Shown one piece after another: positions 1 to 64,000 of a stretch of 64,000 nucleotides of DNA. How positions within the stretch are numbered: position 1 is the stretch's first letter; the number at the start of each line of letters is the position of its first letter. The notes under the pieces were generated by a model. The model did not search any database. It was not told the DNA's origin and saw only the letters and a program-made list of their open reading frames with translations. Made by a program: the position numbers and the translations under genes. The stretch lies in assembly GCF_056746865.1 (NCBI RefSeq), contig NZ_CM163382.1; one strand, written 5' to 3'.

Positions 1-185
1 AAGGTCATTAACTGCCCAATTCAGGCGTCAACTGGTTTGATTGTACATTCCTTAACCGGAGGGTGTAAGCAAACCCGCTACGCTTGTTACAGAGATTGCA
101 TCCTGCAATTCCCGCTCCCCTTTTGCGGCCGTCGCGCTGATTTTTCTGGCGTTTGCGGAAATGGGCCAACTCTGCGAGGAAAGCT

Positions 186-1688
186 ATGCTGAAAAGGAAA
201 AAAGTAAAACCAATTACCCTTCGTGATGTCACTATTATTGATGACGGTAAACTGCGTAAAGCCATTACCGCAGCATCACTGGGTAATGCAATGGAATGGT
301 TCGATTTTGGTGTTTATGGTTTTGTTGCTTACGCATTAGGTAAAGTTTTTTTCCCGGGGGCTGACCCCAGCGTGCAGATGGTTGCTGCACTTGCCACTTT
401 CTCCGTTCCCTTTCTGATTCGACCGCTTGGTGGACTCTTCTTTGGTATGTTGGGCGATAAATATGGTCGCCAGAAGATCCTCGCTATCACTATTGTGATT
501 ATGTCGATCAGTACGTTCTGTATTGGCTTAATACCGTCCTACGACACGATTGGTATTTGGGCACCGATTCTGCTGTTGATCTGTAAGATGGCACAAGGTT
601 TCTCGGTCGGCGGTGAATATACCGGGGCGTCGATATTTGTTGCGGAATACTCCCCTGACCGTAAACGTGGCTTTATGGGCAGCTGGCTGGACTTCGGTTC
701 TATTGCCGGGTTTGTGCTGGGTGCGGGCGTGGTGGTGTTAATTTCGACCATTGTCGGCGAAGCGAACTTCCTCGACTGGGGCTGGCGTATTCCGTTCTTT
801 ATTGCTCTGCCGTTAGGGATTATCGGGCTTTACCTGCGCCATGCGCTGGAAGAGACTCCGGCGTTCCAGCAGCATGTTGATAAACTGGAGCAGGGCGACC
901 GCGAAGGTTTGCAGGATGGCCCGAAAGTCTCGTTTAAAGAGATTGCCACTAAATACTGGCGCAGCCTGTTGACATGTATTGGTCTGGTAATTGCCACCAA
1001 CGTGACTTACTACATGTTGCTGACCTATATGCCGAGTTATTTGTCGCATAACCTGCATTACTCCGAAGACCACGGGGTGCTGATTATTATCGCCATTATG
1101 ATCGGTATGCTGTTTGTCCAGCCGGTGATGGGCTTGCTGAGTGACCGTTTTGGCCGTCGTCCGTTTGTGCTACTTGGTAGTGTTGCACTGTTTGTGTTGG
1201 CGATCCCGGCGTTTATTCTGATTAACAGTAACGTCATCGGCCTGATTTTTGCCGGGTTACTGATGCTGGCGGTGATCCTTAACTGCTTTACGGGCGTTAT
1301 GGCCTCTACCTTGCCAGCGATGTTCCCGACGCATATCCGTTACAGCGCGCTGGCGGCGGCATTTAATATTTCGGTGCTGGTTGCCGGTCTGACGCCAACG
1401 CTGGCGGCCTGGCTGGTCGAAAGCTCGCAGAATTTGATGATGCCTGCCTATTACCTGATGGTAGTGGCGGTGGTTGGTTTAATCACCGGCGTAACCATGA
1501 AAGAGACGGCGAATCGTCCGTTGAAAGGTGCGACACCGGCGGCGTCAGATATACAGGAAGCGAAGGAAATTCTCGTCGAGCATTACGATAATATCGAGCA
1601 GAAAATCGATGATATTGACCACGAGATTGCCGATTTGCAGGCGAAACGTACTCGCCTGGTGCAGCAACATCCGCGAATTGATGAATAA
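186..1688 (+). CDS. proP: Proline/glycine betaine:H+ symporter ProP (MFS)
   Basis: ORF 153..1688; translation from MLKRKKVKPITLRD matches recalled E. coli ProP (500 aa) including C-terminal coiled-coil tail; start set at ATG 186. Confidence 0.95.
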   Translation: MLKRKKVKPITLRDVTIIDDGKLRKAITAASLGNAMEWFDFGVYGFVAYALGKVFFPGADPSVQMVAALATFSVPFLIRPLGGLFFGMLGDKYGRQKILAITIVIMSISTFCIGLIPSYDTIGIWAPILLLICKMAQGFSVGGEYTGASIFVAEYSPDRKRGFMGSWLDFGSIAGFVLGAGVVVLISTIVGEANFLDWGWRIPFFIALPLGIIGLYLRHALEETPAFQQHVDKLEQGDREGLQDGPKVSFKEIATKYWRSLLTCIGLVIATNVTYYMLLTYMPSYLSHNLHYSEDHGVLIIIAIMIGMLFVQPVMGLLSDRFGRRPFVLLGSVALFVLAIPAFILINSNVIGLIFAGLLMLAVILNCFTGVMASTLPAMFPTHIRYSALAAAFNISVLVAGLTPTLAAWLVESSQNLMMPAYYLMVVAVVGLITGVTMKETANRPLKGATPAASDIQEAKEILVEHYDNIEQKIDDIDHEIADLQAKRTRLVQQHPRIDE

Positions 1689-1799
1689 GCTGAAACGGAT
1701 GGCCTGATGTGACGCTGTCTTATCAGGCCAATTGAAGTCTTAAGGTTCACTTAATCTCTGACGCGCATACTCTCCTCCAGGTTAACGGAGGAGAGTGCA

Positions 1800-1889
1800 A
1801 TGAAAAACCGTGTTTATGAAAGTTTAACTACCGTGTTCAGCGTGCTGGTGGTCAGCAGCTTTCTTTATATCTGGTTTGCCACGTACTGA
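1800..1889 (+). CDS. pmrR: Small membrane peptide PmrR (29 aa)
   Basis: Hand translation MKNRVYESLTTVFSVLVVSSFLYIWFATY with stop at 1887-1889; preceded by GGAG; convergent overlap with basS 3' end as in K-12. Confidence 0.75.
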   Translation: MKNRVYESLTTVFSVLVVSSFLYIWFATY

Positions 1890-2965
1890 TCTTTCTTCAG
1901 CCGTACCCAGGCCCGCGTGCCGGAAGTCTCTTGCCGGTTTTGCAGGAAAAACTGCCCGTGATGCAACTGTGTAATGCGGCTGACAATACTTAACCCCAGA
2001 CCAATCCCGCCATAACGGCTGTCCATACGTACAAATGCTTTACTCAACTCCCCGCATTTACTCTCATCAATACCCGGTCCTTCATCTTCAACAGCCATGA
2101 CCGCTCCGCCATCTTCTTGCAGCTTAATCATAATGTTGCTGCCTTGCGGGCTGTAACGATGGGCGTTTTCTACCAGGTTTCGCAATAACATCCGCAGCAG
2201 GGTTGCATCACCCTGAACGGTGATGTCGGCGGCGCTCTCTGGCAATAGCAGGGTTTGCTGTCGCTGGTCGAGCATGGTACTGAGTTCGTCATACGAGGGG
2301 AGAATGACATCTTCCAGCAGTTTTACATGTTGATAATTACCGGAAGAAAATGACTGTCCGGCACGCGCCAGTTGCAGCAGCTGGGAGACGCTCTCCATCA
2401 TCTGATCAAGCCGTGCCACTAACGGTGCTACATCAATGTGATGCGTTTTCGCCAGCAGTTCCAGATGCAAACGCACCCCCGCCAGTGGCGTTCGCAGTTC
2501 GTGCGCGACGTCAGCGGTAAACAACCTTTCGTTATCCAGCGTGTTGGTCAGGCGACTGACCAGATCGTTTAACGCCGAAACCACCGCTTCGATTTCGAGG
2601 GTGGCGCTGTGAATGGCAATGGGCGTTAAGTTGTCGGCGGTGCGCGCTTCCAGCTCTTTTTGCAGCTCCGCCAGCGGGCGGGTGATGCGGCGTACCGCCT
2701 GATAGCAGATAAATAGCGTCAGGCTGACCATAAAGACGCCGGGGACGATCAGGCTGGCGACCGCCTCGCGGATCTCACGCATGATGTGGCGATCGTTGTT
2801 GCGATTGTCGCGTAGCGCCTGCTCAAACAGCTGAATCTGCTCGGTACTTTCATGCCATAGCCAGAAGACGCTGATCAGCTCAAACACCAACAAAATGGCC
2901 CCAATGGTCAATATCAGCCGTTGGCGCAGCGATATTGGTCGGCGCAGAAAACGCATCAGATTCAA
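1865..2965 (-). CDS. basS: Two-component sensor histidine kinase BasS/PmrB
   Basis: 366-aa ORF with HisKA (HELRTPL) and HATPase motifs matching recalled BasS; true start may be a few codons downstream (MRFLRRP). Confidence 0.93.
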   Translation of the reverse strand: MNLMRFLRRPISLRQRLILTIGAILLVFELISVFWLWHESTEQIQLFEQALRDNRNNDRHIMREIREAVASLIVPGVFMVSLTLFICYQAVRRITRPLAELQKELEARTADNLTPIAIHSATLEIEAVVSALNDLVSRLTNTLDNERLFTADVAHELRTPLAGVRLHLELLAKTHHIDVAPLVARLDQMMESVSQLLQLARAGQSFSSGNYQHVKLLEDVILPSYDELSTMLDQRQQTLLLPESAADITVQGDATLLRMLLRNLVENAHRYSPQGSNIMIKLQEDGGAVMAVEDEGPGIDESKCGELSKAFVRMDSRYGGIGLGLSIVSRITQLHHGQFFLQNRQETSGTRAWVRLKKDQYVANQI

Positions 2966-3634
2966 TTAGTTTTCCTCATTCGCGACCAGCATATAGCCAA
3001 ATCCGCGCACGGTGCGGATACGGGCTTTGCCCACTTTGTCGCGCAGATTGTGGATATGCACTTCCAGGGTGTTAGTCGAGGGTTCATTGTCCCAGTTATA
3101 GATGTCGTTGTAGAGAATTTCCCGATGCACCGGACTGCCTGCTTTGAGCATTAACCGTGACAGCAGAGCATATTCTTTGGGCGTCAGAATCAACTCTTCA
3201 CCGCCCATCCATACCTGACGGCGACCCATATTCAGCGTCAGATTGCCAACAATCAGCTCACTTTCGCCCTGATTATTATGGCGTCGTAGCAGGGCGCGGA
3301 TACGGGCGTGTAACTCTTCCAGCGCAAAAGGCTTCACCAGATAGTCATCGGCACCGACATCCAGCCCGGCGATTTTGTCGGTCAGCGTATCGCGAGCGGT
3401 GAGGATCAGTACCGGCAGGGTGTATTTTTTCTGCCGGATACGGGCGAGAAAATGCAGTCCATCTTCGTCGGGTAACCCTAAATCCAGTACCACCAGGCTG
3501 TAATGACCGGCCTCAAGGCTTTGTTCCGCCATCCGCGCGGTTGTCACGCCATCGCACGCGTAGCCTTCGGTTTGCGCCGCCAGAATCAATCCCTGCAATA
3601 ACAGCGTATCGTCTTCAACAATCAGAATTTTCAT
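2966..3634 (-). CDS. basR: Response regulator BasR/PmrA (OmpR family)
   Basis: 222-aa [19 protein letters not shown]..., receiver plus winged-helix; directly upstream of basS. Confidence 0.95.
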
Positions 3635-5274
3635 TCACTCACTCTCCTGCAAGTTTGCAGAATATCATCCGCAGCCTGGTAATACTTCGTCTCAACGCCA
3701 GTTAATCCCAATAGCGTGGAGAATAAATTATCTTGTGAATAGTGTTGCGTTTGCGCCTGTTTTTGCAGGCAGTTCTGGTCAACCTGATACCGTTTTTGAT
3801 AATCCTCCGACAGCCACAGCAGCATTGGCACCTGTTTTTGGCTATCCGGGGCGATGGCATAAGGCAGACCGTGCAGATAGATGCCATTTTCACCTAACGA
3901 TTCACCGTGGTCAGAAAGATAAACCAGGCTGGTGGTAAATTTATCCTGATGTTCTTTCAGCAGATTAATCGCTTTATCAACAATATAGTCGACGTAAACC
4001 AGCGTGTTGTCGTAAGTGTTCACCAGTTGCTCTTTGGTACAGGTCTGGATCTCGTTAGTGTCGCAGGTTGGGGTAAATTTCCTGAACTGCGGCGGATAGC
4101 GGTTGTAATAGGTCGGACCGTGGCTGCCGATGGTGTGTAAGACAATCACGCCATCACCCTGTAGGTTATTGATGTACTCTTCCAGCCCGTGAAACAGCAC
4201 TTCGTCATAGCATTCGCCGTTGATGCACTGACCAGGCAGATTCAGCGCGGTGACGTTCTGGTGAGGCACGCGGTCGCAGGCACCTTTACAGCCGCCATCG
4301 TTGTCATTCCACAGCACGTTGATGCCCGCTCGCTGAATGATATCCAGCACGCCTTCCTGGTGCTGTGCCAGCTCTTCTTTGTAATGCTCACGCGGCATAT
4401 CCGAGAACATGCACGGTACTGAAACTGCCGTTGCCGTGCCGCAAGATGCGGTATTAGGGAAATAGACCACGTTATCTTTCGCCAGCCGCGGGTTAGTTTC
4501 ACGCGGGTAGCCGTTGAGGGAGAAGTTCTCCGCCCGCGAGGTTTCGCCGACAATCAGGATGGTCAAATTTTTACGTGTCTCGTTCTGCATTAATGGATTG
4601 CGGTGCGCGTCTTCTCCAATTCGCACCAGCGGCAGATTTGCCAGTCGCTGATGGGAGTACCATGACCAGCTGGCAACAATGCTATTAGAGGGGCTTAAGG
4701 ACTTCACCAGCTCTTTGTTATTGCGGAACAATGAGGCGTAGTCTTTATAAAACAGTGCGGCGACCAGCAAAATCAGCAGTACAGAAACCAGAATATTGGC
4801 TCCACGGAAAAGAACACTGCGCAGGCGCGAGGTGGCTGGTTTGATTTTAATCCAGCAGGCAATCAGCGCAGCAAGCACGCCGCTGAATCCCAGCGTTAAT
4901 AACATTTGCGGTGTCATCAACGCATAACTTTCTGCCGGAGTGGTATCAATAATATTGGCTATCATCGAGCGGTCGATGACGATGCCGTAAGTCATTATGA
5001 AATATTGTGCAGCTGCGCCGACCAGAATAAACAGGCAGGCCAGCGGTCGATTAAGCCATAAGAAAGAGCTTAGTGTCAGGACAATATTAATCACGCTGAA
5101 GGCGACGACCGGCATCGACAAGAAAACCAGTACGTTATGCAGCGAGTCCAGCGGCAGCGCCTGCAACACCTGTTTAAAAAAGGCAATATTCAGGCAGATA
5201 GAGATATAAAAAGCGGCCAACAATAGCCAGGCGAGTAAATTCAAAGAGGGTCTTTTTAGTAGGCGCTTCAACAT
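3631..5274 (-). CDS. eptA: Lipid A phosphoethanolamine transferase EptA (PmrC)
   Basis: ORF 3631..5319; start trimmed to [14 protein letters not shown] to match recalled 547-aa EptA; 4-bp overlap with basR (operon). Confidence 0.93.
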
Positions 5275-5377
5275 CACGGTGTTTCCATCGAACAAAGTGC
5301 GCATATGCTCGCAAAGCAAAATTAAGCCAACCTTAAGTTCTTAAGGTTGGCTTTTATGTTTGCTTGATTAAGGGGAA

Positions 5378-6715
5378 TTAATCTTTGCTTATTGGTGCAT
5401 CTAAGGGATACGGGTTTTTATGCAGCCGGTTGTAATTCAGCGCATACATGGCGGTGATGACCATCAGGGTGACAAATGACCACATAACCTCTTTCGCCCC
5501 GGACCCGACCACGGCCCAGATGCAGTAGAGGAAGGCAATGGTAGTAACTGCCAGGTATGCCGGGCGTGCTTTACCAAAGTGACCGTGGCCGAGCAGCAGT
5601 AATGCCGCACAGGTGTAAAGATATGGCACCAGTGTAAAGATGACCGAGACGGAAGAAACCAGACCGAACTCTTTGGTCGCGTTTGGCGAAATGCTGCTGA
5701 GCTGGAAGATGGTCATCAAAATACCGACGATAATCAGCCCCGCCACTGGTGTGCCCGCTTTATTAACACGGGCAAAAATTGGTGGGAACAGTCCGTCATC
5801 GGCAGCGGCTTTCGCCGTTTGACCCGCCAGCAATGTCCAGCCGCCCAGTGAACCTAAGCAACCCGCAGCTGCGCAGAAGGAAACAATGGCCCCGGCGGTG
5901 TCACCCAACGCCATCCGTGCGGCATCACCGAATGGCGAGGCAGAAACGCGCAGTGCGGCATTCGGGATCATCCCCATAATCGCGGTGGTGGAGAGCACAT
6001 AGCAAACGGCGGCAATCAATACCCCACCAATGGTGGCGATAGGGACGTTGCGTTTCGGGTTTTTCACCACACCTGCGGCAACGGAGGCACTTTCCACACC
6101 GATGAACGACCACAGCGTAACGTTAAGGGTACTTTGAATTGCACCGAAGGTGCCCAGGCCGCTGACGTTCCATGCCGCCATATAGGTTTCACCACGGAAC
6201 CAGAACCAGCCAAATACGGCAATCCCGACGATGGGGATCAGCGCCAGCACAGTGGCAACGGCCTGCACGCGGGTGATCATTTTCGGACCGACAATATTCA
6301 GCAGGACGAAGATCCACAGCACCACGACGCAGGTGATGGTTAATACCAGTGGATCTTTCAGAATCGGGAAGAAGTAACTTAAATAACCTACGCCAATGAC
6401 CACCATGGCGATATTGCCGATCCAGCAGGCCAGCCAGTAGAGGACGTTGGTTTGATAACCGAGAAACGGCCCAAAGCAGCGGCGGGCGTAAGCGTAAGAA
6501 CCACCAGGACTTGGGTCGAGGAACGACATTTTGGCGTATACCATCGAGAGCCCCAGCGCACCGATAATCGTCACCAACCATCCATAAATGGCAATCCCGC
6601 CAGTGGAGGCCAGGTTTGCAGGTAACAGAAAAACACCTGACCCCATAATATTCCCCGACACCATCAGGGTAACGGGGATTAAGCCCACTTTGTGAGCATC
6701 AGCATCCGAAGACAT
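5378..6715 (-). CDS. adiC: Arginine:agmatine antiporter AdiC
   Basis: 445-aa APC-family transporter ORF; position between eptA and adiY as in K-12. Confidence 0.95.
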
Positions 6716-6851
6716 AATTAAACTCCTGCGAAGGCGAGCTTCGTGACAATAAATTACGTCATATCATACGCCTGCATTCGATAGTTGAATTATTATCGAC
6801 CGGGTTATCGCTGATGCCGTTATTAATATAGCTCTTCGTTAAGGTTAAAAA

Positions 6852-7613
6852 TCAGGCGACAGTGCGTTCTCTGTGCTGACTAACATAATGCAGTGGCGTC
6901 ATACCGTAGAAGTCTTTAAAGACAGAAATAAAGTACGACGTACTGTTGTAGCCGCAGGACTGTGATACCTGAGAGATATTTTTACCGTCCATCATTAATT
7001 CATTTACGGCATAACGCATGCGGCAGGTGGTGATTATTTGGCTATAACTGGTGTTTTCGCTTTTCAGCTTTTTCTTTAACAGACTCGGGCTAAGACATAA
7101 ACAACTGGCTACCATACTAAGATTCCAGTCTTTGTGGATATCGCTTTCAATAATTTGATAAACGCTGTCACTTACACAATTACGTAACATATACATCATT
7201 AGTGAAAGGAATTTTTTACTGTCGAGAAAACGGGATAGCACAGTGAATAATAATGCACGTGTTCGTTCCTTTTCTGACTCAGTTTCAGCGGGCATCATGC
7301 TGTGTTGCGCGGCAACGCGAAAGACGTCTGGCGTCAGGCATGGCAGAGTGAGGATGGGCGTAGCGCTACGTTGCCATACTGGTATTTGCGAGAGATCTTT
7401 ATTCAGAAACCGGAGGTAATCTTTGATGATGTCGTGACTAATATGAGCAACCAAAGTGTTATTAAGAGAGGAGACGTCGATAATATTATTTTCACAATTT
7501 AATAACGCCATATGGTTAGCTTTAAGGCTAATAGGTTCTTTCCCATTCACCCTTATCCAGACATCTTTTTCAGTCAATAAAACAATACAAGGTTGGTCGC
7601 TGCAAATCCTCAT
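6852..7613 (-). CDS. adiY: AraC-family transcriptional regulator AdiY
   Basis: 253-aa ORF with C-terminal AraC HTH; K-12 synteny. Confidence 0.93.
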   Translation of the reverse strand: MRICSDQPCIVLLTEKDVWIRVNGKEPISLKANHMALLNCENNIIDVSSLNNTLVAHISHDIIKDYLRFLNKDLSQIPVWQRSATPILTLPCLTPDVFRVAAQHSMMPAETESEKERTRALLFTVLSRFLDSKKFLSLMMYMLRNCVSDSVYQIIESDIHKDWNLSMVASCLCLSPSLLKKKLKSENTSYSQIITTCRMRYAVNELMMDGKNISQVSQSCGYNSTSYFISVFKDFYGMTPLHYVSQHRERTVA

Positions 7614-7948
7614 ACATGTACTCCTGAGTGCGAATAAAAGACCAGTTCTCGCTAAAGCGAAGCGATACCGGGAAATGGTTATATAATTGTATGATGAATA
7701 TAAACATGCATAAAAATAACGAGTTTTACTAATATTACAAATTTTTATAGTAATTTCTCATGTACATATTTTTTTACAGGCTAAAAAAAGGATAAATAAC
7801 AGGCAAAAAAAAGCGCGGGGTGGGACCGCGCAAAAAGCATGACATTTTTTGTTTGCAGCAATTTTTATGAAAACGTTGCCATACTTAAAAGGCCTCAAGC
7901 CAGGCGGCGTAATGTTATTTAACAATTACGCCTTCAGCGGAATAGTGG

Positions 7949-10216
7949 TTACGCTTTCACACACATAACGTGGTAAATACCGTCAATAATTTCTGTCCCT
8001 TCTGTTTCGTGTTCAAACCCAGGGAAATGATGGTCCCAGGATTGCAGCGAGCGTAAATAACTTACTTGCGGACTGTTTTTATCGCCGAAGTTTTCACCAG
8101 ACAGCAGCATCGGGATTCCTGGCGGATACGGGATAACTGAGTTTGCCGCGATGCGTCCTGGCAGATTTTCAATGGATACCAGTTCGACATTGTTGTCGAC
8201 AATCGCGTTGTACGCTTCACGTGGGGTGATTTCCGCCACCGGCAGGCCGGAATAGGCTTCGTTCAACCGTGCGCCAGGGTTGTTTTCTTTCAGCCAGGCA
8301 AACATGGTGTCACCCAGATCGTGAATCCCCATGTTCGCGTAAGTGTCAGGATATTGTTCAACAAGTTCCGGCATCACCTGCGCCAGCGGGGTGTTGGCGT
8401 CATAGTGGCGTTTGAAGGAGCAAAGGGTGTTAACCAGAGTCCCCCATTTCCCACGGGTCACGCCCATAGAGAACAGGAACATAATCTGGAAGTCAGTGGT
8501 ACGGGTAGGCACAATGCCGTGGCGACCAAGCCAGGCTGTGACCAGCGCCGCCGGAACACCGGTTTCTTCCAGTTCACCATCTTCACCCATTCCCGGAGCA
8601 AGGATGCTGACTTTAATCGGGTCGAGCATACTCCAGTTATCCGGAATATCTTTGAAGCCGTGCCAGCTTTCGCCCGGATGCATGACCCAGCAGTCCTGAA
8701 CGGTGGTCAGCAGTTTGGTTGGTGCGTCAGCAAAGTCATAGGTTTTGCCGGTTTGTGGGTCGGTGACGACTTCTTTGTTCCACGGTTTGAAGAACCAGCT
8801 ACCGTCAGCGGTGAACTCTTTATACAGCCGCGCCATCGCCTGACGGAAATCAACCGCTTCGTCGATCACTTCCTGCGTCAGTGACAGGCCGCTGTTGCCG
8901 TCCATCATGGACACCGCCACGTCGTTGGATGCGCAGATGGCATACAGCGGGGAGGTGGTGGCATGCATCATGTAGGCCTGGTTGAAGCGGGAGAAGTTAA
9001 TCGCCCCACGACCTTCACGTACATGAATATAAGAGGCCTGTGACAGCGCATTCAGCAGTTTGTGGGTGGAGTGGGTGGCGAAAACGGTAGGACCGTTGTG
9101 ATCGCCAGGTTCGCCGCGCATGGCATAGTGATCGGCATAGATCGGGTTGAAACGTGCATAGCCGTACCAGGCTTCGTCAAAGTGCAGACGATCGGAGGTT
9201 TTTTCCAGCAGATCCTGCGCTTCTTTAGCGTTATAACACACGCCGTCATAGGTGCAGTTGGTCACCACGCAGTAAGACGGTTTTTGCCCGGCTTTGTCTT
9301 TAGTCAGCGGGCTTTCACTGATTTTCTTCTGCAAGGTTTCAGGTTGCATTTCCTGCGGATAGATTGGCCCGATAATGCCGTAGCGGTTGCGGCTTGGCAC
9401 CATGTAGACCGGTTTCGCGCCTGTCAGCATCAAGCCTTGTTCGATGGATTTATGGCAGTTACGGTCAACGACCACGACATCGTTATCGGTCATGCAAGCC
9501 TGCATGATGGTGCGGTTAGAGCCGGAAGTACCGACGACTACCGACCAGGAGCGATCGGCACCAAATACGCGTGCGGCATATTTTTCGCTTTCGCCAAATG
9601 CGCCAGTATGGTCAAGCAAAGAACCGAGGGAAGTGCGTTCGATGCCCATGTCGGTGCGGAACAGATTTTCACCATAGTAGTCATGGTAGAAACGTCCGGC
9701 GGGTGTTTTAGTAAAACCAACGCCGCCCTGGTGGCCAGGTGCTGCCCAGGAATATTCATGGATGTCGCTATATTTCATCAGCGCGCTGAACAGTGGCGGC
9801 AACAGCTGCTGGCGGTAGCGGGTCATCGCGGCAACGGCGCGTCCGGCGATAAAGTCGGCGGTATCTTCCAGAATCCAGGCGAATTCATCGACAAGCTCCA
9901 GCAGATCCCGGTCCATTGCGGCGAGGGCTTTTTCCCGATCGCCCAACAGGAAGACCGGCACGTTTTGTTGGCGCTCATGAAGCTTACCGATCAATTGTCT
10001 GACGTTTTGATGTTCGTCCGGATGTTCCATTTGATAGCTGAACATCAGGCAGTCAATGGCTTCGTTTGAAGAGAGAATGGCAAAACCATCATCAAAGGAG
10101 GTGGATTTAATCACGGTAACATTTTGCTGGCTTAAAGCATCTGCCAGACGCTCAACGGCGTTACCGACCCAGGTGTCTTGATGGAGAAACTCGCTTTCAA
10201 CAATTAATACTTTCAT
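7949..10216 (-). CDS. adiA: Biodegradative arginine decarboxylase AdiA
   Basis: 756-aa ORF (MKVLIVESEF...), PLP fold-type I decarboxylase; paralogous to cadA in same window. Confidence 0.95.
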   Translation of the reverse strand: MKVLIVESEFLHQDTWVGNAVERLADALSQQNVTVIKSTSFDDGFAILSSNEAIDCLMFSYQMEHPDEHQNVRQLIGKLHERQQNVPVFLLGDREKALAAMDRDLLELVDEFAWILEDTADFIAGRAVAAMTRYRQQLLPPLFSALMKYSDIHEYSWAAPGHQGGVGFTKTPAGRFYHDYYGENLFRTDMGIERTSLGSLLDHTGAFGESEKYAARVFGADRSWSVVVGTSGSNRTIMQACMTDNDVVVVDRNCHKSIEQGLMLTGAKPVYMVPSRNRYGIIGPIYPQEMQPETLQKKISESPLTKDKAGQKPSYCVVTNCTYDGVCYNAKEAQDLLEKTSDRLHFDEAWYGYARFNPIYADHYAMRGEPGDHNGPTVFATHSTHKLLNALSQASYIHVREGRGAINFSRFNQAYMMHATTSPLYAICASNDVAVSMMDGNSGLSLTQEVIDEAVDFRQAMARLYKEFTADGSWFFKPWNKEVVTDPQTGKTYDFADAPTKLLTTVQDCWVMHPGESWHGFKDIPDNWSMLDPIKVSILAPGMGEDGELEETGVPAALVTAWLGRHGIVPTRTTDFQIMFLFSMGVTRGKWGTLVNTLCSFKRHYDANTPLAQVMPELVEQYPDTYANMGIHDLGDTMFAWLKENNPGARLNEAYSGLPVAEITPREAYNAIVDNNVELVSIENLPGRIAANSVIPYPPGIPMLLSGENFGDKNSPQVSYLRSLQSWDHHFPGFEHETEGTEIIDGIYHVMCVKA

Positions 10217-10414
10217 CATTGCTTACCCGGTTATGAAGGAATCTTCGTTGCGGGCAAGTATCTTCCGGCCTTTTCGGGCTGTAAAGCGCGTGAAAAACAA
10301 ACATTTTTGAAATGTTTATTTTTATAAACAATACGTTATGTGATTATTTTAAATTATTTTCACTGCTTATTATCGACGGCTAAACTATTTTTTTGGCTGA
10401 TACTGATATCGTCT

Positions 10415-11323
10415 TTAGCCGGGAAACGTCTGGCGGCGCTGTTGGCTAAGTTTGCGGTATTGTTGCGGTGACATGCCGACATATTTGCCGAAAGTGCTGT
10501 AAAAACGGCTACTCGAACGAAAGCCTGCCGTCAGGGCAATATCGAGAATACTTTTATCGGTATCGCTCAGTAACGCGCGAACGTGGTTGATGCGCATCGC
10601 GGTTATGTACTGTTTCATCGTCAATTGCATGACCCGCTGGAATATCCCCATTGCATAGTTGGCGTTAAGTTTGACGTGCTCAGCCACATCGTTGATGGTC
10701 AGCGCCTGATCATAGTTTTCGGCAATAAAGCCCAGCATCTGGCTAACATAAAATTGCGCATGGCGCGAGACGCTGTTTTTGTGTGTGCGCGAGGTTTTAT
10801 TGACCAGAATCGGTTCCCAGCCAGAGAGGCTAAATCGCTTGAGCATCAGGCCAATTTCATCAATGGCGAGCTGGCGAATTTGCTCGTTCGGACTGTTCAA
10901 TTCCTGCTGCCAGCGGCGCACTTCAAACGGGCTAAGTTGCTGTGTCGCCAGTGATTTGATCACCATACCGTGAGTGACGTGGTTAATCAGGTCTTTATCC
11001 AGCGGCCAGGAGAGAAACAGATGCATCGGCAGATTAAAAATCGCCATGCTCTGACAGGTTCCGGTATCTGTTAGTTGGTGCGGTGTACAGGCCCAGAACA
11101 GCGTGATATGACCCTGATTGATATTCACTTTTTCATTGTTGATCAGGTATTCCACATCGCCATCGAAAGGCACATTCACTTCGACCTGGCCATGCCAGTG
11201 GCTGGTGGGCATGATATGCGGTGCGCGAAACTCAATCTCCATCCGCTGGTATTCCGAATACAGCGACAGCGGGCTGCGGGTCTGTTTTTCGTCGCTGCTG
11301 CACATAAACGTATCTGTATTCAT
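10415..11323 (-). CDS. melR: Melibiose operon activator MelR (AraC family)
   Basis: 302-aa ORF, AraC-type HTH; divergent from melA. Confidence 0.95.
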   Translation of the reverse strand: MNTDTFMCSSDEKQTRSPLSLYSEYQRMEIEFRAPHIMPTSHWHGQVEVNVPFDGDVEYLINNEKVNINQGHITLFWACTPHQLTDTGTCQSMAIFNLPMHLFLSWPLDKDLINHVTHGMVIKSLATQQLSPFEVRRWQQELNSPNEQIRQLAIDEIGLMLKRFSLSGWEPILVNKTSRTHKNSVSRHAQFYVSQMLGFIAENYDQALTINDVAEHVKLNANYAMGIFQRVMQLTMKQYITAMRINHVRALLSDTDKSILDIALTAGFRSSSRFYSTFGKYVGMSPQQYRKLSQQRRQTFPG

Positions 11324-11605
11324 GGATGGCTCTCTTTCCTGGAATATCAGAATTATGGCAGGAGTGAGGGAGGATGACTGCGAGTGGGAGCACGGTTTTC
11401 ACCCTCTTCCCACAGCGGCGAGGGGAGCGTCCGAGCATCATGAGGCCGAAAACTCTGCTTTTCAGGTAATTTATTCCCATAAACTCAGATTTATTGATGC
11501 TTCACGTAGGATCTGAGTTTATGGGAATGCTCAACCTGGAAGCCGGAGGTTTTCTGCAGATTCGCCTGCCATGATGAAGTTATTCAAGCAAGCCAGGAGA
11601 TCTGC
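11324..11605. promoter_or_regulatory. melR-melAB divergent promoter region (MelR and CRP sites expected)
   Basis: Intergenic region between divergent melR and melA; assignment from established operon architecture, sites not individually mapped. Confidence 0.5.
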
Positions 11606-12961
11606 ATGATGTCTGCACCCAAAATTACATTTATCGGCGCTGGTTCGACGATTTTCGTTAAAAATATTCTTGGTGATGTGTTCCATCGCGAGGCGCTGAA
11701 AACGGCGCATATTGCCCTGATGGACATTGATCCCACCCGCCTGGAAGAGTCGCATATTGTGGTGCGCAAGCTGATGGATTCAGCAGGGGCCAGCGGCAAA
11801 ATCACCTGCCACACCCAACAGAAAGAAGCCTTACAGGATGCCGATTTTGTCGTGGTGGCATTTCAGATTGGCGGTTATGAACCTTGCACGGTGACTGATT
11901 TCGAGGTCTGTAAGCGGCATGGTCTGGAACAAACCATTGCCGATACGTTGGGGCCGGGCGGTATTATGCGCGCGCTACGTACCATTCCGCATCTGTGGCA
12001 AATTTGCGAGGACATGACGGAAGTCTGCCCCGATGCCACCATGCTCAACTACGTTAACCCAATGGCGATGAATACCTGGGCGATGTATGCCCGCTATCCG
12101 CATATCAAACAGGTAGGGCTGTGCCATTCGGTGCAGGGAACGGCGGAAGAGCTGGCGCGTGACCTCAATATCGACCCGGCTACGCTGCGTTACCGTTGCG
12201 CAGGTATCAACCATATGGCGTTTTACCTGGAACTGGAGCGCAAAACCGCCGACGGCAGTTACGTGAATCTCTACCCGGAACTGCTGGCGGCTTATGAAGC
12301 AGGGCAGGCACCGAAGCCGAATATTCATGGCAATACTCGCTGCCAGAATATTGTGCGCTATGAAATGTTCAAAAAGCTGGGCTACTTCGTCACGGAATCG
12401 TCAGAACATTTTGCTGAGTACACACCGTGGTTTATTAAGCCAGGTCGTGAGGATTTGATTGAGCGTTATAAAGTACCGCTGGATGAGTACCCGAAACGCT
12501 GCGTCGAGCAGTTGGCGAACTGGCATAAAGAGCTGGAGGAGTATAAAAACGCCTCCCGGATTGATATTAAACCGTCACGGGAATATGCCAGCACAATCAT
12601 GAACGCTATCTGGACTGGCGAGCCGAGTGTGATTTACGGCAACGTCCGTAACGATGATTTGATTGATAACCTGCCACAAGGATGTTGCGTGGAAGTAGCC
12701 TGTCTGGTTGATGCTAATGGCATTCAGCCGACCAAAGTCGGTACGCTACCTTCGCATCTGGCCGCTCTGATGCAAACCAACATCAACGTACAGACGCTGC
12801 TGACCGAAGCCATTCTTACGGAAAACCGCGACCGTGTTTACCACGCCGCGATGATGGACCCGCATACTGCCGCCGTGCTGGGCATTGACGAAATATATGC
12901 TCTTGTTGACGACCTGATTGCCGCCCACGGCGACTGGCTGCCAGGCTGGTTGCACCGTTAA
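11606..12961 (+). CDS. melA: Alpha-galactosidase MelA (GH4, NAD/Mn-dependent)
   Basis: 451-aa ORF MMSAPKITFIGAGSTIF... with Rossmann GxGS motif. Confidence 0.95.
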   Translation: MMSAPKITFIGAGSTIFVKNILGDVFHREALKTAHIALMDIDPTRLEESHIVVRKLMDSAGASGKITCHTQQKEALQDADFVVVAFQIGGYEPCTVTDFEVCKRHGLEQTIADTLGPGGIMRALRTIPHLWQICEDMTEVCPDATMLNYVNPMAMNTWAMYARYPHIKQVGLCHSVQGTAEELARDLNIDPATLRYRCAGINHMAFYLELERKTADGSYVNLYPELLAAYEAGQAPKPNIHGNTRCQNIVRYEMFKKLGYFVTESSEHFAEYTPWFIKPGREDLIERYKVPLDEYPKRCVEQLANWHKELEEYKNASRIDIKPSREYASTIMNAIWTGEPSVIYGNVRNDDLIDNLPQGCCVEVACLVDANGIQPTKVGTLPSHLAALMQTNINVQTLLTEAILTENRDRVYHAAMMDPHTAAVLGIDEIYALVDDLIAAHGDWLPGWLHR

Positions 12962-13063
12962 AACGCGACTAAACGCTACTGCGCCGGGGGATTTATTCCG
13001 GCGCACACCTCTGACGATACCAATAACAGAAGGCGGGCGTTGGTAACAACGACCCGATACCCT

Positions 13064-14485
13064 ATGAGCATTTCAATGACTACAAAACTCAGTTATGGAT
13101 TTGGAGCGTTCGGGAAGGATTTTGCGATCGGCATTGTGTATATGTACCTCATGTATTACTACACCGATGTCGTCGGGCTGTCTGTGGGTTTGGTCGGTAC
13201 TTTGTTTCTGGTGGCGAGGATCTGGGATGCTATTAACGATCCGATTATGGGATGGATTGTAAATGCTACGCGATCGCGATGGGGTAAGTTCAAACCCTGG
13301 ATCCTGATCGGTACGTTGGCAAACTCTGTAATCTTATTTCTCCTCTTTAGTGCGCATCTGTTTGAAGGTACTACTCAGATTGTCTTTGTTTGCGTGACCT
13401 ACATCCTCTGGGGCATGACTTACACCATTATGGATATTCCCTTCTGGTCGCTGGTTCCAACCATAACGCTCGATAAACGTGAGCGCGAACAACTGGTTCC
13501 TTATCCGCGTTTTTTTGCCAGTCTGGCGGGCTTTGTTACGGCAGGTGTGACGCTACCATTTGTTAATTATGTCGGCGGTGGCGATCGGGGATTTGGCTTT
13601 CAGATGTTCACTCTGGTACTGATCGCCTTTTTTATTGTTTCAACCATCATCACTCTGCGCAATGTGCATGAAGTCTTTTCGTCAGACAATCAACCGTCTG
13701 CTGAAGGAAGCCATCTGACACTTAAAGCCATCGTTGCGCTTATTTATAAAAACGATCAGCTTTCATGCCTCTTGGGTATGGCTCTTGCTTATAATGTAGC
13801 CAGCAATATTATTACCGGCTTTGCTATCTATTATTTCTCATATGTTATCGGTGATGCGGATTTGTTCCCCTATTATCTGTCGTATGCGGGAGCTGCTAAC
13901 CTGGTGACGTTAGTATTCTTCCCACGCTTAGTTAAATCATTATCCCGACGCATTTTATGGGCCGGAGCATCTATTCTTCCGGTGTTAAGCTGTGGTGTTC
14001 TCCTGTTAATGGCATTAATGAGCTATCACAACGTCGTCCTCATTGTGATTGCGGGTATCTTGCTGAATGTGGGAACGGCGCTTTTCTGGGTATTACAGGT
14101 CATCATGGTGGCAGATACCGTTGATTACGGTGAATATAAACTGCACGTACGCTGTGAAAGCATCGCTTACTCCGTGCAGACTATGGTGGTGAAGGGCGGT
14201 TCAGCCTTTGCGGCTTTTTTCATTGCGGTTGTGTTAGGGATGATTGGCTATGTACCGAATGTTGAACAGTCTACGCAAGCCCTATTAGGTATGCAGTTTA
14301 TTATGATTGCTCTACCGACTCTGTTTTTCATGGTAACGCTGATTCTCTACTTCCGTTTCTATCGCCTCAATGGTGACACGCTGCGCAGGATCCAGATCCA
14401 TCTGCTGGATAAATATCGCAAAGTACCGCCCGAGCCTGTTCATGCTGATATTCCGGTCGGTGCAGTGAGTGATGTGAAAGCCTGA
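13064..14485 (+). CDS. melB: Melibiose:cation symporter MelB
   Basis: ORF 13040..14485; start trimmed to [20 protein letters not shown] matching recalled 473-aa MelB. Confidence 0.93.
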
Positions 14486-14570
14486 CGTGGACAATAGCTA
14501 ACGAAAATGGCCTGATGCGATATGTTTATCAGGCCATGTCTTAATGTAATGCTTTGGATTTGCAAATTTT

Positions 14571-14612
14571 GTAGACCGGATAAGGAATTCACGCCGCATC
14601 CGGCGTCAACAA
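14571..14612. repeat. REP (repetitive extragenic palindromic) element
   Basis: gtagaccggataaggaattcacgccgcatccggcgtcaac resembles REP consensus; intergenic between convergent melB and yjdF. Confidence 0.5.
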
Positions 14613-14623
14613 AGCGCACGTTG

Positions 14624-15253
14624 TTATCCGGTTATCAAGCCAAAGCGCCGTAGCTGGCGGCAATGAAAGCGAGCGAGAAATATCACCGTCGTTAATGCGC
14701 CAAGCAGCGCGCAGAACATATCGGATTGCGTGTCCCACTGGTCGCCCTGGGTGCCGAGAAAATCATCCGCTCCCTGGCCCATTGCCAGCGCCGCCCACCA
14801 CTCGATTAATTCATACATCGCGCTTATCGCCAGCGCCACGCAGCAGACCAGAAACGCCACCATCTTATGTCCGCGAACGTACATCCCGCGCACAAGGATC
14901 TCTCGTGCCACCAGTGCAGGCACCAGCCCCTGGAAAAAATGCCCCAGTTTGTCATACGGATTACGGCTCAACCCCAGCCATTCCTGCACCTCAAAACCAA
15001 CGGGGACTTTCGCGTAGGTGTATTGTCCGCCGACCATCAGGATGATGGCGTGAAAGAAAATGAGCGTATAGAGCAGCGGCGTTAACGGATAACGTCTGGC
15101 GGTGGCAAGCAGTAGCGGCACGACAATAATCACCGGTGTCACTTCCATCAGCCAGGTGAGTTTGTCATGGGCCGAAATGCCGGTATAAATCAGGATTAAC
15201 GTTAGCGTCAGTGCGCTGGTGTTAAGAATTAACGGCTTGAGTGTGCGGGTCAT
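14624..15253 (-). CDS. yjdF: Inner membrane protein YjdF
   Basis: 209-aa hydrophobic ORF in K-12 position. Confidence 0.9.
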   Translation of the reverse strand: MTRTLKPLILNTSALTLTLILIYTGISAHDKLTWLMEVTPVIIVVPLLLATARRYPLTPLLYTLIFFHAIILMVGGQYTYAKVPVGFEVQEWLGLSRNPYDKLGHFFQGLVPALVAREILVRGMYVRGHKMVAFLVCCVALAISAMYELIEWWAALAMGQGADDFLGTQGDQWDTQSDMFCALLGALTTVIFLARFHCRQLRRFGLITG

Positions 15254-15375
15254 GGTGAGTTCGCAAGTCAGGGAAAATACTGACTATTCACCAGCAAGCG
15301 TGAAATTACAATCGCAAAAGAGGTGGCCCAGGGGGATCACCTGGCAGCATGCTGCCAGGCGCTGGGCCGAAGAGG

Positions 15376-17022
15376 TTACTTAGTGCAGTTCGCGCACTGT
15401 TTGTTGACGATTTGCTGGAAGAAGTCGTTGCCTTTGTCATCGACCAGGATAAACGCCGGGAAATCTTCTACTTCGATTTTCCAGATAGCTTCCATACCCA
15501 GCTCCGGATAAGCGACGCATTCCAGATGCTTGATGCTCTGCTGCGCCAGTACCGCCGCCGGACCGCCGATGCTACCGAGGTAGAAGCCGCCGTGTTTATG
15601 ACACGCGTCGGTAACCTGCTGACTGCGGTTACCTTTCGCCAGCATGATCATGCTGCCGCCGTGGGATTGCAGCAGATCCACGTAGGAGTCCATACGACCT
15701 GCGGTGGTTGGGCCAAGTGAACCTGATGGATAACCGGCAGGGGTTTTCGCCGGACCCGCGTAGTAGATCGGGTGATCTTTGATGTACTGCGGCAGTTCTT
15801 TACCGGCGTCAATCAGCTCTTTCAGCTTGGCGTGTGCAATATCTCGGCCCACGATAATGGTGCCGGTGAGCGACAAACGAGTGGATACCGGATATTGCGA
15901 AAGCTGGGCGAGGATCTCTTTCATCGGGCGGTTAAGGTCGACCTTCACCGCTTCGCCTTCACCGGCCTGGCGCAGTTCTTGTGGAATGTACTGGCCTGGA
16001 TTGCGTTCCAGTTTTTCGATCCAGATACCTTCGCGGTTGATTTTCGCTTTAATGTTACGGTCAGCGGAGCAGGAGACGCCCATGCCTACCGGGCAGGATG
16101 CGCCGTGACGTGGCAGACGGATAACGCGAATGTCGTGCGCGAAGTATTTACCACCAAACTGCGCGCCAAGACCGAGTTTCTGGGCCTCTTCCAGCAGTTC
16201 CTGTTCCAGCTGGACATCGCGGAACGCCTGACCATGTTCGTTCCCTTCCGTCGGCAGTTCATCATAATAGTGAGCGCTTGCTAACTTGACGGTTTTCAGG
16301 TTGGTTTCCGCAGACGTACCGCCAATCACAAACGCGATATGGTACGGCGGGCAGGCTGCCGTACCGAGGGTACGCATTTTCTCAACGAGGAAGTTTTTCA
16401 GTTTGCCGGGAGTCAGCAGGGCTTTGGTTTCCTGGTAGAGATAGGTTTTGTTGGCAGAGCCGCCGCCTTTAGCAACACAGAGGAATTTGTACTCATCGCC
16501 ATCTACCGCGTACAGGTCGATTTGCGCAGGCAGGTTAGTGCCGGTGTTGACCTCTTTGTACATGTCCAGCGCCGCGTTTTGCGAGTAGCGCAGGTTATCC
16601 TCGATATAGGTGTTATAGACGCCTTTCGACAGCGCTTCTTCATCACCGCCACCGGTCCACACGCGCTGGCCTTTTTTACCGACGATGATCGCGGTGCCGG
16701 TATCCTGGCAGGTCGGCAGCACGCCTTTGGCGGCGATTTCGGAGTTTCTTAAGAATTGCAGCGCCACGTACTTGTCGTTTTCGCTGGCTTCTGGATCGTG
16801 AAGAATAGCCGCAACCTGTTTCTGGTGTGCCGGACGGAGCATGAAAGAAGCGTCGTGAAAGGCTTGCTGCGCCAGCAGGGTCAGGGCTTCTGGTTCCACT
16901 TTCAGAATGGTTTCGCCGTCGAAGTCGGCAACGCTAACGTAATCGGAAGTGAGTAGATAGTATTCGGTATTGTCTTTCCCCATCGGGAAAGGTGCCTGGT
17001 AGATAAAGGGTTTGTTTGACAT
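15376..17022 (-). CDS. fumB: Class I fumarate hydratase FumB (anaerobic)
   Basis: 548-aa ORF, Fe-S fumarase family; upstream dcuB as in K-12. Confidence 0.95.
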
Positions 17023-17099
17023 AGCTTCCAGCCTGTAACTCTGTATTTGTTATTCGAAAATGGCGTGCCGCGTAGTCACGGGCGGCACGCAAAGTGCAT

Positions 17100-18440
17100 T
17101 TATAAGAACCCGTACATCGCGGCGAAGATCCAGCCGAAGACGCACGATACGCTCACACCAATCAACCCCGGCAGAATAAAGCTGTGGTTGATGACGAAGC
17201 GACCGATGTGGGTGGTGCCGGAACGGTCAAACTGAATCGCTGCCAGATCGCTCGGATAAGTCGGCAGGATGTAATAACCGTAGCAAGCCGGTGCTGAAGC
17301 CACGATGTATGCTGGATCAACGCCGATCGCCAGCGCGACCGGAACAATCGCCGCCAGCGCCGCAGCCTGAGAGTTTACAAACTTAGAAACCAGCAGCAGA
17401 ACAATGGCATAGGCCCACGGATACTCTTTCACCATTTCACCCAGTACGCCCTGAATTTCAGACATATGCGCACCGAACATGGTTTCTGCCATCCATGCGA
17501 TACCGTACACCGCCACGATGGCGATCATACCGGAACGGAAGACTTCGTTTTTTGAGATAGACGCGGGATTGGTTTTGGTCAGGATAATAATCAGCGCCCC
17601 GGTAAGCAGCATAAACATCTGAATAACCAGTACCATCGACAGCGGTTTGCCACCGAAGGATGGACGCAGGTCCGAATCAGCACCAAGAAGTGCGACTACA
17701 GCGATTGCCCCGAGGAAGATCCACATTGCAAGCCAGTTGCTTTTCGGCAGTTTTTTATCGAGCAGCGTCGCGGTATCACCGTAAACATACTCACGGTTTT
17801 CCGGTACGGAGATGAATTTCTGGAACTCTTCGTCTTTATCCAGATCTTTACCGCGGAACCAGCTGAAGATACCGATCGCCAGGATACCGATTAACGTCGA
17901 TGGAATGGTGATTGCCAGCAGGTCGAGGAACTCAAGATGGCGACCATCAAAGGTGACATTACCCAGCATTGCAACCAGAGACACGACCGCAACCGACACC
18001 GGACTGGCGATAATCCCCATCTGTGCACCGATAGAACTTGCCGCCATCGGGCGTTCCGGACGGATGTTGTTCTTAATGGCGACGTCGTAGATGATCGGCA
18101 GAATGGTGTAAACCACATGACCCGTACCGCAAAGAATGGTCAGCGTACAGGTCACAAACGGCGCGACAATTGAGACATATTTCGGGTTGCGGCGCAGCAG
18201 CTTCTCGGCAATTTGCAGCATGACATCAAGACCGCCCGAAGCTTGCAAGGTCGCCGATGCCGCCACCACCGCAATGATAACCAGCATGACATCAACCGGT
18301 GGTTTACCTGGCTGAAGGTGGAAGACGAAGACCAGAATGACCAGACCGATACCGCCTAATAAACCCAGCGCGATACCACCCTTTCTGGCACCATAAAACA
18401 GACATATCAGTATTATGATAAGTTGGATAGTAAATAACAT
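17100..18440 (-). CDS. dcuB: Anaerobic C4-dicarboxylate transporter DcuB
   Basis: 446-aa polytopic membrane ORF; K-12 synteny. Confidence 0.95.
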
Positions 18441-19010
18441 GTGTGAACCCTCGCGATAATCCTATTTAAATTTTTGCTGAATAGATCACAGTCACGTTCT
18501 GTTTTGTATGAACTGTTTTCAGAGCCTGACTAAATATCCGTTTGGTCGTTACCGGCTTTAGCAAATACCTCACAGTGAATATTGGCTGATTAAAGCAGCG
18601 GCAAATTTATGCACTGTGATAAGCGGCTTTTTCAGAGAGAAAAACTCTCTGGCGATGGGTTTATAGTTTGTACTGCGCAGATGTTAATGTTTTGTTTGCT
18701 GTTATCTTATTGATATTTATCGGTCTATTTTTTGTTCTCAGGGCAGATATCATTAGGTTTATAGATTAATCTGATCTACCCATTTGTGGGTAAAAATACA
18801 CATAATGCGGGTGACATAATAGTTAATTAACTTTTGTTAGCGTTTTGAAATTAAAAACACCGTTCATCTGAAGAGATATTAATTTTTAACGATGATGGAG
18901 GGATAATTATATTTGATCTGGCACAAGTTTTACTGATGAAGAATGTAACTTGTGCCAGGGGTATTTTGCATTACGGTAATAATTATTACTTACAGATAAC
19001 CAGCGATCCG

Positions 19011-19730
19011 TTATTGGCAATATTGTTTCAGCAGTGAGTAGTGTTCTGCCTGAATACGGTAACGGTAAACCGGACGCCCTGTGACGCCATAATGGATACT
19101 GGTGAACAAGATGTGGCAGTTGACCAGCCAGATGAGGTATTTTCGGCAGGAAACACGCGAGATGTTAACCTCGTTAGCCAGCTCGTCGGTTGAAAACTCA
19201 TAGTCCTGATGCGCGTCAATCCACTGGCACAGCGTGCGTAACGTCTGCGGCGTTAAGCCTTTTGGCAAGCGACGAGGATCCTGCTCGTTGGAGCTGCTGC
19301 CGTGGATTAGCTGATCAAGCTCGGCCTGGTCATAATACTGATGTTTTTCCAGCGCCATTTTCTTTTGCCGCCAGCCGGTGAGCGCCTCTTCAAAGCGGGA
19401 AGCCTGGAAGGGTTTGATCAGGTAATCCACAACACCGTAATGCAGGGAATCTTTAATGGTTGCCGCATCGGCTGCGGAGGAGATGACAATCACATCACTT
19501 TTGCAACGCGCGTTATGCAGGACAGGCAGTAAATCGAGCCCGTTCTCTTTTTGCATATAGATATCGAGCAATATCAGGTCGATAGGCGTATCGCTATTGA
19601 AGATAATCTCTTTGGCTTTCTCCAGCGTCGAGGCTGTTCCACAGCATTGAAAGCCTGGGATTTGTGCTACGTATCGGCGATTCAGCTCCGCGACCATTGC
19701 GTCGTCATCGATAATTAATACATTGATCAT
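19011..19730 (-). CDS. dcuR: Response regulator DcuR
   Basis: 239-aa ORF MINVLIIDDDAMV..., receiver domain; 4-bp overlap with dcuS. Confidence 0.95.
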   Translation of the reverse strand: MINVLIIDDDAMVAELNRRYVAQIPGFQCCGTASTLEKAKEIIFNSDTPIDLILLDIYMQKENGLDLLPVLHNARCKSDVIVISSAADAATIKDSLHYGVVDYLIKPFQASRFEEALTGWRQKKMALEKHQYYDQAELDQLIHGSSSNEQDPRRLPKGLTPQTLRTLCQWIDAHQDYEFSTDELANEVNISRVSCRKYLIWLVNCHILFTSIHYGVTGRPVYRYRIQAEHYSLLKQYCQ

Positions 19731-21358
19731 CTGTTCGACCTCTCCCCGTCCCAGGGTATCTGGACAAAAAATTGTGTGAAAATCCCGGGTTCCGATTCCA
19801 CGGCGATGCTGCCGCCGAGATTTTCTACCTGTTGTTTGACAAGTGCTAAACCGACGCCTCGCTCGCTTCCTTTTGTCGAGACACCTTTGTCAAAAATGTG
19901 ATCGATTTTGTCGGGTGCGATCCCCGGTCCATCATCGTTAACTTCACAGTGCAGCCAGCCGTGACGGTAGTGCAATGTTACGCTAATTTCGCCTCCGGGT
20001 TCCGGCCCTAATGCTTCCAGCGCGTTTTCTATCAGATTTCCCAATGTGGTAATCAGCGTCGCGACCTGGTCCTCACTGCCGCTGTCTGGCAGTTGGCTTT
20101 CACTGTTTAAAATCAGCGTATGGCCTAAATCGGTCGCGCGGTTAATCTTGCTGATTAAAAAACCAGCGATAACCGGAGATTTGATCTTACCCAGCAGAGA
20201 GCCAATCTCTTCCTGATAGTTATTGGCTGTTTTGAGAATGTAATCTTCCAACTGCTTATAACTCTTCAGATGCAATAATCCGAGAATCACATGCAATTTA
20301 TTCATAAATTCGTGGGATCGTTCACGAAGTGCGTCAGCATAGTTGACCAGACCGTCGAGTCGCTGCATCAGTTTACGTACTTCAGTTTTGTCTCTGAAGG
20401 TTGAAATGGCACCGATGATAACGCCATTACTGCGCACCGGAACGGTGTTGATCAGTAATAGCCGGTCTTTAATCGTAATCTCTTCGTCGCGGCGCGGCGT
20501 ACCGTCGCGTAACACTTCCGAGACATCTACTACCTGTGACCACGAGTGGCTTAGCGTCGACAGCTTCTCATCGTCCTGCGACTTACGGTAATTCAGCAAT
20601 TCTTGTGCGGCATCGTTGATCAGCGTGACTTCACCGCGATCGTCCACGGCAACGACGCCTTCTTTGATGGACTGCAACATGGCCTGGCGCTGCTCAAACA
20701 GCGTGGAGATTTCGTAGGGTTCCAGGCCAAAAAGAATTTTTTTCAGTACTTTAACCAGAATGCAGGTGCCAATCAGTCCGACCAGCATGCCAAATAATAC
20801 CGACCAGATAATGCTCCAGCGACTGTCATTGATCTGTTGGGTCACGCGGCTTAACTCAAGGCCGATCGCCACCACGCCAATTTGCTTATGATTTTCATCG
20901 TAGATGGGGGTAAATACGCGTAAAGCCTGCGCCAGAAAACCGCGATTGATAGCGACATTTTCTTCGCCATTCAGCGCTTTAAGGATGTCATCACCTTTAA
21001 ATGGCTGACCAATACGCTGGGCTTCAGGATGCGAGTAGCGAAGACTTTGCATATCGGTAACGACAATAAACAGCAGATCGTTGCGTTTGCGCACGGCTTC
21101 CGCGATGGCCTGGATGCCGCTCTCCTGCGGTTTTTTCTGCAAGCCCTGACGGATTTCCGGCGAGTCGGCGAGGGTACGCGCCACCGCCAGTGCCTTGTTG
21201 GCTAGCCCGTCTCGCGTCATATCACTGATTTGCGAGAAGTAAATCAGATGCACCACCAATAGCACCGAGAACAGTACCGCGCTGACCATTAAGATCACAG
21301 TGGTACTCAATTTCATCGGACGTTTGCGTAACATGCGGTAGGGCAATGAATGTCTCAT
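19727..21358 (-). CDS. dcuS: Sensor histidine kinase DcuS
   Basis: 543-aa ORF with two TM segments, periplasmic PAS-like domain and kinase core. Confidence 0.95.
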   Translation of the reverse strand: MRHSLPYRMLRKRPMKLSTTVILMVSAVLFSVLLVVHLIYFSQISDMTRDGLANKALAVARTLADSPEIRQGLQKKPQESGIQAIAEAVRKRNDLLFIVVTDMQSLRYSHPEAQRIGQPFKGDDILKALNGEENVAINRGFLAQALRVFTPIYDENHKQIGVVAIGLELSRVTQQINDSRWSIIWSVLFGMLVGLIGTCILVKVLKKILFGLEPYEISTLFEQRQAMLQSIKEGVVAVDDRGEVTLINDAAQELLNYRKSQDDEKLSTLSHSWSQVVDVSEVLRDGTPRRDEEITIKDRLLLINTVPVRSNGVIIGAISTFRDKTEVRKLMQRLDGLVNYADALRERSHEFMNKLHVILGLLHLKSYKQLEDYILKTANNYQEEIGSLLGKIKSPVIAGFLISKINRATDLGHTLILNSESQLPDSGSEDQVATLITTLGNLIENALEALGPEPGGEISVTLHYRHGWLHCEVNDDGPGIAPDKIDHIFDKGVSTKGSERGVGLALVKQQVENLGGSIAVESEPGIFTQFFVQIPWDGERSNR

Positions 21359-21538
21359 CAGCTTCCTTGTGTGACAAATTTCTTAAGCATTATCTCTGAT
21401 GAGGCGGGTAATTCAAAGGGAGTAAGAATGATTGGCTATATAGGGGAAGAGATTCTGGCAACGGAAACTGCCAGTGCTGTATGAAGATTCCAGGGCTATG
21501 CTTATAGTGAAAACCATACTGATGAGAGAGGGAAGGTC

Positions 21539-21769
21539 ATGGATCGGGCGCTACTGGACGGGGGTTATCGCTGTTATACCGGCGAAAAGATCGATGTCTA
21601 TTTCAATACTGCGATATGTCAGCATTCTGGCAATTGCGTACGTGGCAACGGCAAGTTATTTAATCTCAAACGTAAGCCGTGGATCATGCCGGATGAAGTC
21701 GACGTCGCCACTGTGGTGAAAGTGATTGATACGTGCCCGAGTGGCGCGCTGAAATACCGTCATAAATAA
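21539..21769 (+). CDS. yjdI: Zinc-ribbon family protein YjdI
   Basis: 76-aa ORF with Cys clusters; K-12 position upstream of yjdJ. Confidence 0.85.
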
Positions 21770-21780
21770 GCGAGGGTAAA

Positions 21781-22116
21781 ATGGAAATACGCGAAGGCCA
21801 CAATAAATTTTACATTAATGACGAACAGGGCAAGCAAATCGCTGAAATTGTCTTTGTGCCGACCGGAGAGAATTTAGCGATTATCGAACATACCGATGTC
21901 GATGAAAGCCTGAAAGGGCAAGGGATTGGTAAACAGCTGGTTGCGAAAGTCGTGGAAAAAATGCGTCGGGAAATCGAAAAATTATCCCATTATGTCCATT
22001 TGCGAAACACGAATTTGATAAAACGCGGGAGTATGATGATATTCGCAGTTGATGGGAGAGTACAGAGTCACGATATTTTTCATGCTCTCCGCGGGGTGAT
22101 GCAGGAGAGCATCTGA
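21781..22116 (+). CDS. yjdJ: GNAT-family acetyltransferase YjdJ, C-terminal region apparently frameshifted relative to the K-12 form
   Basis: First 64 aa match recalled YjdJ; the K-12-type C-terminus ([24 protein letters not shown]) is encoded in a different frame downstream of an A-run near 21970-21985, giving a 111-aa product here instead of 90 aa. Confidence 0.6.
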
Positions 22117-22280
22117 AGGGTAGGGGGATGCACAAAGAATGGTCAGAGAGCGCGTTTTTTTGTCCCAAGTCATCCCCTTTACTGAGCAAAAAAAAAAGAA
22201 TATCTCCTATATGAGAATCATCGATCGGGGTTAATAAGTTTTGCGTCCCCAGAGCGTTTAAAATTGATAGGAGTCATATT

Positions 22281-22577
22281 ATGGAAGGTAAAAACAAGTT
22301 CAATACTTATGTTGTTTCTTTTGATTATCCATCATCTTATTCCTCAGTGTTCTTAAGGTTAAGATCATTGATGTATGATATGAATTTCTCCTCTATCGTG
22401 GCTGATGAATATGGGATACCACGACAATTGAATGAAAATTCCTTCGCAATAACGACATCGTTAGCCGCAAGTGAAATCGAAGATTTAATCAGGCTTAAAT
22501 GCTTAGACTTACCGGATATTGATTTTGACCTCAACATTATGACCGTTGATGACTATTTCCGTCAGTTTTACAAGTAG
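22281..22577 (+). CDS. ghoS: Type V antitoxin GhoS (endoribonuclease)
   Basis: 98-aa ORF MEGKNKFNTYVVSFDYPSSY... matching recalled GhoS. Confidence 0.9.
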   Translation: MEGKNKFNTYVVSFDYPSSYSSVFLRLRSLMYDMNFSSIVADEYGIPRQLNENSFAITTSLAASEIEDLIRLKCLDLPDIDFDLNIMTVDDYFRQFYK

Positions 22578-22604
22578 CCAGGAAGGATAAGAAGAACATA
22601 AAAA

Positions 22605-22778
22605 ATGGCACTATTCTCTAAAATATTAATTTTTTATGTGATTGGTGTGAACATATCCTTTGTCATTATCTGGTTTATCTCACATGAGAAAACACATATT
22701 CGTTTACTTAGTGCATTCCTGGTAGGAATAACCTGGCCAATGAGTCTGCCTGTGGCATTACTTTTTTCTCTCTTTTAG
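22605..22778 (+). CDS. ghoT: Type V toxin GhoT (small membrane-lytic peptide)
   Basis: Hand translation MALFSKILIFYVIGVNISFVIIWFISHEKTHIRLLSAFLVGITWPMSLPVALLFSLF (57 aa), below the 60-aa ORF-track cutoff; immediately downstream of ghoS. Confidence 0.85.
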   Translation: MALFSKILIFYVIGVNISFVIIWFISHEKTHIRLLSAFLVGITWPMSLPVALLFSLF

Positions 22779-22895
22779 GAGCTGTAGTTGAGTGGACCCG
22801 CTGGTTATCTTGAAACGAAGCGTCTCTCCTCAAAACTGGATTTGCGGAACGACGAACGAAGCAGTCGCCTGACTGCTTCGTTCATTTAGTGAAAT

Positions 22896-24413
22896 TTATT
22901 TCTGTGGGCGCATCGCTGGGAAGAGAATAACGTCGCGAATAGTATGGCTGTTAGTAAACAGCATAATCATTCGGTCGATACCAATACCCAGACCAGCGGT
23001 TGGCGGCAGACCATATTCCAGCGCAGTCACGTAATCTTCGTCATAGAACATGGCTTCGTCGTCACCTGCAGCTTTAGCGTTAACCTGTTCCTGGAAACGT
23101 TCAGCCTGGTCTTCTGCGTCGTTTAATTCGCTAAAACCATTACCGATTTCACGACCACCGATGAAGAATTCAAAACGGTCGGTGATTTCCGGGTTAACAT
23201 CATTACGGCGTGCCAGCGGTGACACTTCTGCCGGATATTCCGTAATAAAGGTTGGCTGAATCAGATGTGCTTCTGCCACTTCATCAAAGATCTCCGTCAC
23301 AATACGTCCCAGCCCCCAGCTTTTCTCTACCGTAATACCGATAGATTCAGCTAATGCTTTAGCAGCATCAAAATTATCCAGGTCGGCCATATCGGTTTCT
23401 GGACGATATTTTTTGATTGCTTCGCGCATGGTAAGTTTTTCAAACGGTTTGCCGAAATCAAACACATGCTCGCCATAAGTGACTTTAGTGGTACCAAGAA
23501 CCTCTTGTGCCAGGGTGCGGAACAGGGACTCCGTCAGTTCAATCAAATCGTGGTAATCCGCATACGCCATGTAGAGTTCCATCATTGTGAACTCAGGATT
23601 ATGGCGAACAGAAATACCTTCATTACGGAAGTTACGGTTGATTTCGAATACCCGTTCAAAACCGCCTACAACCAGACGTTTCAGATACAGCTCCGGCGCG
23701 ATACGCAGATACATATCTAAATCCAGAGCATTATGATGGGTAATAAACGGGCGAGCAGATGCCCCACCTGGAATTACCTGCATCATCGGGGTTTCTACTT
23801 CCATAAAGCCGCGCGCGACCATGAACTGACGGATAGCGGCCAGAATTTTTGAACGGACAACAAACGTTTGACGGGATTTATCGTTAGCGATGAGGTCCAG
23901 ATAACGTTGACGATAACGGACTTCCTGATCCTGCAGACCATGGAATTTATCTGGTAAAGGACGTAGTGCTTTAGTCAGCAGGCGCAGCTCAGTACAGTGA
24001 ATGGAAAGCTCACCCGTTTGCGTCTTAAACAGCGTACCGCGGGCACCGATAATGTCACCCAGATCCCATTTTTTAAACTGATCGTTATAAACACCTTCTG
24101 GCAGGCTATCTCTTGCAACGTACAGTTGAATACGGCCACCGACATCCTGCAACGTTACAAAGGAGGCTTTCCCCATGATACGACGGGTCATCATTCGGCC
24201 AGCAACCGAGACTTCAATGTTTAAGGATTCCAGTTCCTGGTTATCCTTCGCATCAAACTCTTCGTGCAACTGGTCAGAGGTATGGTCGCGGCGAAAATCA
24301 TTGGGAAACGCCACACCTTGCTGACGCAGTGCCGCCAGTTTTTCGCGGCGATTTCTCAGTTCATCGTTAAAATCAATAGCCTCATTGGCTCCCCGTGTTT
24401 CTCGTTCAGACAT
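22896..24413 (-). CDS. lysU: Lysine--tRNA ligase, inducible (LysU)
   Basis: ORF 22896..24440; start trimmed to [14 protein letters not shown]...; class II aaRS motifs. Confidence 0.95.
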
Positions 24414-24649
24414 TTTGGTTCCTCTAAATCCAGCTTTCAATTTAGCGTAGATAAAGAGACAGATCGGTACACTGTATTATCTGCCTCGACTATTAATAAC
24501 TCAGTTTATCTTATCGAAACTAACGCTTACCTCAAGTTGATATCACTAATAAATAACCATCAAAATGGTTTAAATGACTTATTAATCTCAATTTACTAGT
24601 GTGATAAACTGAAAGTTAATTTATTCATAACCAATTGTTTTTACGACAG

Positions 24650-26107
24650 TTAATCGTTGCTCTCCTGTATCATGTTCGTCGGCGTGCTAAACAGAAAACG
24701 GGCAGCAAAGGCCAATACGACGATGATCGCGACACAAGCCAACGTCCACTCTCCCATTTGAGAAAAGAATCGCTGGTAAGCTGCAATTGCCATACCGCTA
24801 ATTTGCGACTCTGTCGTCTGCTGTGCCACTACGCCTGCCAGCCAGTTGGCGACCGCGCCTGTTGCCAGCATATAAATCCCGGTTAATACGCCAGACATTT
24901 TCAGACGCGTGATTTGCGCAATCGCCACCGGGTCAATAAAGAGTTCGGCAAAGCCCATTAGCGCCAGCCCGGATACCATCACGCCCATTGACGCTTGACC
25001 GTCAGCTGCTGCATGTCGGGCATCAAATGCCAACAACATAAAGCCACAAGCCATCAGTAGTAAGCCAAAGGCAAACTTCAGCCAGACGCGCAATGTTGAG
25101 TTGCCGTGACTTTCTGGCGACACCAGCCAGGCCAGAACAACCCCAGCGAGCATCACCGCAATTGCGTTCACCGACTGGAATAGTGCAGTAGGTACTTCAA
25201 TATTGAATGCCTGACGATTCACAAAGCGATCGATAAACAAGCTGATGGTACTGCCGCCCTGTTGTGCCAGTACCCAGAACAACGTCCCGACAAACATCAA
25301 CAATACAATTTGCCAAAGAGCACGGCGGTGTTCGGGGAATTTGATCATCATGCGGGCAATGATTTGTGCGGCAATAAGGCAAACGATCGCCAGCAAATAT
25401 CCGGACCAGTCGTTCTCCAGCAGCAGGGTAAAAAATACTGGGGCTAAACAGAGCATCACCACTAACCAGCTCCATACCGGTAAGGCAAATTTAACGCTAG
25501 TGAGCGCTTTTTTATCCATACTACGCGTGGACTGGAAATGACGATGACCGCTTAAGAAAATCAACAAACCGATAAACATGCCGCCACCCGCAAGGGCAAA
25601 GCCAACATGCCATCCATACCACTGAGCAGCCAGGCCGCAGGCGATGGGGGCGGCGATAGAACCGATATTGCCCGCAGCATACAGCAGCGAAAAACCGCCA
25701 TCACGTCGATGATCGTTCTCGTCGTAGAGCTCGCCAAGCAAACAGCTGATGTTTGATTTGAATAAACCGTAGCCACAAATAATGATTGCCAGCGCCAGAT
25801 ACAGGCTAAAGGTTGTATTTGTATCAATGCCCAGCACCACATGGCCAAGGGTCATTAACAGCGCGCCGGCAATCACTGCAGTGCGGTTGCCGAGCAGGCG
25901 GTCGGCAAGCCAGCCGCCGAGAATAGGGGTAACGTAAACCAGAGAAGCATATGCGCTGAACAGGCTGATGGCATGGTTATCATCAAAACCAAGCTGATGG
26001 GTGAGATAGAGAATGAGTAAGGCACGCATGCCGTAAAAACTGAAGTACTCCCAGATTTGGATCGCCACGATATAGTATATCGCGCGCGGCTGTGAGGGTG
26101 TTTTCAT
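24650..26107 (-). CDS. dtpC: Dipeptide/tripeptide:H+ symporter DtpC (YjdL)
   Basis: 485-aa POT-family ORF; K-12 synteny between lysU and cadA. Confidence 0.93.
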
Positions 26108-26165
26108 GTGTTCTCCTTATGAGCAAAAAAGGGAAGTGGCAAGCCACTTCCCTTGTACGAGCTAA

Positions 26166-28313
26166 TTATTTTTTGCTTTCTTCTTTCAATACCTTAACGG
26201 TATAGCGGCCATCAGCCTGACGGTATGCACCGTGAATATCGGTTTCAAAGCCCGGATAGTGAGCGCCGATTTCACACAGCATCTGCAGGAACTCCAGAAC
26301 CGGACGGCTTTCTTCGGTGATCATTTCACCCGGCATTACCAGAGGAACTCCCGGCGGATACGGAAGGATCATATTGGCGTTAATACGACCTACCATTTCG
26401 TCGAGGTAAACTTCTTCGGTCATACCGTGCAGCTCTTTCTGGAACGCAGCATACGGAGTCATTACCATCGTCGGCAGCACTTCAAATGCGCGATACATCA
26501 GATCCGGCAGATTGTGGTGAACAATCAGTTTGTGGATATTCTGAGCCAGTTCCTGAATACGCATGTTTTCATAGAATTCAGGATCTTCACGATACAGAGA
26601 CGGCAGCATGTTTTTCACACGCAGGTTCAGGTCGAACGCACGTTTGAAGTCAGTCAGAGCACGCAGCAGGCTCAGTGCTTTGGTCTTATCGATACCGATG
26701 CTGAACAGGAACAGCAGGTTATACGGACCGGTTTTCTCAACAACGATGCCATGTTCGTCGAGGTATTTCGCCACGATGCTGGCCGGAATACCAAAGTCGC
26801 TCATGGTGCCGTCTTTTTCCATCCCCGGAGTCAGCAGGGTGACTTTGATCGGGTCAAGATACATGTGCTCGTTATCGATATTTTTGAAGCCGTGCCAGGT
26901 GCTGTCAGAACGCAGCGGCCAGCATTCAGTCGTATCGATATGATCCGGCTGCCATACATCAAAGAACCAGCCATCAGATTCCGTTCTCAGGCGTTTGATC
27001 TCTTTACGGAATTTGATCGCACGTTCAATGGAACCGTTGATCAGACGCTTACCAGCATTACCTTTCATCATCGCCGCAGCGGTTTCAGTGGACGCCACGA
27101 TACCGTAGTGCGGAGAAGTGGTGGTGTGCATCATGTAGGCTTCGTTAAAGGTTTCTTCGTTTACGTCACCTTTAACGTGGATCATGGAAGCCTGAGAGAA
27201 TGCCGCCAGCAGTTTGTGAGTGGACTGGGTTTCGTAAATCACTTTCCCTTCTACACGGCCACCGCTCATACCGCATTTACCTTCGTAAATCGGTGAGAAG
27301 TTGGTGTAAGGCACCCACGCGGAGTCAAAGTGGATGGATTTGACATCCAGTGTTTTCTTGATGAAGTCGGTGTTGTACAGCAGACCATCATAGGTAGAGT
27401 TAGTAATTACAGCATGTACCGGCCAGGTTGCGTTTGGTGTTTCTTTCACGCGCTTAGCAATGGTAGCGTGCTGGAATTCACTCTGTGGGATACCACCAAG
27501 AATACCGTAAGCGTTACGGGTCGGGCGGAAATAGATTGGCGTAACATCGCTCATCATCATCAGGTGGGTCAGCGATTTGTGGCAGTTACGGTCAATCAGA
27601 ATGGTGCTGCCTGCCGGAGCTGAGTACATACCAACAATTTTGTTCGCAGTGGAAGTACCGTTGGTCACCATGTAGCTGCGGTCTGCGTTAAAGACGCGAG
27701 CGATATACTGTTCTGCTTCTTTGTGTGGACCACTGTGATCCAGCAGAGAACCCAGTTCAGATACTGAAATGGAAATATCAGATTTCATGGTGTTCGGACC
27801 AAAGAAATCATAGAACAGGCTACCTACTGGGCTTTTCTGGAATGCAGTACCGCCCATGTGACCAGGAGTACAGAAAGTATATTTACCTTCACGAACATAT
27901 TTAAACAGTGCTTTGGTCAGCGGAGGCAGAATAGTGTTGATATATTCGTCAGTGGTCTGCTTGATCTTGTTAGCAATATCTTCAGCAGCACCCAGCGCAT
28001 ATTCAAAGAAGCTAATCTGTAAACGCAGGTCATTCAGGCTTACATCGAGAGTGGAATACGTATTAGCGAACGCGTACAACGGCAGGTTCTCGTTCATTTT
28101 GCTAATTTCTTCGCACAGCTCGAGATTATATTTATCCCAGTCAAAAATAACGCCGCACAGACGCGCATTGTTTTCGATCAGTTTTAATAAGTCGTCACGG
28201 TCGTTCGGGTAAACAATCTGGAAGTTCAGACGTTCAAGCGCGCGATGAAGTTCACGGATGGGTTCTTCTTTAAAATAAACCCCCATGTGATTCAATATTG
28301 CAATAACGTTCAT
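26166..28313 (-). CDS. cadA: Inducible lysine decarboxylase CadA
   Basis: ORF 26166..28352; start trimmed to MNVIAILNHMGVYFK... (715 aa); PLP decarboxylase. Confidence 0.95.
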   Translation of the reverse strand: MNVIAILNHMGVYFKEEPIRELHRALERLNFQIVYPNDRDDLLKLIENNARLCGVIFDWDKYNLELCEEISKMNENLPLYAFANTYSTLDVSLNDLRLQISFFEYALGAAEDIANKIKQTTDEYINTILPPLTKALFKYVREGKYTFCTPGHMGGTAFQKSPVGSLFYDFFGPNTMKSDISISVSELGSLLDHSGPHKEAEQYIARVFNADRSYMVTNGTSTANKIVGMYSAPAGSTILIDRNCHKSLTHLMMMSDVTPIYFRPTRNAYGILGGIPQSEFQHATIAKRVKETPNATWPVHAVITNSTYDGLLYNTDFIKKTLDVKSIHFDSAWVPYTNFSPIYEGKCGMSGGRVEGKVIYETQSTHKLLAAFSQASMIHVKGDVNEETFNEAYMMHTTTSPHYGIVASTETAAAMMKGNAGKRLINGSIERAIKFRKEIKRLRTESDGWFFDVWQPDHIDTTECWPLRSDSTWHGFKNIDNEHMYLDPIKVTLLTPGMEKDGTMSDFGIPASIVAKYLDEHGIVVEKTGPYNLLFLFSIGIDKTKALSLLRALTDFKRAFDLNLRVKNMLPSLYREDPEFYENMRIQELAQNIHKLIVHHNLPDLMYRAFEVLPTMVMTPYAAFQKELHGMTEEVYLDEMVGRINANMILPYPPGVPLVMPGEMITEESRPVLEFLQMLCEIGAHYPGFETDIHGAYRQADGRYTVKVLKEESKK

Positions 28314-28392
28314 AGTCATATCTCCAGGTAAAAAAGGCCCCTCCCAACACATGGGACAAAATGAAAGGAGGAGCCTCGGAAAATACTTTTAA

Positions 28393-29727
28393 TTAATGTG
28401 CGTTAGACGCTGTGTGGTTATCCATTGAGTGGCTCTGGCGCTCGTGCATTTTGCGAGCGTAGAACATCAGGATAATCAGGCTGACGATGAAGGTACCTGC
28501 CAGCTCGAAGGAGCTTGCGCCCATCAGCGCGATGAAGCAGAACACGCAACCCAGTACAGAGCAGATCAGGCTGACAAAGTTGCGGATGTTAACGCCTTCA
28601 AAACGAATCAGGTCAACGCAAGAGTAGAAGTACGGCAGCATAGTCAGCAGTACTGCGATACCGGTCAGTTCACCGAACAGGTCAGATGCTTTACCACCGG
28701 CAGAGTTCATCAGAGTGATGAGGATCATCAGGGCAGTCATTTTCACTGCAGCCAGCAGCAGACCTTTTTTCGGAATACCGTTGCTGTCGACTTCACCATA
28801 AACTTTCGGGAAGTTACCGTCGTTAGCGGCACGTACACCTGCCTGGCCTACCAACATCATCCAGGAGCCCAGAGAAGTCAGGCACGCAAAGGCGGTGAAT
28901 GCAGAAACCAGCGGCGCAGCCCAGTTACCGAGGATAGTTGAAGCACTGATTGCAAACGGAGCACCGGAAGCTGCCATTACAGAAGACGGATACATACCGG
29001 AAAGCACCTGAGTCGCAGCGATGTAAACAATACCTGCTAAACCAGTACCCAGCATGGTTGCCAGCGGAACGGTACGTTTCGGGTTTTTAACCATACCAGT
29101 ACTTACTGCTGCGGATTCAACACCCACGAAGGCCCACAGGCAGAGCAGAATACTTTTAATGATCGCATGACCATCGGTGGTATCCGCAGTATTCCAGTTA
29201 GCAGCATAAGTCGCAGCATCAAACCAATGCCAGCCAACAATAGCTGTCATTACCACAGGAATAAGAACCAGCACCAGACCAATAGTGGTTAAACGGCTTA
29301 CCCAGGTACCGCCGAGCATATTTACAAAGGTAAATACCCAGACGATAGCAATACAGGCGATACCCGCCGGAACAGGATCATTTAATACTGGGAAGAAGGT
29401 GGAAAGATAAGATACAGCGGTAATACCAATCGCCAGGTTACCAATCCAGTTAGCATGGTAATAAAGAACACCTGTCTGAAAACCAAATGCAGGGGAAATT
29501 TCTCCGGCATAAGCAATTGGGCCACCTTGTTGCGGGTTTTTTGTTGCCAGTCGGGCATATACATACGCCAGCGACATTGCACCAATAATAGAGATAATCC
29601 AACCCCAGATAGCAATACCACCGATACTTGCTAGGTTCGCAGGTAATAATGCAATACCGCTCCCCATCATATTACCGGCAACAACACCGGTACAGGCAAA
29701 TAGCCCGATCTTCTTGGCAGAACTCAT
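28393..29727 (-). CDS. cadB: Lysine:cadaverine antiporter CadB
   Basis: 444-aa APC-family ORF upstream of cadA. Confidence 0.95.
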   Translation of the reverse strand: MSSAKKIGLFACTGVVAGNMMGSGIALLPANLASIGGIAIWGWIISIIGAMSLAYVYARLATKNPQQGGPIAYAGEISPAFGFQTGVLYYHANWIGNLAIGITAVSYLSTFFPVLNDPVPAGIACIAIVWVFTFVNMLGGTWVSRLTTIGLVLVLIPVVMTAIVGWHWFDAATYAANWNTADTTDGHAIIKSILLCLWAFVGVESAAVSTGMVKNPKRTVPLATMLGTGLAGIVYIAATQVLSGMYPSSVMAASGAPFAISASTILGNWAAPLVSAFTAFACLTSLGSWMMLVGQAGVRAANDGNFPKVYGEVDSNGIPKKGLLLAAVKMTALMILITLMNSAGGKASDLFGELTGIAVLLTMLPYFYSCVDLIRFEGVNIRNFVSLICSVLGCVFCFIALMGASSFELAGTFIVSLIILMFYARKMHERQSHSMDNHTASNAH

Positions 29728-29900
29728 GCTCTTCTCCTAATTTCATTTTTGAATTTGGAGTCCGGGTCATGATGTATAACTATTTCCTGACCAGACCAAA
29801 CTGGCGCTAAGAATACTCACGAAAAAAGGATTAATCCTAAAGATTAGGTGAAATAACACAAAAGTTTCTGTAAGTGAGAACTTGAGGTTTTTTATTAACA
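29728..29900 (-). promoter_or_regulatory. Pcad promoter region (CadC binding sites expected)
   Basis: AT-rich region immediately upstream of cadB within the cadC-cadB intergenic space; inferred from known operon architecture. Confidence 0.45.
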
Positions 29901-30092
29901 CATCAGGATCGCAAGTTGATATCATGAAAAGATAAACATTCAATGTTTACAATGGATTGCGGGATATTTTCTGGTTAAATTTATGTAATAAAAATTATGC
30001 GGCAAATAAATTGCCGCAACATATTATACCAACAGGAACATACAAAAACTCAACAACAAATATTGCCGAGCATAAATCAACCCGGGAGTTAC

Positions 30093-31631
30093 TTATTCTG
30101 AAGCGAGAAATTTGTCGAGATAAGGTACAACATAAGGAACAGAAGTCTGGAATATACCATTTTCAATCCAGTAAAGGGTGTTTGCCCCTGGGCGTAAATT
30201 AAAGGCGGTGAGATATGCATCAGCTGCTTCCCGGTTCATCCCCTTCATTTCATAAACCTTGCCAAGCAATACATAATTTAGCCAGGACATTTCAAGATCA
30301 ATGCCAGTATTTATCGCCTGATAAGACTCATCTGTTTTACCTTTTACCAGAGCACTGACCGCTTTTATTTGATATATAATGGACAGGTTATTCAATTCCG
30401 GTAGTGTAACAATGTTATCTATTTCTGTGTTCAGTGCTGCTAATTGTTTTTCATCTAAAGGATGTTGAGAATGGCGCACGATATCAACTAATGCTTTTTC
30501 TGCTCTCGCGTAGGTAAATTCTGGGGATGATTGAACAATCTCACCCAATAATTCACTGGCACGGTTCAATGATTTATCATCGCCATGCAGTAAATAATCA
30601 TGTGCCTGATAAAAATTAGTTAATAACGCACCACGATGAGGCAAAATTTGCTGGAGCATCTCCTGCATTCGTTGTGGCCACGGTTGGTTTAACGCTTTTG
30701 ATAAACTCTCCAGTAAATCATTTTGAATCGCCAGCTGATTACCGTTAGTGATGACATAACGTTTATCCAGCATGGTTGAACCATCTGCATTGTCTACCAA
30801 TTTTACCGACATAAAGCATTGTTGAGCACGGTATTGGCGCTGATTAACAAACGCAATAGATAATGTTTTACCGGAACTGCTCGGTTCATCAATGTTGTAG
30901 TTGATTTTGTCATGCACCATAAAGGTGGAGAAGGTGTTAAGTGATGTCGCCACCAAATCACCCACGCCTATCGCGTAAGAGAGCTGATACGGGGAACTCC
31001 AGCTGTTACAACTTTTATTTACCATATTAATGTCAATATCGCGTGGATTGAGCAAAATACGCGATTTGCTCATCGGAAGACGTGTATCAAGACTTGAAAA
31101 CGCTACCAGTGCTACACAGATACCTAACGACAACAGGAAAAAAAACCATACCCAAAAGGTAGTGAATCGTTTGCTTTTAACAGGGGATTGTTCAGGTGGT
31201 GTTGCGGTGTTTTGAATGTTAAGACTGTGGGAGGGAGAATCTGTGTCAGGAACCGCCTCTGGTATAGGGGGAGGCGAAGATAGCATTATTTCCTCTCCCT
31301 CTTCTTCGCTGTACCAGATAACCGGCACCATTAATTTATAGCCGCGCTTTGGTACAGTAGCGATATAGACAGGACTATCTTCATCATTATCTTTTAATGA
31401 CTTACGTAGTTCTGAGATACTCTGCGTCACAACGTGATTGGTGACAATACTTCTCTTCCAGACATTATCGATAAGTTCATCCCTGCTAAGTACTTCGCCA
31501 CTGTGTTGAGCAAAGAAAACCAGAAGATCGATTAATCTCGGCTCAAGGGTAAGTTGACGCCCATTGCGGCTAATTTGGTTTATGGACGGAGTAACAAGCC
31601 ATTCGCCAACGCGAACTACAGGTTGTTGCAT
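30093..31631 (-). CDS. cadC: Membrane-integrated transcriptional activator CadC (ToxR-like)
   Basis: 512-aa ORF: N-terminal winged-helix DNA-binding domain, single TM, periplasmic sensor. Confidence 0.95.
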   Translation of the reverse strand: MQQPVVRVGEWLVTPSINQISRNGRQLTLEPRLIDLLVFFAQHSGEVLSRDELIDNVWKRSIVTNHVVTQSISELRKSLKDNDEDSPVYIATVPKRGYKLMVPVIWYSEEEGEEIMLSSPPPIPEAVPDTDSPSHSLNIQNTATPPEQSPVKSKRFTTFWVWFFFLLSLGICVALVAFSSLDTRLPMSKSRILLNPRDIDINMVNKSCNSWSSPYQLSYAIGVGDLVATSLNTFSTFMVHDKINYNIDEPSSSGKTLSIAFVNQRQYRAQQCFMSVKLVDNADGSTMLDKRYVITNGNQLAIQNDLLESLSKALNQPWPQRMQEMLQQILPHRGALLTNFYQAHDYLLHGDDKSLNRASELLGEIVQSSPEFTYARAEKALVDIVRHSQHPLDEKQLAALNTEIDNIVTLPELNNLSIIYQIKAVSALVKGKTDESYQAINTGIDLEMSWLNYVLLGKVYEMKGMNREAADAYLTAFNLRPGANTLYWIENGIFQTSVPYVVPYLDKFLASE

Positions 31632-32211
31632 AATAGAAACTCATTCGAAAAGGGAATGATGCAATGATAATTGCCACAACCTATTTTTACCATCTATAGA
31701 TGGGTTTATTTACATATTATTGGTGAATGCAAGACGTTATTTTTACCAGCCATAAACTTCTTGATCACATAGTATTACGAAAGGATTTTACTGAGAACCA
31801 GAAGTAATATTCCTTACCATCAAAATTCATCATCTTTGCCAAAGAAAAATGTTCAGAAAATAATCCATGGAAAATTGCCCGGAGCGCTTACTATTTTTAT
31901 GGATTGTTAGTCTTTGCATGAGCAAGCGGACTGATACATTTCTCTTTGTTCTCATTCAGAAAATCTCATCAGTCGGCGTTCTGCCCGAGGTTGTGCTTTA
32001 TGGATGCGTTACGCTCCTGATGACGTCATTTGACGTTCAACAGCATCACGGGGCCGCGCGACATTTCACGTCAGTCAGTGCTATCGCTCAGGAACAAATT
32101 TTCCCGAATTGGGATATGCCCGCAAATTGCTGGTGATGTGGGGAGAATCTGGTTGAGTTCGGTAGAAATGATTTTTAGGCAGAACGCTTAAATTGTGGCG
32201 TCCTGAAACGA

Positions 32212-32238
32212 AAAACGGACCTCCGTGGAGGTCCGTTT
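32212..32238 (-). terminator. Rho-independent terminator downstream of tRNA-Phe 3' end (native chromosomal flank)
   Basis: Perfect hairpin aaacggacctcc/ggaggtccgttt followed on the minus strand by a T-rich run, placed directly 3' of the tRNA-Phe terminal nucleotides. Confidence 0.5.
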
Positions 32239-32247
32239 ATATGAATT

Positions 32248-32266
32248 TGGTGCCCGGACTCGGAAT
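32248..32266 (-). repeat. 19-nt 3'-terminal fragment of tRNA-Phe (att-site direct repeat, distal island junction)
   Basis: tggtgcccggactcggaat is the reverse complement of the 3' end of E. coli tRNA-Phe (…ATTCCGAGTCCGGGCACCA); sequence diverges from the tRNA body at 32267, so no intact tRNA is present here. Confidence 0.8.
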
Positions 32267-32513
32267 GAAACTGGTTATATAACCAATTGTTTTGTATCGA
32301 CTGTTTTATCCTTGTTCTTTTTGGGGCCACCAATGAGGCCCCCATGTGCAATTCGAATTCTTTTGACGCTATAATCCCTCTTTTTTGTGCTTTGTTGTAA
32401 TCATTTTGTCTGGTTCGATATGCTGAATCGCGGAATCGAAGTAACAACAAAATACAGAGATTTATAAAATACCTGGCTACCTGTGTTAGGGAGCGTTAAC
32501 GCACAGATTTTGT

Positions 32514-32840
32514 TTATGGCTGCCAGAAATGATCTGATGGTTTGTCGTCTGGCTCTGCAAGTACCCTGTTGATATCCCGGGAACCATGAACGATACGTTC
32601 GATACGAACTTCAGTATCCAGTACCCTGAACAGCAGAAGGTAACGACCATACGAACAACCTCTGATCCCAGCCCCTAACTCGGGTCTTTCTCTGTAGAGT
32701 ACTGGCGATTCGGCTATCAACAGACATTGTTGGTAAAGCTCTTCGGTAAAACTGATTGCACGGACAGGATTATCCTGAGCGATCCAGTCACCTATAGCTT
32801 CAAGATCGTGTTCTGCTAATGGTGAAACAGTCAGTTTCAT
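32514..32840 (-). CDS. parE: Type II toxin, ParE/RelE family
   Basis: 108-aa ORF with ParE-like conserved C-terminal region (…RIERIVHGSRD); 4-bp overlap with upstream antitoxin gene. Confidence 0.85.
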   Translation of the reverse strand: MKLTVSPLAEHDLEAIGDWIAQDNPVRAISFTEELYQQCLLIAESPVLYRERPELGAGIRGCSYGRYLLLFRVLDTEVRIERIVHGSRDINRVLAEPDDKPSDHFWQP

Positions 32841-33100
32841 ATTGGCTGTTCACCTTCTGCCATCTTTTTGTATTTGTGCGTCAGTCGCCCGAATACCTCT
32901 TCAGCACTTTTACTTTCACCGCTGTTGATGCCTGCGGTCACGGCGCTCTGGAGTGATTCAAGCTTTATCTGCTGTTCCCGTTCTTCCAGAGCACGAAGTC
33001 CGGCACGAATGACTTCACTTGTATTGTTATACCGACCACTTTCTATTTGTTCGCGGATAAACGTTTCAAAGTAAGGACTGAGGGATACACTGGTAGGCAT
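32837..33100 (-). CDS. parD: Type II antitoxin, ParD family (ribbon-helix-helix)
   Basis: 87-aa ORF MPTSVSLSPYFETFIREQIESGRYNNTSEVIRAGLRALEEREQQ..., typical ParD/COG3609 signature. Confidence 0.85.
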   Translation of the reverse strand: MPTSVSLSPYFETFIREQIESGRYNNTSEVIRAGLRALEEREQQIKLESLQSAVTAGINSGESKSAEEVFGRLTHKYKKMAEGEQPI

Positions 33101-33171
33101 GGTGATTTTCTCGCCGATTGATTACTATCAATTAATAATAGTTAATATTCGCGAATTGTAAAATACCTCTT

Positions 33172-34038
33172 TTATGCCTTGCGGCTTTTGTTCACTGTGC
33201 TTGCCAGGGCTTCCGAGTAGTGTCTGGCAATAATATCATTAAGCCTGTCAACCAGTTCTGGTTTCCTGAACGTGATGTGCGCGGAGCCCTTCTTAAAGTA
33301 TCTGATGCTGAACATCTCATCTTCATAGTCCTCTTTACCCTGAACAGACTGGATGTGGTCATCCAGATGAATGGTGATGTTTTCCCGGTTGTCGGGGATC
33401 GGTTTGCCGCTGAACAGATACAGCATTCTTTCCAGGTCGGCAAGTCGATCTGCCTGTTGCCCGGTGATAAGATGAAACCCCCACCGGTCCCACCTCACCA
33501 GGTTGTTGACGATAATTTTACTGCCAAATTTACAGGGTGAATTGTTTTCGTAATTCCAGCTCAGTCCCCTGAAAACATTGATCACCCCACGCTCAAACAC
33601 TTCATCTTTGTTCTGGTGCAGTTGTTCAAATGTGCTCAGAATGTTCGCTTCACTGATTTCCGGAAAATTATCGTATTCCAGTGACCGGTACCATGTATCA
33701 CGGGCCTGCGCATCCATTAATGACAGCATCCCGGAACGTTGCATCAGGTCACGCCAGATTTCGCGATCGAGATTGCGGGTGATGGCTTTCATTGCTGTTT
33801 CCGGTTTATCCATCAGCCAGCAGCCACAGCGAAAATCCTGTTTCATGGCCCAGTCCCGGGCGGTTTTACCTCCAATGCTTTCCGTCAGAACTGAGATTTC
33901 AGTCAGTTGCCGGATAAGTGTGTCGATTTGCAGCAGTGTACTCTTTCGTACAGCCAGAATGTGGCGGATACTGGTTGAGCAGATAACGTCCGTATGCCCG
34001 TTGACCACTTCCGGACGGGAGGCTGTGATATCAGACAT
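33172..34038 (-). CDS. Island-associated hypothetical protein (DUF4942-like)
   Basis: 288-aa ORF with good coding character; family assignment from recalled gene context downstream of cbtA-type modules, not verified. Confidence 0.6.
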   Translation of the reverse strand: MSDITASRPEVVNGHTDVICSTSIRHILAVRKSTLLQIDTLIRQLTEISVLTESIGGKTARDWAMKQDFRCGCWLMDKPETAMKAITRNLDREIWRDLMQRSGMLSLMDAQARDTWYRSLEYDNFPEISEANILSTFEQLHQNKDEVFERGVINVFRGLSWNYENNSPCKFGSKIIVNNLVRWDRWGFHLITGQQADRLADLERMLYLFSGKPIPDNRENITIHLDDHIQSVQGKEDYEDEMFSIRYFKKGSAHITFRKPELVDRLNDIIARHYSEALASTVNKSRKA

Positions 34039-34122
34039 AATCGATATTCCTTTTTGCAGATAAATGAAAACGCCAGCCCTGTTCAGGCTGGCGTCAGTGG
34101 AATGAAGTCTGGTGAGTAATAT

Positions 34123-34320
34123 TTACCGGTTCTGGTGCAGAAGCTGCAGATGACGAAGAGTACGGACATCCTCCCGGGCCCGTTCGATACAGGGCAACAG
34201 TGCTGCCGAATCCGTTTTATCCTCATCGTTGTCAAAGATAATTCCCGATTCGCAGTCGATATTGTCCTGCAGCCACACAATCAGAATATCCAGTGCTGTT
34301 TCCGTGGTTAATGATTTCAT
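34123..34320 (-). CDS. DUF957 family small protein
   Basis: 65-aa ORF MKSLTTETALDILIVWLQDNIDCESGIIFDNDEDKTD... matching recalled CP4-prophage small-protein family. Confidence 0.7.
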   Translation of the reverse strand: MKSLTTETALDILIVWLQDNIDCESGIIFDNDEDKTDSAALLPCIERAREDVRTLRHLQLLHQNR

Positions 34321-34331
34321 GTTGTTCCTGG

Positions 34332-34820
34332 TTACCAGTCGAAAGTGGGCAGGTCAGGCAGGCATTCAGCGCTGGCATCCAGATGAATGAGACTGACGCC
34401 ATAACGCCGGATAAGAGTGACAACCAGACGGCGGAACGTTTTTGACAGTCCCAGGCGTTTAAGTCGCAGAACCGGGTATGACCACGCATCGGTACGTAAC
34501 AGATATCCGCTACCTGTAAAATGAATCCATTCTGATTCGCCGGTGTCATTCGTCTGATGTGACAGCGAGTACAACCAGGCATTGTCCGTTTCCGTGATAT
34601 GTGCGGTACTGCAGCGTATGCCGGTAAGGGCCGCAGATGGTGGCGTGCGCTCTGCTGATGCCCGGTCAGATTCATCAACAACACGAAGGGAGTAACCGTT
34701 ATCGCAGACCACGTTAATCAGTTCAGCGAGAGTAACACCATCGACGTCAACGACAATGCGCCCCATGTTCAGTGCCTGCACGTTAATGCTGTCGGCTTCC
34801 AGCGTCAGGGCCAGTTTCAT
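34332..34820 (-). CDS. DUF5983 (YeeW-like) family protein
   Basis: 162-aa ORF immediately downstream of cbtA, overlapping its stop by 4 bp. Confidence 0.65.
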   Translation of the reverse strand: MKLALTLEADSINVQALNMGRIVVDVDGVTLAELINVVCDNGYSLRVVDESDRASAERTPPSAALTGIRCSTAHITETDNAWLYSLSHQTNDTGESEWIHFTGSGYLLRTDAWSYPVLRLKRLGLSKTFRRLVVTLIRRYGVSLIHLDASAECLPDLPTFDW

Positions 34821-35194
34821 TGTTTCGCCCCCGGATGTTTACCCAAGGTAATGTTATTTACCGTTCTGTAATTGTCGCGGGCCATCAGGCCGGTTGCCCG
34901 GCGGGCCCGGAGGATATCAATACTGTTTATTAACTGAGAACGGGTACAGGCGCTGAATCCCGGCTGGTCGGTACGTACCAGTGCGTATTTTTCAACGAGA
35001 AAGTTCACCGCATCGCACAGTGAAATGCCTGCCTCAATATGCTGCTCAATCACACGTTCATCAGCGAACGGTGTGTCATTCAGTGTGAGGCCGTAATGCT
35101 GGTCCAACAGTCGGGTGAGCAGTGTCTGCCAGATGGTGACGGGAGACGGGCAGCGCGATGCCTCCCGTACGTGTGTGTCAGGTAATGTTTTCAT
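34817..35194 (-). CDS. cbtA: CbtA-family toxin (cytoskeleton-binding toxin, YeeV/YkfI/YpjF family)
   Basis: Translation from MKTLP… is near-identical over most of its length to recalled YeeV; start set at ATG 35194 with GAGG RBS rather than the longer upstream ORF start. Confidence 0.85.
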   Translation of the reverse strand: MKTLPDTHVREASRCPSPVTIWQTLLTRLLDQHYGLTLNDTPFADERVIEQHIEAGISLCDAVNFLVEKYALVRTDQPGFSACTRSQLINSIDILRARRATGLMARDNYRTVNNITLGKHPGAKQ

Positions 35195-35240
35195 CTTAAG
35201 TTCTCTGTAACTGGTAGTGCTAAAGGTGAGATATTCGGGG

Positions 35241-35615
35241 TTATGAGGTGGTTGCGGGTGCCAGTGTCGGATAAACAGCCATATAAACGTAACCACAGCT
35301 GCCGAGGGTGTCGGCTTCGCAGGTCAGCCCTCTGGCATACAGCGTGACGGTATGCTGATGGCGGGGATTCAGTTCACCGCTGGTGAGCATGAGTTCCAGT
35401 TGTTTCATCAGCAGCGGAAAGGCCTGGTCCAGATGATACGCATCCGCGTCGCTAAACTGCCCCCTGATACCGGCGCGGTCGGCAAGGTAATGCAACTGAT
35501 TGCCCTCCTGCACCAGACGTGCCCCGAAACAGGGCGTCACGGTGCAGGGGAGCCCCCACCAGGGGCGGTCGTTGTTGTTGTCGGGATGCGTTGTCCCGGG
35601 GTGTGTGTCTGACAC
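35241..35615 (-). CDS. cbeA: CbeA-family antitoxin (YeeU/YafW/YfjZ family)
   Basis: 124-aa ORF MSDTHPGTTHPDNNNDRPWWGLPCTVTPCFGARLVQEG… matching recalled YeeU. Confidence 0.85.
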   Translation of the reverse strand: MSDTHPGTTHPDNNNDRPWWGLPCTVTPCFGARLVQEGNQLHYLADRAGIRGQFSDADAYHLDQAFPLLMKQLELMLTSGELNPRHQHTVTLYARGLTCEADTLGSCGYVYMAVYPTLAPATTS

Positions 35616-35694
35616 GATAAAATCCTCACAGAAAATCGGTTAAGAATGCTCCGATGGTGGCGATAATTCGGCTCATCAGAATGCCCTTTCTGAT

Positions 35695-35916
35695 TCAGTT
35701 CAGGGTAACGCTCATCAGACGGACATACGGACCAAAACTGTCCTTACGGCGTTCAGCAAACACGGCCAGCACACCGGGAATATCCTGCACTTCACGGCCG
35801 GTATACGTATCCGTGCTACCGTGCCAGCGGTATTTACCGGTACAGAACGGAAAAAGACGGGATGCAGGATGCTGTTGGTGAATACGCATGGCTTCACCAC
35901 GGGTGATGATTTTCAT
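35695..35916 (-). CDS. DUF987 (YeeT-like) family protein
   Basis: 73-aa ORF in conserved position between radC-like and cbeA. Confidence 0.75.
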   Translation of the reverse strand: MKIITRGEAMRIHQQHPASRLFPFCTGKYRWHGSTDTYTGREVQDIPGVLAVFAERRKDSFGPYVRLMSVTLN

Positions 35917-35978
35917 AATGGGATACCTCTGAAGACAGAAGATAAAAGTGAAAACAGGTGTGATGTGGTTGTGACGGG

Positions 35979-36455
35979 TTAAAGCAGACCGTGTTCGGCA
36001 AAGGAGAATACCTGGTTGCCACCGACTATCAGATGGTCCGGCACCCGGATATCCACCAGGGCCAGCGCCTGTACCAGACGTTCAGTGATAAGCCGGTCTG
36101 CCTTACTGGGGGTGACTTCACCGGACGGGTGATTGTGCGCCAGCACCACGGCAGCGGCATTGTGGTACAGGGCACGTTTAATCACCTCCCGGGGATGGAC
36201 TTCTGTGCGGTTGATGGTGCCTGTGAAGAGGGTTTCACCCGCAATCAGCTGATTCTGGTTGTTCAGATACAGCACCCGGAACTCTTCCCGCTCCAGTCCT
36301 GCCATGTTCAGAATCAGCCATTCCCGTGCCGCATGCGTGGAGGTGAAGGCCACGCCGGGCTCATGAAGATGACGGTCCAGGGTTTTCAGGGCCCGCTGAA
36401 TGAGGCTGCGCTCGCCGGGCGTCATCGCTCCGGGCAGAAAGGAAAGCTGTTGCAT
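35979..36455 (-). CDS. RadC-like JAB-domain protein (YeeS/YfjY/YkfG family)
   Basis: Contains JAMM motif region HNHPSGEVTPSKAD; start trimmed to MQQLSFLPG…. Confidence 0.85.
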   Translation of the reverse strand: MQQLSFLPGAMTPGERSLIQRALKTLDRHLHEPGVAFTSTHAAREWLILNMAGLEREEFRVLYLNNQNQLIAGETLFTGTINRTEVHPREVIKRALYHNAAAVVLAHNHPSGEVTPSKADRLITERLVQALALVDIRVPDHLIVGGNQVFSFAEHGLL

Positions 36456-36470
36456 TATGCTTCTCTCCAT

Positions 36471-36950
36471 TCAGTCGATGATGCGCATAATGGCGCTGCA
36501 TTCCGGATGCTGCAGGGCGTAATCCCGCAACCGATAATAATGGACCGTCATGGCATAATTCTCCGTACGACAGGCGTGATGACTGTACGTCATCAGACAG
36601 GCGGCAATGCCGGCGGCTTCCGGGCTCATTTCAGCGCGGTTACCGTTCATGACGTTAAACAGCACCCATGTTTCGTCATCATCGTCATCCGGTTCGGGTG
36701 CCATAAATGCGCCACCGTTGTTCAGGGTGTACAGATTCCAGATACCACCGCAGTAGTCTTCACACAGACGGTCCATCCAGCCGAAGACACGGGGCTCCAG
36801 GGTCACCCACTGTGGAATGAGGCCAAAATGCTGCGGCCAAAAGCTGATGCGCTGTTCATCAGGGACGAGGCTGGCAACCAACTGAGGCGGATTATTCTCT
36901 GGTGTTGTAGCTGAATAAATTGTGGGGGTATTCTGAGAAACGCTTTTCAT
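36471..36950 (-). CDS. Antirestriction protein (KlcA/ArdB-like, YfjX/YafX family)
   Basis: 159-aa ORF with acidic stretch DDDDDE typical of this family; conserved position. Confidence 0.8.
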   Translation of the reverse strand: MKSVSQNTPTIYSATTPENNPPQLVASLVPDEQRISFWPQHFGLIPQWVTLEPRVFGWMDRLCEDYCGGIWNLYTLNNGGAFMAPEPDDDDDETWVLFNVMNGNRAEMSPEAAGIAACLMTYSHHACRTENYAMTVHYYRLRDYALQHPECSAIMRIID

Positions 36951-37031
36951 GAGATAACTCCTTAAATAACAAATAAAAGTGTGTTTTTCAGGAACGAAAG
37001 CTGAATGATTCCCTCACTCAGGGAAACGGCA

Positions 37032-37850
37032 TCAGCGCAGGCTCTCCAGCATCGTTTCTGCCATCACCCACAATGCGCGGTTGAGTTTAATATCGGTGTC
37101 GATGCTGTGAATGGCCCGGGTATGGATACGTTTTCCTTTTGCACTGCGACCGGAAATCCCGCCTTTCAGCATATTCTCCTGGATGGTCTGATATGCGCTC
37201 CACAGGTCCTTACCGTAATCCTCCCGGCGTCGCGGCGTCAGAATGTCGGCGGTGGTGACGGGCTGATGTTCGTCACCATAACGGTAAGTCAGTGCCGCCT
37301 GTGCCAGCGCCTGGCGTGCCGGTGGCGGCAGGACCAGCGACTGCATGGCATCACGCTTCTCCTCTATCCGGTCAAACACGCCCACCACTTCGTAAGCCCC
37401 TTCAATGACTCTGTCCACCACATTTCCCCGGTGCGGAACACGCACTTCCCCCAGAGACTGGCCACAGACGCACCCGTTCTGGCAGACGAACCTGAAGTAA
37501 CCCGGCAGCATCTGGTAGCTGGAGGTACCGTCATGAGAGTTGAGCAGAATAATTTCAGGGACATGTTCTCCGTTTATCTCTCCGGCCCGCCGCAGACGCA
37601 GCATGTGTTTGGTATATTCCCGGCGGCTCTGGTCGCGCACACGGGTCTGGCAGGCGAAGAACGGCTGAAAGCCTTCCCGCTGCAGATTTTCCAGGACGGT
37701 AATGGTGGGAATGTACGCATACCGTTCACTGCGGGAGGTGTGCCGGTCTTCTCCAAAAATACTCGGGACGTGGTACATCAGTTCTTCGCGTGTCAGTGGG
37801 CGCTCCCGACGGATCTGATTTACATGACCAAAACGACTGGCTAATTGCAT
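37032..37850 (-). CDS. DUF932 (YfjQ/YafZ-like) family protein
   Basis: 272-aa ORF in CP4-like module. Confidence 0.75.
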   Translation of the reverse strand: MQLASRFGHVNQIRRERPLTREELMYHVPSIFGEDRHTSRSERYAYIPTITVLENLQREGFQPFFACQTRVRDQSRREYTKHMLRLRRAGEINGEHVPEIILLNSHDGTSSYQMLPGYFRFVCQNGCVCGQSLGEVRVPHRGNVVDRVIEGAYEVVGVFDRIEEKRDAMQSLVLPPPARQALAQAALTYRYGDEHQPVTTADILTPRRREDYGKDLWSAYQTIQENMLKGGISGRSAKGKRIHTRAIHSIDTDIKLNRALWVMAETMLESLR

Positions 37851-37939
37851 ACTTTGCTCCTTATGAATGAATTAGCGGTATAAACGAAAAAGCCGCGTCT
37901 CCCGGAGAAGACGCGGCCTGATGGATGAAATGAAGACGT

Positions 37940-38173
37940 TTATTGCCTGAGAATTCCCTCACTGGCGAGATACGAATTTAGCTGTTTTCCGGCATCAGGT
38001 TCAAAATTCCAGCACCGCCAGCGTAGCTGCCCTTCGGCATTGCGGATAACCAGCCGGAAATGCGTTCCCTGGTCATCTTCAATAAGCACATTGCGGTAAG
38101 CTGTTGTGACGGCAACCGCCTGTTCGCGTGAGAAAGGGCCTTCGGGCAATAAAACAGGGTGGCAGTCCGACAT
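37940..38173 (-). CDS. DUF905 (YkfF/YpjJ-like) small protein
   Basis: 77-aa ORF; family assignment by recall and context. Confidence 0.6.
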
Positions 38174-38178
38174 ACCGA

Positions 38179-38856
38179 CTATTTTCCGATAAATTCAACG
38201 CTGGCGCTGGTGGCATTACCGTCAGCACCAACCGTGACGGTCACTTTGTCGTACGCACGGTCTTCAGGATTGAATACTTCAAACTCAACCTTATTGCCTT
38301 TTACTTCGTAAGAGCCAAAATCAGCGGTTTCTGTTGTTTCCTCGTCATATTCCCGGGCGTATGCCTGCCGGGCAGCCTGCAGGACGGAATCTTTATTAAT
38401 AGTGGTCGTCTGTTTCGGGGAAAAACCGGCAAGTGATGTGACAAATTTCGGACAGACCTTCAGCATATCACCGCGGGTGAATTCCATTCGTACACCAAAT
38501 GCCTGTAAAACGGACACATCACGCTCTGCTATGGAGTGAACGGCTTTTTTGACCATTTCCGGCGCCTGTCCGATTTCCACCTCAACAGCCCTGAATCCCG
38601 TCTGCTGATTACACATTTGTGATGTGGGGATCAGGTTACCGTTAATACTGATACGGCTGCCCAGGAGCGTCTGTACACCATTCGGGCATCCCTGCATCAG
38701 GCCAGTAATACCAATCGTGCCATTTTTCAGCATTACCAGCGCCTGACCATCTTCCGTCATGGTCTGACACCAGCCGTTTTTGACAGCCCAGTTGCCGGCG
38801 GAGGCGGAGAATGATGCCACAGTGAACAGCAGGGGAAAAAGAGCTCTGGTATTCAT
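38179..38856 (-). CDS. Predicted exported protein of unknown function (signal peptide)
   Basis: ORF 38179..38961 trimmed to [23 protein letters not shown]… (Sec signal peptide, AxA cleavage site, GAGG RBS); no family recognised. Confidence 0.6.
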
Positions 38857-39003
38857 GACTGACCTCTGAAATGAACGTACGGTGTTATTGATAATGATGG
38901 AAGGTATGCAGTGACTGTTCAGGGAATGACGTAGCCGTATATTTAGTTTTCTGTTCAACATATTGTCTCCATACCTGTCGGGACGGCTTTGGCAGGCCGG
39001 CGA

Positions 39004-39684
39004 TCACAGGTTAAAGGTGTTGATAAGTTTATGGATGAAAGAGAAATGTGGCAGGGCGGAGATAAAACGCTCTTCAGCGACCAGACTGTGGATGTGGCCT
39101 CTCCGTTCAAACCGTTCTGATGTCAGGCTGACTGATTTGATATCTGCCAGAGGAAAGACCTGCAGTTTTCCCTTCTGTAACGCGATCAGATACCAGCTAC
39201 CGCTGTAATAAATGAGCCGGCAGGGCTCCAGTGACGGATACCATCGCTCAGTCATCAGAGAGATGTGGATACACTGTCTTATTGCCAGGATGAGTTGCGA
39301 GAAACACTCGGGGAACGTTGCAGTGATATCCGGCGCCGGTAGCCAGATAAGGCAGGGAGAGGGCTCCTGGTTGTCGGTAAGACAGGTTATCAGTCGTCCG
39401 TTCCGGAGCGGAAGTATCCGTGCGATCCCGGTATTCTGTATAAAAGAAAGCATTTCAGGGATCGCACCTGGGCTGCTCTGTCGTCTGAGACTGTACCGGC
39501 CATTTCTGTACTCTAAGTCCAGGTGAACCAGACGCTGATGAAAATCGCGCTGTAAAGTACGTTCTGTAACGCCAAATTCATCTGACAGTGTTTTTAGTGA
39601 CAGAGATTCTCCGGCCATCAGTCGGCTGATAATGAGTGATAAGCGAACCGCCAGGCGATCATGCCGGGAACGATTATCAGACAT
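39004..39684 (-). CDS. WYL-domain transcriptional regulator (YfjR-like)
   Basis: 226-aa ORF with N-terminal HTH (…LSDEFGVTERTLQRDF…) and C-terminal WYL-type domain (…YSGSWYLIA…). Confidence 0.7.
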   Translation of the reverse strand: MSDNRSRHDRLAVRLSLIISRLMAGESLSLKTLSDEFGVTERTLQRDFHQRLVHLDLEYRNGRYSLRRQSSPGAIPEMLSFIQNTGIARILPLRNGRLITCLTDNQEPSPCLIWLPAPDITATFPECFSQLILAIRQCIHISLMTERWYPSLEPCRLIYYSGSWYLIALQKGKLQVFPLADIKSVSLTSERFERRGHIHSLVAEERFISALPHFSFIHKLINTFNL

Positions 39685-39886
39685 AGATGTGCACTCCGTA
39701 AGAAAACATCTTTTATTTCATGATGTTATTATGCATCATGATGTTGAAAGGATGTGTCGCATCCGGATAATCAGGAATAAAATGCAGCAGAAAAAATATT
39801 CTTTTAATTATCTGATTTTTAAGCATGATTTCATAAAAAGAAGAATGCTTGTTAATCCAGCGACACATCCTGTCGGCGTGAGTGTG

Positions 39887-40771
39887 TCAGAACAGACGAT
39901 CCCACAGTGTGACCAGCAAGTGGATAATGCGGTCCCGGGCCTTACGCAGAAGCTGTAACATCCAGGCCGGAAAGCTGAATTGGGCAACGGCAGCGTCAAA
40001 GCTTTTCCCGATGGCGTCACCAAAAGTTTGTTGTGCGTGTTTCCGGGCCTGTTCAGAGCGGTTTTCCCCCCGGATATGTGAATAAACTGCGCTGGTTGCC
40101 TGTGGTGGCAGTGCGTGGATCATCAGCGACACCAGTGCCGGAAGATTCCAGCCGACAGGTGCGGCAACGGAGAGTACCGGAAATGATGACGGGAACAGGG
40201 TTGCCACCCGGGCTGTTACTGTCGCCAGTGAGAGTTCCTGCTGACGGGACGGGCATTTTTCTGTGTCGTTCCATTCTTCAGCAGGAAACACGCGATCGGC
40301 ATGGCTGAGAACAAACAGAAAACGCGAGGGATCTGCACCTTCATTCAGTAAAAACTGATGCATGGCAATATCAGCAGCATACGCACGTTCATCAGCCCGC
40401 AGGATCCAGATAATCAGATCCAGTTCCGGCAGTAACTGACGGTAAAGCTCCCGGTATTCCTGATCATGCTGCGGTGTCTCACCAATGCCGGGCATATCGA
40501 CCAGCGTCATTCTGCGTTCACCGAGCTGCAGGGTAAGACGATGAGCCTGGCGGGTGCAGCCGTTCAGGGGATGCGTGGCGCAGATACGGGACTGAAAAAT
40601 GGCATTACACAGACTGCTTTTGCCGGTGCCGGATTTACCCATAATGCCAATTACGGGCTCGTAATGAATAACACCGTGGAGATGTTCAAGGATTTTCTGG
40701 CGAATTTCTTCAGGAAGAAACGTCAGATATGATTTTACTTGTGCAGAGAGGGAAGAATGGCTGAATGACAT
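39887..40771 (-). CDS. P-loop GTPase, YfjP/YeeP/YkfA family
   Basis: 294-aa ORF with G1 motif GIMGKSGTGKSS and G3 motif DMPGIGE. Confidence 0.8.
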   Translation of the reverse strand: MSFSHSSLSAQVKSYLTFLPEEIRQKILEHLHGVIHYEPVIGIMGKSGTGKSSLCNAIFQSRICATHPLNGCTRQAHRLTLQLGERRMTLVDMPGIGETPQHDQEYRELYRQLLPELDLIIWILRADERAYAADIAMHQFLLNEGADPSRFLFVLSHADRVFPAEEWNDTEKCPSRQQELSLATVTARVATLFPSSFPVLSVAAPVGWNLPALVSLMIHALPPQATSAVYSHIRGENRSEQARKHAQQTFGDAIGKSFDAAVAQFSFPAWMLQLLRKARDRIIHLLVTLWDRLF

Positions 40772-40955
40772 ACCGGTATCCTGTTGATTTCGCTGAACCG
40801 GATCACACTAATCCGGTTTATCATTCAGGTAATATGGACGTGAAAAATGATGGAATGTCTGAATTACGGACATGATTGTTAAAGTGTAATGGAGTATGAA
40901 GTGAGTTTTTCCGAACGGGAACTAATGACATACTGCGGTTTCAGGAGATGAGAGG

Positions 40956-42086
40956 ATGACCGGACGTAAAAACAAATGTGTCAGAAAAAATTGTAACAAT
41001 CAGGTTTTCTCAGTAAAAATGGCAGTGGAGAAAAGACTGTGCAGAAAACATTATGAGAGGTTTTGTGAGCTCAAAAAAAGAAGAGAGCAAAATCCTGTTC
41101 ACAGATTAAATGAAGCATTGCCAAGAAAGATAAAAGGACCAAAAAGTAAGAAAAAATTAGTAAAAGAAAGAGAAATCATTAACAGCAGAAAAAAACATAA
41201 ACAGGAGCAGGGACCATCGCTGACTGAACTTAATAAAAAAGTTCGTGAGATACTGAAAACTCCTGCATGGAGAACGCTGGAAACGAGAATTCGAAGAAAC
41301 GGAATCACATTTAAGTCAAAAGCAGAGTTAGATGCGCTTTCTGAACTTTATGCAATTTATTCATGGGTTTCATATTGCAAACGGGGCGATAATTATTCTG
41401 TGTGGTTTTTGAATTGTCCGGATGTAAATATAAACCTTCATGTGTGCGAATGCCGGTCTTCTGAAAGCGATTGTTATCTGCCATCTCGTTTTATTATTCT
41501 TCCAGCTCCATTAAGGCAAAAAGTAAAAAGAAAATACTCGGCTAATTCGTCTGGGGTACCAGGACATAATGATTCAAAAAGTCTTTATAAGACAGTTTTG
41601 TCTGTTTGTGGTGGGAAAAGAGAAACCGAATTGTTCTTTTATTCACTGCCAGTAAAGACTAATCATCATCCTTACTGGATTAAAAGTGGTGTGGTTAAAA
41701 GATTTCCTCCTGTTTTTGGTTTGTTGTTTTATGAACAGGAAAGATTAACAGGAGGTGTTTTTCGTTATGTGTTGATAAGGTTTTATAATACTTTTAAGGA
41801 GAATTTGTTTTTTGTTGAGATTGTCTCGTGCTGTTTTCTTGTTGAGCTTTTTCATGATATTGATTCGTTTTTTATAAATCAACGATTAAGTAAGCTGGAA
41901 AGTTTTATAGATAAGTGGAGGGAGGGTAAAGAAATCTGGATAAAAGCATATCTACAACTGATACATAATACATTGGGAATAACTGAAACAGAAAAACTCG
42001 TCAATCTATATAATTCATTTTTTACTGATAAAGTGGTTATCTGGGATGAATCAGTAAAAAAAGTTAAGTGGATTTATGAGAAATAG
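40956..42086 (+). CDS. Orphan hypothetical protein in AT-rich cargo locus (Lys/Arg- and Cys-rich N-terminus, aromatic-rich C-terminal half)
   Basis: 376-aa ORF with GGAG-like RBS (ggagatgagagg) before ATG; markedly AT-rich codon usage compared with flanking genes; no family recognised. Confidence 0.6.
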   Translation: MTGRKNKCVRKNCNNQVFSVKMAVEKRLCRKHYERFCELKKRREQNPVHRLNEALPRKIKGPKSKKKLVKEREIINSRKKHKQEQGPSLTELNKKVREILKTPAWRTLETRIRRNGITFKSKAELDALSELYAIYSWVSYCKRGDNYSVWFLNCPDVNINLHVCECRSSESDCYLPSRFIILPAPLRQKVKRKYSANSSGVPGHNDSKSLYKTVLSVCGGKRETELFFYSLPVKTNHHPYWIKSGVVKRFPPVFGLLFYEQERLTGGVFRYVLIRFYNTFKENLFFVEIVSCCFLVELFHDIDSFFINQRLSKLESFIDKWREGKEIWIKAYLQLIHNTLGITETEKLVNLYNSFFTDKVVIWDESVKKVKWIYEK

Positions 42087-42629
42087 TACCATTTAACTGA
42101 AAGCCACCATAACGTCTTTTTGACTACATCCATGATAATGAGTCTCATTTTGATTTCGTTTTTTTTGTTTCGGGAAATTTTCCGAACATCAGTGATAATG
42201 AGGGTTTTGTTGTTTTTGTTTCTGCAATGTTTGAGGGCTGTTCCTGGAGATGATTCGTTGCTTGTGAGCAAGAGGTGGTCCGCTTTACTGGACAAGTTTT
42301 GCATTTGTTGAGTGGTGAAATGGAAGTAAAAAGAGCCCCTTTCTGGCAATGACTGAAAAAGTCAGTAGCGTGTGACAGTAAAAACTAACATAAAGTGATT
42401 ATCGTATGATTATGACAATGACTTATAACTTTTATGAAAAGAACAACAGAAACTATGAAACCATAGCAGATTCCTGAGACCATGTTTTCTGAGGTAGAGA
42501 AAATAATTCAAGAGTAAACCAGTTTGTTTTTTGGTCAGTAAAGAACCATGCCTGATGTGAAAACGGGTAATCAACATTCAGTCTGCATGAATGTCTGAGA
42601 ATGTTGCTAATGTCGGTATGATACTATAT

Positions 42630-42725
42630 ACACGTATTTTACTAAGTATTTTTACTAAGCATTTCAGTAAGTGTTTTACCAGACATACACGTGTTTTCAT
42701 AAACAGCCCTATAAGTGTTTTCATT
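42630..42725. repeat. Cluster of degenerate ~12-bp direct repeats (iteron-like) in AT-rich intergenic region
   Basis: Motif (A/T)(C/A)TAAG(T/C)(A/G)TTTT / ACACGT(A/G)TTTT recurs at about 42634, 42646, 42659, 42671, 42691 and 42715, first four with ~12-bp spacing. Confidence 0.5.
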
Positions 42726-43601
42726 AAGCATTGCTGTACACATTGCTTTGTCTGAAACACATCCAGTTTAGTAAATCTTTACGTTAGCTAAAATCAGTTT
42801 AAAGCTGCTGTAAAACCTTTCTGTTTAAGCAATCAATCTGCTATTCGATTTTACTGATGTTGCGTTTAACCTTTTCTGAGTTTTTGTGTTTTTAGTCGTT
42901 AACCTGAGACAAGTGTCTTTACGTAAAAACGCAAATCCGACTGAGATAACCTGGTGTGATTTACGGTGTGCTTGCGACGATTTTGTTAAATGGTTCTATG
43001 GATGATTTTGTGACGATGAGATTGATGAGATGATTAACTGGCCCTGGTGTTTTTTCTCAGTGCAAGGTGATTATCTTCATCATAAGGCTCTTTTCAGAAA
43101 AAGCGTGATGATTGGTTCTGGTGTTTTGATTCAGATGAGATTTACGTTATCGATGGTTAATCGTTTTTATGGTGTGTTGAAAAGTAACGTTTTCACGATA
43201 AGAAAATCGATTCTGATATTGGTGAACTTTGTTCTTGTGGCAGGGTTATCTGTAAACAGGTTTTAAGTGCGCTATTCGGCTCTGTGATTGAGTTGTGTGG
43301 TTAAGCTGTAGGTTTTGGTGTTGTTGTTGATTTACAGCGCCAGAAAGCGTTCTGATTGCGTTTTTGATGTTTTGTTTGCACGTTCTGTTGATCCGTTTCC
43401 CTTCAGGCTTTGTAGTTTTTAAAAACCATTTATGCCGTTGTTGTGTGTTTTATCCTGCGTGTAGGTTTATCTTTTCTTCGTGGGGGATTCATTCTGTTTT
43501 AATCAGGAGCCATTGGCGTTGCTCAATGGCGGGATGCCGTAAAGTTTTACCGCAGTGATTAATGATGTGAAGTCAATCCAAATCAACGGAGATCTCTCAT
43601 C

Positions 43602-44333
43602 ATGAATCAACCAATACACAATGCTTACTGGTTATCCCGTTTTGAAAGTATTCTCAACAGTGCCCTGGCGCAACACCGTGCCGTCTCGTTAATCCGGGTG
43701 GATTTACGTTTCCCTGAGTATATGCCTGCCACCATCATGGATACCGATTTAGATTCAGCGGTGATTTCTCGTTTTTTTGCATCCCTGAAAGCAAAAATTC
43801 AGGCTTACCAGCGACATAAACGACGTGCCAACAAGCGTGTGCGTGCAACCACTCTGCGTTATTTCTGGTGTCGGGAGTTTGGCAAGGAAAAAGGCAGGAA
43901 ACATTATCACGTGATATTACTGCTCAACAAAGATACCTGGTGCTCGCCAGGGGATTTCACCGTTCCTTCTTCGCTGGCGACACTGATCAAGCTGGCATGG
44001 TGTAGTGCTCTGCATCTTGAGCCCTGGCAGGGTAATGGACTGGTTCATTTTTCCAGGCGGACGCCTTTCCGTAAACCGACATCATCTGATGCTCGCCCTT
44101 CTTCCGATGATACGCCTTTGTCGGGTGGATGTTCTGATACCAGGAAGGCTTCAGACAAAAAGCCGGGTGAAGCCGCTGTTCTCTGGATCAAGCGTGGTGA
44201 TGTGGAAGCGCTGCAGAAAGCCCGGAACAGAGCCAGTTATCTCGTGAAATATGAGACGAAGCAGCATGACGGTTCCGGGCAACGTAATTATGGTTGCAGT
44301 CGTGGGCCGGGGCGTCTGCTGGATGGCAGGTGA
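43602..44333 (+). CDS. Inovirus Gp2-like / YagK-YfjJ family protein with HUH-type and YxxKYxxK motifs
   Basis: 243-aa ORF; contains HYHVILLL (HUH-like) and SYLVKYETK (rolling-circle Rep motif-3-like). Confidence 0.7.
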   Translation: MNQPIHNAYWLSRFESILNSALAQHRAVSLIRVDLRFPEYMPATIMDTDLDSAVISRFFASLKAKIQAYQRHKRRANKRVRATTLRYFWCREFGKEKGRKHYHVILLLNKDTWCSPGDFTVPSSLATLIKLAWCSALHLEPWQGNGLVHFSRRTPFRKPTSSDARPSSDDTPLSGGCSDTRKASDKKPGEAAVLWIKRGDVEALQKARNRASYLVKYETKQHDGSGQRNYGCSRGPGRLLDGR

Positions 44334-44689
44334 GCCCTGTAAAACGACATCCGGTGTCTGAGCTTATGCTACAGGACGTTGGCTGACGCCCTTAGCTCGT
44401 TTTCTGAAAAAGTCGTCCTGAAGTCATGCAACGGTATTTTTCTCTGCTTTCGCTCCTGGAAACACTCCGTCGGTAAAACCTTACTGTCCTGCTTAATGAT
44501 GTGAACCGAAGTCAACGGAGAGCATTCATTCTGAACCTGCATCCGGTGTTCTGTCCCTTGTCGGTTACCTGATCTTCCCGTTCTGCCGCGGTTTTTCACT
44601 TATTCCATCAACCCCATACGCAAGCCATAACACGTCAGCGCATCCACGGGCAGGACGCGTTGTGGGCTGCGTATAACGGAACATATCTT

Positions 44690-45262
44690 ATGAATGCTAT
44701 CCCTTATTTCGACTATAGCATGGCGCCCTTCTGGCCATCTTATCAGAACAAAATCATCGGCGTTCTCAACCGTGTGTTGCGCGAGCAGTCCTGCTCCCGA
44801 ATACGGCGGATCCTGCTTCGTCTGCCGGGGGAACATGGCAACATCTTCAGCGACAGAAAAACCTGGTTCGGTATGGCCTTTATCGAAACCGTCAGTGCGC
44901 TGATGAATGCAACACCCGGACGCGACCTCTGCTGGCTCCTGACACGTCATCCTGAAAAACCGGAATACCACGTGGTGCTGTGCGTCAGACAGGAATATTT
45001 CGACGGCCCTGAGCTGGACCGGTTGATTCTGGATGCCTGGAGCAACGTACTGGGCTTCGCGTCACCGGGTGAAGCAGCACCGTACCAGAAACAGATAACC
45101 CGGGATGTGGTGCTGGACAGTTGTTCACCGGACTGCGAAGAGAGACTCAAAGAGCTGATATGGGCGTTCAGTGATTTCGCCCGCGATCGTCGTGGTGTGC
45201 GCGATCCGGAAGCCCGTTACCTCGCCGGTAATCCCTGGTATCCCGTAGCAGGCCAGCTCTGA
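44690..45262 (+). CDS. Divergent Gp2-like paralog (hypothetical)
   Basis: ORF 44660..45262 (TTG-initiated in track); ATG at 44690 gives MNAIPYFD…; shares N-terminal R-h-x-L-R-x-P-x-E motif with 43602..44333 but lacks clear HUH and Tyr motifs. Confidence 0.5.
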   Translation: MNAIPYFDYSMAPFWPSYQNKIIGVLNRVLREQSCSRIRRILLRLPGEHGNIFSDRKTWFGMAFIETVSALMNATPGRDLCWLLTRHPEKPEYHVVLCVRQEYFDGPELDRLILDAWSNVLGFASPGEAAPYQKQITRDVVLDSCSPDCEERLKELIWAFSDFARDRRGVRDPEARYLAGNPWYPVAGQL

Positions 45263-45330
45263 AAGCTCAGCTCAGCAGATTCACCCGCATTTGCCCAACA
45301 TTCATAAATCTCACAGAGGACATTCTGACC

Positions 45331-45567
45331 ATGTTGACCTCAATGACAGGTCACGACAGCGTATTGCTGCGTGCCGACGATCCCCTGATCGACATGAACT
45401 ACATCACCAGCTTCACTGGTATGACCGACAAATGGTTTTACAAGCTGATCAGTGAAGGCCATTTCCCTAAACCCATCAAACTGGGGCGCAGCAGCCGCTG
45501 GTACAAAAGTGAAGTGGAGCAGTGGATGCAGCAACGAATCGAGGCATCACGAGGGGCAGCAGCATGA
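45331..45567 (+). CDS. alpA: AlpA-family phage regulatory protein (HTH)
   Basis: 78-aa ORF with AlpA-like core (…ITSFTGMTDKWFYKLISEGHFPKPIKLGRSSRWYKSEVEQWMQQR…). Confidence 0.8.
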   Translation: MLTSMTGHDSVLLRADDPLIDMNYITSFTGMTDKWFYKLISEGHFPKPIKLGRSSRWYKSEVEQWMQQRIEASRGAAA

Positions 45568-45767
45568 AACGTGTTGTAATGCCGGTACGCTGGCAATGTG
45601 CAAAATACCAGCGTTGGTATTGTGGAAATCAGCCCTGTCCCTGGTGCTGGCGACCTGCTGCCCCCGTCTGTCATTCCTCGTTCTTCGCTGTAACAGGCAT
45701 CGTACCGGTCTCGGCGTGCTTTCCTGCGTACCGACACCGGTTCAGCAACATTCAAGGGGATCAAATC

Positions 45768-46304
45768 GTGCAAATAACCGAAACCGTACTTTCAGAGCCG
45801 GTGGAAATCCGGCGTTTTATTCAGCAGGCGGTGGATCACTGGCCGCGTCTGCTGGCCGTCCACTTCACACTCCATTCGGCAGAAGGAAACATCAACGGAC
45901 AACAGATTCATGCATTCTGTACTTCCTTTTATGAACGTATTACTGAGCGTAATCACACGACCAGTCCATCATCGCCGGTGGTATTACGCTGGTTGCGGGA
46001 ACAACATGGAGGAGCAACAATGCGATGCCTGTTGCTGCTCAGCCAGACGAGTATTTGTCACCCGCGAGCCAGTGTCACAGTTGATGAACAATGTTCGCAA
46101 GTGGTGGATTTACTGCAGCAGACCTGGCGGGGGATGGATACGGGCGGACAATGTCGGGTGGAAAGGTGTTTTCAGGCTGCCCGGGGTGATACATCCGGCC
46201 AGTATATTGCGTTAAAAACAGTTGCATTGTCTCTGGGGTTACCGGTTGTGACCGGTATTACCCATCGCCCGGTACAGCGCTGTACATTGATTACAGCTCA
46301 GTGA
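45768..46304 (+). CDS. Hypothetical protein, possible third Gp2-like paralog
   Basis: In-frame part of ORF 45522..46304; GTG at 45768 preceded by AAGGGGA RBS; alternative ATG start at 45564 overlaps alpA stop (ATGA). Confidence 0.45.
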   Translation: MQITETVLSEPVEIRRFIQQAVDHWPRLLAVHFTLHSAEGNINGQQIHAFCTSFYERITERNHTTSPSSPVVLRWLREQHGGATMRCLLLLSQTSICHPRASVTVDEQCSQVVDLLQQTWRGMDTGGQCRVERCFQAARGDTSGQYIALKTVALSLGLPVVTGITHRPVQRCTLITAQ

Positions 46305-46321
46305 ACAGCGCTGTTGTGCAG

Positions 46322-46833
46322 TCAACGAGGTTTTCTGTCTTTTCGTCGGTCATTCAGCATCATTAAACGGGTCTCTGCCTCTTTCTGTTCCTGTGGTGTC
46401 ACTTCCCCGCACGGCTGACCGTTCAGGTTGTAACGGGCGCCACCTGCTATTAACGCACGGTAATAGCGCGGAGACTGCACATAAGACGCCACTGCTGCAT
46501 GTAATGTACCAGCGCCAAACGCCAGTTCTCGGATGGCGATATCCTGTATCAGGTCGTCAGGTATCCCCACTTTAAGTGGTTTTGTTTTTTTCCCGGTTGA
46601 ATGACTCAGGCCAGAGTTCCACAAGACGAATAATGCGCTTACGGTTTTTGCTCTGGCGTTTTGTCATGTCGCCACGGTGTTTTATCAGCAGGTTTCTGTT
46701 TATCGTTCAACTGTGGTATCTGGTCACCGGCCTTCATTTTGTATGCTGTGTCCGTTTTATCCTGCAGCGGCGTTGCCGGTGATTTACTGAAAATACCCTG
46801 CGGTTTACGGTTAATGGTCAGAGTTACCATCAA
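46322..46833 (-). pseudogene. Two consecutive ORFs (64 aa and 100 aa) in different frames, possibly one disrupted gene
   Basis: ORFs 46639..46833 and 46322..46624 on the same strand separated by 14 bp with a frame change; no family recognised. Confidence 0.3.
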
Positions 46834-47188
46834 TTTTGTTACCTCGCGCTGTCAATGGAAGTAGTACCTCATCCGATATCTGAAAATGTTTTCCGGTGGA
46901 TGTTACAGCGAATTTCATGTAAGACATGTTGTTGTCGGTATTGTTCAGTACTGTGCGTTGTGAGCGTATTCGTTATCAGACAGAGGGGCAGGGAACAAAT
47001 GGCGTAAACGGACATCTCAGTGCCTGAGAAACAGTACAGGTCAGGCCATCATGGCCTGCAAACAGAGCCCTGGCGACCCCGTGGCCGAAAACGAAACAAT
47101 AACCCGCGCGCAGTGCGAGGAATCCGGATGTGAAGCAATCAGCAGGTAATATTAATGGCAGGACCAGCAGGTTCTTTAAACAAACGAA

Positions 47189-47951
47189 GGTGGTGACTCC
47201 AATTAGTAGAACATATATTTTTCGATAAAGGCACCGATGACTTTTTCATGAAGTTCTACAGAGCGCGAGAAACAGATAGTTCTGCGGGCCAGACGTTTGA
47301 TTCGGGTTCTCAGAGGTAGATGTTGCGCTCAATGCGCTGAGTAAAAATCTTACCAGTCAGATGCTTCTCCTTCGGTAACTCTCTGGTGTAACTACCCCAT
47401 TCGTCAGTGGTCAACATACCGATGGTAAAAGGGCAAGCAGCGCCAGCAATTCACGACAGGTTTAATCAGTCCGTAGGCCAAAAGTGTAGGCCAGAACGCC
47501 ACCAGTTTTCGTGTTGTACGTGTACCAGAGCCAGTGCTGTCGCGCTTTACTGCCGACAAAACTCCATTGCTCATCAAGTTCGCAGATGAGTGCCATATCA
47601 GCATGAGCGACCGGGTATGACGTTATTCTTCGTGGCGAGAGTTTTTTAAAGTCCGGATGACAGTATTAATGCCGATTTTCAGCGTACGGGCAGTATCGCG
47701 AACTCCGGCACCGTTGAAAGCCATTTCAGTGATTTGCTCTTTAACTCCCGGTTTACGGGCCTCGTAACGGTAAGTGAGCTGAAGCACTCGATGACAGTCA
47801 CGGCAGCGAAATCGATCATGTCCTTTGGGTTCTTCCCGTGACGGTAAACCTGAACGGACTGGCAACAGGAGCAATGAAGGTTAACTGTGACCATGAAAGA
47901 ACCTTAAAAGTGGCTATTATACTCCTAATTCAACTAATTGGAGTCATTACC
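47189..47951 (-). mobile_element. IS1-family insertion sequence (divergent isoform), insB apparently degenerate
   Basis: Terminal inverted repeats ggtggtgactccaatt (47189-47204) and ggtaatgactccaatt (rc of 47936-47951); length 763 bp; insA intact; conserved TTAAAAAAC frameshift motif at insA end; InsB-like translation needs at least two further frame changes. Confidence 0.75.
47623..47874 (-). CDS. insA: IS1-family InsA (zinc-finger/HTH transposition regulator)
   Basis: 83-aa ORF with CxxC…CxxC zinc finger and C-terminal HTH resembling IS1 InsA (…GINTVIRTLKNS…). Confidence 0.8.
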   Translation of the reverse strand: MLLLPVRSGLPSREEPKGHDRFRCRDCHRVLQLTYRYEARKPGVKEQITEMAFNGAGVRDTARTLKIGINTVIRTLKNSRHEE

Positions 47952-49329
47952 GTATTCATAATGGATTAGGTTCAGCAGTTGCTGAAGTGCTTGTAGAAAC
48001 TTGTCCTGTGCCCATGCGTCGGGTGGGGGTTAAAGAGCGGTATGGCCAGGTTGAAACTCAGGACTTTTTACAGAGAGAGTACGGGTTAACCGCGCAAGCT
48101 ATTGTGGCGGCAGCCAGAGAGCTATTGTAATTCATGGAGTTTGTTTACCATTCTGTTTTTCTTAAAAGTGAGTGTCTGTGCGGTCACTAAACTCGGTAAT
48201 AAAGCAGTTCATTGCAGGATAAGAAGCGTTTGGTTGTGTCGTTTTACCGTAAGAACCGACCGCCGTATGTATCCATTAAGCCAGTATTGGTAACGTAGGT
48301 GCCCACCTTTTCAAACTGGTGGGCGCCTGTTATGGAGCAAAAACATTATCCGCAGAACCCCGCAGATCATTTTCAAATGAGTTAAACTTCAAATGGTTAA
48401 ACTGGCTTTGCAACCAGGAGCCTCTGTTGCCCGTATTGCCCGGGAACACGATATCAATGATAACCTCCTGTTCAAATGGCTCAGACTCTGGCAGAACGTA
48501 AGGTAAAGGGAGATGAAAAAGGCAATAGCAGAACTGAGTGACAGTGAAACCATTCTGGCGTACAGGGTTGGATGGTGAAACTGATAAAAAAACCCTCTGA
48601 AAATTCTGTCAGAGGGTGTAGTCAAAAATGGTAGATATTTACGATGCAGTAATGCTTTCACTCCGGTAATTAATTTCCGTGATTAACTGCTTTCGATCAA
48701 TAAAGGAATTGCAAAAGTGTGATCTTGTTCACGACATCGTGGATGATAATATGCCTGATGTCTGAATCCGGAAACAGTGCTCTGGCGGGTTTCATGTGAA
48801 GTTGACGGATAAAAAATCCGCACGACCAGACAGACGTGCGGTTTACGAAATTCGTAACAAGAGGCTTTTCTACGGATCACGTGGTGCGTGCCACGTGAAA
48901 TTTTTGTAGCGCAAAATGTGCAATGTGTAAATACAAGGAAGGAAAAAAGTTAAATTGGTAGAAGTCCATGCCTGCCACATGTACGTCTGCATTCCTCGTT
49001 TTGAACAGAATTCTCACCAGACATCGTGAATTTCTCATTCAATCATCAGAGATATTAACCAGGATTTTTATTGTTTTGTGATATCAGCAGTGCAGGTATA
49101 CAGACGTTAAAGTAATCAGGTTTATTATAACCACCTTTACAAAGTTGTATATGTTTATAATTTAATGATTTTAATGCCAGTCGTTTTCTGCTGCTTAAAT
49201 TGAGGTCGCATATTATACACAATAATATTCTTAGCATTATTAAATTAATAAGAGAGGATTCTTATCACTGTATTTTTGCTCCGCACTACCGTTCTGGCTG
49301 GTGAAGTAATAATACAGGAGAATAACAGA

Positions 49330-50871
49330 ATGCTTAAAAGACGTGATGCTTTTTTAAAGAAAAGCGCGCTGGCAGTGAGTGTGGCCCTGCTGCTCTCGGC
49401 TCAGGCTCAGGCTGTTTTGACAGGGCCTGTTGATGGTAATTCTTCCAGCTTACTGATTGGAGAAAACTCTTTTATTACGAATTTAACTGGTACAGTTAAT
49501 AACACTTTCCTTTTGGGAGGTGGCGCTTTTAACCTGGATTCACCAGGAAGTCTTCAGTTTGGCTCTTTTTCGGAAGTGTATAATTCTCCACACAGTGTCA
49601 CCCTGGGAAGGGATGCCGGTCAGGCTGAGTCAAAATATGGTGTTGCCATAGGTAAGAGCGCTGAGGTATTTAATTCACAGCATAGTGTTGCTATTGGGGG
49701 ATGGGCTGGAATAGAAAATTCTTCAGGCTCTGTAGCTCTGGGCCATGGCTCACAGGTGTCGGGAGAAAATAACGTGGTATCTGTTGGTGCCGGGCCTGAG
49801 GGATATGGAAAGAGTGTCAAAGGAGCACCGGAAACCCGCCGGATTATAAATGTGTCTGATGGTATCAATAACACAGATGCAGCGACGGTAGGGCAACTGA
49901 ATGAACGATTTGATGATGCACAGGTCTTTTTGTTGCAGACGAATGAAAGAATTGACGAGACAGATAAACGTCTTTCAACAGTTCATGCTGAACTCAGCAG
50001 GGATATTATTGCAGGCACATCGGCAGCGGTGACGTATACAGATGTAACAGCGCTTGCACTTCAGGATGAGATAAAGGATGGGACGAACAAAGTACGTGAT
50101 GAGTTGAAATCACAGGGAGACAGTCTGCGTGGTGAGATAGGCGGTGTATACAGAGATGCCCGTGCTCATACTGACAGTCAGGTCACAGCAGTACGTGATG
50201 AACTGAAGGCAGAGGGAGACAGTCTGCGCGGTGAGATAGGCGGTGTATACAGAGATGCCCGTGCTCATACTGACAGTCAGGTCACAGCAGTACGTGATGA
50301 ACTCAGCAGGGATATTATTGCAGGCACATCGGCAGCGGTGGCGTATACGGATGCATCTTCTCTTGCTCTTCAGGATGAAATAAAAGAAAAAGCGGATGAA
50401 ACAGTTCAGGTTTCCCGGGCTTATACAGATAAAAGTGTACGGGATGCCCGTAAAGAAGCGAAAAGCCAGGCAGAACATCTCAGCGATGTGCTTGTGAAGA
50501 ACAGGGCGCAGACGGATGCAGCAATAGCCTCAAATACAGCAGCGATAAGGAATAACAGTCATCGTCTGGATTTGACGGAAGCCTGGCAGAAGATGGCGAC
50601 AGAGAGAATGAATAATATGCAGGAGCAGATTAAAGAGAACCGGAAGGAGTTAAGGGAGAGTGCAGCCCAGAGCGCGGCACTGGCCGGTCTTTTCCAGCCA
50701 TACAGTGTTGGAAAATTTAACGCGACAGCAGCCGTTGGTGGTTACCGTGATGAGCAGGCCATTGCGGTGGGCGTGGGCTACCGTTTCACAGAGAATGTGG
50801 CAGGAAAAGTTGCAGTTGCTGCAGGTGGGTCATCCGCATCGTGGAATGCTGGTGTGAATTTTGAGTTCTGA
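49330..50871 (+). CDS. Trimeric autotransporter adhesin (YadA-like C-terminal anchor) with repeat-containing coiled-coil stalk
   Basis: ORF 49276..50871 trimmed to [28 protein letters not shown] (signal peptide); YadA-type head repeats (SVAIG/ VSVGAG), coiled-coil stalk, C-terminal beta-barrel anchor ending …AGVNFEF. Confidence 0.8.
50115..50312 (+). repeat. Tandem 99-bp (33-aa) direct duplication inside the adhesin stalk
   Basis: Units beginning gggagacagtctgcg at 50115 and 50214, encoding [30 protein letters not shown] twice; flanked by a second, more distant repeat pair ([12 protein letters not shown]…LALQDEIK). Confidence 0.8.
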
Positions 50872-50909
50872 CAGGTCAGGATTTAGATATCTGTCCCGGG
50901 GGGAGTCCC

Positions 50910-52248
50910 CATAAGCGCTAACTTAAGGGTTGTGGTATTACGCCTGATATGATTTAACGTGCCGATGAATTACTCTCACGATAACTGGTCAGCAATTCTG
51001 GCCCATATTGGTAAGCCCGAAGAACTGGATACTTCGGCACGTAATGCCGGGGCTCTAACCCGCCGCCGCGAAATTCGTGATGCTGCAACTCTGCTACGTC
51101 TGGGGCTGGCTTACGGCCCCGGGGGGATGTCATTACGTGAAGTCACTGCATGGGCTCAGCTCCATGACGTTGCAACATTATCTGACGTGGCTCTCCTGAA
51201 GCGGCTGCGGAATGCCGCCGACTGGTTTGGCATACTTGCCGCACAAACACTTGCTGTACGCGCCGCAGTTACGGGTTGTACAAGCGGAAAGAGATTGCGT
51301 CTTGTCGATGGAACAGCAATCAGTGCGCCCGGGGGCGGCAGCGCTGAATGGCGACTACATATGGGATATGATCCTCATACCTGTCAGTTCACTGATTTTG
51401 AGCTAACCGACAGCAGAGACGCTGAACGGCTGGACCGATTTGCGCAAACGGCAGACGAGATACGCATTGCTGACCGGGGATTCGGTTCGCGTCCCGAATG
51501 TATCCGCTCACTTGCTTTTGGAGAAGCTGATTATATCGTCCGGGTTCACTGGCGAGGATTGCGCTGGTTAACTGCAGAAGGAATGCGCTTTGACATGATG
51601 GGTTTTCTGCGCGGGCTGGATTGCGGTAAGAACGGTGAAACCACTGTAATGATAGGCAATTCAGGTAATAAAAAAGCCGGAGCTCCTTTTCCGGCACGTC
51701 TCATTGCCGTATCACTTCCTCCCGAAAAAGCATTAATCAGTAAAACCCGACTGCTCAGCGAGAATCGTCGAAAAGGACGAGTAGTTCAGGCGGAAACGCT
51801 GGAAGCAGCGGGCCATGTGCTATTGCTAACATCATTACCGGAAGATGAATATTCAGCAGAGCAAGTGGCTGATTGTTACCGTCTGCGATGGCAAATTGAA
51901 CTGGCTTTTAAGCGGCTCAAAAGTTTGCTGCACCTGGATGCTTTGCGTGCAAAGGAACCTGAACTCGCGAAAGCGTGGATATTTGCTAATCTACTCGCCG
52001 CATTTTTAATTGACGACATAATCCAGCCATCGCTGGATTTCCCCCCCAGAAGTGCCGGATCCGAAAAGAAGAACTAACTCGTTGTGGAGAATAACAAAAA
52101 TGGTCATCTGGAGCTTACAGGTGGCCATTCGTGGGACAGTATCCCTGACAGCCTACAAAACGCAATTGAAGAACGCGAGGCATCGTCTTAACGAGGCACC
52201 GAGGCGTCGCATTCTTCAGATGGTTCAACCCTTAAGTTAGCGCTTATG
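50910..52248 (+). mobile_element. IS186 (IS4 family), apparently intact, with ~10-bp target site duplication
   Basis: Termini CATAAGCGCTAACTTAAGGG (50910-) and inverted copy ending 52248; flanking direct repeat ggggagtccc at 50900-50909 and 52249-52258 within a GC-rich palindrome. Confidence 0.9.
50959..52077 (+). CDS. IS186 transposase
   Basis: 372-aa ORF MPMNYSHDNWSAILAHIGKPEELDTSARNAG… matching recalled IS186 transposase. Confidence 0.9.
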   Translation: MPMNYSHDNWSAILAHIGKPEELDTSARNAGALTRRREIRDAATLLRLGLAYGPGGMSLREVTAWAQLHDVATLSDVALLKRLRNAADWFGILAAQTLAVRAAVTGCTSGKRLRLVDGTAISAPGGGSAEWRLHMGYDPHTCQFTDFELTDSRDAERLDRFAQTADEIRIADRGFGSRPECIRSLAFGEADYIVRVHWRGLRWLTAEGMRFDMMGFLRGLDCGKNGETTVMIGNSGNKKAGAPFPARLIAVSLPPEKALISKTRLLSENRRKGRVVQAETLEAAGHVLLLTSLPEDEYSAEQVADCYRLRWQIELAFKRLKSLLHLDALRAKEPELAKAWIFANLLAAFLIDDIIQPSLDFPPRSAGSEKKN

Positions 52249-52281
52249 GGGGAGTCCCCCGGGATATAATGAGGTACAGAG

Positions 52282-52737
52282 ATGCTGGATATAATCCTGG
52301 CGACGAGAGATATTTATTTTGAAAAAGCCCTGCGAGAGGTATTTGGAACCGTAAGCAGTCGAATCAGATATATAGAAGATGCCATATCAGACAGAAGAAG
52401 GGTGCAGTCAGGCAGGTCATTCAGATATTATTTTGTATTCTGTGATGATGAGTATACAGATATTGTTCGTATTCTTTTTACCGGAGAGGCCTGCTGTATT
52501 CTGAATAAGTCGATGCTGAATCTGAGAGCGGCCGGAGGTGTGTTGACGCTGGAAGAGCGCAGAGCGGTACTGAACCGGTATTACAGAGGTTTAAGTATTG
52601 CGGAGATTACAGAAGAGACGGGGCAGAATGACAAGACGGTATACGGTCATCTTCGTCGTGCACTGCAGCGGTCTGGATTCCGGAAGGGGCGTTTTATAAA
52701 GGGGAGAGAAGCGGCGGGGGATTCAGGTGTTGAATAA
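52282..52737 (+). CDS. Putative transcriptional regulator with C-terminal LuxR/sigma-70 region-4-like HTH
   Basis: 151-aa ORF; C-terminal LTLEERRAVLNRYYRGLSIAEITEETGQNDKTVYGHLRRALQR; GAGG-like RBS (gaggtacagagATG). Confidence 0.6.
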   Translation: MLDIILATRDIYFEKALREVFGTVSSRIRYIEDAISDRRRVQSGRSFRYYFVFCDDEYTDIVRILFTGEACCILNKSMLNLRAAGGVLTLEERRAVLNRYYRGLSIAEITEETGQNDKTVYGHLRRALQRSGFRKGRFIKGREAAGDSGVE

Positions 52738-53053
52738 TGTATCTTATATTGTGATATCGGTGCTGCTGCTGTTATTTTTTGTTGTATTTGTGACGAATGG
52801 TTAAGAATAAAACATGAGTTGGTGATTATCAGGACAGGTTGCTTGTATATGAAGATAACAAAGGCGGCATTTATTTTTGCGCTGTCAGTGTGGAGTGTTG
52901 CTGTGATATGTCTTTTATTATTTGTACTGGTTGTTCTGGGATAGCCATAGTGAAATAAAAAGCTGTCTGAATTAAATTATTTTGAACACATATTTTAATT
53001 CTGCACTAAATTCAGAATGACCCTGTAAATAATTCTGTGTAACTGCCGCCGTA

Positions 53054-54261
53054 TTAAAGGTGCTCGCTAAGGCGGTCACCGAACTCGATAATAAAACGGC
53101 TCATTGCCAGCCGCCAGTTCTGGATTGGCATACTCCATTTTTTGACGCCGACTGTATCGCCAGATAAATCACTTTTCGCACCGAGTCGTCCGTTGGGAAC
53201 ACCTTGCGCTTCTTTATCGCCTGCCGAATGACACTGTTCAGCGATTCGATGGCATTCGTCGTGTAGATGGCCTTGCGGATATCCGGTGGGTAACCGAAGA
53301 AGGTGTTGAGATTTTCCCAGTGTGTGCGCCAGCTCTTGCTGATTTGCGGGTATTTTTCATCCCAGACGCCTGCAAACTTATCCAACGCCATCAACGCCGT
53401 TTCCTCTGTCGGGGCCTGATATACCGCTTTCAGCCCGCTGGTGACGGCTTTGTAATCCTTCCACGACACGAATTTCAGGCTGTTGCGCACCATATGGATG
53501 ATGCAGAGCTGAATATGCGTCTGCGGGTACACGCTATTTATCGCTTCCGGGAAGCCTTTCAGGCCGTCCACGAAGGCGATAAGGATATCGTTCAGGCCGC
53601 GATTTTTCAGTTCCGTCAGTACATTCAGCCAGAACTTTGCACCTTCATTTTCGGCCAGCCACATATCCAGCAGCTCTTTCTGACCGTCGGTATTGATGCC
53701 CAGCGCGAGGAACACCGCTTTGTTAATGACACTCCCGCTGTGACGAACCTTAACCACAATACAGTCAAGATAAACAATGGGATACAGTGCATCCAACGGT
53801 CGGTTTTGCCATTCAGAGACCTGTTCTTTAACCGCATCGGTCACTTTGGATATCAGCGTGGGCGAGACATCGGCGTCGTACATTTCTTTGAAGGCTGAGG
53901 TAATTTCGCGGGTAGTCATCCCTCTGGCATACAGCGCCAGGATCTGGTTGTCCATGCCGGTAATGCGGGTCTGATTTTTCTTCACCAGTTGTGGTTCGAA
54001 GGTATTTTCACGGTCACGCGGCGTGTTAAGTTCGATCTCGCCATCATCGCACAATACCGTTTTTGACGAGTAGCCATTACGGGTATTAGAGCCTGATTTA
54101 GGAGCATTTTTCTCATGACCTAGATGGTCAGTCAGTTCTGCATTGAGCGCCGTTTCGACGGTAAGCTTTGTCAACATGCGTGAAAACTGGTTGAGGTCGG
54201 CTTCGGTTTTAAGGCCTTTGGCCAGTTCAGCCGCAAGGACTTTAAGTTTCTTTTCGTCCAT
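53054..54261 (-). pseudogene. IS256-family transposase, frameshifted near C-terminus
   Basis: ORF 53101..54261 matches IS256/mutator-type transposase; conserved C-terminal tail KKWSMPIQNWRLAMSRFIIEFGDRL is in another frame after a T/A homopolymer near 53117-53127. Confidence 0.8.
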
Positions 54262-54429
54262 CGTTTGCCTGTCTCCGTTGTTGGAGTGAACATATCAAAA
54301 ACAGGCAATTACACAATTTTAATTACAGTCTCTTCAGAATGGGTAATCAGTGACCGTCCTGACGGTCACTTTAAAGAAAATGCATATTACACAGAATGGT
54401 AAACAGGCTCAACATAGAGCTTGAAGGTA

Positions 54430-55058
54430 GTTGTTGCCTTGTAATAAAATGTGTGATTCATAGACATCGTTTCAATTTTCTCAGTTCAAGTTCAGGCTTG
54501 TAATTCTGTTCCTGTATATGCTCTTCATTGGGCTGATAGTTTGCATGAACGGCATCGGAGTATGGTGTTTTCTCAGCAAGTTCAAAGTAGCGTTCCATCG
54601 GAGTTTTACCGTTGTGAGCGCTATGAGGACGTTCCCTGTTATAGTAATGCTACCATTCTGCTAGCAATCCCTTCAGGTCATCAGCAGAAAGATCTACGGT
54701 AGCGTAAAACTCAGCTTTGTCTGTCTTTTGGGAACGTCCAACCTTTATTACATCAGGCGACAACTACCTTGAAAAACGCCGTTACTCACCGATCCCCTTC
54801 ACGGTAATACGCACTATTGCCAGTGAGATTGAATGAAGTCGTTTTAACTCGCTTTGAATACGTCTTGCACCCAGATTTCGCTGAGAACGTAACTTCCAGA
54901 ATCAGAGCGACTTCGCAAGTGCTGGTTTTCGTTGATGGTGAACGCTTGGAGCGACGGCTGTAGCTTTCCAGACCAGCGATGCCCTGAGCCAGATATCTGC
55001 GCCACCATTTACACAATGTGGGCCGAGAAGTGCCACAGTGACGGCATACAAATGTCAA
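54430..55058 (-). pseudogene. IS481/IS3-superfamily transposase remnant (N-terminal HTH fragment and C-terminal integrase-core fragment)
   Basis: 54786..55058 encodes …RPTLCKWWRRYLAQGIAGLESYSRRSKRSP… (HTH); 54430..54660 encodes …YYNRERPHSAHNGKTPMERY… (DDE core tail); internal deletion and in-frame stop. Confidence 0.5.
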
Positions 55059-55101
55059 CGACGGATGAAAAGTGGCTCTTACGCAACCTGGATGGAGATT
55101 T

Positions 55102-56119
55102 TCATGCCAGTGGACTCATGACCCTCTGCCTGAGTAGTTCAAATCCGGCTCGACCATACATCTGGCCTTTCAGCATTTTTAGTCGATTTACATGACTTTC
55201 GACAACCCCCATTATTCCAGCGACTGCTGATTGCCTCACATATAGCCGCAGCATCAGCTGCCATCCTTGCAGCCACGCGCCGAAGTTACCACTTTCTCGT
55301 TGCTCTTTTAACCACTCCCTCCATGGGGCCAGAAGTCCTCGCTCTGGAGGCCGGGTTGACATTTCAGGGAATGTTCCTGAACACACCCAGAGACTGACTG
55401 TCACACGTGATAAGCCTGTAATACGGGATATTTCCCCTGAACCCACATCCCTTGTTATGTAGTGCCATAACCTCTGTCCAACGCTGATGCCGTTTTTGGC
55501 GGGTTTGCTGTTTAAGGCGTTCCGGACGACGGAGCGATGCTACAGGCACAGACAGTACTGGCTTAGGTGATTTCTTTGGTGACAACCCACTGGCAACAAG
55601 ACGTATCAGAGGCATCTGTCTGTACATCATTCGTTCAGGCGCATCGCCAATATTTTTTAGCAGGTGCCATCGATCAGCTATCTGTCTGGCCTGAGGTGCA
55701 CCTTCACGTGCTGCTGTCGCATAGACTCCGCCACGGTCACGTGAGACAACCTGTATTTCCGGATATTTTCTGAACCAGGTCGCCAGCGTACTCTGATCGC
55801 AACCGGGAAGCAGGACGAGGGGACGGTGAGTATCAAGATTGACGATTAACGTGCCGTAATGGTGGCCCCGATGCCACGCCCACTCATCAATACCGACATG
55901 AGGCGCGCCCGACTGTTTCGTCTCCGGGGTATTAATAACCCTGCGAAGAAGAGTATCAGCACTGCAACGTAGCCCCACTGCCGTTGCTGCCTGTTTCCCG
56001 GCCTCACCTCCGGCTATTAATCCCGGTTGACGTTGTAAATTTTGTAACGCCTGTGAATACTGCTGATGTGAACTGTGAAGGGAGGCTGAGACTCGGCAAA
56101 ATTTTTCGTTAACAGGCAA
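55102..56119 (-). pseudogene. ISL3-family transposase, N-terminally truncated and frameshifted
   Basis: ORFs 55364..56119 and 55102..55446 in different frames; motifs DRWHLLKNIGDA and C-terminal VNRLKMLKGQMYGRAGFELLRQRV typical of ISL3 family. Confidence 0.6.
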
Positions 56120-56545
56120 GGGTTATGGCAGCACCAGAGTAAGATGCGTCTGGGCTGAGCAGGGTAAGTGCTGTATCTGGAGGCGATGGCATCTATGAAC
56201 TGAGTAGCTGTGCTTAAGGTATTCAACACATAGTGCTGTTTTGCATTTTCCGGGGAGATGGAGGGTTATATACCGTCAGAGCTAATAACTTCTTGACCGT
56301 ATTGCCATCAGCAAAGTAACCGTAGAAATCTCTTAAGTGAGTGTATTAAGTTACCCATAACTTAAAACGGCTTCACTGGTAAGCCTCATACATTTTCTTT
56401 CACTCAAGTTGTGGAAGCCCTCTTTCGTCGAACCGTTCGTTATAAATGCAAAAGATGTATGCTGACCCTCTCAAAGCCGAAATCATACAGAGTTTATGGA
56501 AAAGTGGTGAACCAGTCGCGTCGAAAGTAGATTGAGCTCATATCA

Positions 56546-57739
56546 TTACTTGCTTTTGCAGCAGCGCCAGATAAATACAGTCACCATGCTAAATAATACA
56601 GCGGCAAATAATGCCATCACAATCAGTGCTATTGCGACACCTGTTTTCGACACCAATGGTACCAACAACGCGCAAAGCCCATAGCCAAGTGTGTGACTGC
56701 AAGCGAGCCAGCCCGCGCCTGCGCCGTCGGCCAGCTTATCATTCAGTAAAAGTTGATAAGCGGGGGTTGCCAGAGCAGCTCCAAATGACAGCACTGCACA
56801 GCCTAGGTAAAACAACCATAGCTGTTCAGCGAGCATGATAGCCAGACCACTACTCATCAACACCCCGGCACTCAGGAGCAGAGCCACTGGAGTCAGGCGC
56901 TGTGGACGGAGTACCACGAACTGCGCGATAAGCGCAGCTATTGCGGACAGCCCCAACAACCACGCTACCTGTTGGCTAATAGTGGTGGTATCAGTGGCGA
57001 ACTGGCGAGTAAGGGCTGGAGAAAGTCCAAGCTGCATCATGCTCATTGCCGCAGCCAGTAACATTGCGCAAAGCAGATAAGGCAGGAAATCCCGCTTCAG
57101 GCTGACGCTCTTGCGCTCCGGTGTGGGCTGTGGTGGTGTGCCGGGCAACCGCAGAAGCATCACCAGTGCCAGCGCTGGCGCTGCCATCAGCATCCACACT
57201 GGCGCCAGAGGGTGAATGACCAACATTGCCGCCGCGCACAGCGGCCCGAATAGCCTGCCGCAGCTCAGGCCGGAGCTGATGGTTGCCAGAGCGGCCATGC
57301 GATTCCCATCTCCCGCTCTCTGCAATGCCCAGACCTGACAGGCTGGCACCATTGCTGACACGGTCAGACCGTAGACGATCCGGGCGATGATTAATATTCC
57401 CAACCCCACCGCTTTTGTTACGGCACCGGTAGCCATCAGCACGCTTCCCAGCCCAAGCAGGGTAAAGCTTACGCCATATCCTCCCAGAGCCCACAGCACC
57501 ACAGTCTTACTGCCAGTAAGGGAAATTTGCTTTCCCCACCATGGGGAAGATGGCAGAAACAGCATTGAGCCCAGCATCAGCAGGGCAGCCCATACAGACA
57601 GACTCAGATTTGTCTGTATGACCAGAACAGGGAGTACAACCAGCAGACCGTTCTGTCCGATACCGAGAAGACCGGCACTGAACGCCAGTGGCCAGCAGGA
57701 CAGGGTTTTTTGGGGCGTATCTTCGATCTTAGATGACAT
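56546..57739 (-). CDS. shiF: MFS transporter ShiF (aerobactin-locus associated)
   Basis: 397-aa 12-TM ORF divergent from iucA, as in aerobactin islands. Confidence 0.85.
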   Translation of the reverse strand: MSSKIEDTPQKTLSCWPLAFSAGLLGIGQNGLLVVLPVLVIQTNLSLSVWAALLMLGSMLFLPSSPWWGKQISLTGSKTVVLWALGGYGVSFTLLGLGSVLMATGAVTKAVGLGILIIARIVYGLTVSAMVPACQVWALQRAGDGNRMAALATISSGLSCGRLFGPLCAAAMLVIHPLAPVWMLMAAPALALVMLLRLPGTPPQPTPERKSVSLKRDFLPYLLCAMLLAAAMSMMQLGLSPALTRQFATDTTTISQQVAWLLGLSAIAALIAQFVVLRPQRLTPVALLLSAGVLMSSGLAIMLAEQLWLFYLGCAVLSFGAALATPAYQLLLNDKLADGAGAGWLACSHTLGYGLCALLVPLVSKTGVAIALIVMALFAAVLFSMVTVFIWRCCKSK

Positions 57740-57813
57740 TGTAATGTTTCAACACCATGTATTAATTGTGTTTATTTGTAAAATTAATTTTTCTGACAAT
57801 AACATTTCTCATT

Positions 57814-57832
57814 GATAATGATAATCATTATT
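57814..57832 (+). promoter_or_regulatory. Fur box in aerobactin promoter
   Basis: gataatgataatcattatt matches Fur consensus GATAATGATAATCATTATC at 18 of 19 positions; 40 bp upstream of iucA start. Confidence 0.8.
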
Positions 57833-57874
57833 GACATAATTGTTATTATTTTACTGTGTAGGAGCTGTTTGATT

Positions 57875-59599
57875 ATGATCCTGCCCTCTGAAAAATCCGC
57901 CACAGATGTGGCTGCGCAGTGCTTCCTGAATGCCTTGATTCGTGAAACCAAAGACTGGCAACTGGCGGAATACCCGCCAGACGAATTGATTATCCCGCTG
58001 GACGAACAGAAGTCGCTCCATTTCAGAGTGGCTTATTTCTCCCCAACCCAGCATCACTGCTTTGCATTTCCTGCTCATCTGGTCACGGCATCAGGCAGTT
58101 ATCCTGTCGATTTTACCACTCTCTCCCGGCTTATTATTGACAAGCTCCGGCATCAACTTTTTCTGCCAGTTCCCCTCTGCGAAACTTTCCACCAACGCGT
58201 GCTGGAAAGCTACGCCCATACGCAACAGACAATTGATGCCCGCCATGACTGGGCCATCCTGCGTGAGAAAGCGTTGAATTTTGGCGAGGCTGAGCAGGCA
58301 CTGCTGACAGGACACGCTTTCCACCCTGCACCTAAGTCTCATGAACCGTTTAACCGCCAGGAAGCTGAACGATACCTGCCTGACATGGCACCTCACTTCC
58401 CGCTGCGGTGGTTTTCGGTGGATAAAACGCAAATCGCTGGTGAAAGTCTGCATCTTAACCTTCAACAGCGGTTGACGCGATTTGCCGCAGAAAATGCGCC
58501 CCAGTTACTCAACGAATTAAGTGACAATCAATGGCTGTTCCCGCTGCACCCGTGGCAGGGAGAATATCTTTTGCAGCAGGTGTGGTGCCAGGCACTTTTT
58601 GCTAAAGGACTTATCAGAGACTTAGGCGAGGCCGGCACGTCGTGGCTGCCGACCACCTCTTCCCGCTCCCTCTACTGTGCTACCAGCCGCGATATGATCA
58701 AGTTCTCCCTGAGCGTTCGGCTGACCAACTCCGTCCGTACTCTGTCTGTGAAAGAGGTGGAGCGAGGAATGCGCCTGGCACGTCTGGCGCAAACCGACGG
58801 CTGGCAGATGCTACAGGCCCGCTTCCCTACTTTCCGGGTAATGCAGGAGGACGGCTGGGCCGGGCTGCGCGATCTTAACGGCAACATCATGCAGGAAAGT
58901 TTGTTTTCCCTGCGTGAAAACCTGCTGCTGGAGCAGCCGCAAAGCCAGACCAACGTTCTGGTTTCCCTGACTCAGGCCGCACCGGATGGCGGTGATTCGC
59001 TGCTGGTTTCGGCGGTAAAACGCCTGAGCGATCGCCTCGGTATCACTGTGCAACAGGCCGCCCACGCATGGGTCGATGCTTACTGTCAGCAGGTGCTGAA
59101 GCCTCTGTTTACGGCTGAAGCGGATTACGGCCTGGTGCTGCTGGCGCATCAGCAAAATATTCTTGTGCAGATGCTTGGGGATCTGCCGGTCGGATTTATT
59201 TACCGTGACTGCCAGGGCAGCGCGTTTATGCCTCACGCGACAGAGTGGCTCGATACCATTGACGAGGCGCAGGCGGAAAATATTTTCACCCGTGAGCAGT
59301 TGCTGCGCTATTTCCCTTATTACCTGCTGGTTAACTCCACTTTTGCCGTAACTGCTGCGCTGGGTGCTGCCGGGCTGGACAGCGAAGCGAATCTGATGGC
59401 TCGTGTACGAACATTGCTGGCTGAAGTGCGTGACCAGGTGACTCATAAAACCTGTCTCAACTATGTTCTGGAAAGTCCGTACTGGAACGTAAAAGGTAAC
59501 TTTTTCTGTTATCTGAACGATCATAACGAGAACACCATCGTTGACCCTTCGGTGATCTATTTTGATTTCGCTAACCCGCTGCAGGCTCAGGAGGTCTGA
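57875..59599 (+). CDS. iucA: Aerobactin synthetase IucA (NIS synthetase)
   Basis: ORF 57812..59599 trimmed to MILPSEKSATDVAAQCF… with GGAG RBS; IucA/IucC family. Confidence 0.93.
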   Translation: MILPSEKSATDVAAQCFLNALIRETKDWQLAEYPPDELIIPLDEQKSLHFRVAYFSPTQHHCFAFPAHLVTASGSYPVDFTTLSRLIIDKLRHQLFLPVPLCETFHQRVLESYAHTQQTIDARHDWAILREKALNFGEAEQALLTGHAFHPAPKSHEPFNRQEAERYLPDMAPHFPLRWFSVDKTQIAGESLHLNLQQRLTRFAAENAPQLLNELSDNQWLFPLHPWQGEYLLQQVWCQALFAKGLIRDLGEAGTSWLPTTSSRSLYCATSRDMIKFSLSVRLTNSVRTLSVKEVERGMRLARLAQTDGWQMLQARFPTFRVMQEDGWAGLRDLNGNIMQESLFSLRENLLLEQPQSQTNVLVSLTQAAPDGGDSLLVSAVKRLSDRLGITVQQAAHAWVDAYCQQVLKPLFTAEADYGLVLLAHQQNILVQMLGDLPVGFIYRDCQGSAFMPHATEWLDTIDEAQAENIFTREQLLRYFPYYLLVNSTFAVTAALGAAGLDSEANLMARVRTLLAEVRDQVTHKTCLNYVLESPYWNVKGNFFCYLNDHNENTIVDPSVIYFDFANPLQAQEV

Positions 59600-60547
59600 A
59601 TGTCTGGGGCAAACATTGTTCACAGCGGATATGGACTGCGCTGTGAAAAACTCGACAAGCCTCTGAATCTTGGCTGGGGGCTGGACAATAGCGCGGTGTT
59701 GCACTGGCCCGGGGAGCTGCCAACAGGATGGCTGTGCGACGCGCTGGATCAGATATTTATCGCCGCACCACAACTTTCAGCAGTGGTTCTTCCCTGGTCC
59801 GAATGGTGTGAGGAGCCACAGGCGCTGACGCTTTTCGGACAGGTACAAAGCGACATTATCCATCGTTCCGCTTTCTGGCAGTTACCGTTATGGCTGAGTT
59901 CTCCGGCAAACCGGGCCTCCGGTGAAATGGTTTTTGATGCAGAGCGTGAGATTTATTTCCCGCAGCGCCCCCCCCGTCCGCAGGGTGAAGTTTATCGTCG
60001 TTACGATCCACGCATTCGCAGGATGCTGAGTTTCCGCATTGCCGATCCCGTTTCTGATGCAGAACGTTTCACTCGCTGGATGAACGATCCGCGCGTTGAG
60101 TATTTCTGGGAGCAAAGTGGCTCACTGGAGGTACAGATCGCCTATCTGGAACGCCAGCTCACCAGTAAACATGCATTCCCGCTGATTGGTTGTTTCGACG
60201 ATCGGCCGTTCAGTTATTTCGAAATCTACTGGGCGGCGGAAGACCGCATTGGTCGCCACTATTCGTGGCAGCCCTTTGACCGTGGCCTGCATCTGCTGGT
60301 TGGTGAACAGCAATGGCGCGGAGCCCACTATGTGCAAAGCTGGCTGCGCGGGGTGACACATTACCTGCTGCTGAATGAGCCACGTACGCAGCGCACAGTA
60401 CTGGAGCCACGCACCGATAACCAGCGCCTGTTCCGCCATCTTGAGCCTGCGGGATACCGGACAATTAAAGAGTTCGACTTCCCACATAAACGCTCGCGCA
60501 TGGTGATGGCGGATCGTCATCACTTCTTCACGGAGGTCGGTCTGTAA
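59600..60547 (+). CDS. iucB: N6-hydroxylysine acetyltransferase IucB
   Basis: 315-aa ORF in operon position 2. Confidence 0.93.
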   Translation: MSGANIVHSGYGLRCEKLDKPLNLGWGLDNSAVLHWPGELPTGWLCDALDQIFIAAPQLSAVVLPWSEWCEEPQALTLFGQVQSDIIHRSAFWQLPLWLSSPANRASGEMVFDAEREIYFPQRPPRPQGEVYRRYDPRIRRMLSFRIADPVSDAERFTRWMNDPRVEYFWEQSGSLEVQIAYLERQLTSKHAFPLIGCFDDRPFSYFEIYWAAEDRIGRHYSWQPFDRGLHLLVGEQQWRGAHYVQSWLRGVTHYLLLNEPRTQRTVLEPRTDNQRLFRHLEPAGYRTIKEFDFPHKRSRMVMADRHHFFTEVGL

Positions 60548-62289
60548 TGAATCACAAAGACTGGGATTTGGTCAACCGCCGCTTGGTGGCAAAAATGTTG
60601 TCTGAGCTGGAGTATGAGCAGGTTTTCCACGCGGAATCTCAGGGCGATGACCGCTACTGCATTAACCTGCCGGGAGCACAATGGCGCTTCATCGCTGAAC
60701 GTGGTATCTGGGGCTGGCTCTGGATTGATGCTCAAACTCTGCGCTGCGCGGACGAGCCAGTACTGGCTCAGACGCTGCTGATGCAGCTAAAGCAGGTACT
60801 GTCAATGAGCGATGCAACCGTTGCTGAGCATATGCAGGATTTGTATTCCACGCTGCTGGGCGACCTGCAACTGCTGAAAGCCCGTCGCGGGCTGAGCGCC
60901 AGTGACCTGATTAATCTTAGTGCCGACCGCCTGCAATGCCTGCTGAGCGGTCATCCTAAATTCGTTTTTAATAAAGGTCGCCGTGGCTGGGGTAAAGAGG
61001 CGCTGGAACGATATGCGCCAGAGTATGCCAACACCTTTAGACTGCACTGGCTGGCGGTAAAACGTGAACATATGATCTGGCGCTGTGATAACGAGATGGA
61101 TATTCATCAGTTGTTGACGGCCGCAATGGATCCGCAGGAGTTTGCCCGCTTCAGTCAGGTCTGGCAGGAAAACGGACTGGATCATAACTGGCTGCCGCTG
61201 CCTGTACATCCGTGGCAGTGGCAGCAAAAAATCGCCACCGACTTCATCGCTGATTTTGCCGAAGGCAGGATGGTGTCTCTCGGCGAGTTTGGCGACCAGT
61301 GGCTCGCCCAGCAGTCGCTGCGTACCCTGACCAACGCCAGTCGCCGGGGTGGGCTGGATATCAAGCTGCCGCTGACCATCTACAACACCTCATGCTACCG
61401 GGGGATTCCTGGCAGATACATCGCTGCCGGACCACTGGCTTCACGCTGGCTACAACAGGTTTTTGCGACCGACGCTACCCTGGTGCAAAGCGGTGCAGTG
61501 ATCCTTGGTGAACCGGCTGCAGGCTATGTCTCCCATGAAGGCTATGCCGCGCTTGCCCGGGCTCCCTATCGCTACCAGGAAATGCTTGGTGTTATCTGGC
61601 GGGAGAATCCGTGCCGCTGGCTGAAACCGGATGAAAGTCCGGTTCTGATGGCAACACTGATGGAGTGCGACGAAAACGATCAGCCGCTGGCAGGCGCATA
61701 TATAGACCGCTCCGGGCTGGACGCTGAAACCTGGCTTACGCAACTGTTCCGGGTGGTCGTGGTTCCTCTGTATCACCTGCTTTGCCGCTACGGTGTCGCG
61801 CTTATTGCACATGGACAAAATATAACGCTCGCCATGAAAAAGGGGGTTCCACAGCGTGTTCTGCTGAAAGACTTCCAGGGCGATATGCGGCTGGTGAAAG
61901 AAGAGTTCCCCGAAATGGACTCTTTGCCTCAGGAGGTTCGTGATGTTACATCCCGCCTGAGTGCGGACTACTTAATCCATGATTTGCAGACGGGTCACTT
62001 CGTGACAGTACTGCGTTTTATTTCGCCACTGATGGTTCGTCTTGGCGTACCTGAACGGCGATTTTATCAACTGCTGGCAGCAGTGTTGAGTGATTACATG
62101 AAAAAACATCCACAAATGTCAGAGCGTTTTGCGCTTTTCTCACTTTTCAGGCCACAAATCATTCGCGTGGTGCTGAACCCGGTAAAACTGACCTGGCCTG
62201 ATCTGGATGGCGGCAGCCGCATGCTGCCGAATTACCTTGAGGATCTGCAAAATCCGCTGTGGCTGGTAACTCAGGAATATGAATCATGA
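60547..62289 (+). CDS. iucC: Aerobactin synthetase IucC
   Basis: 580-aa NIS synthetase paralogous to IucA. Confidence 0.93.
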   Translation: MNHKDWDLVNRRLVAKMLSELEYEQVFHAESQGDDRYCINLPGAQWRFIAERGIWGWLWIDAQTLRCADEPVLAQTLLMQLKQVLSMSDATVAEHMQDLYSTLLGDLQLLKARRGLSASDLINLSADRLQCLLSGHPKFVFNKGRRGWGKEALERYAPEYANTFRLHWLAVKREHMIWRCDNEMDIHQLLTAAMDPQEFARFSQVWQENGLDHNWLPLPVHPWQWQQKIATDFIADFAEGRMVSLGEFGDQWLAQQSLRTLTNASRRGGLDIKLPLTIYNTSCYRGIPGRYIAAGPLASRWLQQVFATDATLVQSGAVILGEPAAGYVSHEGYAALARAPYRYQEMLGVIWRENPCRWLKPDESPVLMATLMECDENDQPLAGAYIDRSGLDAETWLTQLFRVVVVPLYHLLCRYGVALIAHGQNITLAMKKGVPQRVLLKDFQGDMRLVKEEFPEMDSLPQEVRDVTSRLSADYLIHDLQTGHFVTVLRFISPLMVRLGVPERRFYQLLAAVLSDYMKKHPQMSERFALFSLFRPQIIRVVLNPVKLTWPDLDGGSRMLPNYLEDLQNPLWLVTQEYES

Positions 62290-63563
62290 AAAAAAGTGTC
62301 GATTTTATTGGTGTAGGGACAGGGCCATTTAATCTCAGCATTGCTGCGTTGTCACATCAGATCGAAGAACTGGACTGTCTCTTCTTTGATGAACATCCTC
62401 ATTTTTCCTGGCATCCGGGTATGCTGGTACCGGATTGTCATATGCAGACCGTCTTTCTGAAAGATCTGGTCAGTGCTGTTGCACCTACAAATCCCTACAG
62501 CTTTGTTAACTATCTGGTGAAGCACAAAAAGTTCTATCGCTTCCTTACAAGCAGACTACGTACAGTATCCCGTGAAGAGTTTTCTGACTACCTCCGCTGG
62601 GCTGCTGAAGATATGAATAACCTGTATTTCAGTCATACCGTTGAAAACATTGATTTCGATAAAAAACGTCGATTGTTTCTGGTGCAAACCAGCCGGGGAG
62701 AATATTTTGCCCACAATATCTGCCTTGGTACAGGAAAACAACCTTATTTACCACCCTGTGTGAAGCATATGACACAATCCTGTTTCCATGCCAGTGAAAT
62801 GAATCTTCGTCGGCCGGACCTTAGTGAAAAACGGGTAACCGTGGTTGGTGGAGGACAGAGTGGTGCAGACCTGTTCCTTAATGCATTACGCGGGGAATGG
62901 GGAGAAGCGGCGGAAATAAACTGGATCTCCCGGCGGAATAATTTTAACGCACTGGATGAGGCTGCTTTTGCTGATGAGTATTTTACACCTGAATATATTT
63001 CAGGCTTCTCCGGACTGGAGGAAGATATTCGCCATCAGTTACTGGATGAGCAGAAAATGACATCGGATGGCATCACTGCCGATTCTTTACTGACCATTTA
63101 TCGTGAGTTGTACCACCGTTTTGAAGTTCTGAGAAAACCAAGAAATATCCGTCTGCTACCCAGCCGCTCGGTAACAACTCTGGAAAGTAGTGGTCCTGGC
63201 TGGAAGTTGCTGATGGAGCATCATCTGGATCAGGGCAGGGAGAGCCTGGAAAGTGATGTGGTGATTTTCGCCACAGGTTACCGTTCTGCGTTGCCACAAA
63301 TACTTCCCTCACTGATGCCGCTGATCACCATGCACGATAAGAACACCTTTAAAGTGCGTGATGACTTCACTCTGGAATGGAGTGGCCCGAAAGAGAACAA
63401 CATCTTCGTGGTCAACGCCAGTATGCAAACCCATGGCATCGCCGAACCTCAGCTCAGCCTGATGGCATGGAGATCTGCACGTATTCTTAATCGTGTAATG
63501 GGACGTGATTTATTCGATCTCAGTATGCCGCCCGCCCTGATTCAGTGGCGCAGCGGCACCTAG
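62286..63563 (+). CDS. iucD: L-lysine N6-monooxygenase IucD (FAD/NADPH)
   Basis: 425-aa ORF with N-terminal GxGxxN dinucleotide motif (IGVGTGPFNLS). Confidence 0.93.
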   Translation: MKKSVDFIGVGTGPFNLSIAALSHQIEELDCLFFDEHPHFSWHPGMLVPDCHMQTVFLKDLVSAVAPTNPYSFVNYLVKHKKFYRFLTSRLRTVSREEFSDYLRWAAEDMNNLYFSHTVENIDFDKKRRLFLVQTSRGEYFAHNICLGTGKQPYLPPCVKHMTQSCFHASEMNLRRPDLSEKRVTVVGGGQSGADLFLNALRGEWGEAAEINWISRRNNFNALDEAAFADEYFTPEYISGFSGLEEDIRHQLLDEQKMTSDGITADSLLTIYRELYHRFEVLRKPRNIRLLPSRSVTTLESSGPGWKLLMEHHLDQGRESLESDVVIFATGYRSALPQILPSLMPLITMHDKNTFKVRDDFTLEWSGPKENNIFVVNASMQTHGIAEPQLSLMAWRSARILNRVMGRDLFDLSMPPALIQWRSGT

Positions 63564-63644
63564 GGAAAACGCAGCCGGAGGCTGCTTCTTTAACTCGCTA
63601 CACAGCATCTTTGGGCTGATTTTTTCCGCCCGTGTGGAGGAATA

Positions 63645-64000
63645 ATGATGATAAGCAAAAAGTATACGCTTTGGGCTCTCAACCCACTGCTTCTTACCAT
63701 GATGGCGCCAGCAGTCGCTCAACAAACCGATGATGAAACGTTCGTGGTGTCTGCCAACCGCAGCAATCGCACCGTAGCGGAGATGGCACAAACCACCTGG
63801 GTTATCGAAAACGCCGAACTGGAACAGCAGATTCAGGGCGGCAAAGAGCTTAAGGACGCACTGGCTCAGCTGATCCCTGGCCTTGACGTCAGCAGCCGGA
63901 GCCGCACCAACTACGGTATGAATGTGCGTGGCCGCCCGCTGGTCGTGCTGGTTGACGGCGTGCGTCTCAACTCTTCACGTACCGACAGCCGACAACTGGA
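63645..64000 (+). CDS. iutA: Ferric aerobactin TonB-dependent receptor IutA (5' part only; continues past window end)
   Basis: MMISKKYTLWALNPLLLTMMAPAVAQQTDDETFVVSANRS… signal peptide plus TonB-box region; open to window end. Confidence 0.85.
   Translation, partial: MMISKKYTLWALNPLLLTMMAPAVAQQTDDETFVVSANRSNRTVAEMAQTTWVIENAELEQQIQGGKELKDALAQLIPGLDVSSRSRTNYGMNVRGRPLVVLVDGVRLNSSRTDSRQL

Follow-up and report, generated by a model that had tools for sequence, protein, structure and literature searches.

Insertion sequence remnants where a YadA-like adhesin cassette meets a ColV-type aerobactin module in a mosaic Escherichia coli island

Background

Insertion sequences (IS) can delete or rearrange the DNA next to them by intramolecular transposition, which is a general property of these elements. 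In Escherichia coli, the islands integrated at pheV (GI-pheV) have been described as gene modules separated by IS (PMC11537424). An IS-marked module swap of the type reported here is already known as an ordinary element of island architecture. No description of the specific junction studied here was found in the literature.

In this work we focused on a 64-kb stretch of E. coli DNA (the window), in which a cluster of damaged IS separates an adhesin cassette from an aerobactin module; in strain SMS-3-5 the corresponding block falls inside the published coordinates of GI-pheV. The initial annotation had interpreted this cluster as a recombination scar and as the likely route of entry of the aerobactin genes. 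We placed the boundary between the YadA-like adhesin cassette and the ColV-type aerobactin-sit block at base resolution and distinguished the participants in the joint (IS481 and ISL3) from mere passengers (the ISEc39-like element and IS186). The main value of this is bookkeeping, and the accepted picture of pathogenicity-island assembly is unchanged.

Methods

IS elements were assigned to families by their transposases and termini. The IS256 family was recognized by a Mutator-type DDE transposase of about 400 aa (PF00872), imperfect terminal inverted repeats and a target-site duplication of 8-9 bp, and isoforms of ISEc39 by at least 95% nucleotide identity to the named element, RefSeq-labelled copies being used for the comparison. 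The IS481 family was defined by IS481 homology with an N-terminal helix-turn-helix (HTH) and an rve DDE core, the IS3 family by transposase homology to its members and two overlapping ORFs with a programmed -1 frameshift, and IS186/IS421 by an intact DDE_Tnp_1 transposase with terminal repeats and a duplication of 10-13 bp at a palindromic, G+C-rich target. ISL3 elements were recognized by a DDE_Tnp_ISL3 transposase (PF01610), and their ends by terminal inverted repeats containing GGCTCTT and an 8-bp target duplication.

A position was considered a module boundary of a mosaic island when the same arm was joined to different modules at one breakpoint position. A composite transposon was defined as two copies of the same IS flanking a cargo, with a duplication around the unit and occurrence in more than one context. 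The probes for the donor scans were the 95-bp spacer next to the aerobactin module and the ISL3 terminal repeat.

Results

The locus contains the following features, given in window coordinates.

~47189-47951, minus strand: defective IS1-family element, seen as an alignment gap against BEN2908, insA broken
49276-50871, plus strand: YadA-like trimeric autotransporter adhesin gene, first gene of the cassette (ORF and RefSeq annotation)
50911-52247, plus strand: intact IS186/IS421 (IS4 family), a recent, strain-variable simple insertion
52282-52737, plus strand: sigma-factor-like HTH gene, second gene of the cassette (Pfam Sigma70_r4_2)
53019-56442: IS cluster, about 97% IS-derived
53019-54332, minus strand: ISEc39-like IS256-family element, full length with both inverted repeats and one frameshift, in the 3' flank of the adhesin cassette
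54333-54411, no strand: final 79 bp of the adhesin cassette, within which lies the hairpin GTGACCGTCCTGACGGTCAC (window compared with BEN2908 and strain 144)
54412-54439, no strand: orphan spacer of 28 bp separating the left end of IS481 from the cassette boundary
54440-55052, minus strand: IS481-family fragment (ISEc18-like), left inverted repeat kept, right end cut at the ISL3 terminus
55053-56442 (end approximate), minus strand: ISL3-family element (ISL3a), multiple frame changes, no target duplication
56443-56537, no strand: orphan spacer of 95 bp between ISL3a and the aerobactin module
56538-64000, plus strand: aerobactin module (shiF, iucA-D, iutA), running past the window edge; the shared module extends to window-equivalent ~65880
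56546-57739, minus strand: shiF, within the aerobactin module

The cluster is thus made up of the ISEc39-like copy, the IS481-family fragment and the ISL3-family copy. Every element named by the initial annotation was found: three transposase genes of different families, all broken, lie within about 3 kb, and the intact IS186 and the defective IS1 are close by, both upstream of the cluster. The assignments to IS256, ISL3 and IS481 were retained, and the IS3 alternative proposed for the second gene was rejected, as the best matches are single-ORF IS481-family elements. The ISL3 element ends at ~56442, about 320 bp beyond the end first given, and the suggested partner copies, searched within the 64-kb window, were found for none of the four IS elements.

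The stretch from 52990 to 56545 (3,556 bp) is present with 99.86-100% identity and zero gaps in PK8276, F11, XDL, ECCNB12-2 and SMS-3-5, and in these five independent assemblies the transposase genes stay broken, none being intact. In PK8276, whose genome is nearly identical, about two dozen more transposase remnants follow within ~30 kb downstream, and the IS density of the stretch is not exceptional for this island. On plasmids no IS256/IS481/ISL3 cluster was found, the best plasmid match consisting of unrelated, separate IS copies, and a plasmid origin of the cluster was rejected. A search of the gap for structured RNAs using Rfam gave none at E<=0.1, and scans for promoters and terminators showed no excess over shuffled sequence.

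The adhesin cassette, composed of the YadA-like gene and the sigma-factor-like HTH gene (Sigma70_r4_2, E=2.2e-7), is present in 183 complete E. coli genomes, only about 50 of which have the IS cluster together with aerobactin of this lineage. Homology among the window, BEN2908 and strain 144 stops after '...AACAGGCTC', where each sequence enters a right arm unrelated to the other two, so that 54411/54412 is a three-way breakpoint. With these three right arms, and two at 55052/55053, both positions are module boundaries as defined above. The cassette boundary lies 28 bp away from any IS, and BEN2908 and strain 144 have the same boundary without an IS there. As no IS end coincides with the edge at 54411, one or more of the joining events took place without these IS elements. 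The 28-bp spacer had no match in any compared context.

The ISEc39-like copy shows 96.05% nucleotide identity to copies named ISEc39 by RefSeq. Its 386-aa ORF matches Transposase_mut (PF00872) with E=3.4e-114 over profile positions 12-373 of 379, its terminal repeats agree at 22 of 29 positions (counted by eye), and the 8-bp target duplication TTCAGAAT is found at 53011-53018 and 54333-54340, with single-copy empty sites in BEN2908 and strain 144. One base was lost at ~53138-53143, where a run of seven A became six (A6), and the resulting frameshift replaces the last ~28 residues of the ~402-aa transposase. The assignment to IS256 holds, and the gene is defective.

IS186 is likewise delimited by a target duplication, GGGGGAGTCCCC (~12 bp), at 50899-50910 and 52248-52259, in a G+C-rich palindrome. 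Its 370-aa transposase, which matches DDE_Tnp_1, is identical to the intact RefSeq protein WP_001300563.1. The element is missing from XDL, ECCNB12-2 and SMS-3-5, XDL providing the empty site, and has the opposite orientation in F11. The target duplications, and the empty sites in other strains, identify the ISEc39-like copy and IS186 as simple insertions and hence as bystanders. In the IS1-family copy, insA is divided between reading frames, with stops, and RefSeq flags the homologous copy as 'frameshifted; internal stop'; compared with BEN2908, this copy stands in place of ~5.3 kb bearing LacI, PTS and transketolase genes. An IS3-family element has inserted into the same gap in SFE8 and 2020N21-246, and the gap between the modules keeps receiving IS elements.

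The IS481 fragment is 92-96% identical at the nucleotide level to ISEc18 and to the IS481-family copy of pMAR2. Of a 323-aa transposase it keeps only residues 23-104, frameshifted, and 229-323, with a stop; it lacks the catalytic middle (DDE core, residues 105-228), the first 22 codons and the right inverted repeat. At the DNA level the central ~385 bp are replaced from ~54746 by a filler of 60-90 bp, which ends at 54805 by protein alignment and at 54836 by DNA alignment, and the right 114 bp, which hold that repeat and those 22 codons, are gone. HTH_28 scored over and HTH_32 under the Pfam cut-off. The left repeat (54440/54450-54474) is the sole terminal repeat left, and the pair of repeats with a target duplication is not found. 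Judged from these features the fragment is a remnant of the IS481 family, to which its homology assigns it, and is not a functional member because the DDE core is absent.

In ISL3a at least three frame changes were found, and residues 367-493 of a 539-aa relative are absent; compared with the relative in JJ1886, a form of ~1.76 kb, 347 bp are missing at 55286/55287. DDE_Tnp_ISL3 was matched with E=2.3e-17 over only profile positions 1-137 of 240, which places the element in the ISL3 family, and the region of the canonical C-terminal motif is kept in another frame. The 44-bp left inverted repeat (55053-55096) is intact and the right one (~56399-56442) degenerate. The flanks CATACAAA and ATAAATGC form no target duplication, and within the 64-kb window there is a single occurrence of the 28-bp ISL3 terminal sequence.

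IS481 homology ends at 55052/55053, precisely at the start of the 44-bp ISL3 repeat, and no remainder of IS481 was found past ISL3. A simple insertion of ISL3 into IS481 was rejected, there being neither an 8-bp duplication nor IS481 sequence beyond ISL3. Strains 2020N21-246 and CFSAN061770 contain the left arm of the window at 99.7-99.8% identity, sharing its A6 frameshift and the base at which IS481 is truncated, joined to the opposite end of a different, inverted ISL3 copy, which is 91.8% identical to ISL3a and has both repeats intact; their right arm is a carbamate-kinase/fdrA module in place of aerobactin. Strain 144 carries an ISL3 copy of this second type with yet another right flank. 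Since the ISL3 copies of the window and of strain 144 both lack a target duplication, no simple ancestral ISL3 insertion was identified.

By these alignments, 55052/55053 is demonstrably a real exchange point between island variants, the direction of change being unpolarised. The ISL3 copies are ~92% identical and oppositely oriented, and the two arrangements therefore did not arise by a single homologous crossover between IS interiors; they require a break at or inside the ISL3 terminal repeat.

The aerobactin cluster is 98.7% identical to that of the ColV plasmid pPSUO78_1 and 96.1% to that of EC958; against the plasmid the interior matches at 99-100% and each terminal 500 bp at 92-93%. We infer from this that it shares a lineage with ColV-plasmid aerobactin. 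Inactivation of iucD, suggested by a RefSeq 'frameshifted' flag, was rejected, as the 425-aa ORF is intact and EC958 bears the same flag. The edges of the module are not IS ends, and between ISL3 and shiF lie 95 bp that match nothing outside this lineage in the collections searched. Among 5,426 genomes and 72,556 plasmids we found no donor with ISL3-shiF; scans of 100,044 species-representative genomes with exact 24-mers and 23-mers, aimed at a donor in other species, were also empty, exact matching giving a weak negative. Given these non-IS edges and the missing donor, entry of aerobactin via the IS cluster, presented as likely at the outset, is no more than plausible.

Discussion

In a mosaic E. 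coli island, the stretch is probably a fixed and inert scar that occupies the intergenic gap separating two cargo modules, and a present function of anything in it is unlikely. What stands of the original scar reading is that the cluster lies exactly between two separable modules and contains an exchange point at 55052/55053; the IS256-family copy and IS186 do not belong to the joint, as they are ordinary transpositions.

In the history that we favour, the adhesin cassette is a portable unit with its right edge at 54411/54412, as the three-way comparison shows, and an IS481-family element lies 28 bp past this edge. The alignments further show the joining of an ISL3 terminus to the IS481 interior, with no target duplication and with loss of the rest of IS481. 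The mechanism may have been an adjacent deletion or rearrangement mediated by an IS end, or recombination within the 44-bp ISL3 terminal repeats. Right arms were exchanged at the ISL3 terminus, aerobactin-sit being found in the window and carbamate-kinase/fdrA in other strains. The ISEc39-like element transposed normally into the 3' flank of the cassette and later lost one base in its A run, and IS186 and, in other strains, the IS3-family element inserted later into the same tolerant gap. Several observations count against this explanation: no variant was found in which IS481 is intact at this site, the ISL3 copies of the window and of strain 144 lack a target duplication, the cassette edge coincides with no IS end, the ISL3 copies of the two variants are only ~92% identical and oppositely oriented, and the 28-bp and 95-bp spacers and the IS481 filler fall outside its account.

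Alternatively, the IS may simply have piled up in a cost-free gap, the modules having been joined by a mechanism unrelated to IS, such as homologous recombination in backbone common to the islands, or a site-specific event at 54411 that has escaped recognition. The ISEc39-like, IS186 and IS3-family copies, all simple insertions into the gap, agree with this, as do the boundary that BEN2908 and strain 144 share with no IS adjoining, the non-IS edges of the aerobactin module and the equally IS-ridden remainder of the island. We nevertheless consider it unlikely, as IS481 is cut exactly at the ISL3 terminus and the same cut end occurs with two ISL3 copies and different cargo, a pattern hard to obtain unless ISL3 ends took part.

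It is far less probable that a ~13-kb unit with shiF-iuc-iutA once transposed into IS481 as an ISL3-bounded composite transposon, bracketed by the left repeat of ISL3a at 55053 and a solo ISL3-type repeat by sitD (window-equivalent 68173-68200, inverted). The sequence at 55053-55080 does match that by sitD over 28 bp in inverted orientation (26/28 bases), and ATACA is common to the flanks directly outside both repeats, but the flanking 8-mers agree at only 5 of 8 positions and form no duplication, and the sequence past the solo repeat is not IS481. Moreover, ISL3a has no detectable nucleotide similarity to the ISL3 copy downstream of iutA, and the unit occurs in only one context among the same 5,426 genomes and 72,556 plasmids; this reading was rejected. 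The idea that the frameshifts are homopolymer errors in truly intact genes is already refuted: the ISEc39-like frameshift does sit in a homopolymer, but a sequencing artefact is excluded because the five independent assemblies match without gaps and share the A6, which is also present in variant loci L022 and L025, and IS481 and ISL3 have each lost hundreds of bp.

A further reading is speculative. There is perhaps a small chance that an ISL3-family element of ~1.4 kb with near-perfect 44-bp repeats, apparently a deletion derivative without an intact transposase gene, is a recurrent swap point, at whose termini entire cargo modules (aerobactin-sit, carbamate-kinase/fdrA and an MFS/LacI/nucleoside-hydrolase block) have been exchanged among variants of a single island family. 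Such swaps could proceed with transposase supplied in trans or by recombination inside the terminal repeats and, if true, would give a specific, testable mechanism by which a ColV-type aerobactin cluster becomes chromosomal. Among extraintestinal pathogenic E. coli (ExPEC) from poultry and humans, the A6 frameshift together with the IS481-ISL3 fusion offers a stable marker by which this island lineage can be followed.

Compared with known systems, the locus resembles the GI-pheV islands, in which cargo modules (adhesin, shiF-iucABCD-iutA) are parted by IS or their remnants and exchanged between variants (PMC11537424). It differs from the intP4.1 GI-pheV of CFT073/ST131, whose aerobactin genes are 96% identical overall and 89-93% identical across shiF and iucA, and the partners in GI-pheV are sat, iha and pap, whereas here they are the YadA-like cassette and sitABCD. 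With ColV/IncF plasmids such as pPSUO78_1 it shares shiF-iucABCD-iutA (98.7%) and sitABCD (94.9%), with IS1 and other transposase genes near. However, the plasmid sit genes lie on the shiF side by crcB, whereas in the window lineage they lie beyond iutA, inverted; the plasmid has no IS256/IS481/ISL3 cluster, and homology to it ends 8 bp past the shiF stop codon.

As in IS-mediated adjacent deletions, an IS end is fused to the interior of a truncated neighbour without target duplication, the intervening sequence is lost and one IS terminus has several alternative flanks. In contrast to such cases, no intermediate or ancestral configuration was recovered, and recombination in the 44-bp repeats would give the same products.

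The island of the APEC strain BEN2908 has the same backbone of ProQ/FinO, YadA-like and sigma-like HTH genes, at 94-99% identity, and supplies the empty site for the ISEc39-like insertion. Its identification as the selC island AGI-3 was rejected, since the flanking tRNA-Leu gene lies by ahr and idnK, which we take to be the leuX position on the E. coli map. In contrast to the window, BEN2908 lacks the IS cluster and aerobactin, its right arm carries genes for a c-type lysozyme inhibitor, a nanE-like protein and a PTS, and it keeps the 5.3 kb that IS1 replaced in the window.

Decayed transposase genes between the adhesin and aerobactin modules

In the E. coli chromosomal genomic island represented by the window, the adhesin cassette (a YadA-like gene and a sigma-like HTH gene) and the aerobactin module (shiF-iucABCD-iutA) are separated by three IS remnants:

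53019-54332, IS256-family element, ISEc39-like (96.05% identity to copies labelled ISEc39)
up to 55052, IS481-family fragment (95.4-95.8% identity to the pMAR2 copy, 89-92% to ISEc18)
55053 to ~56442, ISL3-family element (86-90% identity to a copy fixed in many E. coli chromosomes)

The three decayed transposase genes proposed in the initial annotation are all real, with frameshifts, stops and deletions seen in the IS256-, IS481- and ISL3-family copies; the middle one, described as "IS481/IS3-like", belongs to IS481 and not to IS3. The 386-aa ISEc39-like ORF matches Transposase_mut (Pfam, E=3.4e-114), and comparison with an intact 403-aa relative and two ISEc39 copies revealed A6 in place of A7 at ~53138-53143, replacing the last ~28 residues. 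Of the IS481 transposase, residues 229-323 (interrupted by a stop) and 23-104 (frameshifted) are all that is left; in the element, ~385 bp at the centre are swapped for 60-90 bp of filler, and the last 114 bp are gone, with them the right inverted repeat and the start codon. The ISL3 element lacks 347 bp at 55286/55287, has at least three frame changes and keeps the DDE_Tnp_ISL3 profile for the first 137 of 240 positions only. Since the 3,556 bp at 52990-56545 were found gap-free and at 99.86-100% identity in five independent assemblies, the defects are genuine and fixed, and none of the fragments proved intact on re-sequencing. The intact IS186 and defective IS1 mentioned with them were likewise recovered, the IS186/IS421 transposase being identical to an intact RefSeq protein and the IS1-family copy being broken.

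The filler (54746-54836) stands where the IS481 catalytic core belongs. Short matches to it, at 90-100% identity, occur at unrelated sites (beside an ISEc39 copy in STEC1589, near an ISEc12 end in F11, close to cbtA genes and in the BEN2908 leuX island), and it may be part of a small repeated element. The IS1-family element (47189-47951) occupies the place of 5.3 kb in E. coli BEN2908 (L011 4019-9304) encoding LacI, PTS IIA/IIB/IIC and two transketolase genes, of which the window keeps a transketolase fragment only; this looks like an IS1-associated deletion.

Insertions without a role in joining

The ISEc39-like copy retains both inverted repeats within a perfect 8-bp duplication (TTCAGAAT), and its uninterrupted target was found in BEN2908 and strain 144; it arose by ordinary transposition into sequence that was already there. 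IS186 is bordered on both sides by a ~12 bp duplication, its target being a G+C-rich palindrome; XDL, ECCNB12-2 and SMS-3-5 lack it, and F11 has it in the opposite orientation. SFE8 and 2020N21-246 carry an intact IS3-family element in the same gap. The ISEc39-like, IS186 and IS3-family insertions show a gap tolerant of IS elements, with no sign of joining. A second IS256-family fragment lies beyond sitABCD, outside the window (L001 41610-42347, window-equivalent ~73.6-74.4 kb), with 92% identity to 53536-54147, on the same strand and ~19.5 kb downstream; it is a potential partner copy, and the intact target duplication of the upstream copy argues against past recombination between the two.

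Right edge of the adhesin cassette

If the ISEc39-like copy is disregarded, the window, BEN2908 and strain 144 are homologous 3' of the sigma-like gene until '...AACAGGCTC' at 54411, beyond which three unrelated right arms follow:

Window: IS481, then aerobactin
BEN2908: c-type lysozyme inhibitor, nanE-like gene, PTS genes
Strain 144: YaiO and glycosyltransferase genes

A 28-bp orphan (54412-54439) precedes the IS481 left end. The conserved cassette also holds an unannotated small ORF (52819-52944, + strand), located 3' of the sigma-like gene and before the ISEc39 target site. Its product is a very hydrophobic peptide (read from an internal ATG, MKITKAAFIFALSVWSVAVICLLLFVLVVLG), and the local GC skew reaches unusually high values (0.33-0.39). 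The YadA-like gene contains internal tandem repeats (49700-50400) and its annotated length ranges from 1,110 to 1,542 nt across strains, which suggests repeat-number variation in the stalk.

The IS481/ISL3 exchange point

The 44-bp ISL3 terminal repeat (TGTCAACGACGGATGAAAAGTGGCTCTTACGCAACCTGGATGG) starts precisely where IS481 homology ends (55052/55053); no target duplication was found at this junction and no IS481 remainder on the far side of ISL3. In E. coli 2020N21-246 and CFSAN061770 the left arm is 99.7-99.8% identical to the window's and has both A6 and exactly the same IS481 truncation; the cut end is joined there to a different ISL3 copy, through its opposite terminus (1,417 bp, inverted, with two intact repeats and 91.8% identity to the window ISL3). 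This copy is followed by a carbamate-kinase/fdrA module, without aerobactin, and recurs in strain 144 with the same left flank and a third right flank. As the same IS481 cut is joined to different ISL3 copies, and the ISL3 right flanks vary, ISL3 termini are recurrent breakpoints. From these alignments, 55052|55053 is where variants with and without aerobactin exchanged their right arms. The scar and module boundary proposed initially thus hold; of the five IS elements mentioned, two were involved in the joint. With the copies in opposite orientations, a single homologous crossover inside ISL3 is ruled out; an end-mediated event, or recombination within the ISL3 terminal repeat, would account for the exchange.

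The ~1.4-kb ISL3 form (window 55053-56442; L022 9001-10417; L024 14001-15417) lacks 347 bp of its JJ1886 relative and exists as at least two diverged copies (~92% identical), one with perfect 44-bp terminal repeats, suggesting a deletion derivative that has spread and may have been mobilised in trans. PK8276 carries a second, 91.5% identical copy of the sigma-like gene's downstream sequence (L019 ~29100-29830, window-equivalent 106.1-106.8 kb), without the ISEc39 insertion. It is joined to the opening 384 bp of the other ISL3 copy, and these to a segment from the vicinity of a LysR gene, in inverted orientation; this is debris of a further ISL3-associated rearrangement in the same island.

The aerobactin side

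Homology to ColV-plasmid and ST131-type chromosomal clusters starts only at 56538, 8 bp beyond the shiF stop codon, and ends at ~65880 (window-equivalent). The cluster shows 98.7% identity to the ColV plasmid pPSUO78_1 (interior 99-100%, each terminal 500 bp 92-93%) and 96.1% to EC958. sitABCD, 94.9% identical to the plasmid copy, lies on the opposite side and inverted in the window island. The 95 bp from ISL3 to 56538 had no match beyond this lineage in the collections searched. A plasmid-related origin of the cluster is likely; its entry through the IS elements, the route initially favoured, is unproven, the event having left no record in the sequence.

RefSeq flags iucD (62286-63563) as frameshifted in every genome of the lineage and in EC958. 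The window gene is an uninterrupted 425-aa ORF, equal in length to the plasmid-annotated gene; the flag looks like an annotation-model artefact rather than inactivation. Compared with EC958, an ISL3-family pseudogene 3' of iutA (L001 33889-35196, window-equivalent ~65.9-67.2 kb) stands as a discrete insertion: in EC958 the 127 bp flanking the site are contiguous with iutA, and a 96%-identical fragment of the element lies ~2.6 kb upstream of shiF.

Distribution and comparison with known islands

The chromosomes of PK8276, B771, GF4 and one other record match 52000-57000 at 100% identity, and 46991-64000 is 99.9% identical to PK8276, whose RefSeq gene order is:

In-window part: IS1 pseudogene, transketolase fragment, transposase fragment, YadA-like gene, IS421, sigma-like HTH gene, IS256 pseudogene, "integrase core" fragment, ISL3 pseudogene, MFS transporter (shiF), iucABCD, iutA
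Past the window end: second ISL3 pseudogene, IS1 fragment, sitDCBA, IS110, IS200 and IS256 fragments, sodC

The same block in SMS-3-5 (3,255,984-3,280,668) falls within the published GI-pheV interval (3,197,159-3,289,098; PMC11537424). The IS cluster is present in ~50 of 5,426 complete genomes, and its remnants already carry pseudogene annotation in ~50 RefSeq genomes. IS debris is denser still in the downstream part of the island. E. coli pathogenicity islands are usually described as modules with IS elements between them, and the working definition of a GI-pheV module is an IS-separated unit (PMC11537424). The scar is ordinary, already known biology, to which we add, modestly, the base-level positions of the joints and the finding that ISL3 termini were used repeatedly.

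Follow-up and report, generated by a model that had tools for sequence, protein, structure and literature searches.

The window, as we refer to the whole 64-kb stretch of DNA analysed here, very probably carries an intact aerobactin locus of the standard E. coli kind, which forms a discrete 9.3-kb block as part of a large, composite genomic island that entered the 3' end of pheU and matches in type the island occupying pheV in SMS-3-5.

Aerobactin genes and Fur-box promoter

The genes shiF and iucABCD, which had been named in an initial annotation of this DNA, are all present and their identities hold. The shiF gene (56546-57739, minus strand) encodes an MFS transporter of 397 residues (Pfam MFS_1) and is indeed divergent from iucA (57875-59599, plus strand), which encodes an aerobactin synthetase of 574 residues with the Pfam domains IucA_IucC and FhuF. 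Downstream on the plus strand lie iucB (59600-60547; N6-hydroxylysine acetyltransferase, 315 residues, Acetyltransf_8), iucC (60547-62289; aerobactin synthetase, 580 residues, IucA_IucC and FhuF) and iucD (62286-63563; L-lysine N6-monooxygenase in its 425-residue allele, with Lys_Orn_oxgnase at residues 4-333). None of the five genes contains an internal stop, and the iucABCD order, with two synthetases of the IucA/IucC family, the IucB acetyltransferase and the IucD monooxygenase, is that of an aerobactin locus. Domain calls for IucA-D were taken from Pfam; NCBIfam has no HMMs for these proteins, and the NCBIfam scan returned only distant siderophore and acetyltransferase matches for them.

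The presence of iutA, which had been implied for the window, holds in part: the gene for the ferric-aerobactin outer-membrane receptor starts at 63645 on the plus strand and is cut by the window end at 64000, leaving 118 of its 733 codons (16%), which encode the TonB box and the Plug domain (Pfam). In the XDL sequence, which is 100% identical here, iutA is full length (733 residues), and we assume that it is likewise intact in this strain. Many annotated E. coli chromosomes match the region 54000-64000 at 100% identity. The exact ShiF protein occurs on at least 1000 contigs, the index of the sequence collection lists the exact IucB protein for 27,962 blocks, and 1849 of the 5426 complete E. 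coli genomes carried iuc.

A near-consensus Fur box had also been reported, and the site GATAATGATAATCATTATT (57814-57832) departs from the 19-bp consensus at a single position (18/19), with 0.00 such sites expected by chance at up to three mismatches in shuffles of the window. It overlaps the -35 hexamer and spacer of a promoter-like site of iucA, TTGATA-17 nt-CATAAT (57812-57840, plus strand; 10 of 12 matches, with TG before the -10 hexamer), so that, judged by sequence, a Fur box lies over the iucA promoter as in other aerobactin loci. The related loci all keep the box, in which position 57822 is polymorphic (T/G). Both the sharing of this Fur box and the iron-induced transcription of shiF are published, and ShiF has been described as an auxiliary factor that raises aerobactin secretion (PMC6918656).

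Identity to characterised loci suggests that the siderophore would be produced here, and under Fur control. On established knowledge of the pathway, at high iron Fe2+-Fur would bind the 19-bp box over the iucA -35 hexamer and spacer and block transcription, the same box would serve the divergent shiF, and at low iron the operon would be derepressed. IucD would hydroxylate lysine, IucB would then acetylate the product, and IucA and IucC would join two acetylated hydroxylysine units to citrate, yielding aerobactin; ShiF would raise the amount secreted, and ferric aerobactin would be taken up by IutA. In extraintestinal E. coli, aerobactin is recognised as a factor of both virulence and fitness, and its presence is therefore useful for strain description. 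The module, its Fur control, shiF, carriage on pheU and pheV islands and the plasmid relatives are all already known from the literature, and the sequence, which is found identically in many public genomes, teaches no new biology.

Insertion at pheU and extent of the island

The last 19 nt of pheU, a tRNA-Phe gene, are found at 32248-32266 (minus strand) as a direct repeat, or att remnant, which marks the cadC-proximal edge of the island. The remnant has a single exact match in the window, with 0 expected by chance, and ARAGORN and Rfam detected no complete tRNA gene anywhere in the 64 kb. The assignment to pheU is thus based on this remnant and on comparison with other genomes. In strain 2017C-4173W12, which has an empty site, a complete pheU begins exactly at the position equivalent to 32248, and the window shares only its first 19 nt. 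In EC332, the same island measures approximately 116 kb and ends with an integrase and an intact tRNA-Phe gene adjoining dicD(yjdC)-dsbD-cutA; this far end (integrase and pheU) lies beyond the window, and is known from EC332 and not from the source strain. The finding is that of an insertion at the 3' end of pheU that leaves a partial tRNA repeat, and the pheU island of the initial annotation stands on the remnant, the empty site and EC332, with the restriction that the pheU gene itself is not in the window. The island would have entered by site-specific integration into pheU, leaving the 19-nt remnant beside an undisturbed cadC-cadBA. An aerobactin island at pheU has already been listed for E. 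coli ED1a (PMC7545054).

The part of the composite island that lies in the window spans 32267-64000, that is, at least 31.7 kb, and continues past the window end. It comprises, in order, RelE/ParD, a CP4-57-like prophage-remnant module, a YadA-like adhesin, an IS, a sigma-like HTH gene, IS256 and ISL3 remnants and the aerobactin block, and it is colinear with annotated islands in PK8261, EC332 and SMS-3-5. The GC content drops to 0.39-0.49 within 40-50 kb, and the best match in the searched collection covered 94% of 31000-55000. The PK8261 island was traced over more than 130 kb, in which pheU was not reached; that genome carries a further CP4-like module as well as a resistance region.

The conserved aerobactin block runs from 56538 to the window-equivalent position 65880 (9,343 bp, with the leading 7,463 bp inside the window). 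Its ends are identical in chromosomal islands and ColV plasmids: in all comparisons made, homology to both ColV/IncF and CFT073-type sequences starts at 56538 and stops 9.3 kb further on. Just outside its left end lies an ISL3-family transposase pseudogene (55102-56286, minus strand; as annotated in XDL, 100% identical here, by the NCBI pipeline PGAP). We rejected the block as a composite transposon between ISL3 copies, as the two ISL3 remnants that flank it showed no mutual similarity by blastn at E 1e-5.

Host backbone and cad locus

The host is E. coli, as had been proposed initially: many chromosomes of this species share the backbone at 8000-32247 with 100% identity. The cad genes next to the insertion site, all on the minus strand, had been described as intact, and this was borne out for cadA (26166-28313; inducible lysine decarboxylase, 715 residues), cadB (28393-29727; lysine/cadaverine antiporter, 444 residues) and cadC (30093-31631; membrane-bound activator of cadBA, 512 residues). 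None of the three proteins is truncated, and each is identical to its counterpart in the island-free E. coli 2017C-4173W12; residues 1-715 of CadA align with the solved E. coli lysine decarboxylase (PDB 3N75). E. coli normally has its cad genes intact next to a pheU island, which makes for no notable contrast.

Relation to SHI-2 and SHI-3

The locus had further been placed among SHI-2/SHI-3-type arrangements. The six genes, the divergent shiF and the pheU site, the latter as in SHI-3, are indeed shared, but the SHI type is not specifically supported. The arrangement shiF-iucABCD-iutA is not diagnostic of this type, because it is the standard six-gene iuc locus of E. coli, which several islands and IncF plasmids carry (PMC7686366). 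SHI-2 lies at selC and carries shiA-E (PMC7545054), between its integrase and shiF; here the site is pheU, ISL3 and IS256 remnants, the sigma-like gene and the YadA-like gene lie to the left of shiF, and no shiA-E genes appear in the annotations of near-identical islands. The module also differs from that of the S. flexneri lineage. Contigs labelled S. flexneri break at IS elements and the comparison covers shiF alone; this gene is 100% identical to L027, of the CFT073-type lineage, and 91.4% identical to the window. Searches for the exact ShiF, IucB and 445-residue IucD proteins gave no context recognisable as that of Shigella.

A more specific proposal is that the island is a homologue of SHI-3, in other words a direct relative of the Shigella boydii pheU island with shared flanks, residing in an E. 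coli that has kept cad. The same tRNA site and the same six-gene module speak for such a relationship, yet we consider it unlikely, as the island covers at least 31.7 kb in the window and approximately 116 kb in EC332, on an E. coli backbone, versus about 21 kb in a Shigella chromosome reported for SHI-3 (PMC7545054). Moreover, the same island is found at pheV in SMS-3-5, and the integration site is therefore interchangeable; the nearest module sequences are those of E. coli islands and ColV plasmids, and the sole Shigella-labelled sequence compared, the S. flexneri shiF, is of another lineage. The label 'SHI-3-like' is thus weakly supported. A further reading, in which the large pheU island of E. 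coli is an unreduced relative of the S. boydii SHI-3, strikes us as distinctly improbable; if true, IS-mediated deletions would have pared SHI-3 down to a 21-kb remnant and also taken the neighbouring cad genes, and the window would show the ancestral arrangement before pathoadaptive loss.

Origin of the aerobactin block

Over the module, identity to the window is 99.67% for the SMS-3-5 island at pheV, 98.7-99.1% for ColV/IncF plasmids and 92.8-93.7% for CFT073-type islands. The alignment to ColV-type loci that the initial annotation had suggested thus revealed a close match with the same block ends. These values for pS88 and pCERC14, together with the identical ends, could point to a recent capture of the block from a ColV/IncF virulence plasmid that integrated into the chromosome, as opposed to a long-standing part of the island, and chromosomal copies with plasmid-type flanks (sitABCD-crcB-shiF) do exist elsewhere. 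Such a capture is nevertheless very unlikely in this case: the window ShiF is 99.7% identical to the chromosomal allele of SMS-3-5 and only 94.5% to the plasmid allele, the flanks consist of ISL3 and IS256 remnants and not of the IS1 and crcB of the plasmids, and the same flanks occur in every chromosome seen with the window ShiF allele.

The iucD allele

PGAP flags iucD as 'frameshifted' relative to a 445-residue reference in XDL, PK8261, EC332, SMS-3-5 and CCUG 73778. The 425-residue allele differs from the 445-residue one only by ending 20 residues earlier, and IucD matches TIGR04439 at positions 1-422 of 431. The same 425-residue ORF is found in pCERC14, and the same C-terminus in pS88. 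When a 451-nt segment covering the iucD 3' end and the iutA start was used in a search, 1465 of the 1917 records that matched had an identity to the window of at least 99%, and each record of this class that was fetched had the same 1334-nt flagged iucD call. The label is most likely an artefact of reference length, because pS88, which drives aerobactin production in S88, has the same flag and the 425-residue C-terminus; on this common allele it should not be taken as loss of function.

A decayed, non-functional cluster with iucD as a frameshifted pseudogene, as might be suggested by the PGAP mark in these five genomes and by the lack of aerobactin production in E. coli ED1a, another carrier of a pheU aerobactin island (PMC6918656), is extremely unlikely and was rejected, since the ORF spans the whole monooxygenase domain without an internal stop, its 425-residue end is common (the class of 1465 records above), S88 secretes aerobactin in a pS88-dependent manner with the same flag and C-terminus (PMC6918656), and the ED1a defect is ascribed to 10 kb of DNA inserted into shiF, a gene that is intact here.

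Comparison with known systems

An intact E. coli locus within a composite pheU island finds its closest counterpart in the SMS-3-5 island, described as 'PAI IAI39-pheV-like' with the architecture shiF/iuc/iutA2 (PMC7686366). The gene order is the same from RelE/ParD through shiF-iucABCD-iutA, and the colinearity and near-identity that extend across island and module, with 98.7% identity over 85% of 31000-55000, place the window with the aerobactin-sit islands of the SMS-3-5/IAI39 type. In relatives of this type, the island goes on with ISL3, IS1 and sitDCBA after the aerobactin block. The SMS-3-5 island adjoins the kps capsule locus at the pheV site, whereas that of the window is at pheU and has an additional IS at about 50886-52248.

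The ColV/IncF region (pS88, pCERC14; the classical pColV-K30 system) shares with the window the 9.3-kb block and its ends, the Fur box and promoter, and the 425-residue IucD end, and the Iuc proteins of pS88 are 98.8-99.8% identical to those of the window (IucA, 99.8%). These copies are plasmid-borne, carry a distinct ShiF allele and are flanked by IS1 and crcB/sit, while the window copy is flanked by ISL3 remnants. SHI-2 and CFT073-type islands share the six genes and their order, the block boundaries and the divergent shiF, but have a 445-residue IucD and a 731-residue IutA, often together with sat and iha; ShiF of the CFT073-type lineage is 89.9% identical to that of the window, and the IutA N-terminus 82.8%.

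SHI-3 and the ED1a island were compared by description. According to summaries of Purdy & Payne 2001 (PMC7545054, PMC1550401), SHI-3 is an aerobactin module in a pheU-linked island with prophage-like genes, as in the window; it is a 21-kb island of Shigella, and the window island is several times larger and lies in E. coli with cad intact. PAI-ED1a-pheU of the commensal E. coli ED1a is a 44-kb island that carries Iha and aerobactin at pheU (PMC7545054); its shiF is broken and the strain makes no aerobactin (PMC6918656), whereas shiF of the window is intact.

Gene content and the shiF-iucA spacer

The aerobactin block begins with shiF on the minus strand (56546-57739; a 397-aa ORF with a Pfam MFS transporter domain), and is followed on the plus strand by four tightly packed ORFs spanning 57875-63563: iucA (57875-59599; IucA/IucC synthetase and FhuF domains), iucB (59600-60547; GNAT acetyltransferase), iucC (60547-62289; a second IucA/IucC synthetase) and iucD (62286-63563; lysine/ornithine N-monooxygenase). 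iutA starts at 63645 with the Plug domain of a TonB-dependent receptor and is truncated by the window end, which leaves 118 of its 733 codons. No internal stops were detected in the shiF, iucABCD or iutA ORFs. Many annotated E. coli chromosomes contain the segment 54000-64000 at 100% identity, and their annotation names the genes MFS transporter (shiF), iucA, iucB, iucC, iucD and iutA; together with the Pfam domains, this confirms the gene content proposed in the initial annotation.

The near-consensus Fur box that had been proposed is indeed present: within the 135-bp shiF-iucA spacer, GATAATGATAATCATTATT (57814-57832) matches 18 of the 19 positions of the Fur consensus, while the shuffled window gave 0.00 expected matches at up to 3 mismatches. 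Overlapping it is the site in this region that most resembles a promoter (TTGATA, 17 nt, CATAAT; 57812-57840). The ColV/IncF plasmid pCERC14 and almost all related loci on chromosomes share this spacer exactly, its sole variable base being 57822, within the Fur box, which is T in the window (18/19) and G in E. coli PK8261 and one further related locus, L019 (17/19). According to published work, this Fur box and promoter region serves both shiF and the aerobactin operon, and iron depletion strongly raises transcription of shiF (PMC6918656). On the basis of this shared Fur box, we infer that the operon is probably under Fur control in the strain studied here.

We note a 142-aa ORF (57387-57815, plus strand) that overlaps the 5' portion of shiF on the opposite strand and ends within the Fur box; it is recorded here as an ORF rather than as a gene. 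In SHI-2, the aerobactin island of Shigella flexneri, an overlapping 'shiG' has been put forward (PMC7545054).

The iucD allele

PGAP flags iucD as 'frameshifted' in every RefSeq genome or plasmid checked (E. coli XDL, PK8261, EC332, SMS-3-5 and CCUG 73778, an APEC plasmid and the ColV/IncF plasmid pS88), the flagged span corresponding to 62286-63619. In the window, IucD is a complete 425-aa ORF with the terminus ALIQWRSGT, and the conserved domain lies wholly inside these 425 residues. The 445-aa IucD of the more distant CFT073-type lineage (approximately 93% identity) is 20 residues longer at its end, and what separates the two alleles is a stop codon plus a 1-nt indel at the extreme end of the gene. 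A 451-nt query running from the iucD 3' end to the iutA start matched 1917 records, 1465 of them with at least 99% identity to the window; those of this class that were fetched all carry the same flagged 1334-nt iucD call. The 425-aa allele belongs to the most common sequence class, and the exact protein occurs on at least 1000 contigs. In addition, pS88 carries the same flag and the same IucD C-terminus, and aerobactin secretion by strain S88 is pS88-dependent (PMC6918656). Since the domain is complete, the allele is common and a flagged plasmid underlies aerobactin secretion, the flag is most likely a reference-length artefact arising from a 445-aa reference.

In the 81-nt iucD-iutA spacer, a short hairpin (GCAGCC-GGA-GGCTGC) followed by TTCTTTAA occupies 63571-63593. 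These bases are coding sequence in the 445-aa lineage; the hairpin could act as a weak attenuator or mRNA-stabilising element.

Insertion at pheU and the host backbone

No tRNA gene was found within the 64-kb window by ARAGORN or Rfam. A 19-nt exact match to the tRNA-Phe 3' end is, nevertheless, located on the minus strand at 32248-32266. In 2017C-4173W12, an E. coli strain with the same backbone and an empty site, complete pheU starts exactly at the equivalent of 32248 and is followed by dicD(yjdC)-dsbD-cutA; the first 19 nt are common to both sequences, which diverge beyond. In EC332, the island continues past iutA with sitDCBA, sodC, many IS remnants, iha and a type I restriction system, and ends with a tyrosine integrase and an intact tRNA-Phe adjoining dicD-dsbD-cutA, approximately 116 kb from the cadC-side repeat. 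On the strength of this remnant and of the comparison with other genomes, the assignment to pheU was correct, and the island is large and composite.

The proposed E. coli host is also borne out, as many E. coli chromosomes match 8000-32247 with 100% identity. CadA (715 aa), CadB (444 aa), CadC (512 aa), LysU and DtpC have the same protein sequences as in 2017C-4173W12, where the matching CDSs are annotated as non-pseudogenes, and CadA can be aligned over its whole length with the E. coli lysine decarboxylase structure 3N75. The cad locus is thus intact, as had been suggested, which is normal for E. coli. Against the empty-site strain, the match covers 24,249 bases in the record versus 24,248 in the query, indicating a single 1-nt indel; it lies upstream of cadA (8000-26165) and leaves the five checked proteins unaffected. 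Between cadC and the pheU remnant, on the side of the backbone, is a P4-type integrase fragment (31897-32050); as its sequence is 100% identical in the island-free strain, it is an older remnant outside the present island. The sole Rfam match in the window is the enterobacterial sRNA STnc630 (1731-1896, plus strand; 181 bits), just downstream of a proP-like ORF.

Directly inside the island edge, beside the pheU remnant, lies a RelE/ParE toxin and ParD antitoxin pair (32514-33100, minus strand), followed by a CP4-57-like prophage-remnant module (33172-40771; CbtA/YeeU, antirestriction, DUF932, GTPase). Closer to shiF, on its left, are an ISL3 pseudogene, an integrase-core fragment, an IS256 pseudogene, a sigma-like HTH gene, an IS and a YadA-like gene. 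The IS that separates the YadA-like from the sigma-like gene (~1.36 kb, ~50886-52248; 372-aa ORF at 50959-52077) is an extra element relative to XDL and SMS-3-5, which both lack it. PK8261 carries an IS5 at this point instead and, among the loci compared, CP172217.1 also has an insert, with a 370-aa DDE_Tnp_1 transposase. Upstream of the aerobactin block, related islands differ considerably: XDL (L001 1-7798) has dptFGH (phosphorothioation-dependent restriction) in place of the CP4-like module, and PK8261 (L004 1-6705) carries floR, tet(A), sul2 and aph genes and a second, inverted CP4-like module.

Comparison with known aerobactin loci

Homology to ColV/IncF plasmids begins at 56538, 8 nt past the shiF stop codon. 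For full-block comparison the window was lengthened with identical XDL sequence, giving a conserved block from 56538 to the equivalent of 65880 (9,343 bp), whose ends coincide in pS88, pCERC14 and CFT073-type islands. Identity over the in-window part is 99.67% for SMS-3-5, 99.1% for pCERC14 and 93.6-93.7% for the CFT073-type lineage; over the full block it is 98.7-98.9% for pS88 and pCERC14 and 92.8% for the CFT073-type lineage. For ShiF, identity is 99.7% to the allele of SMS-3-5, 94.5% to that of the plasmids and 89.9% to that of the CFT073-type lineage.

The SMS-3-5 island has the same gene order as the window (98.7% identity over 85% of 31000-55000), but adjoins the kps capsule locus, the pheV site, whereas the present island is at pheU. 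Three conserved iuc architectures have been described in E. coli, one on 'PAI IAI39-pheV-like' islands, and one integrase type is common to pheU and pheV islands (Biggel et al., PMC7686366). iuc is present in 1849 of 5426 complete E. coli genomes, and an aerobactin island at pheU has already been tabulated for E. coli ED1a (PMC7545054); an aerobactin locus at pheU in E. coli is thus known biology.

Divergent shiF had been read as a signature of SHI islands; the arrangement recurs in all E. coli iuc loci compared, including those on plasmids, and is therefore not diagnostic. The Shigella-labelled DNA in the comparison came from draft contigs with S. flexneri ShiF. Identity of their shiF is 91.4% to the window and 100% to the CFT073-type lineage, and homology to the window again ends at 56538. 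In the literature, SHI-3 is given as 21 kb long, located at pheU in S. boydii, and carrying the iuc/iut operon together with 'LEE prophage' genes (PMC7545054, PMC1550401); by this description, site and cargo agree with those of the window's island, but size and host differ. While gene content, Fur box, host, cad locus and pheU site stand as initially annotated, the most fitting description of the locus is the common E. coli aerobactin block, carried on a tRNA-Phe island of SMS-3-5/IAI39 type, and the label 'SHI-3-like' therefore adds little.
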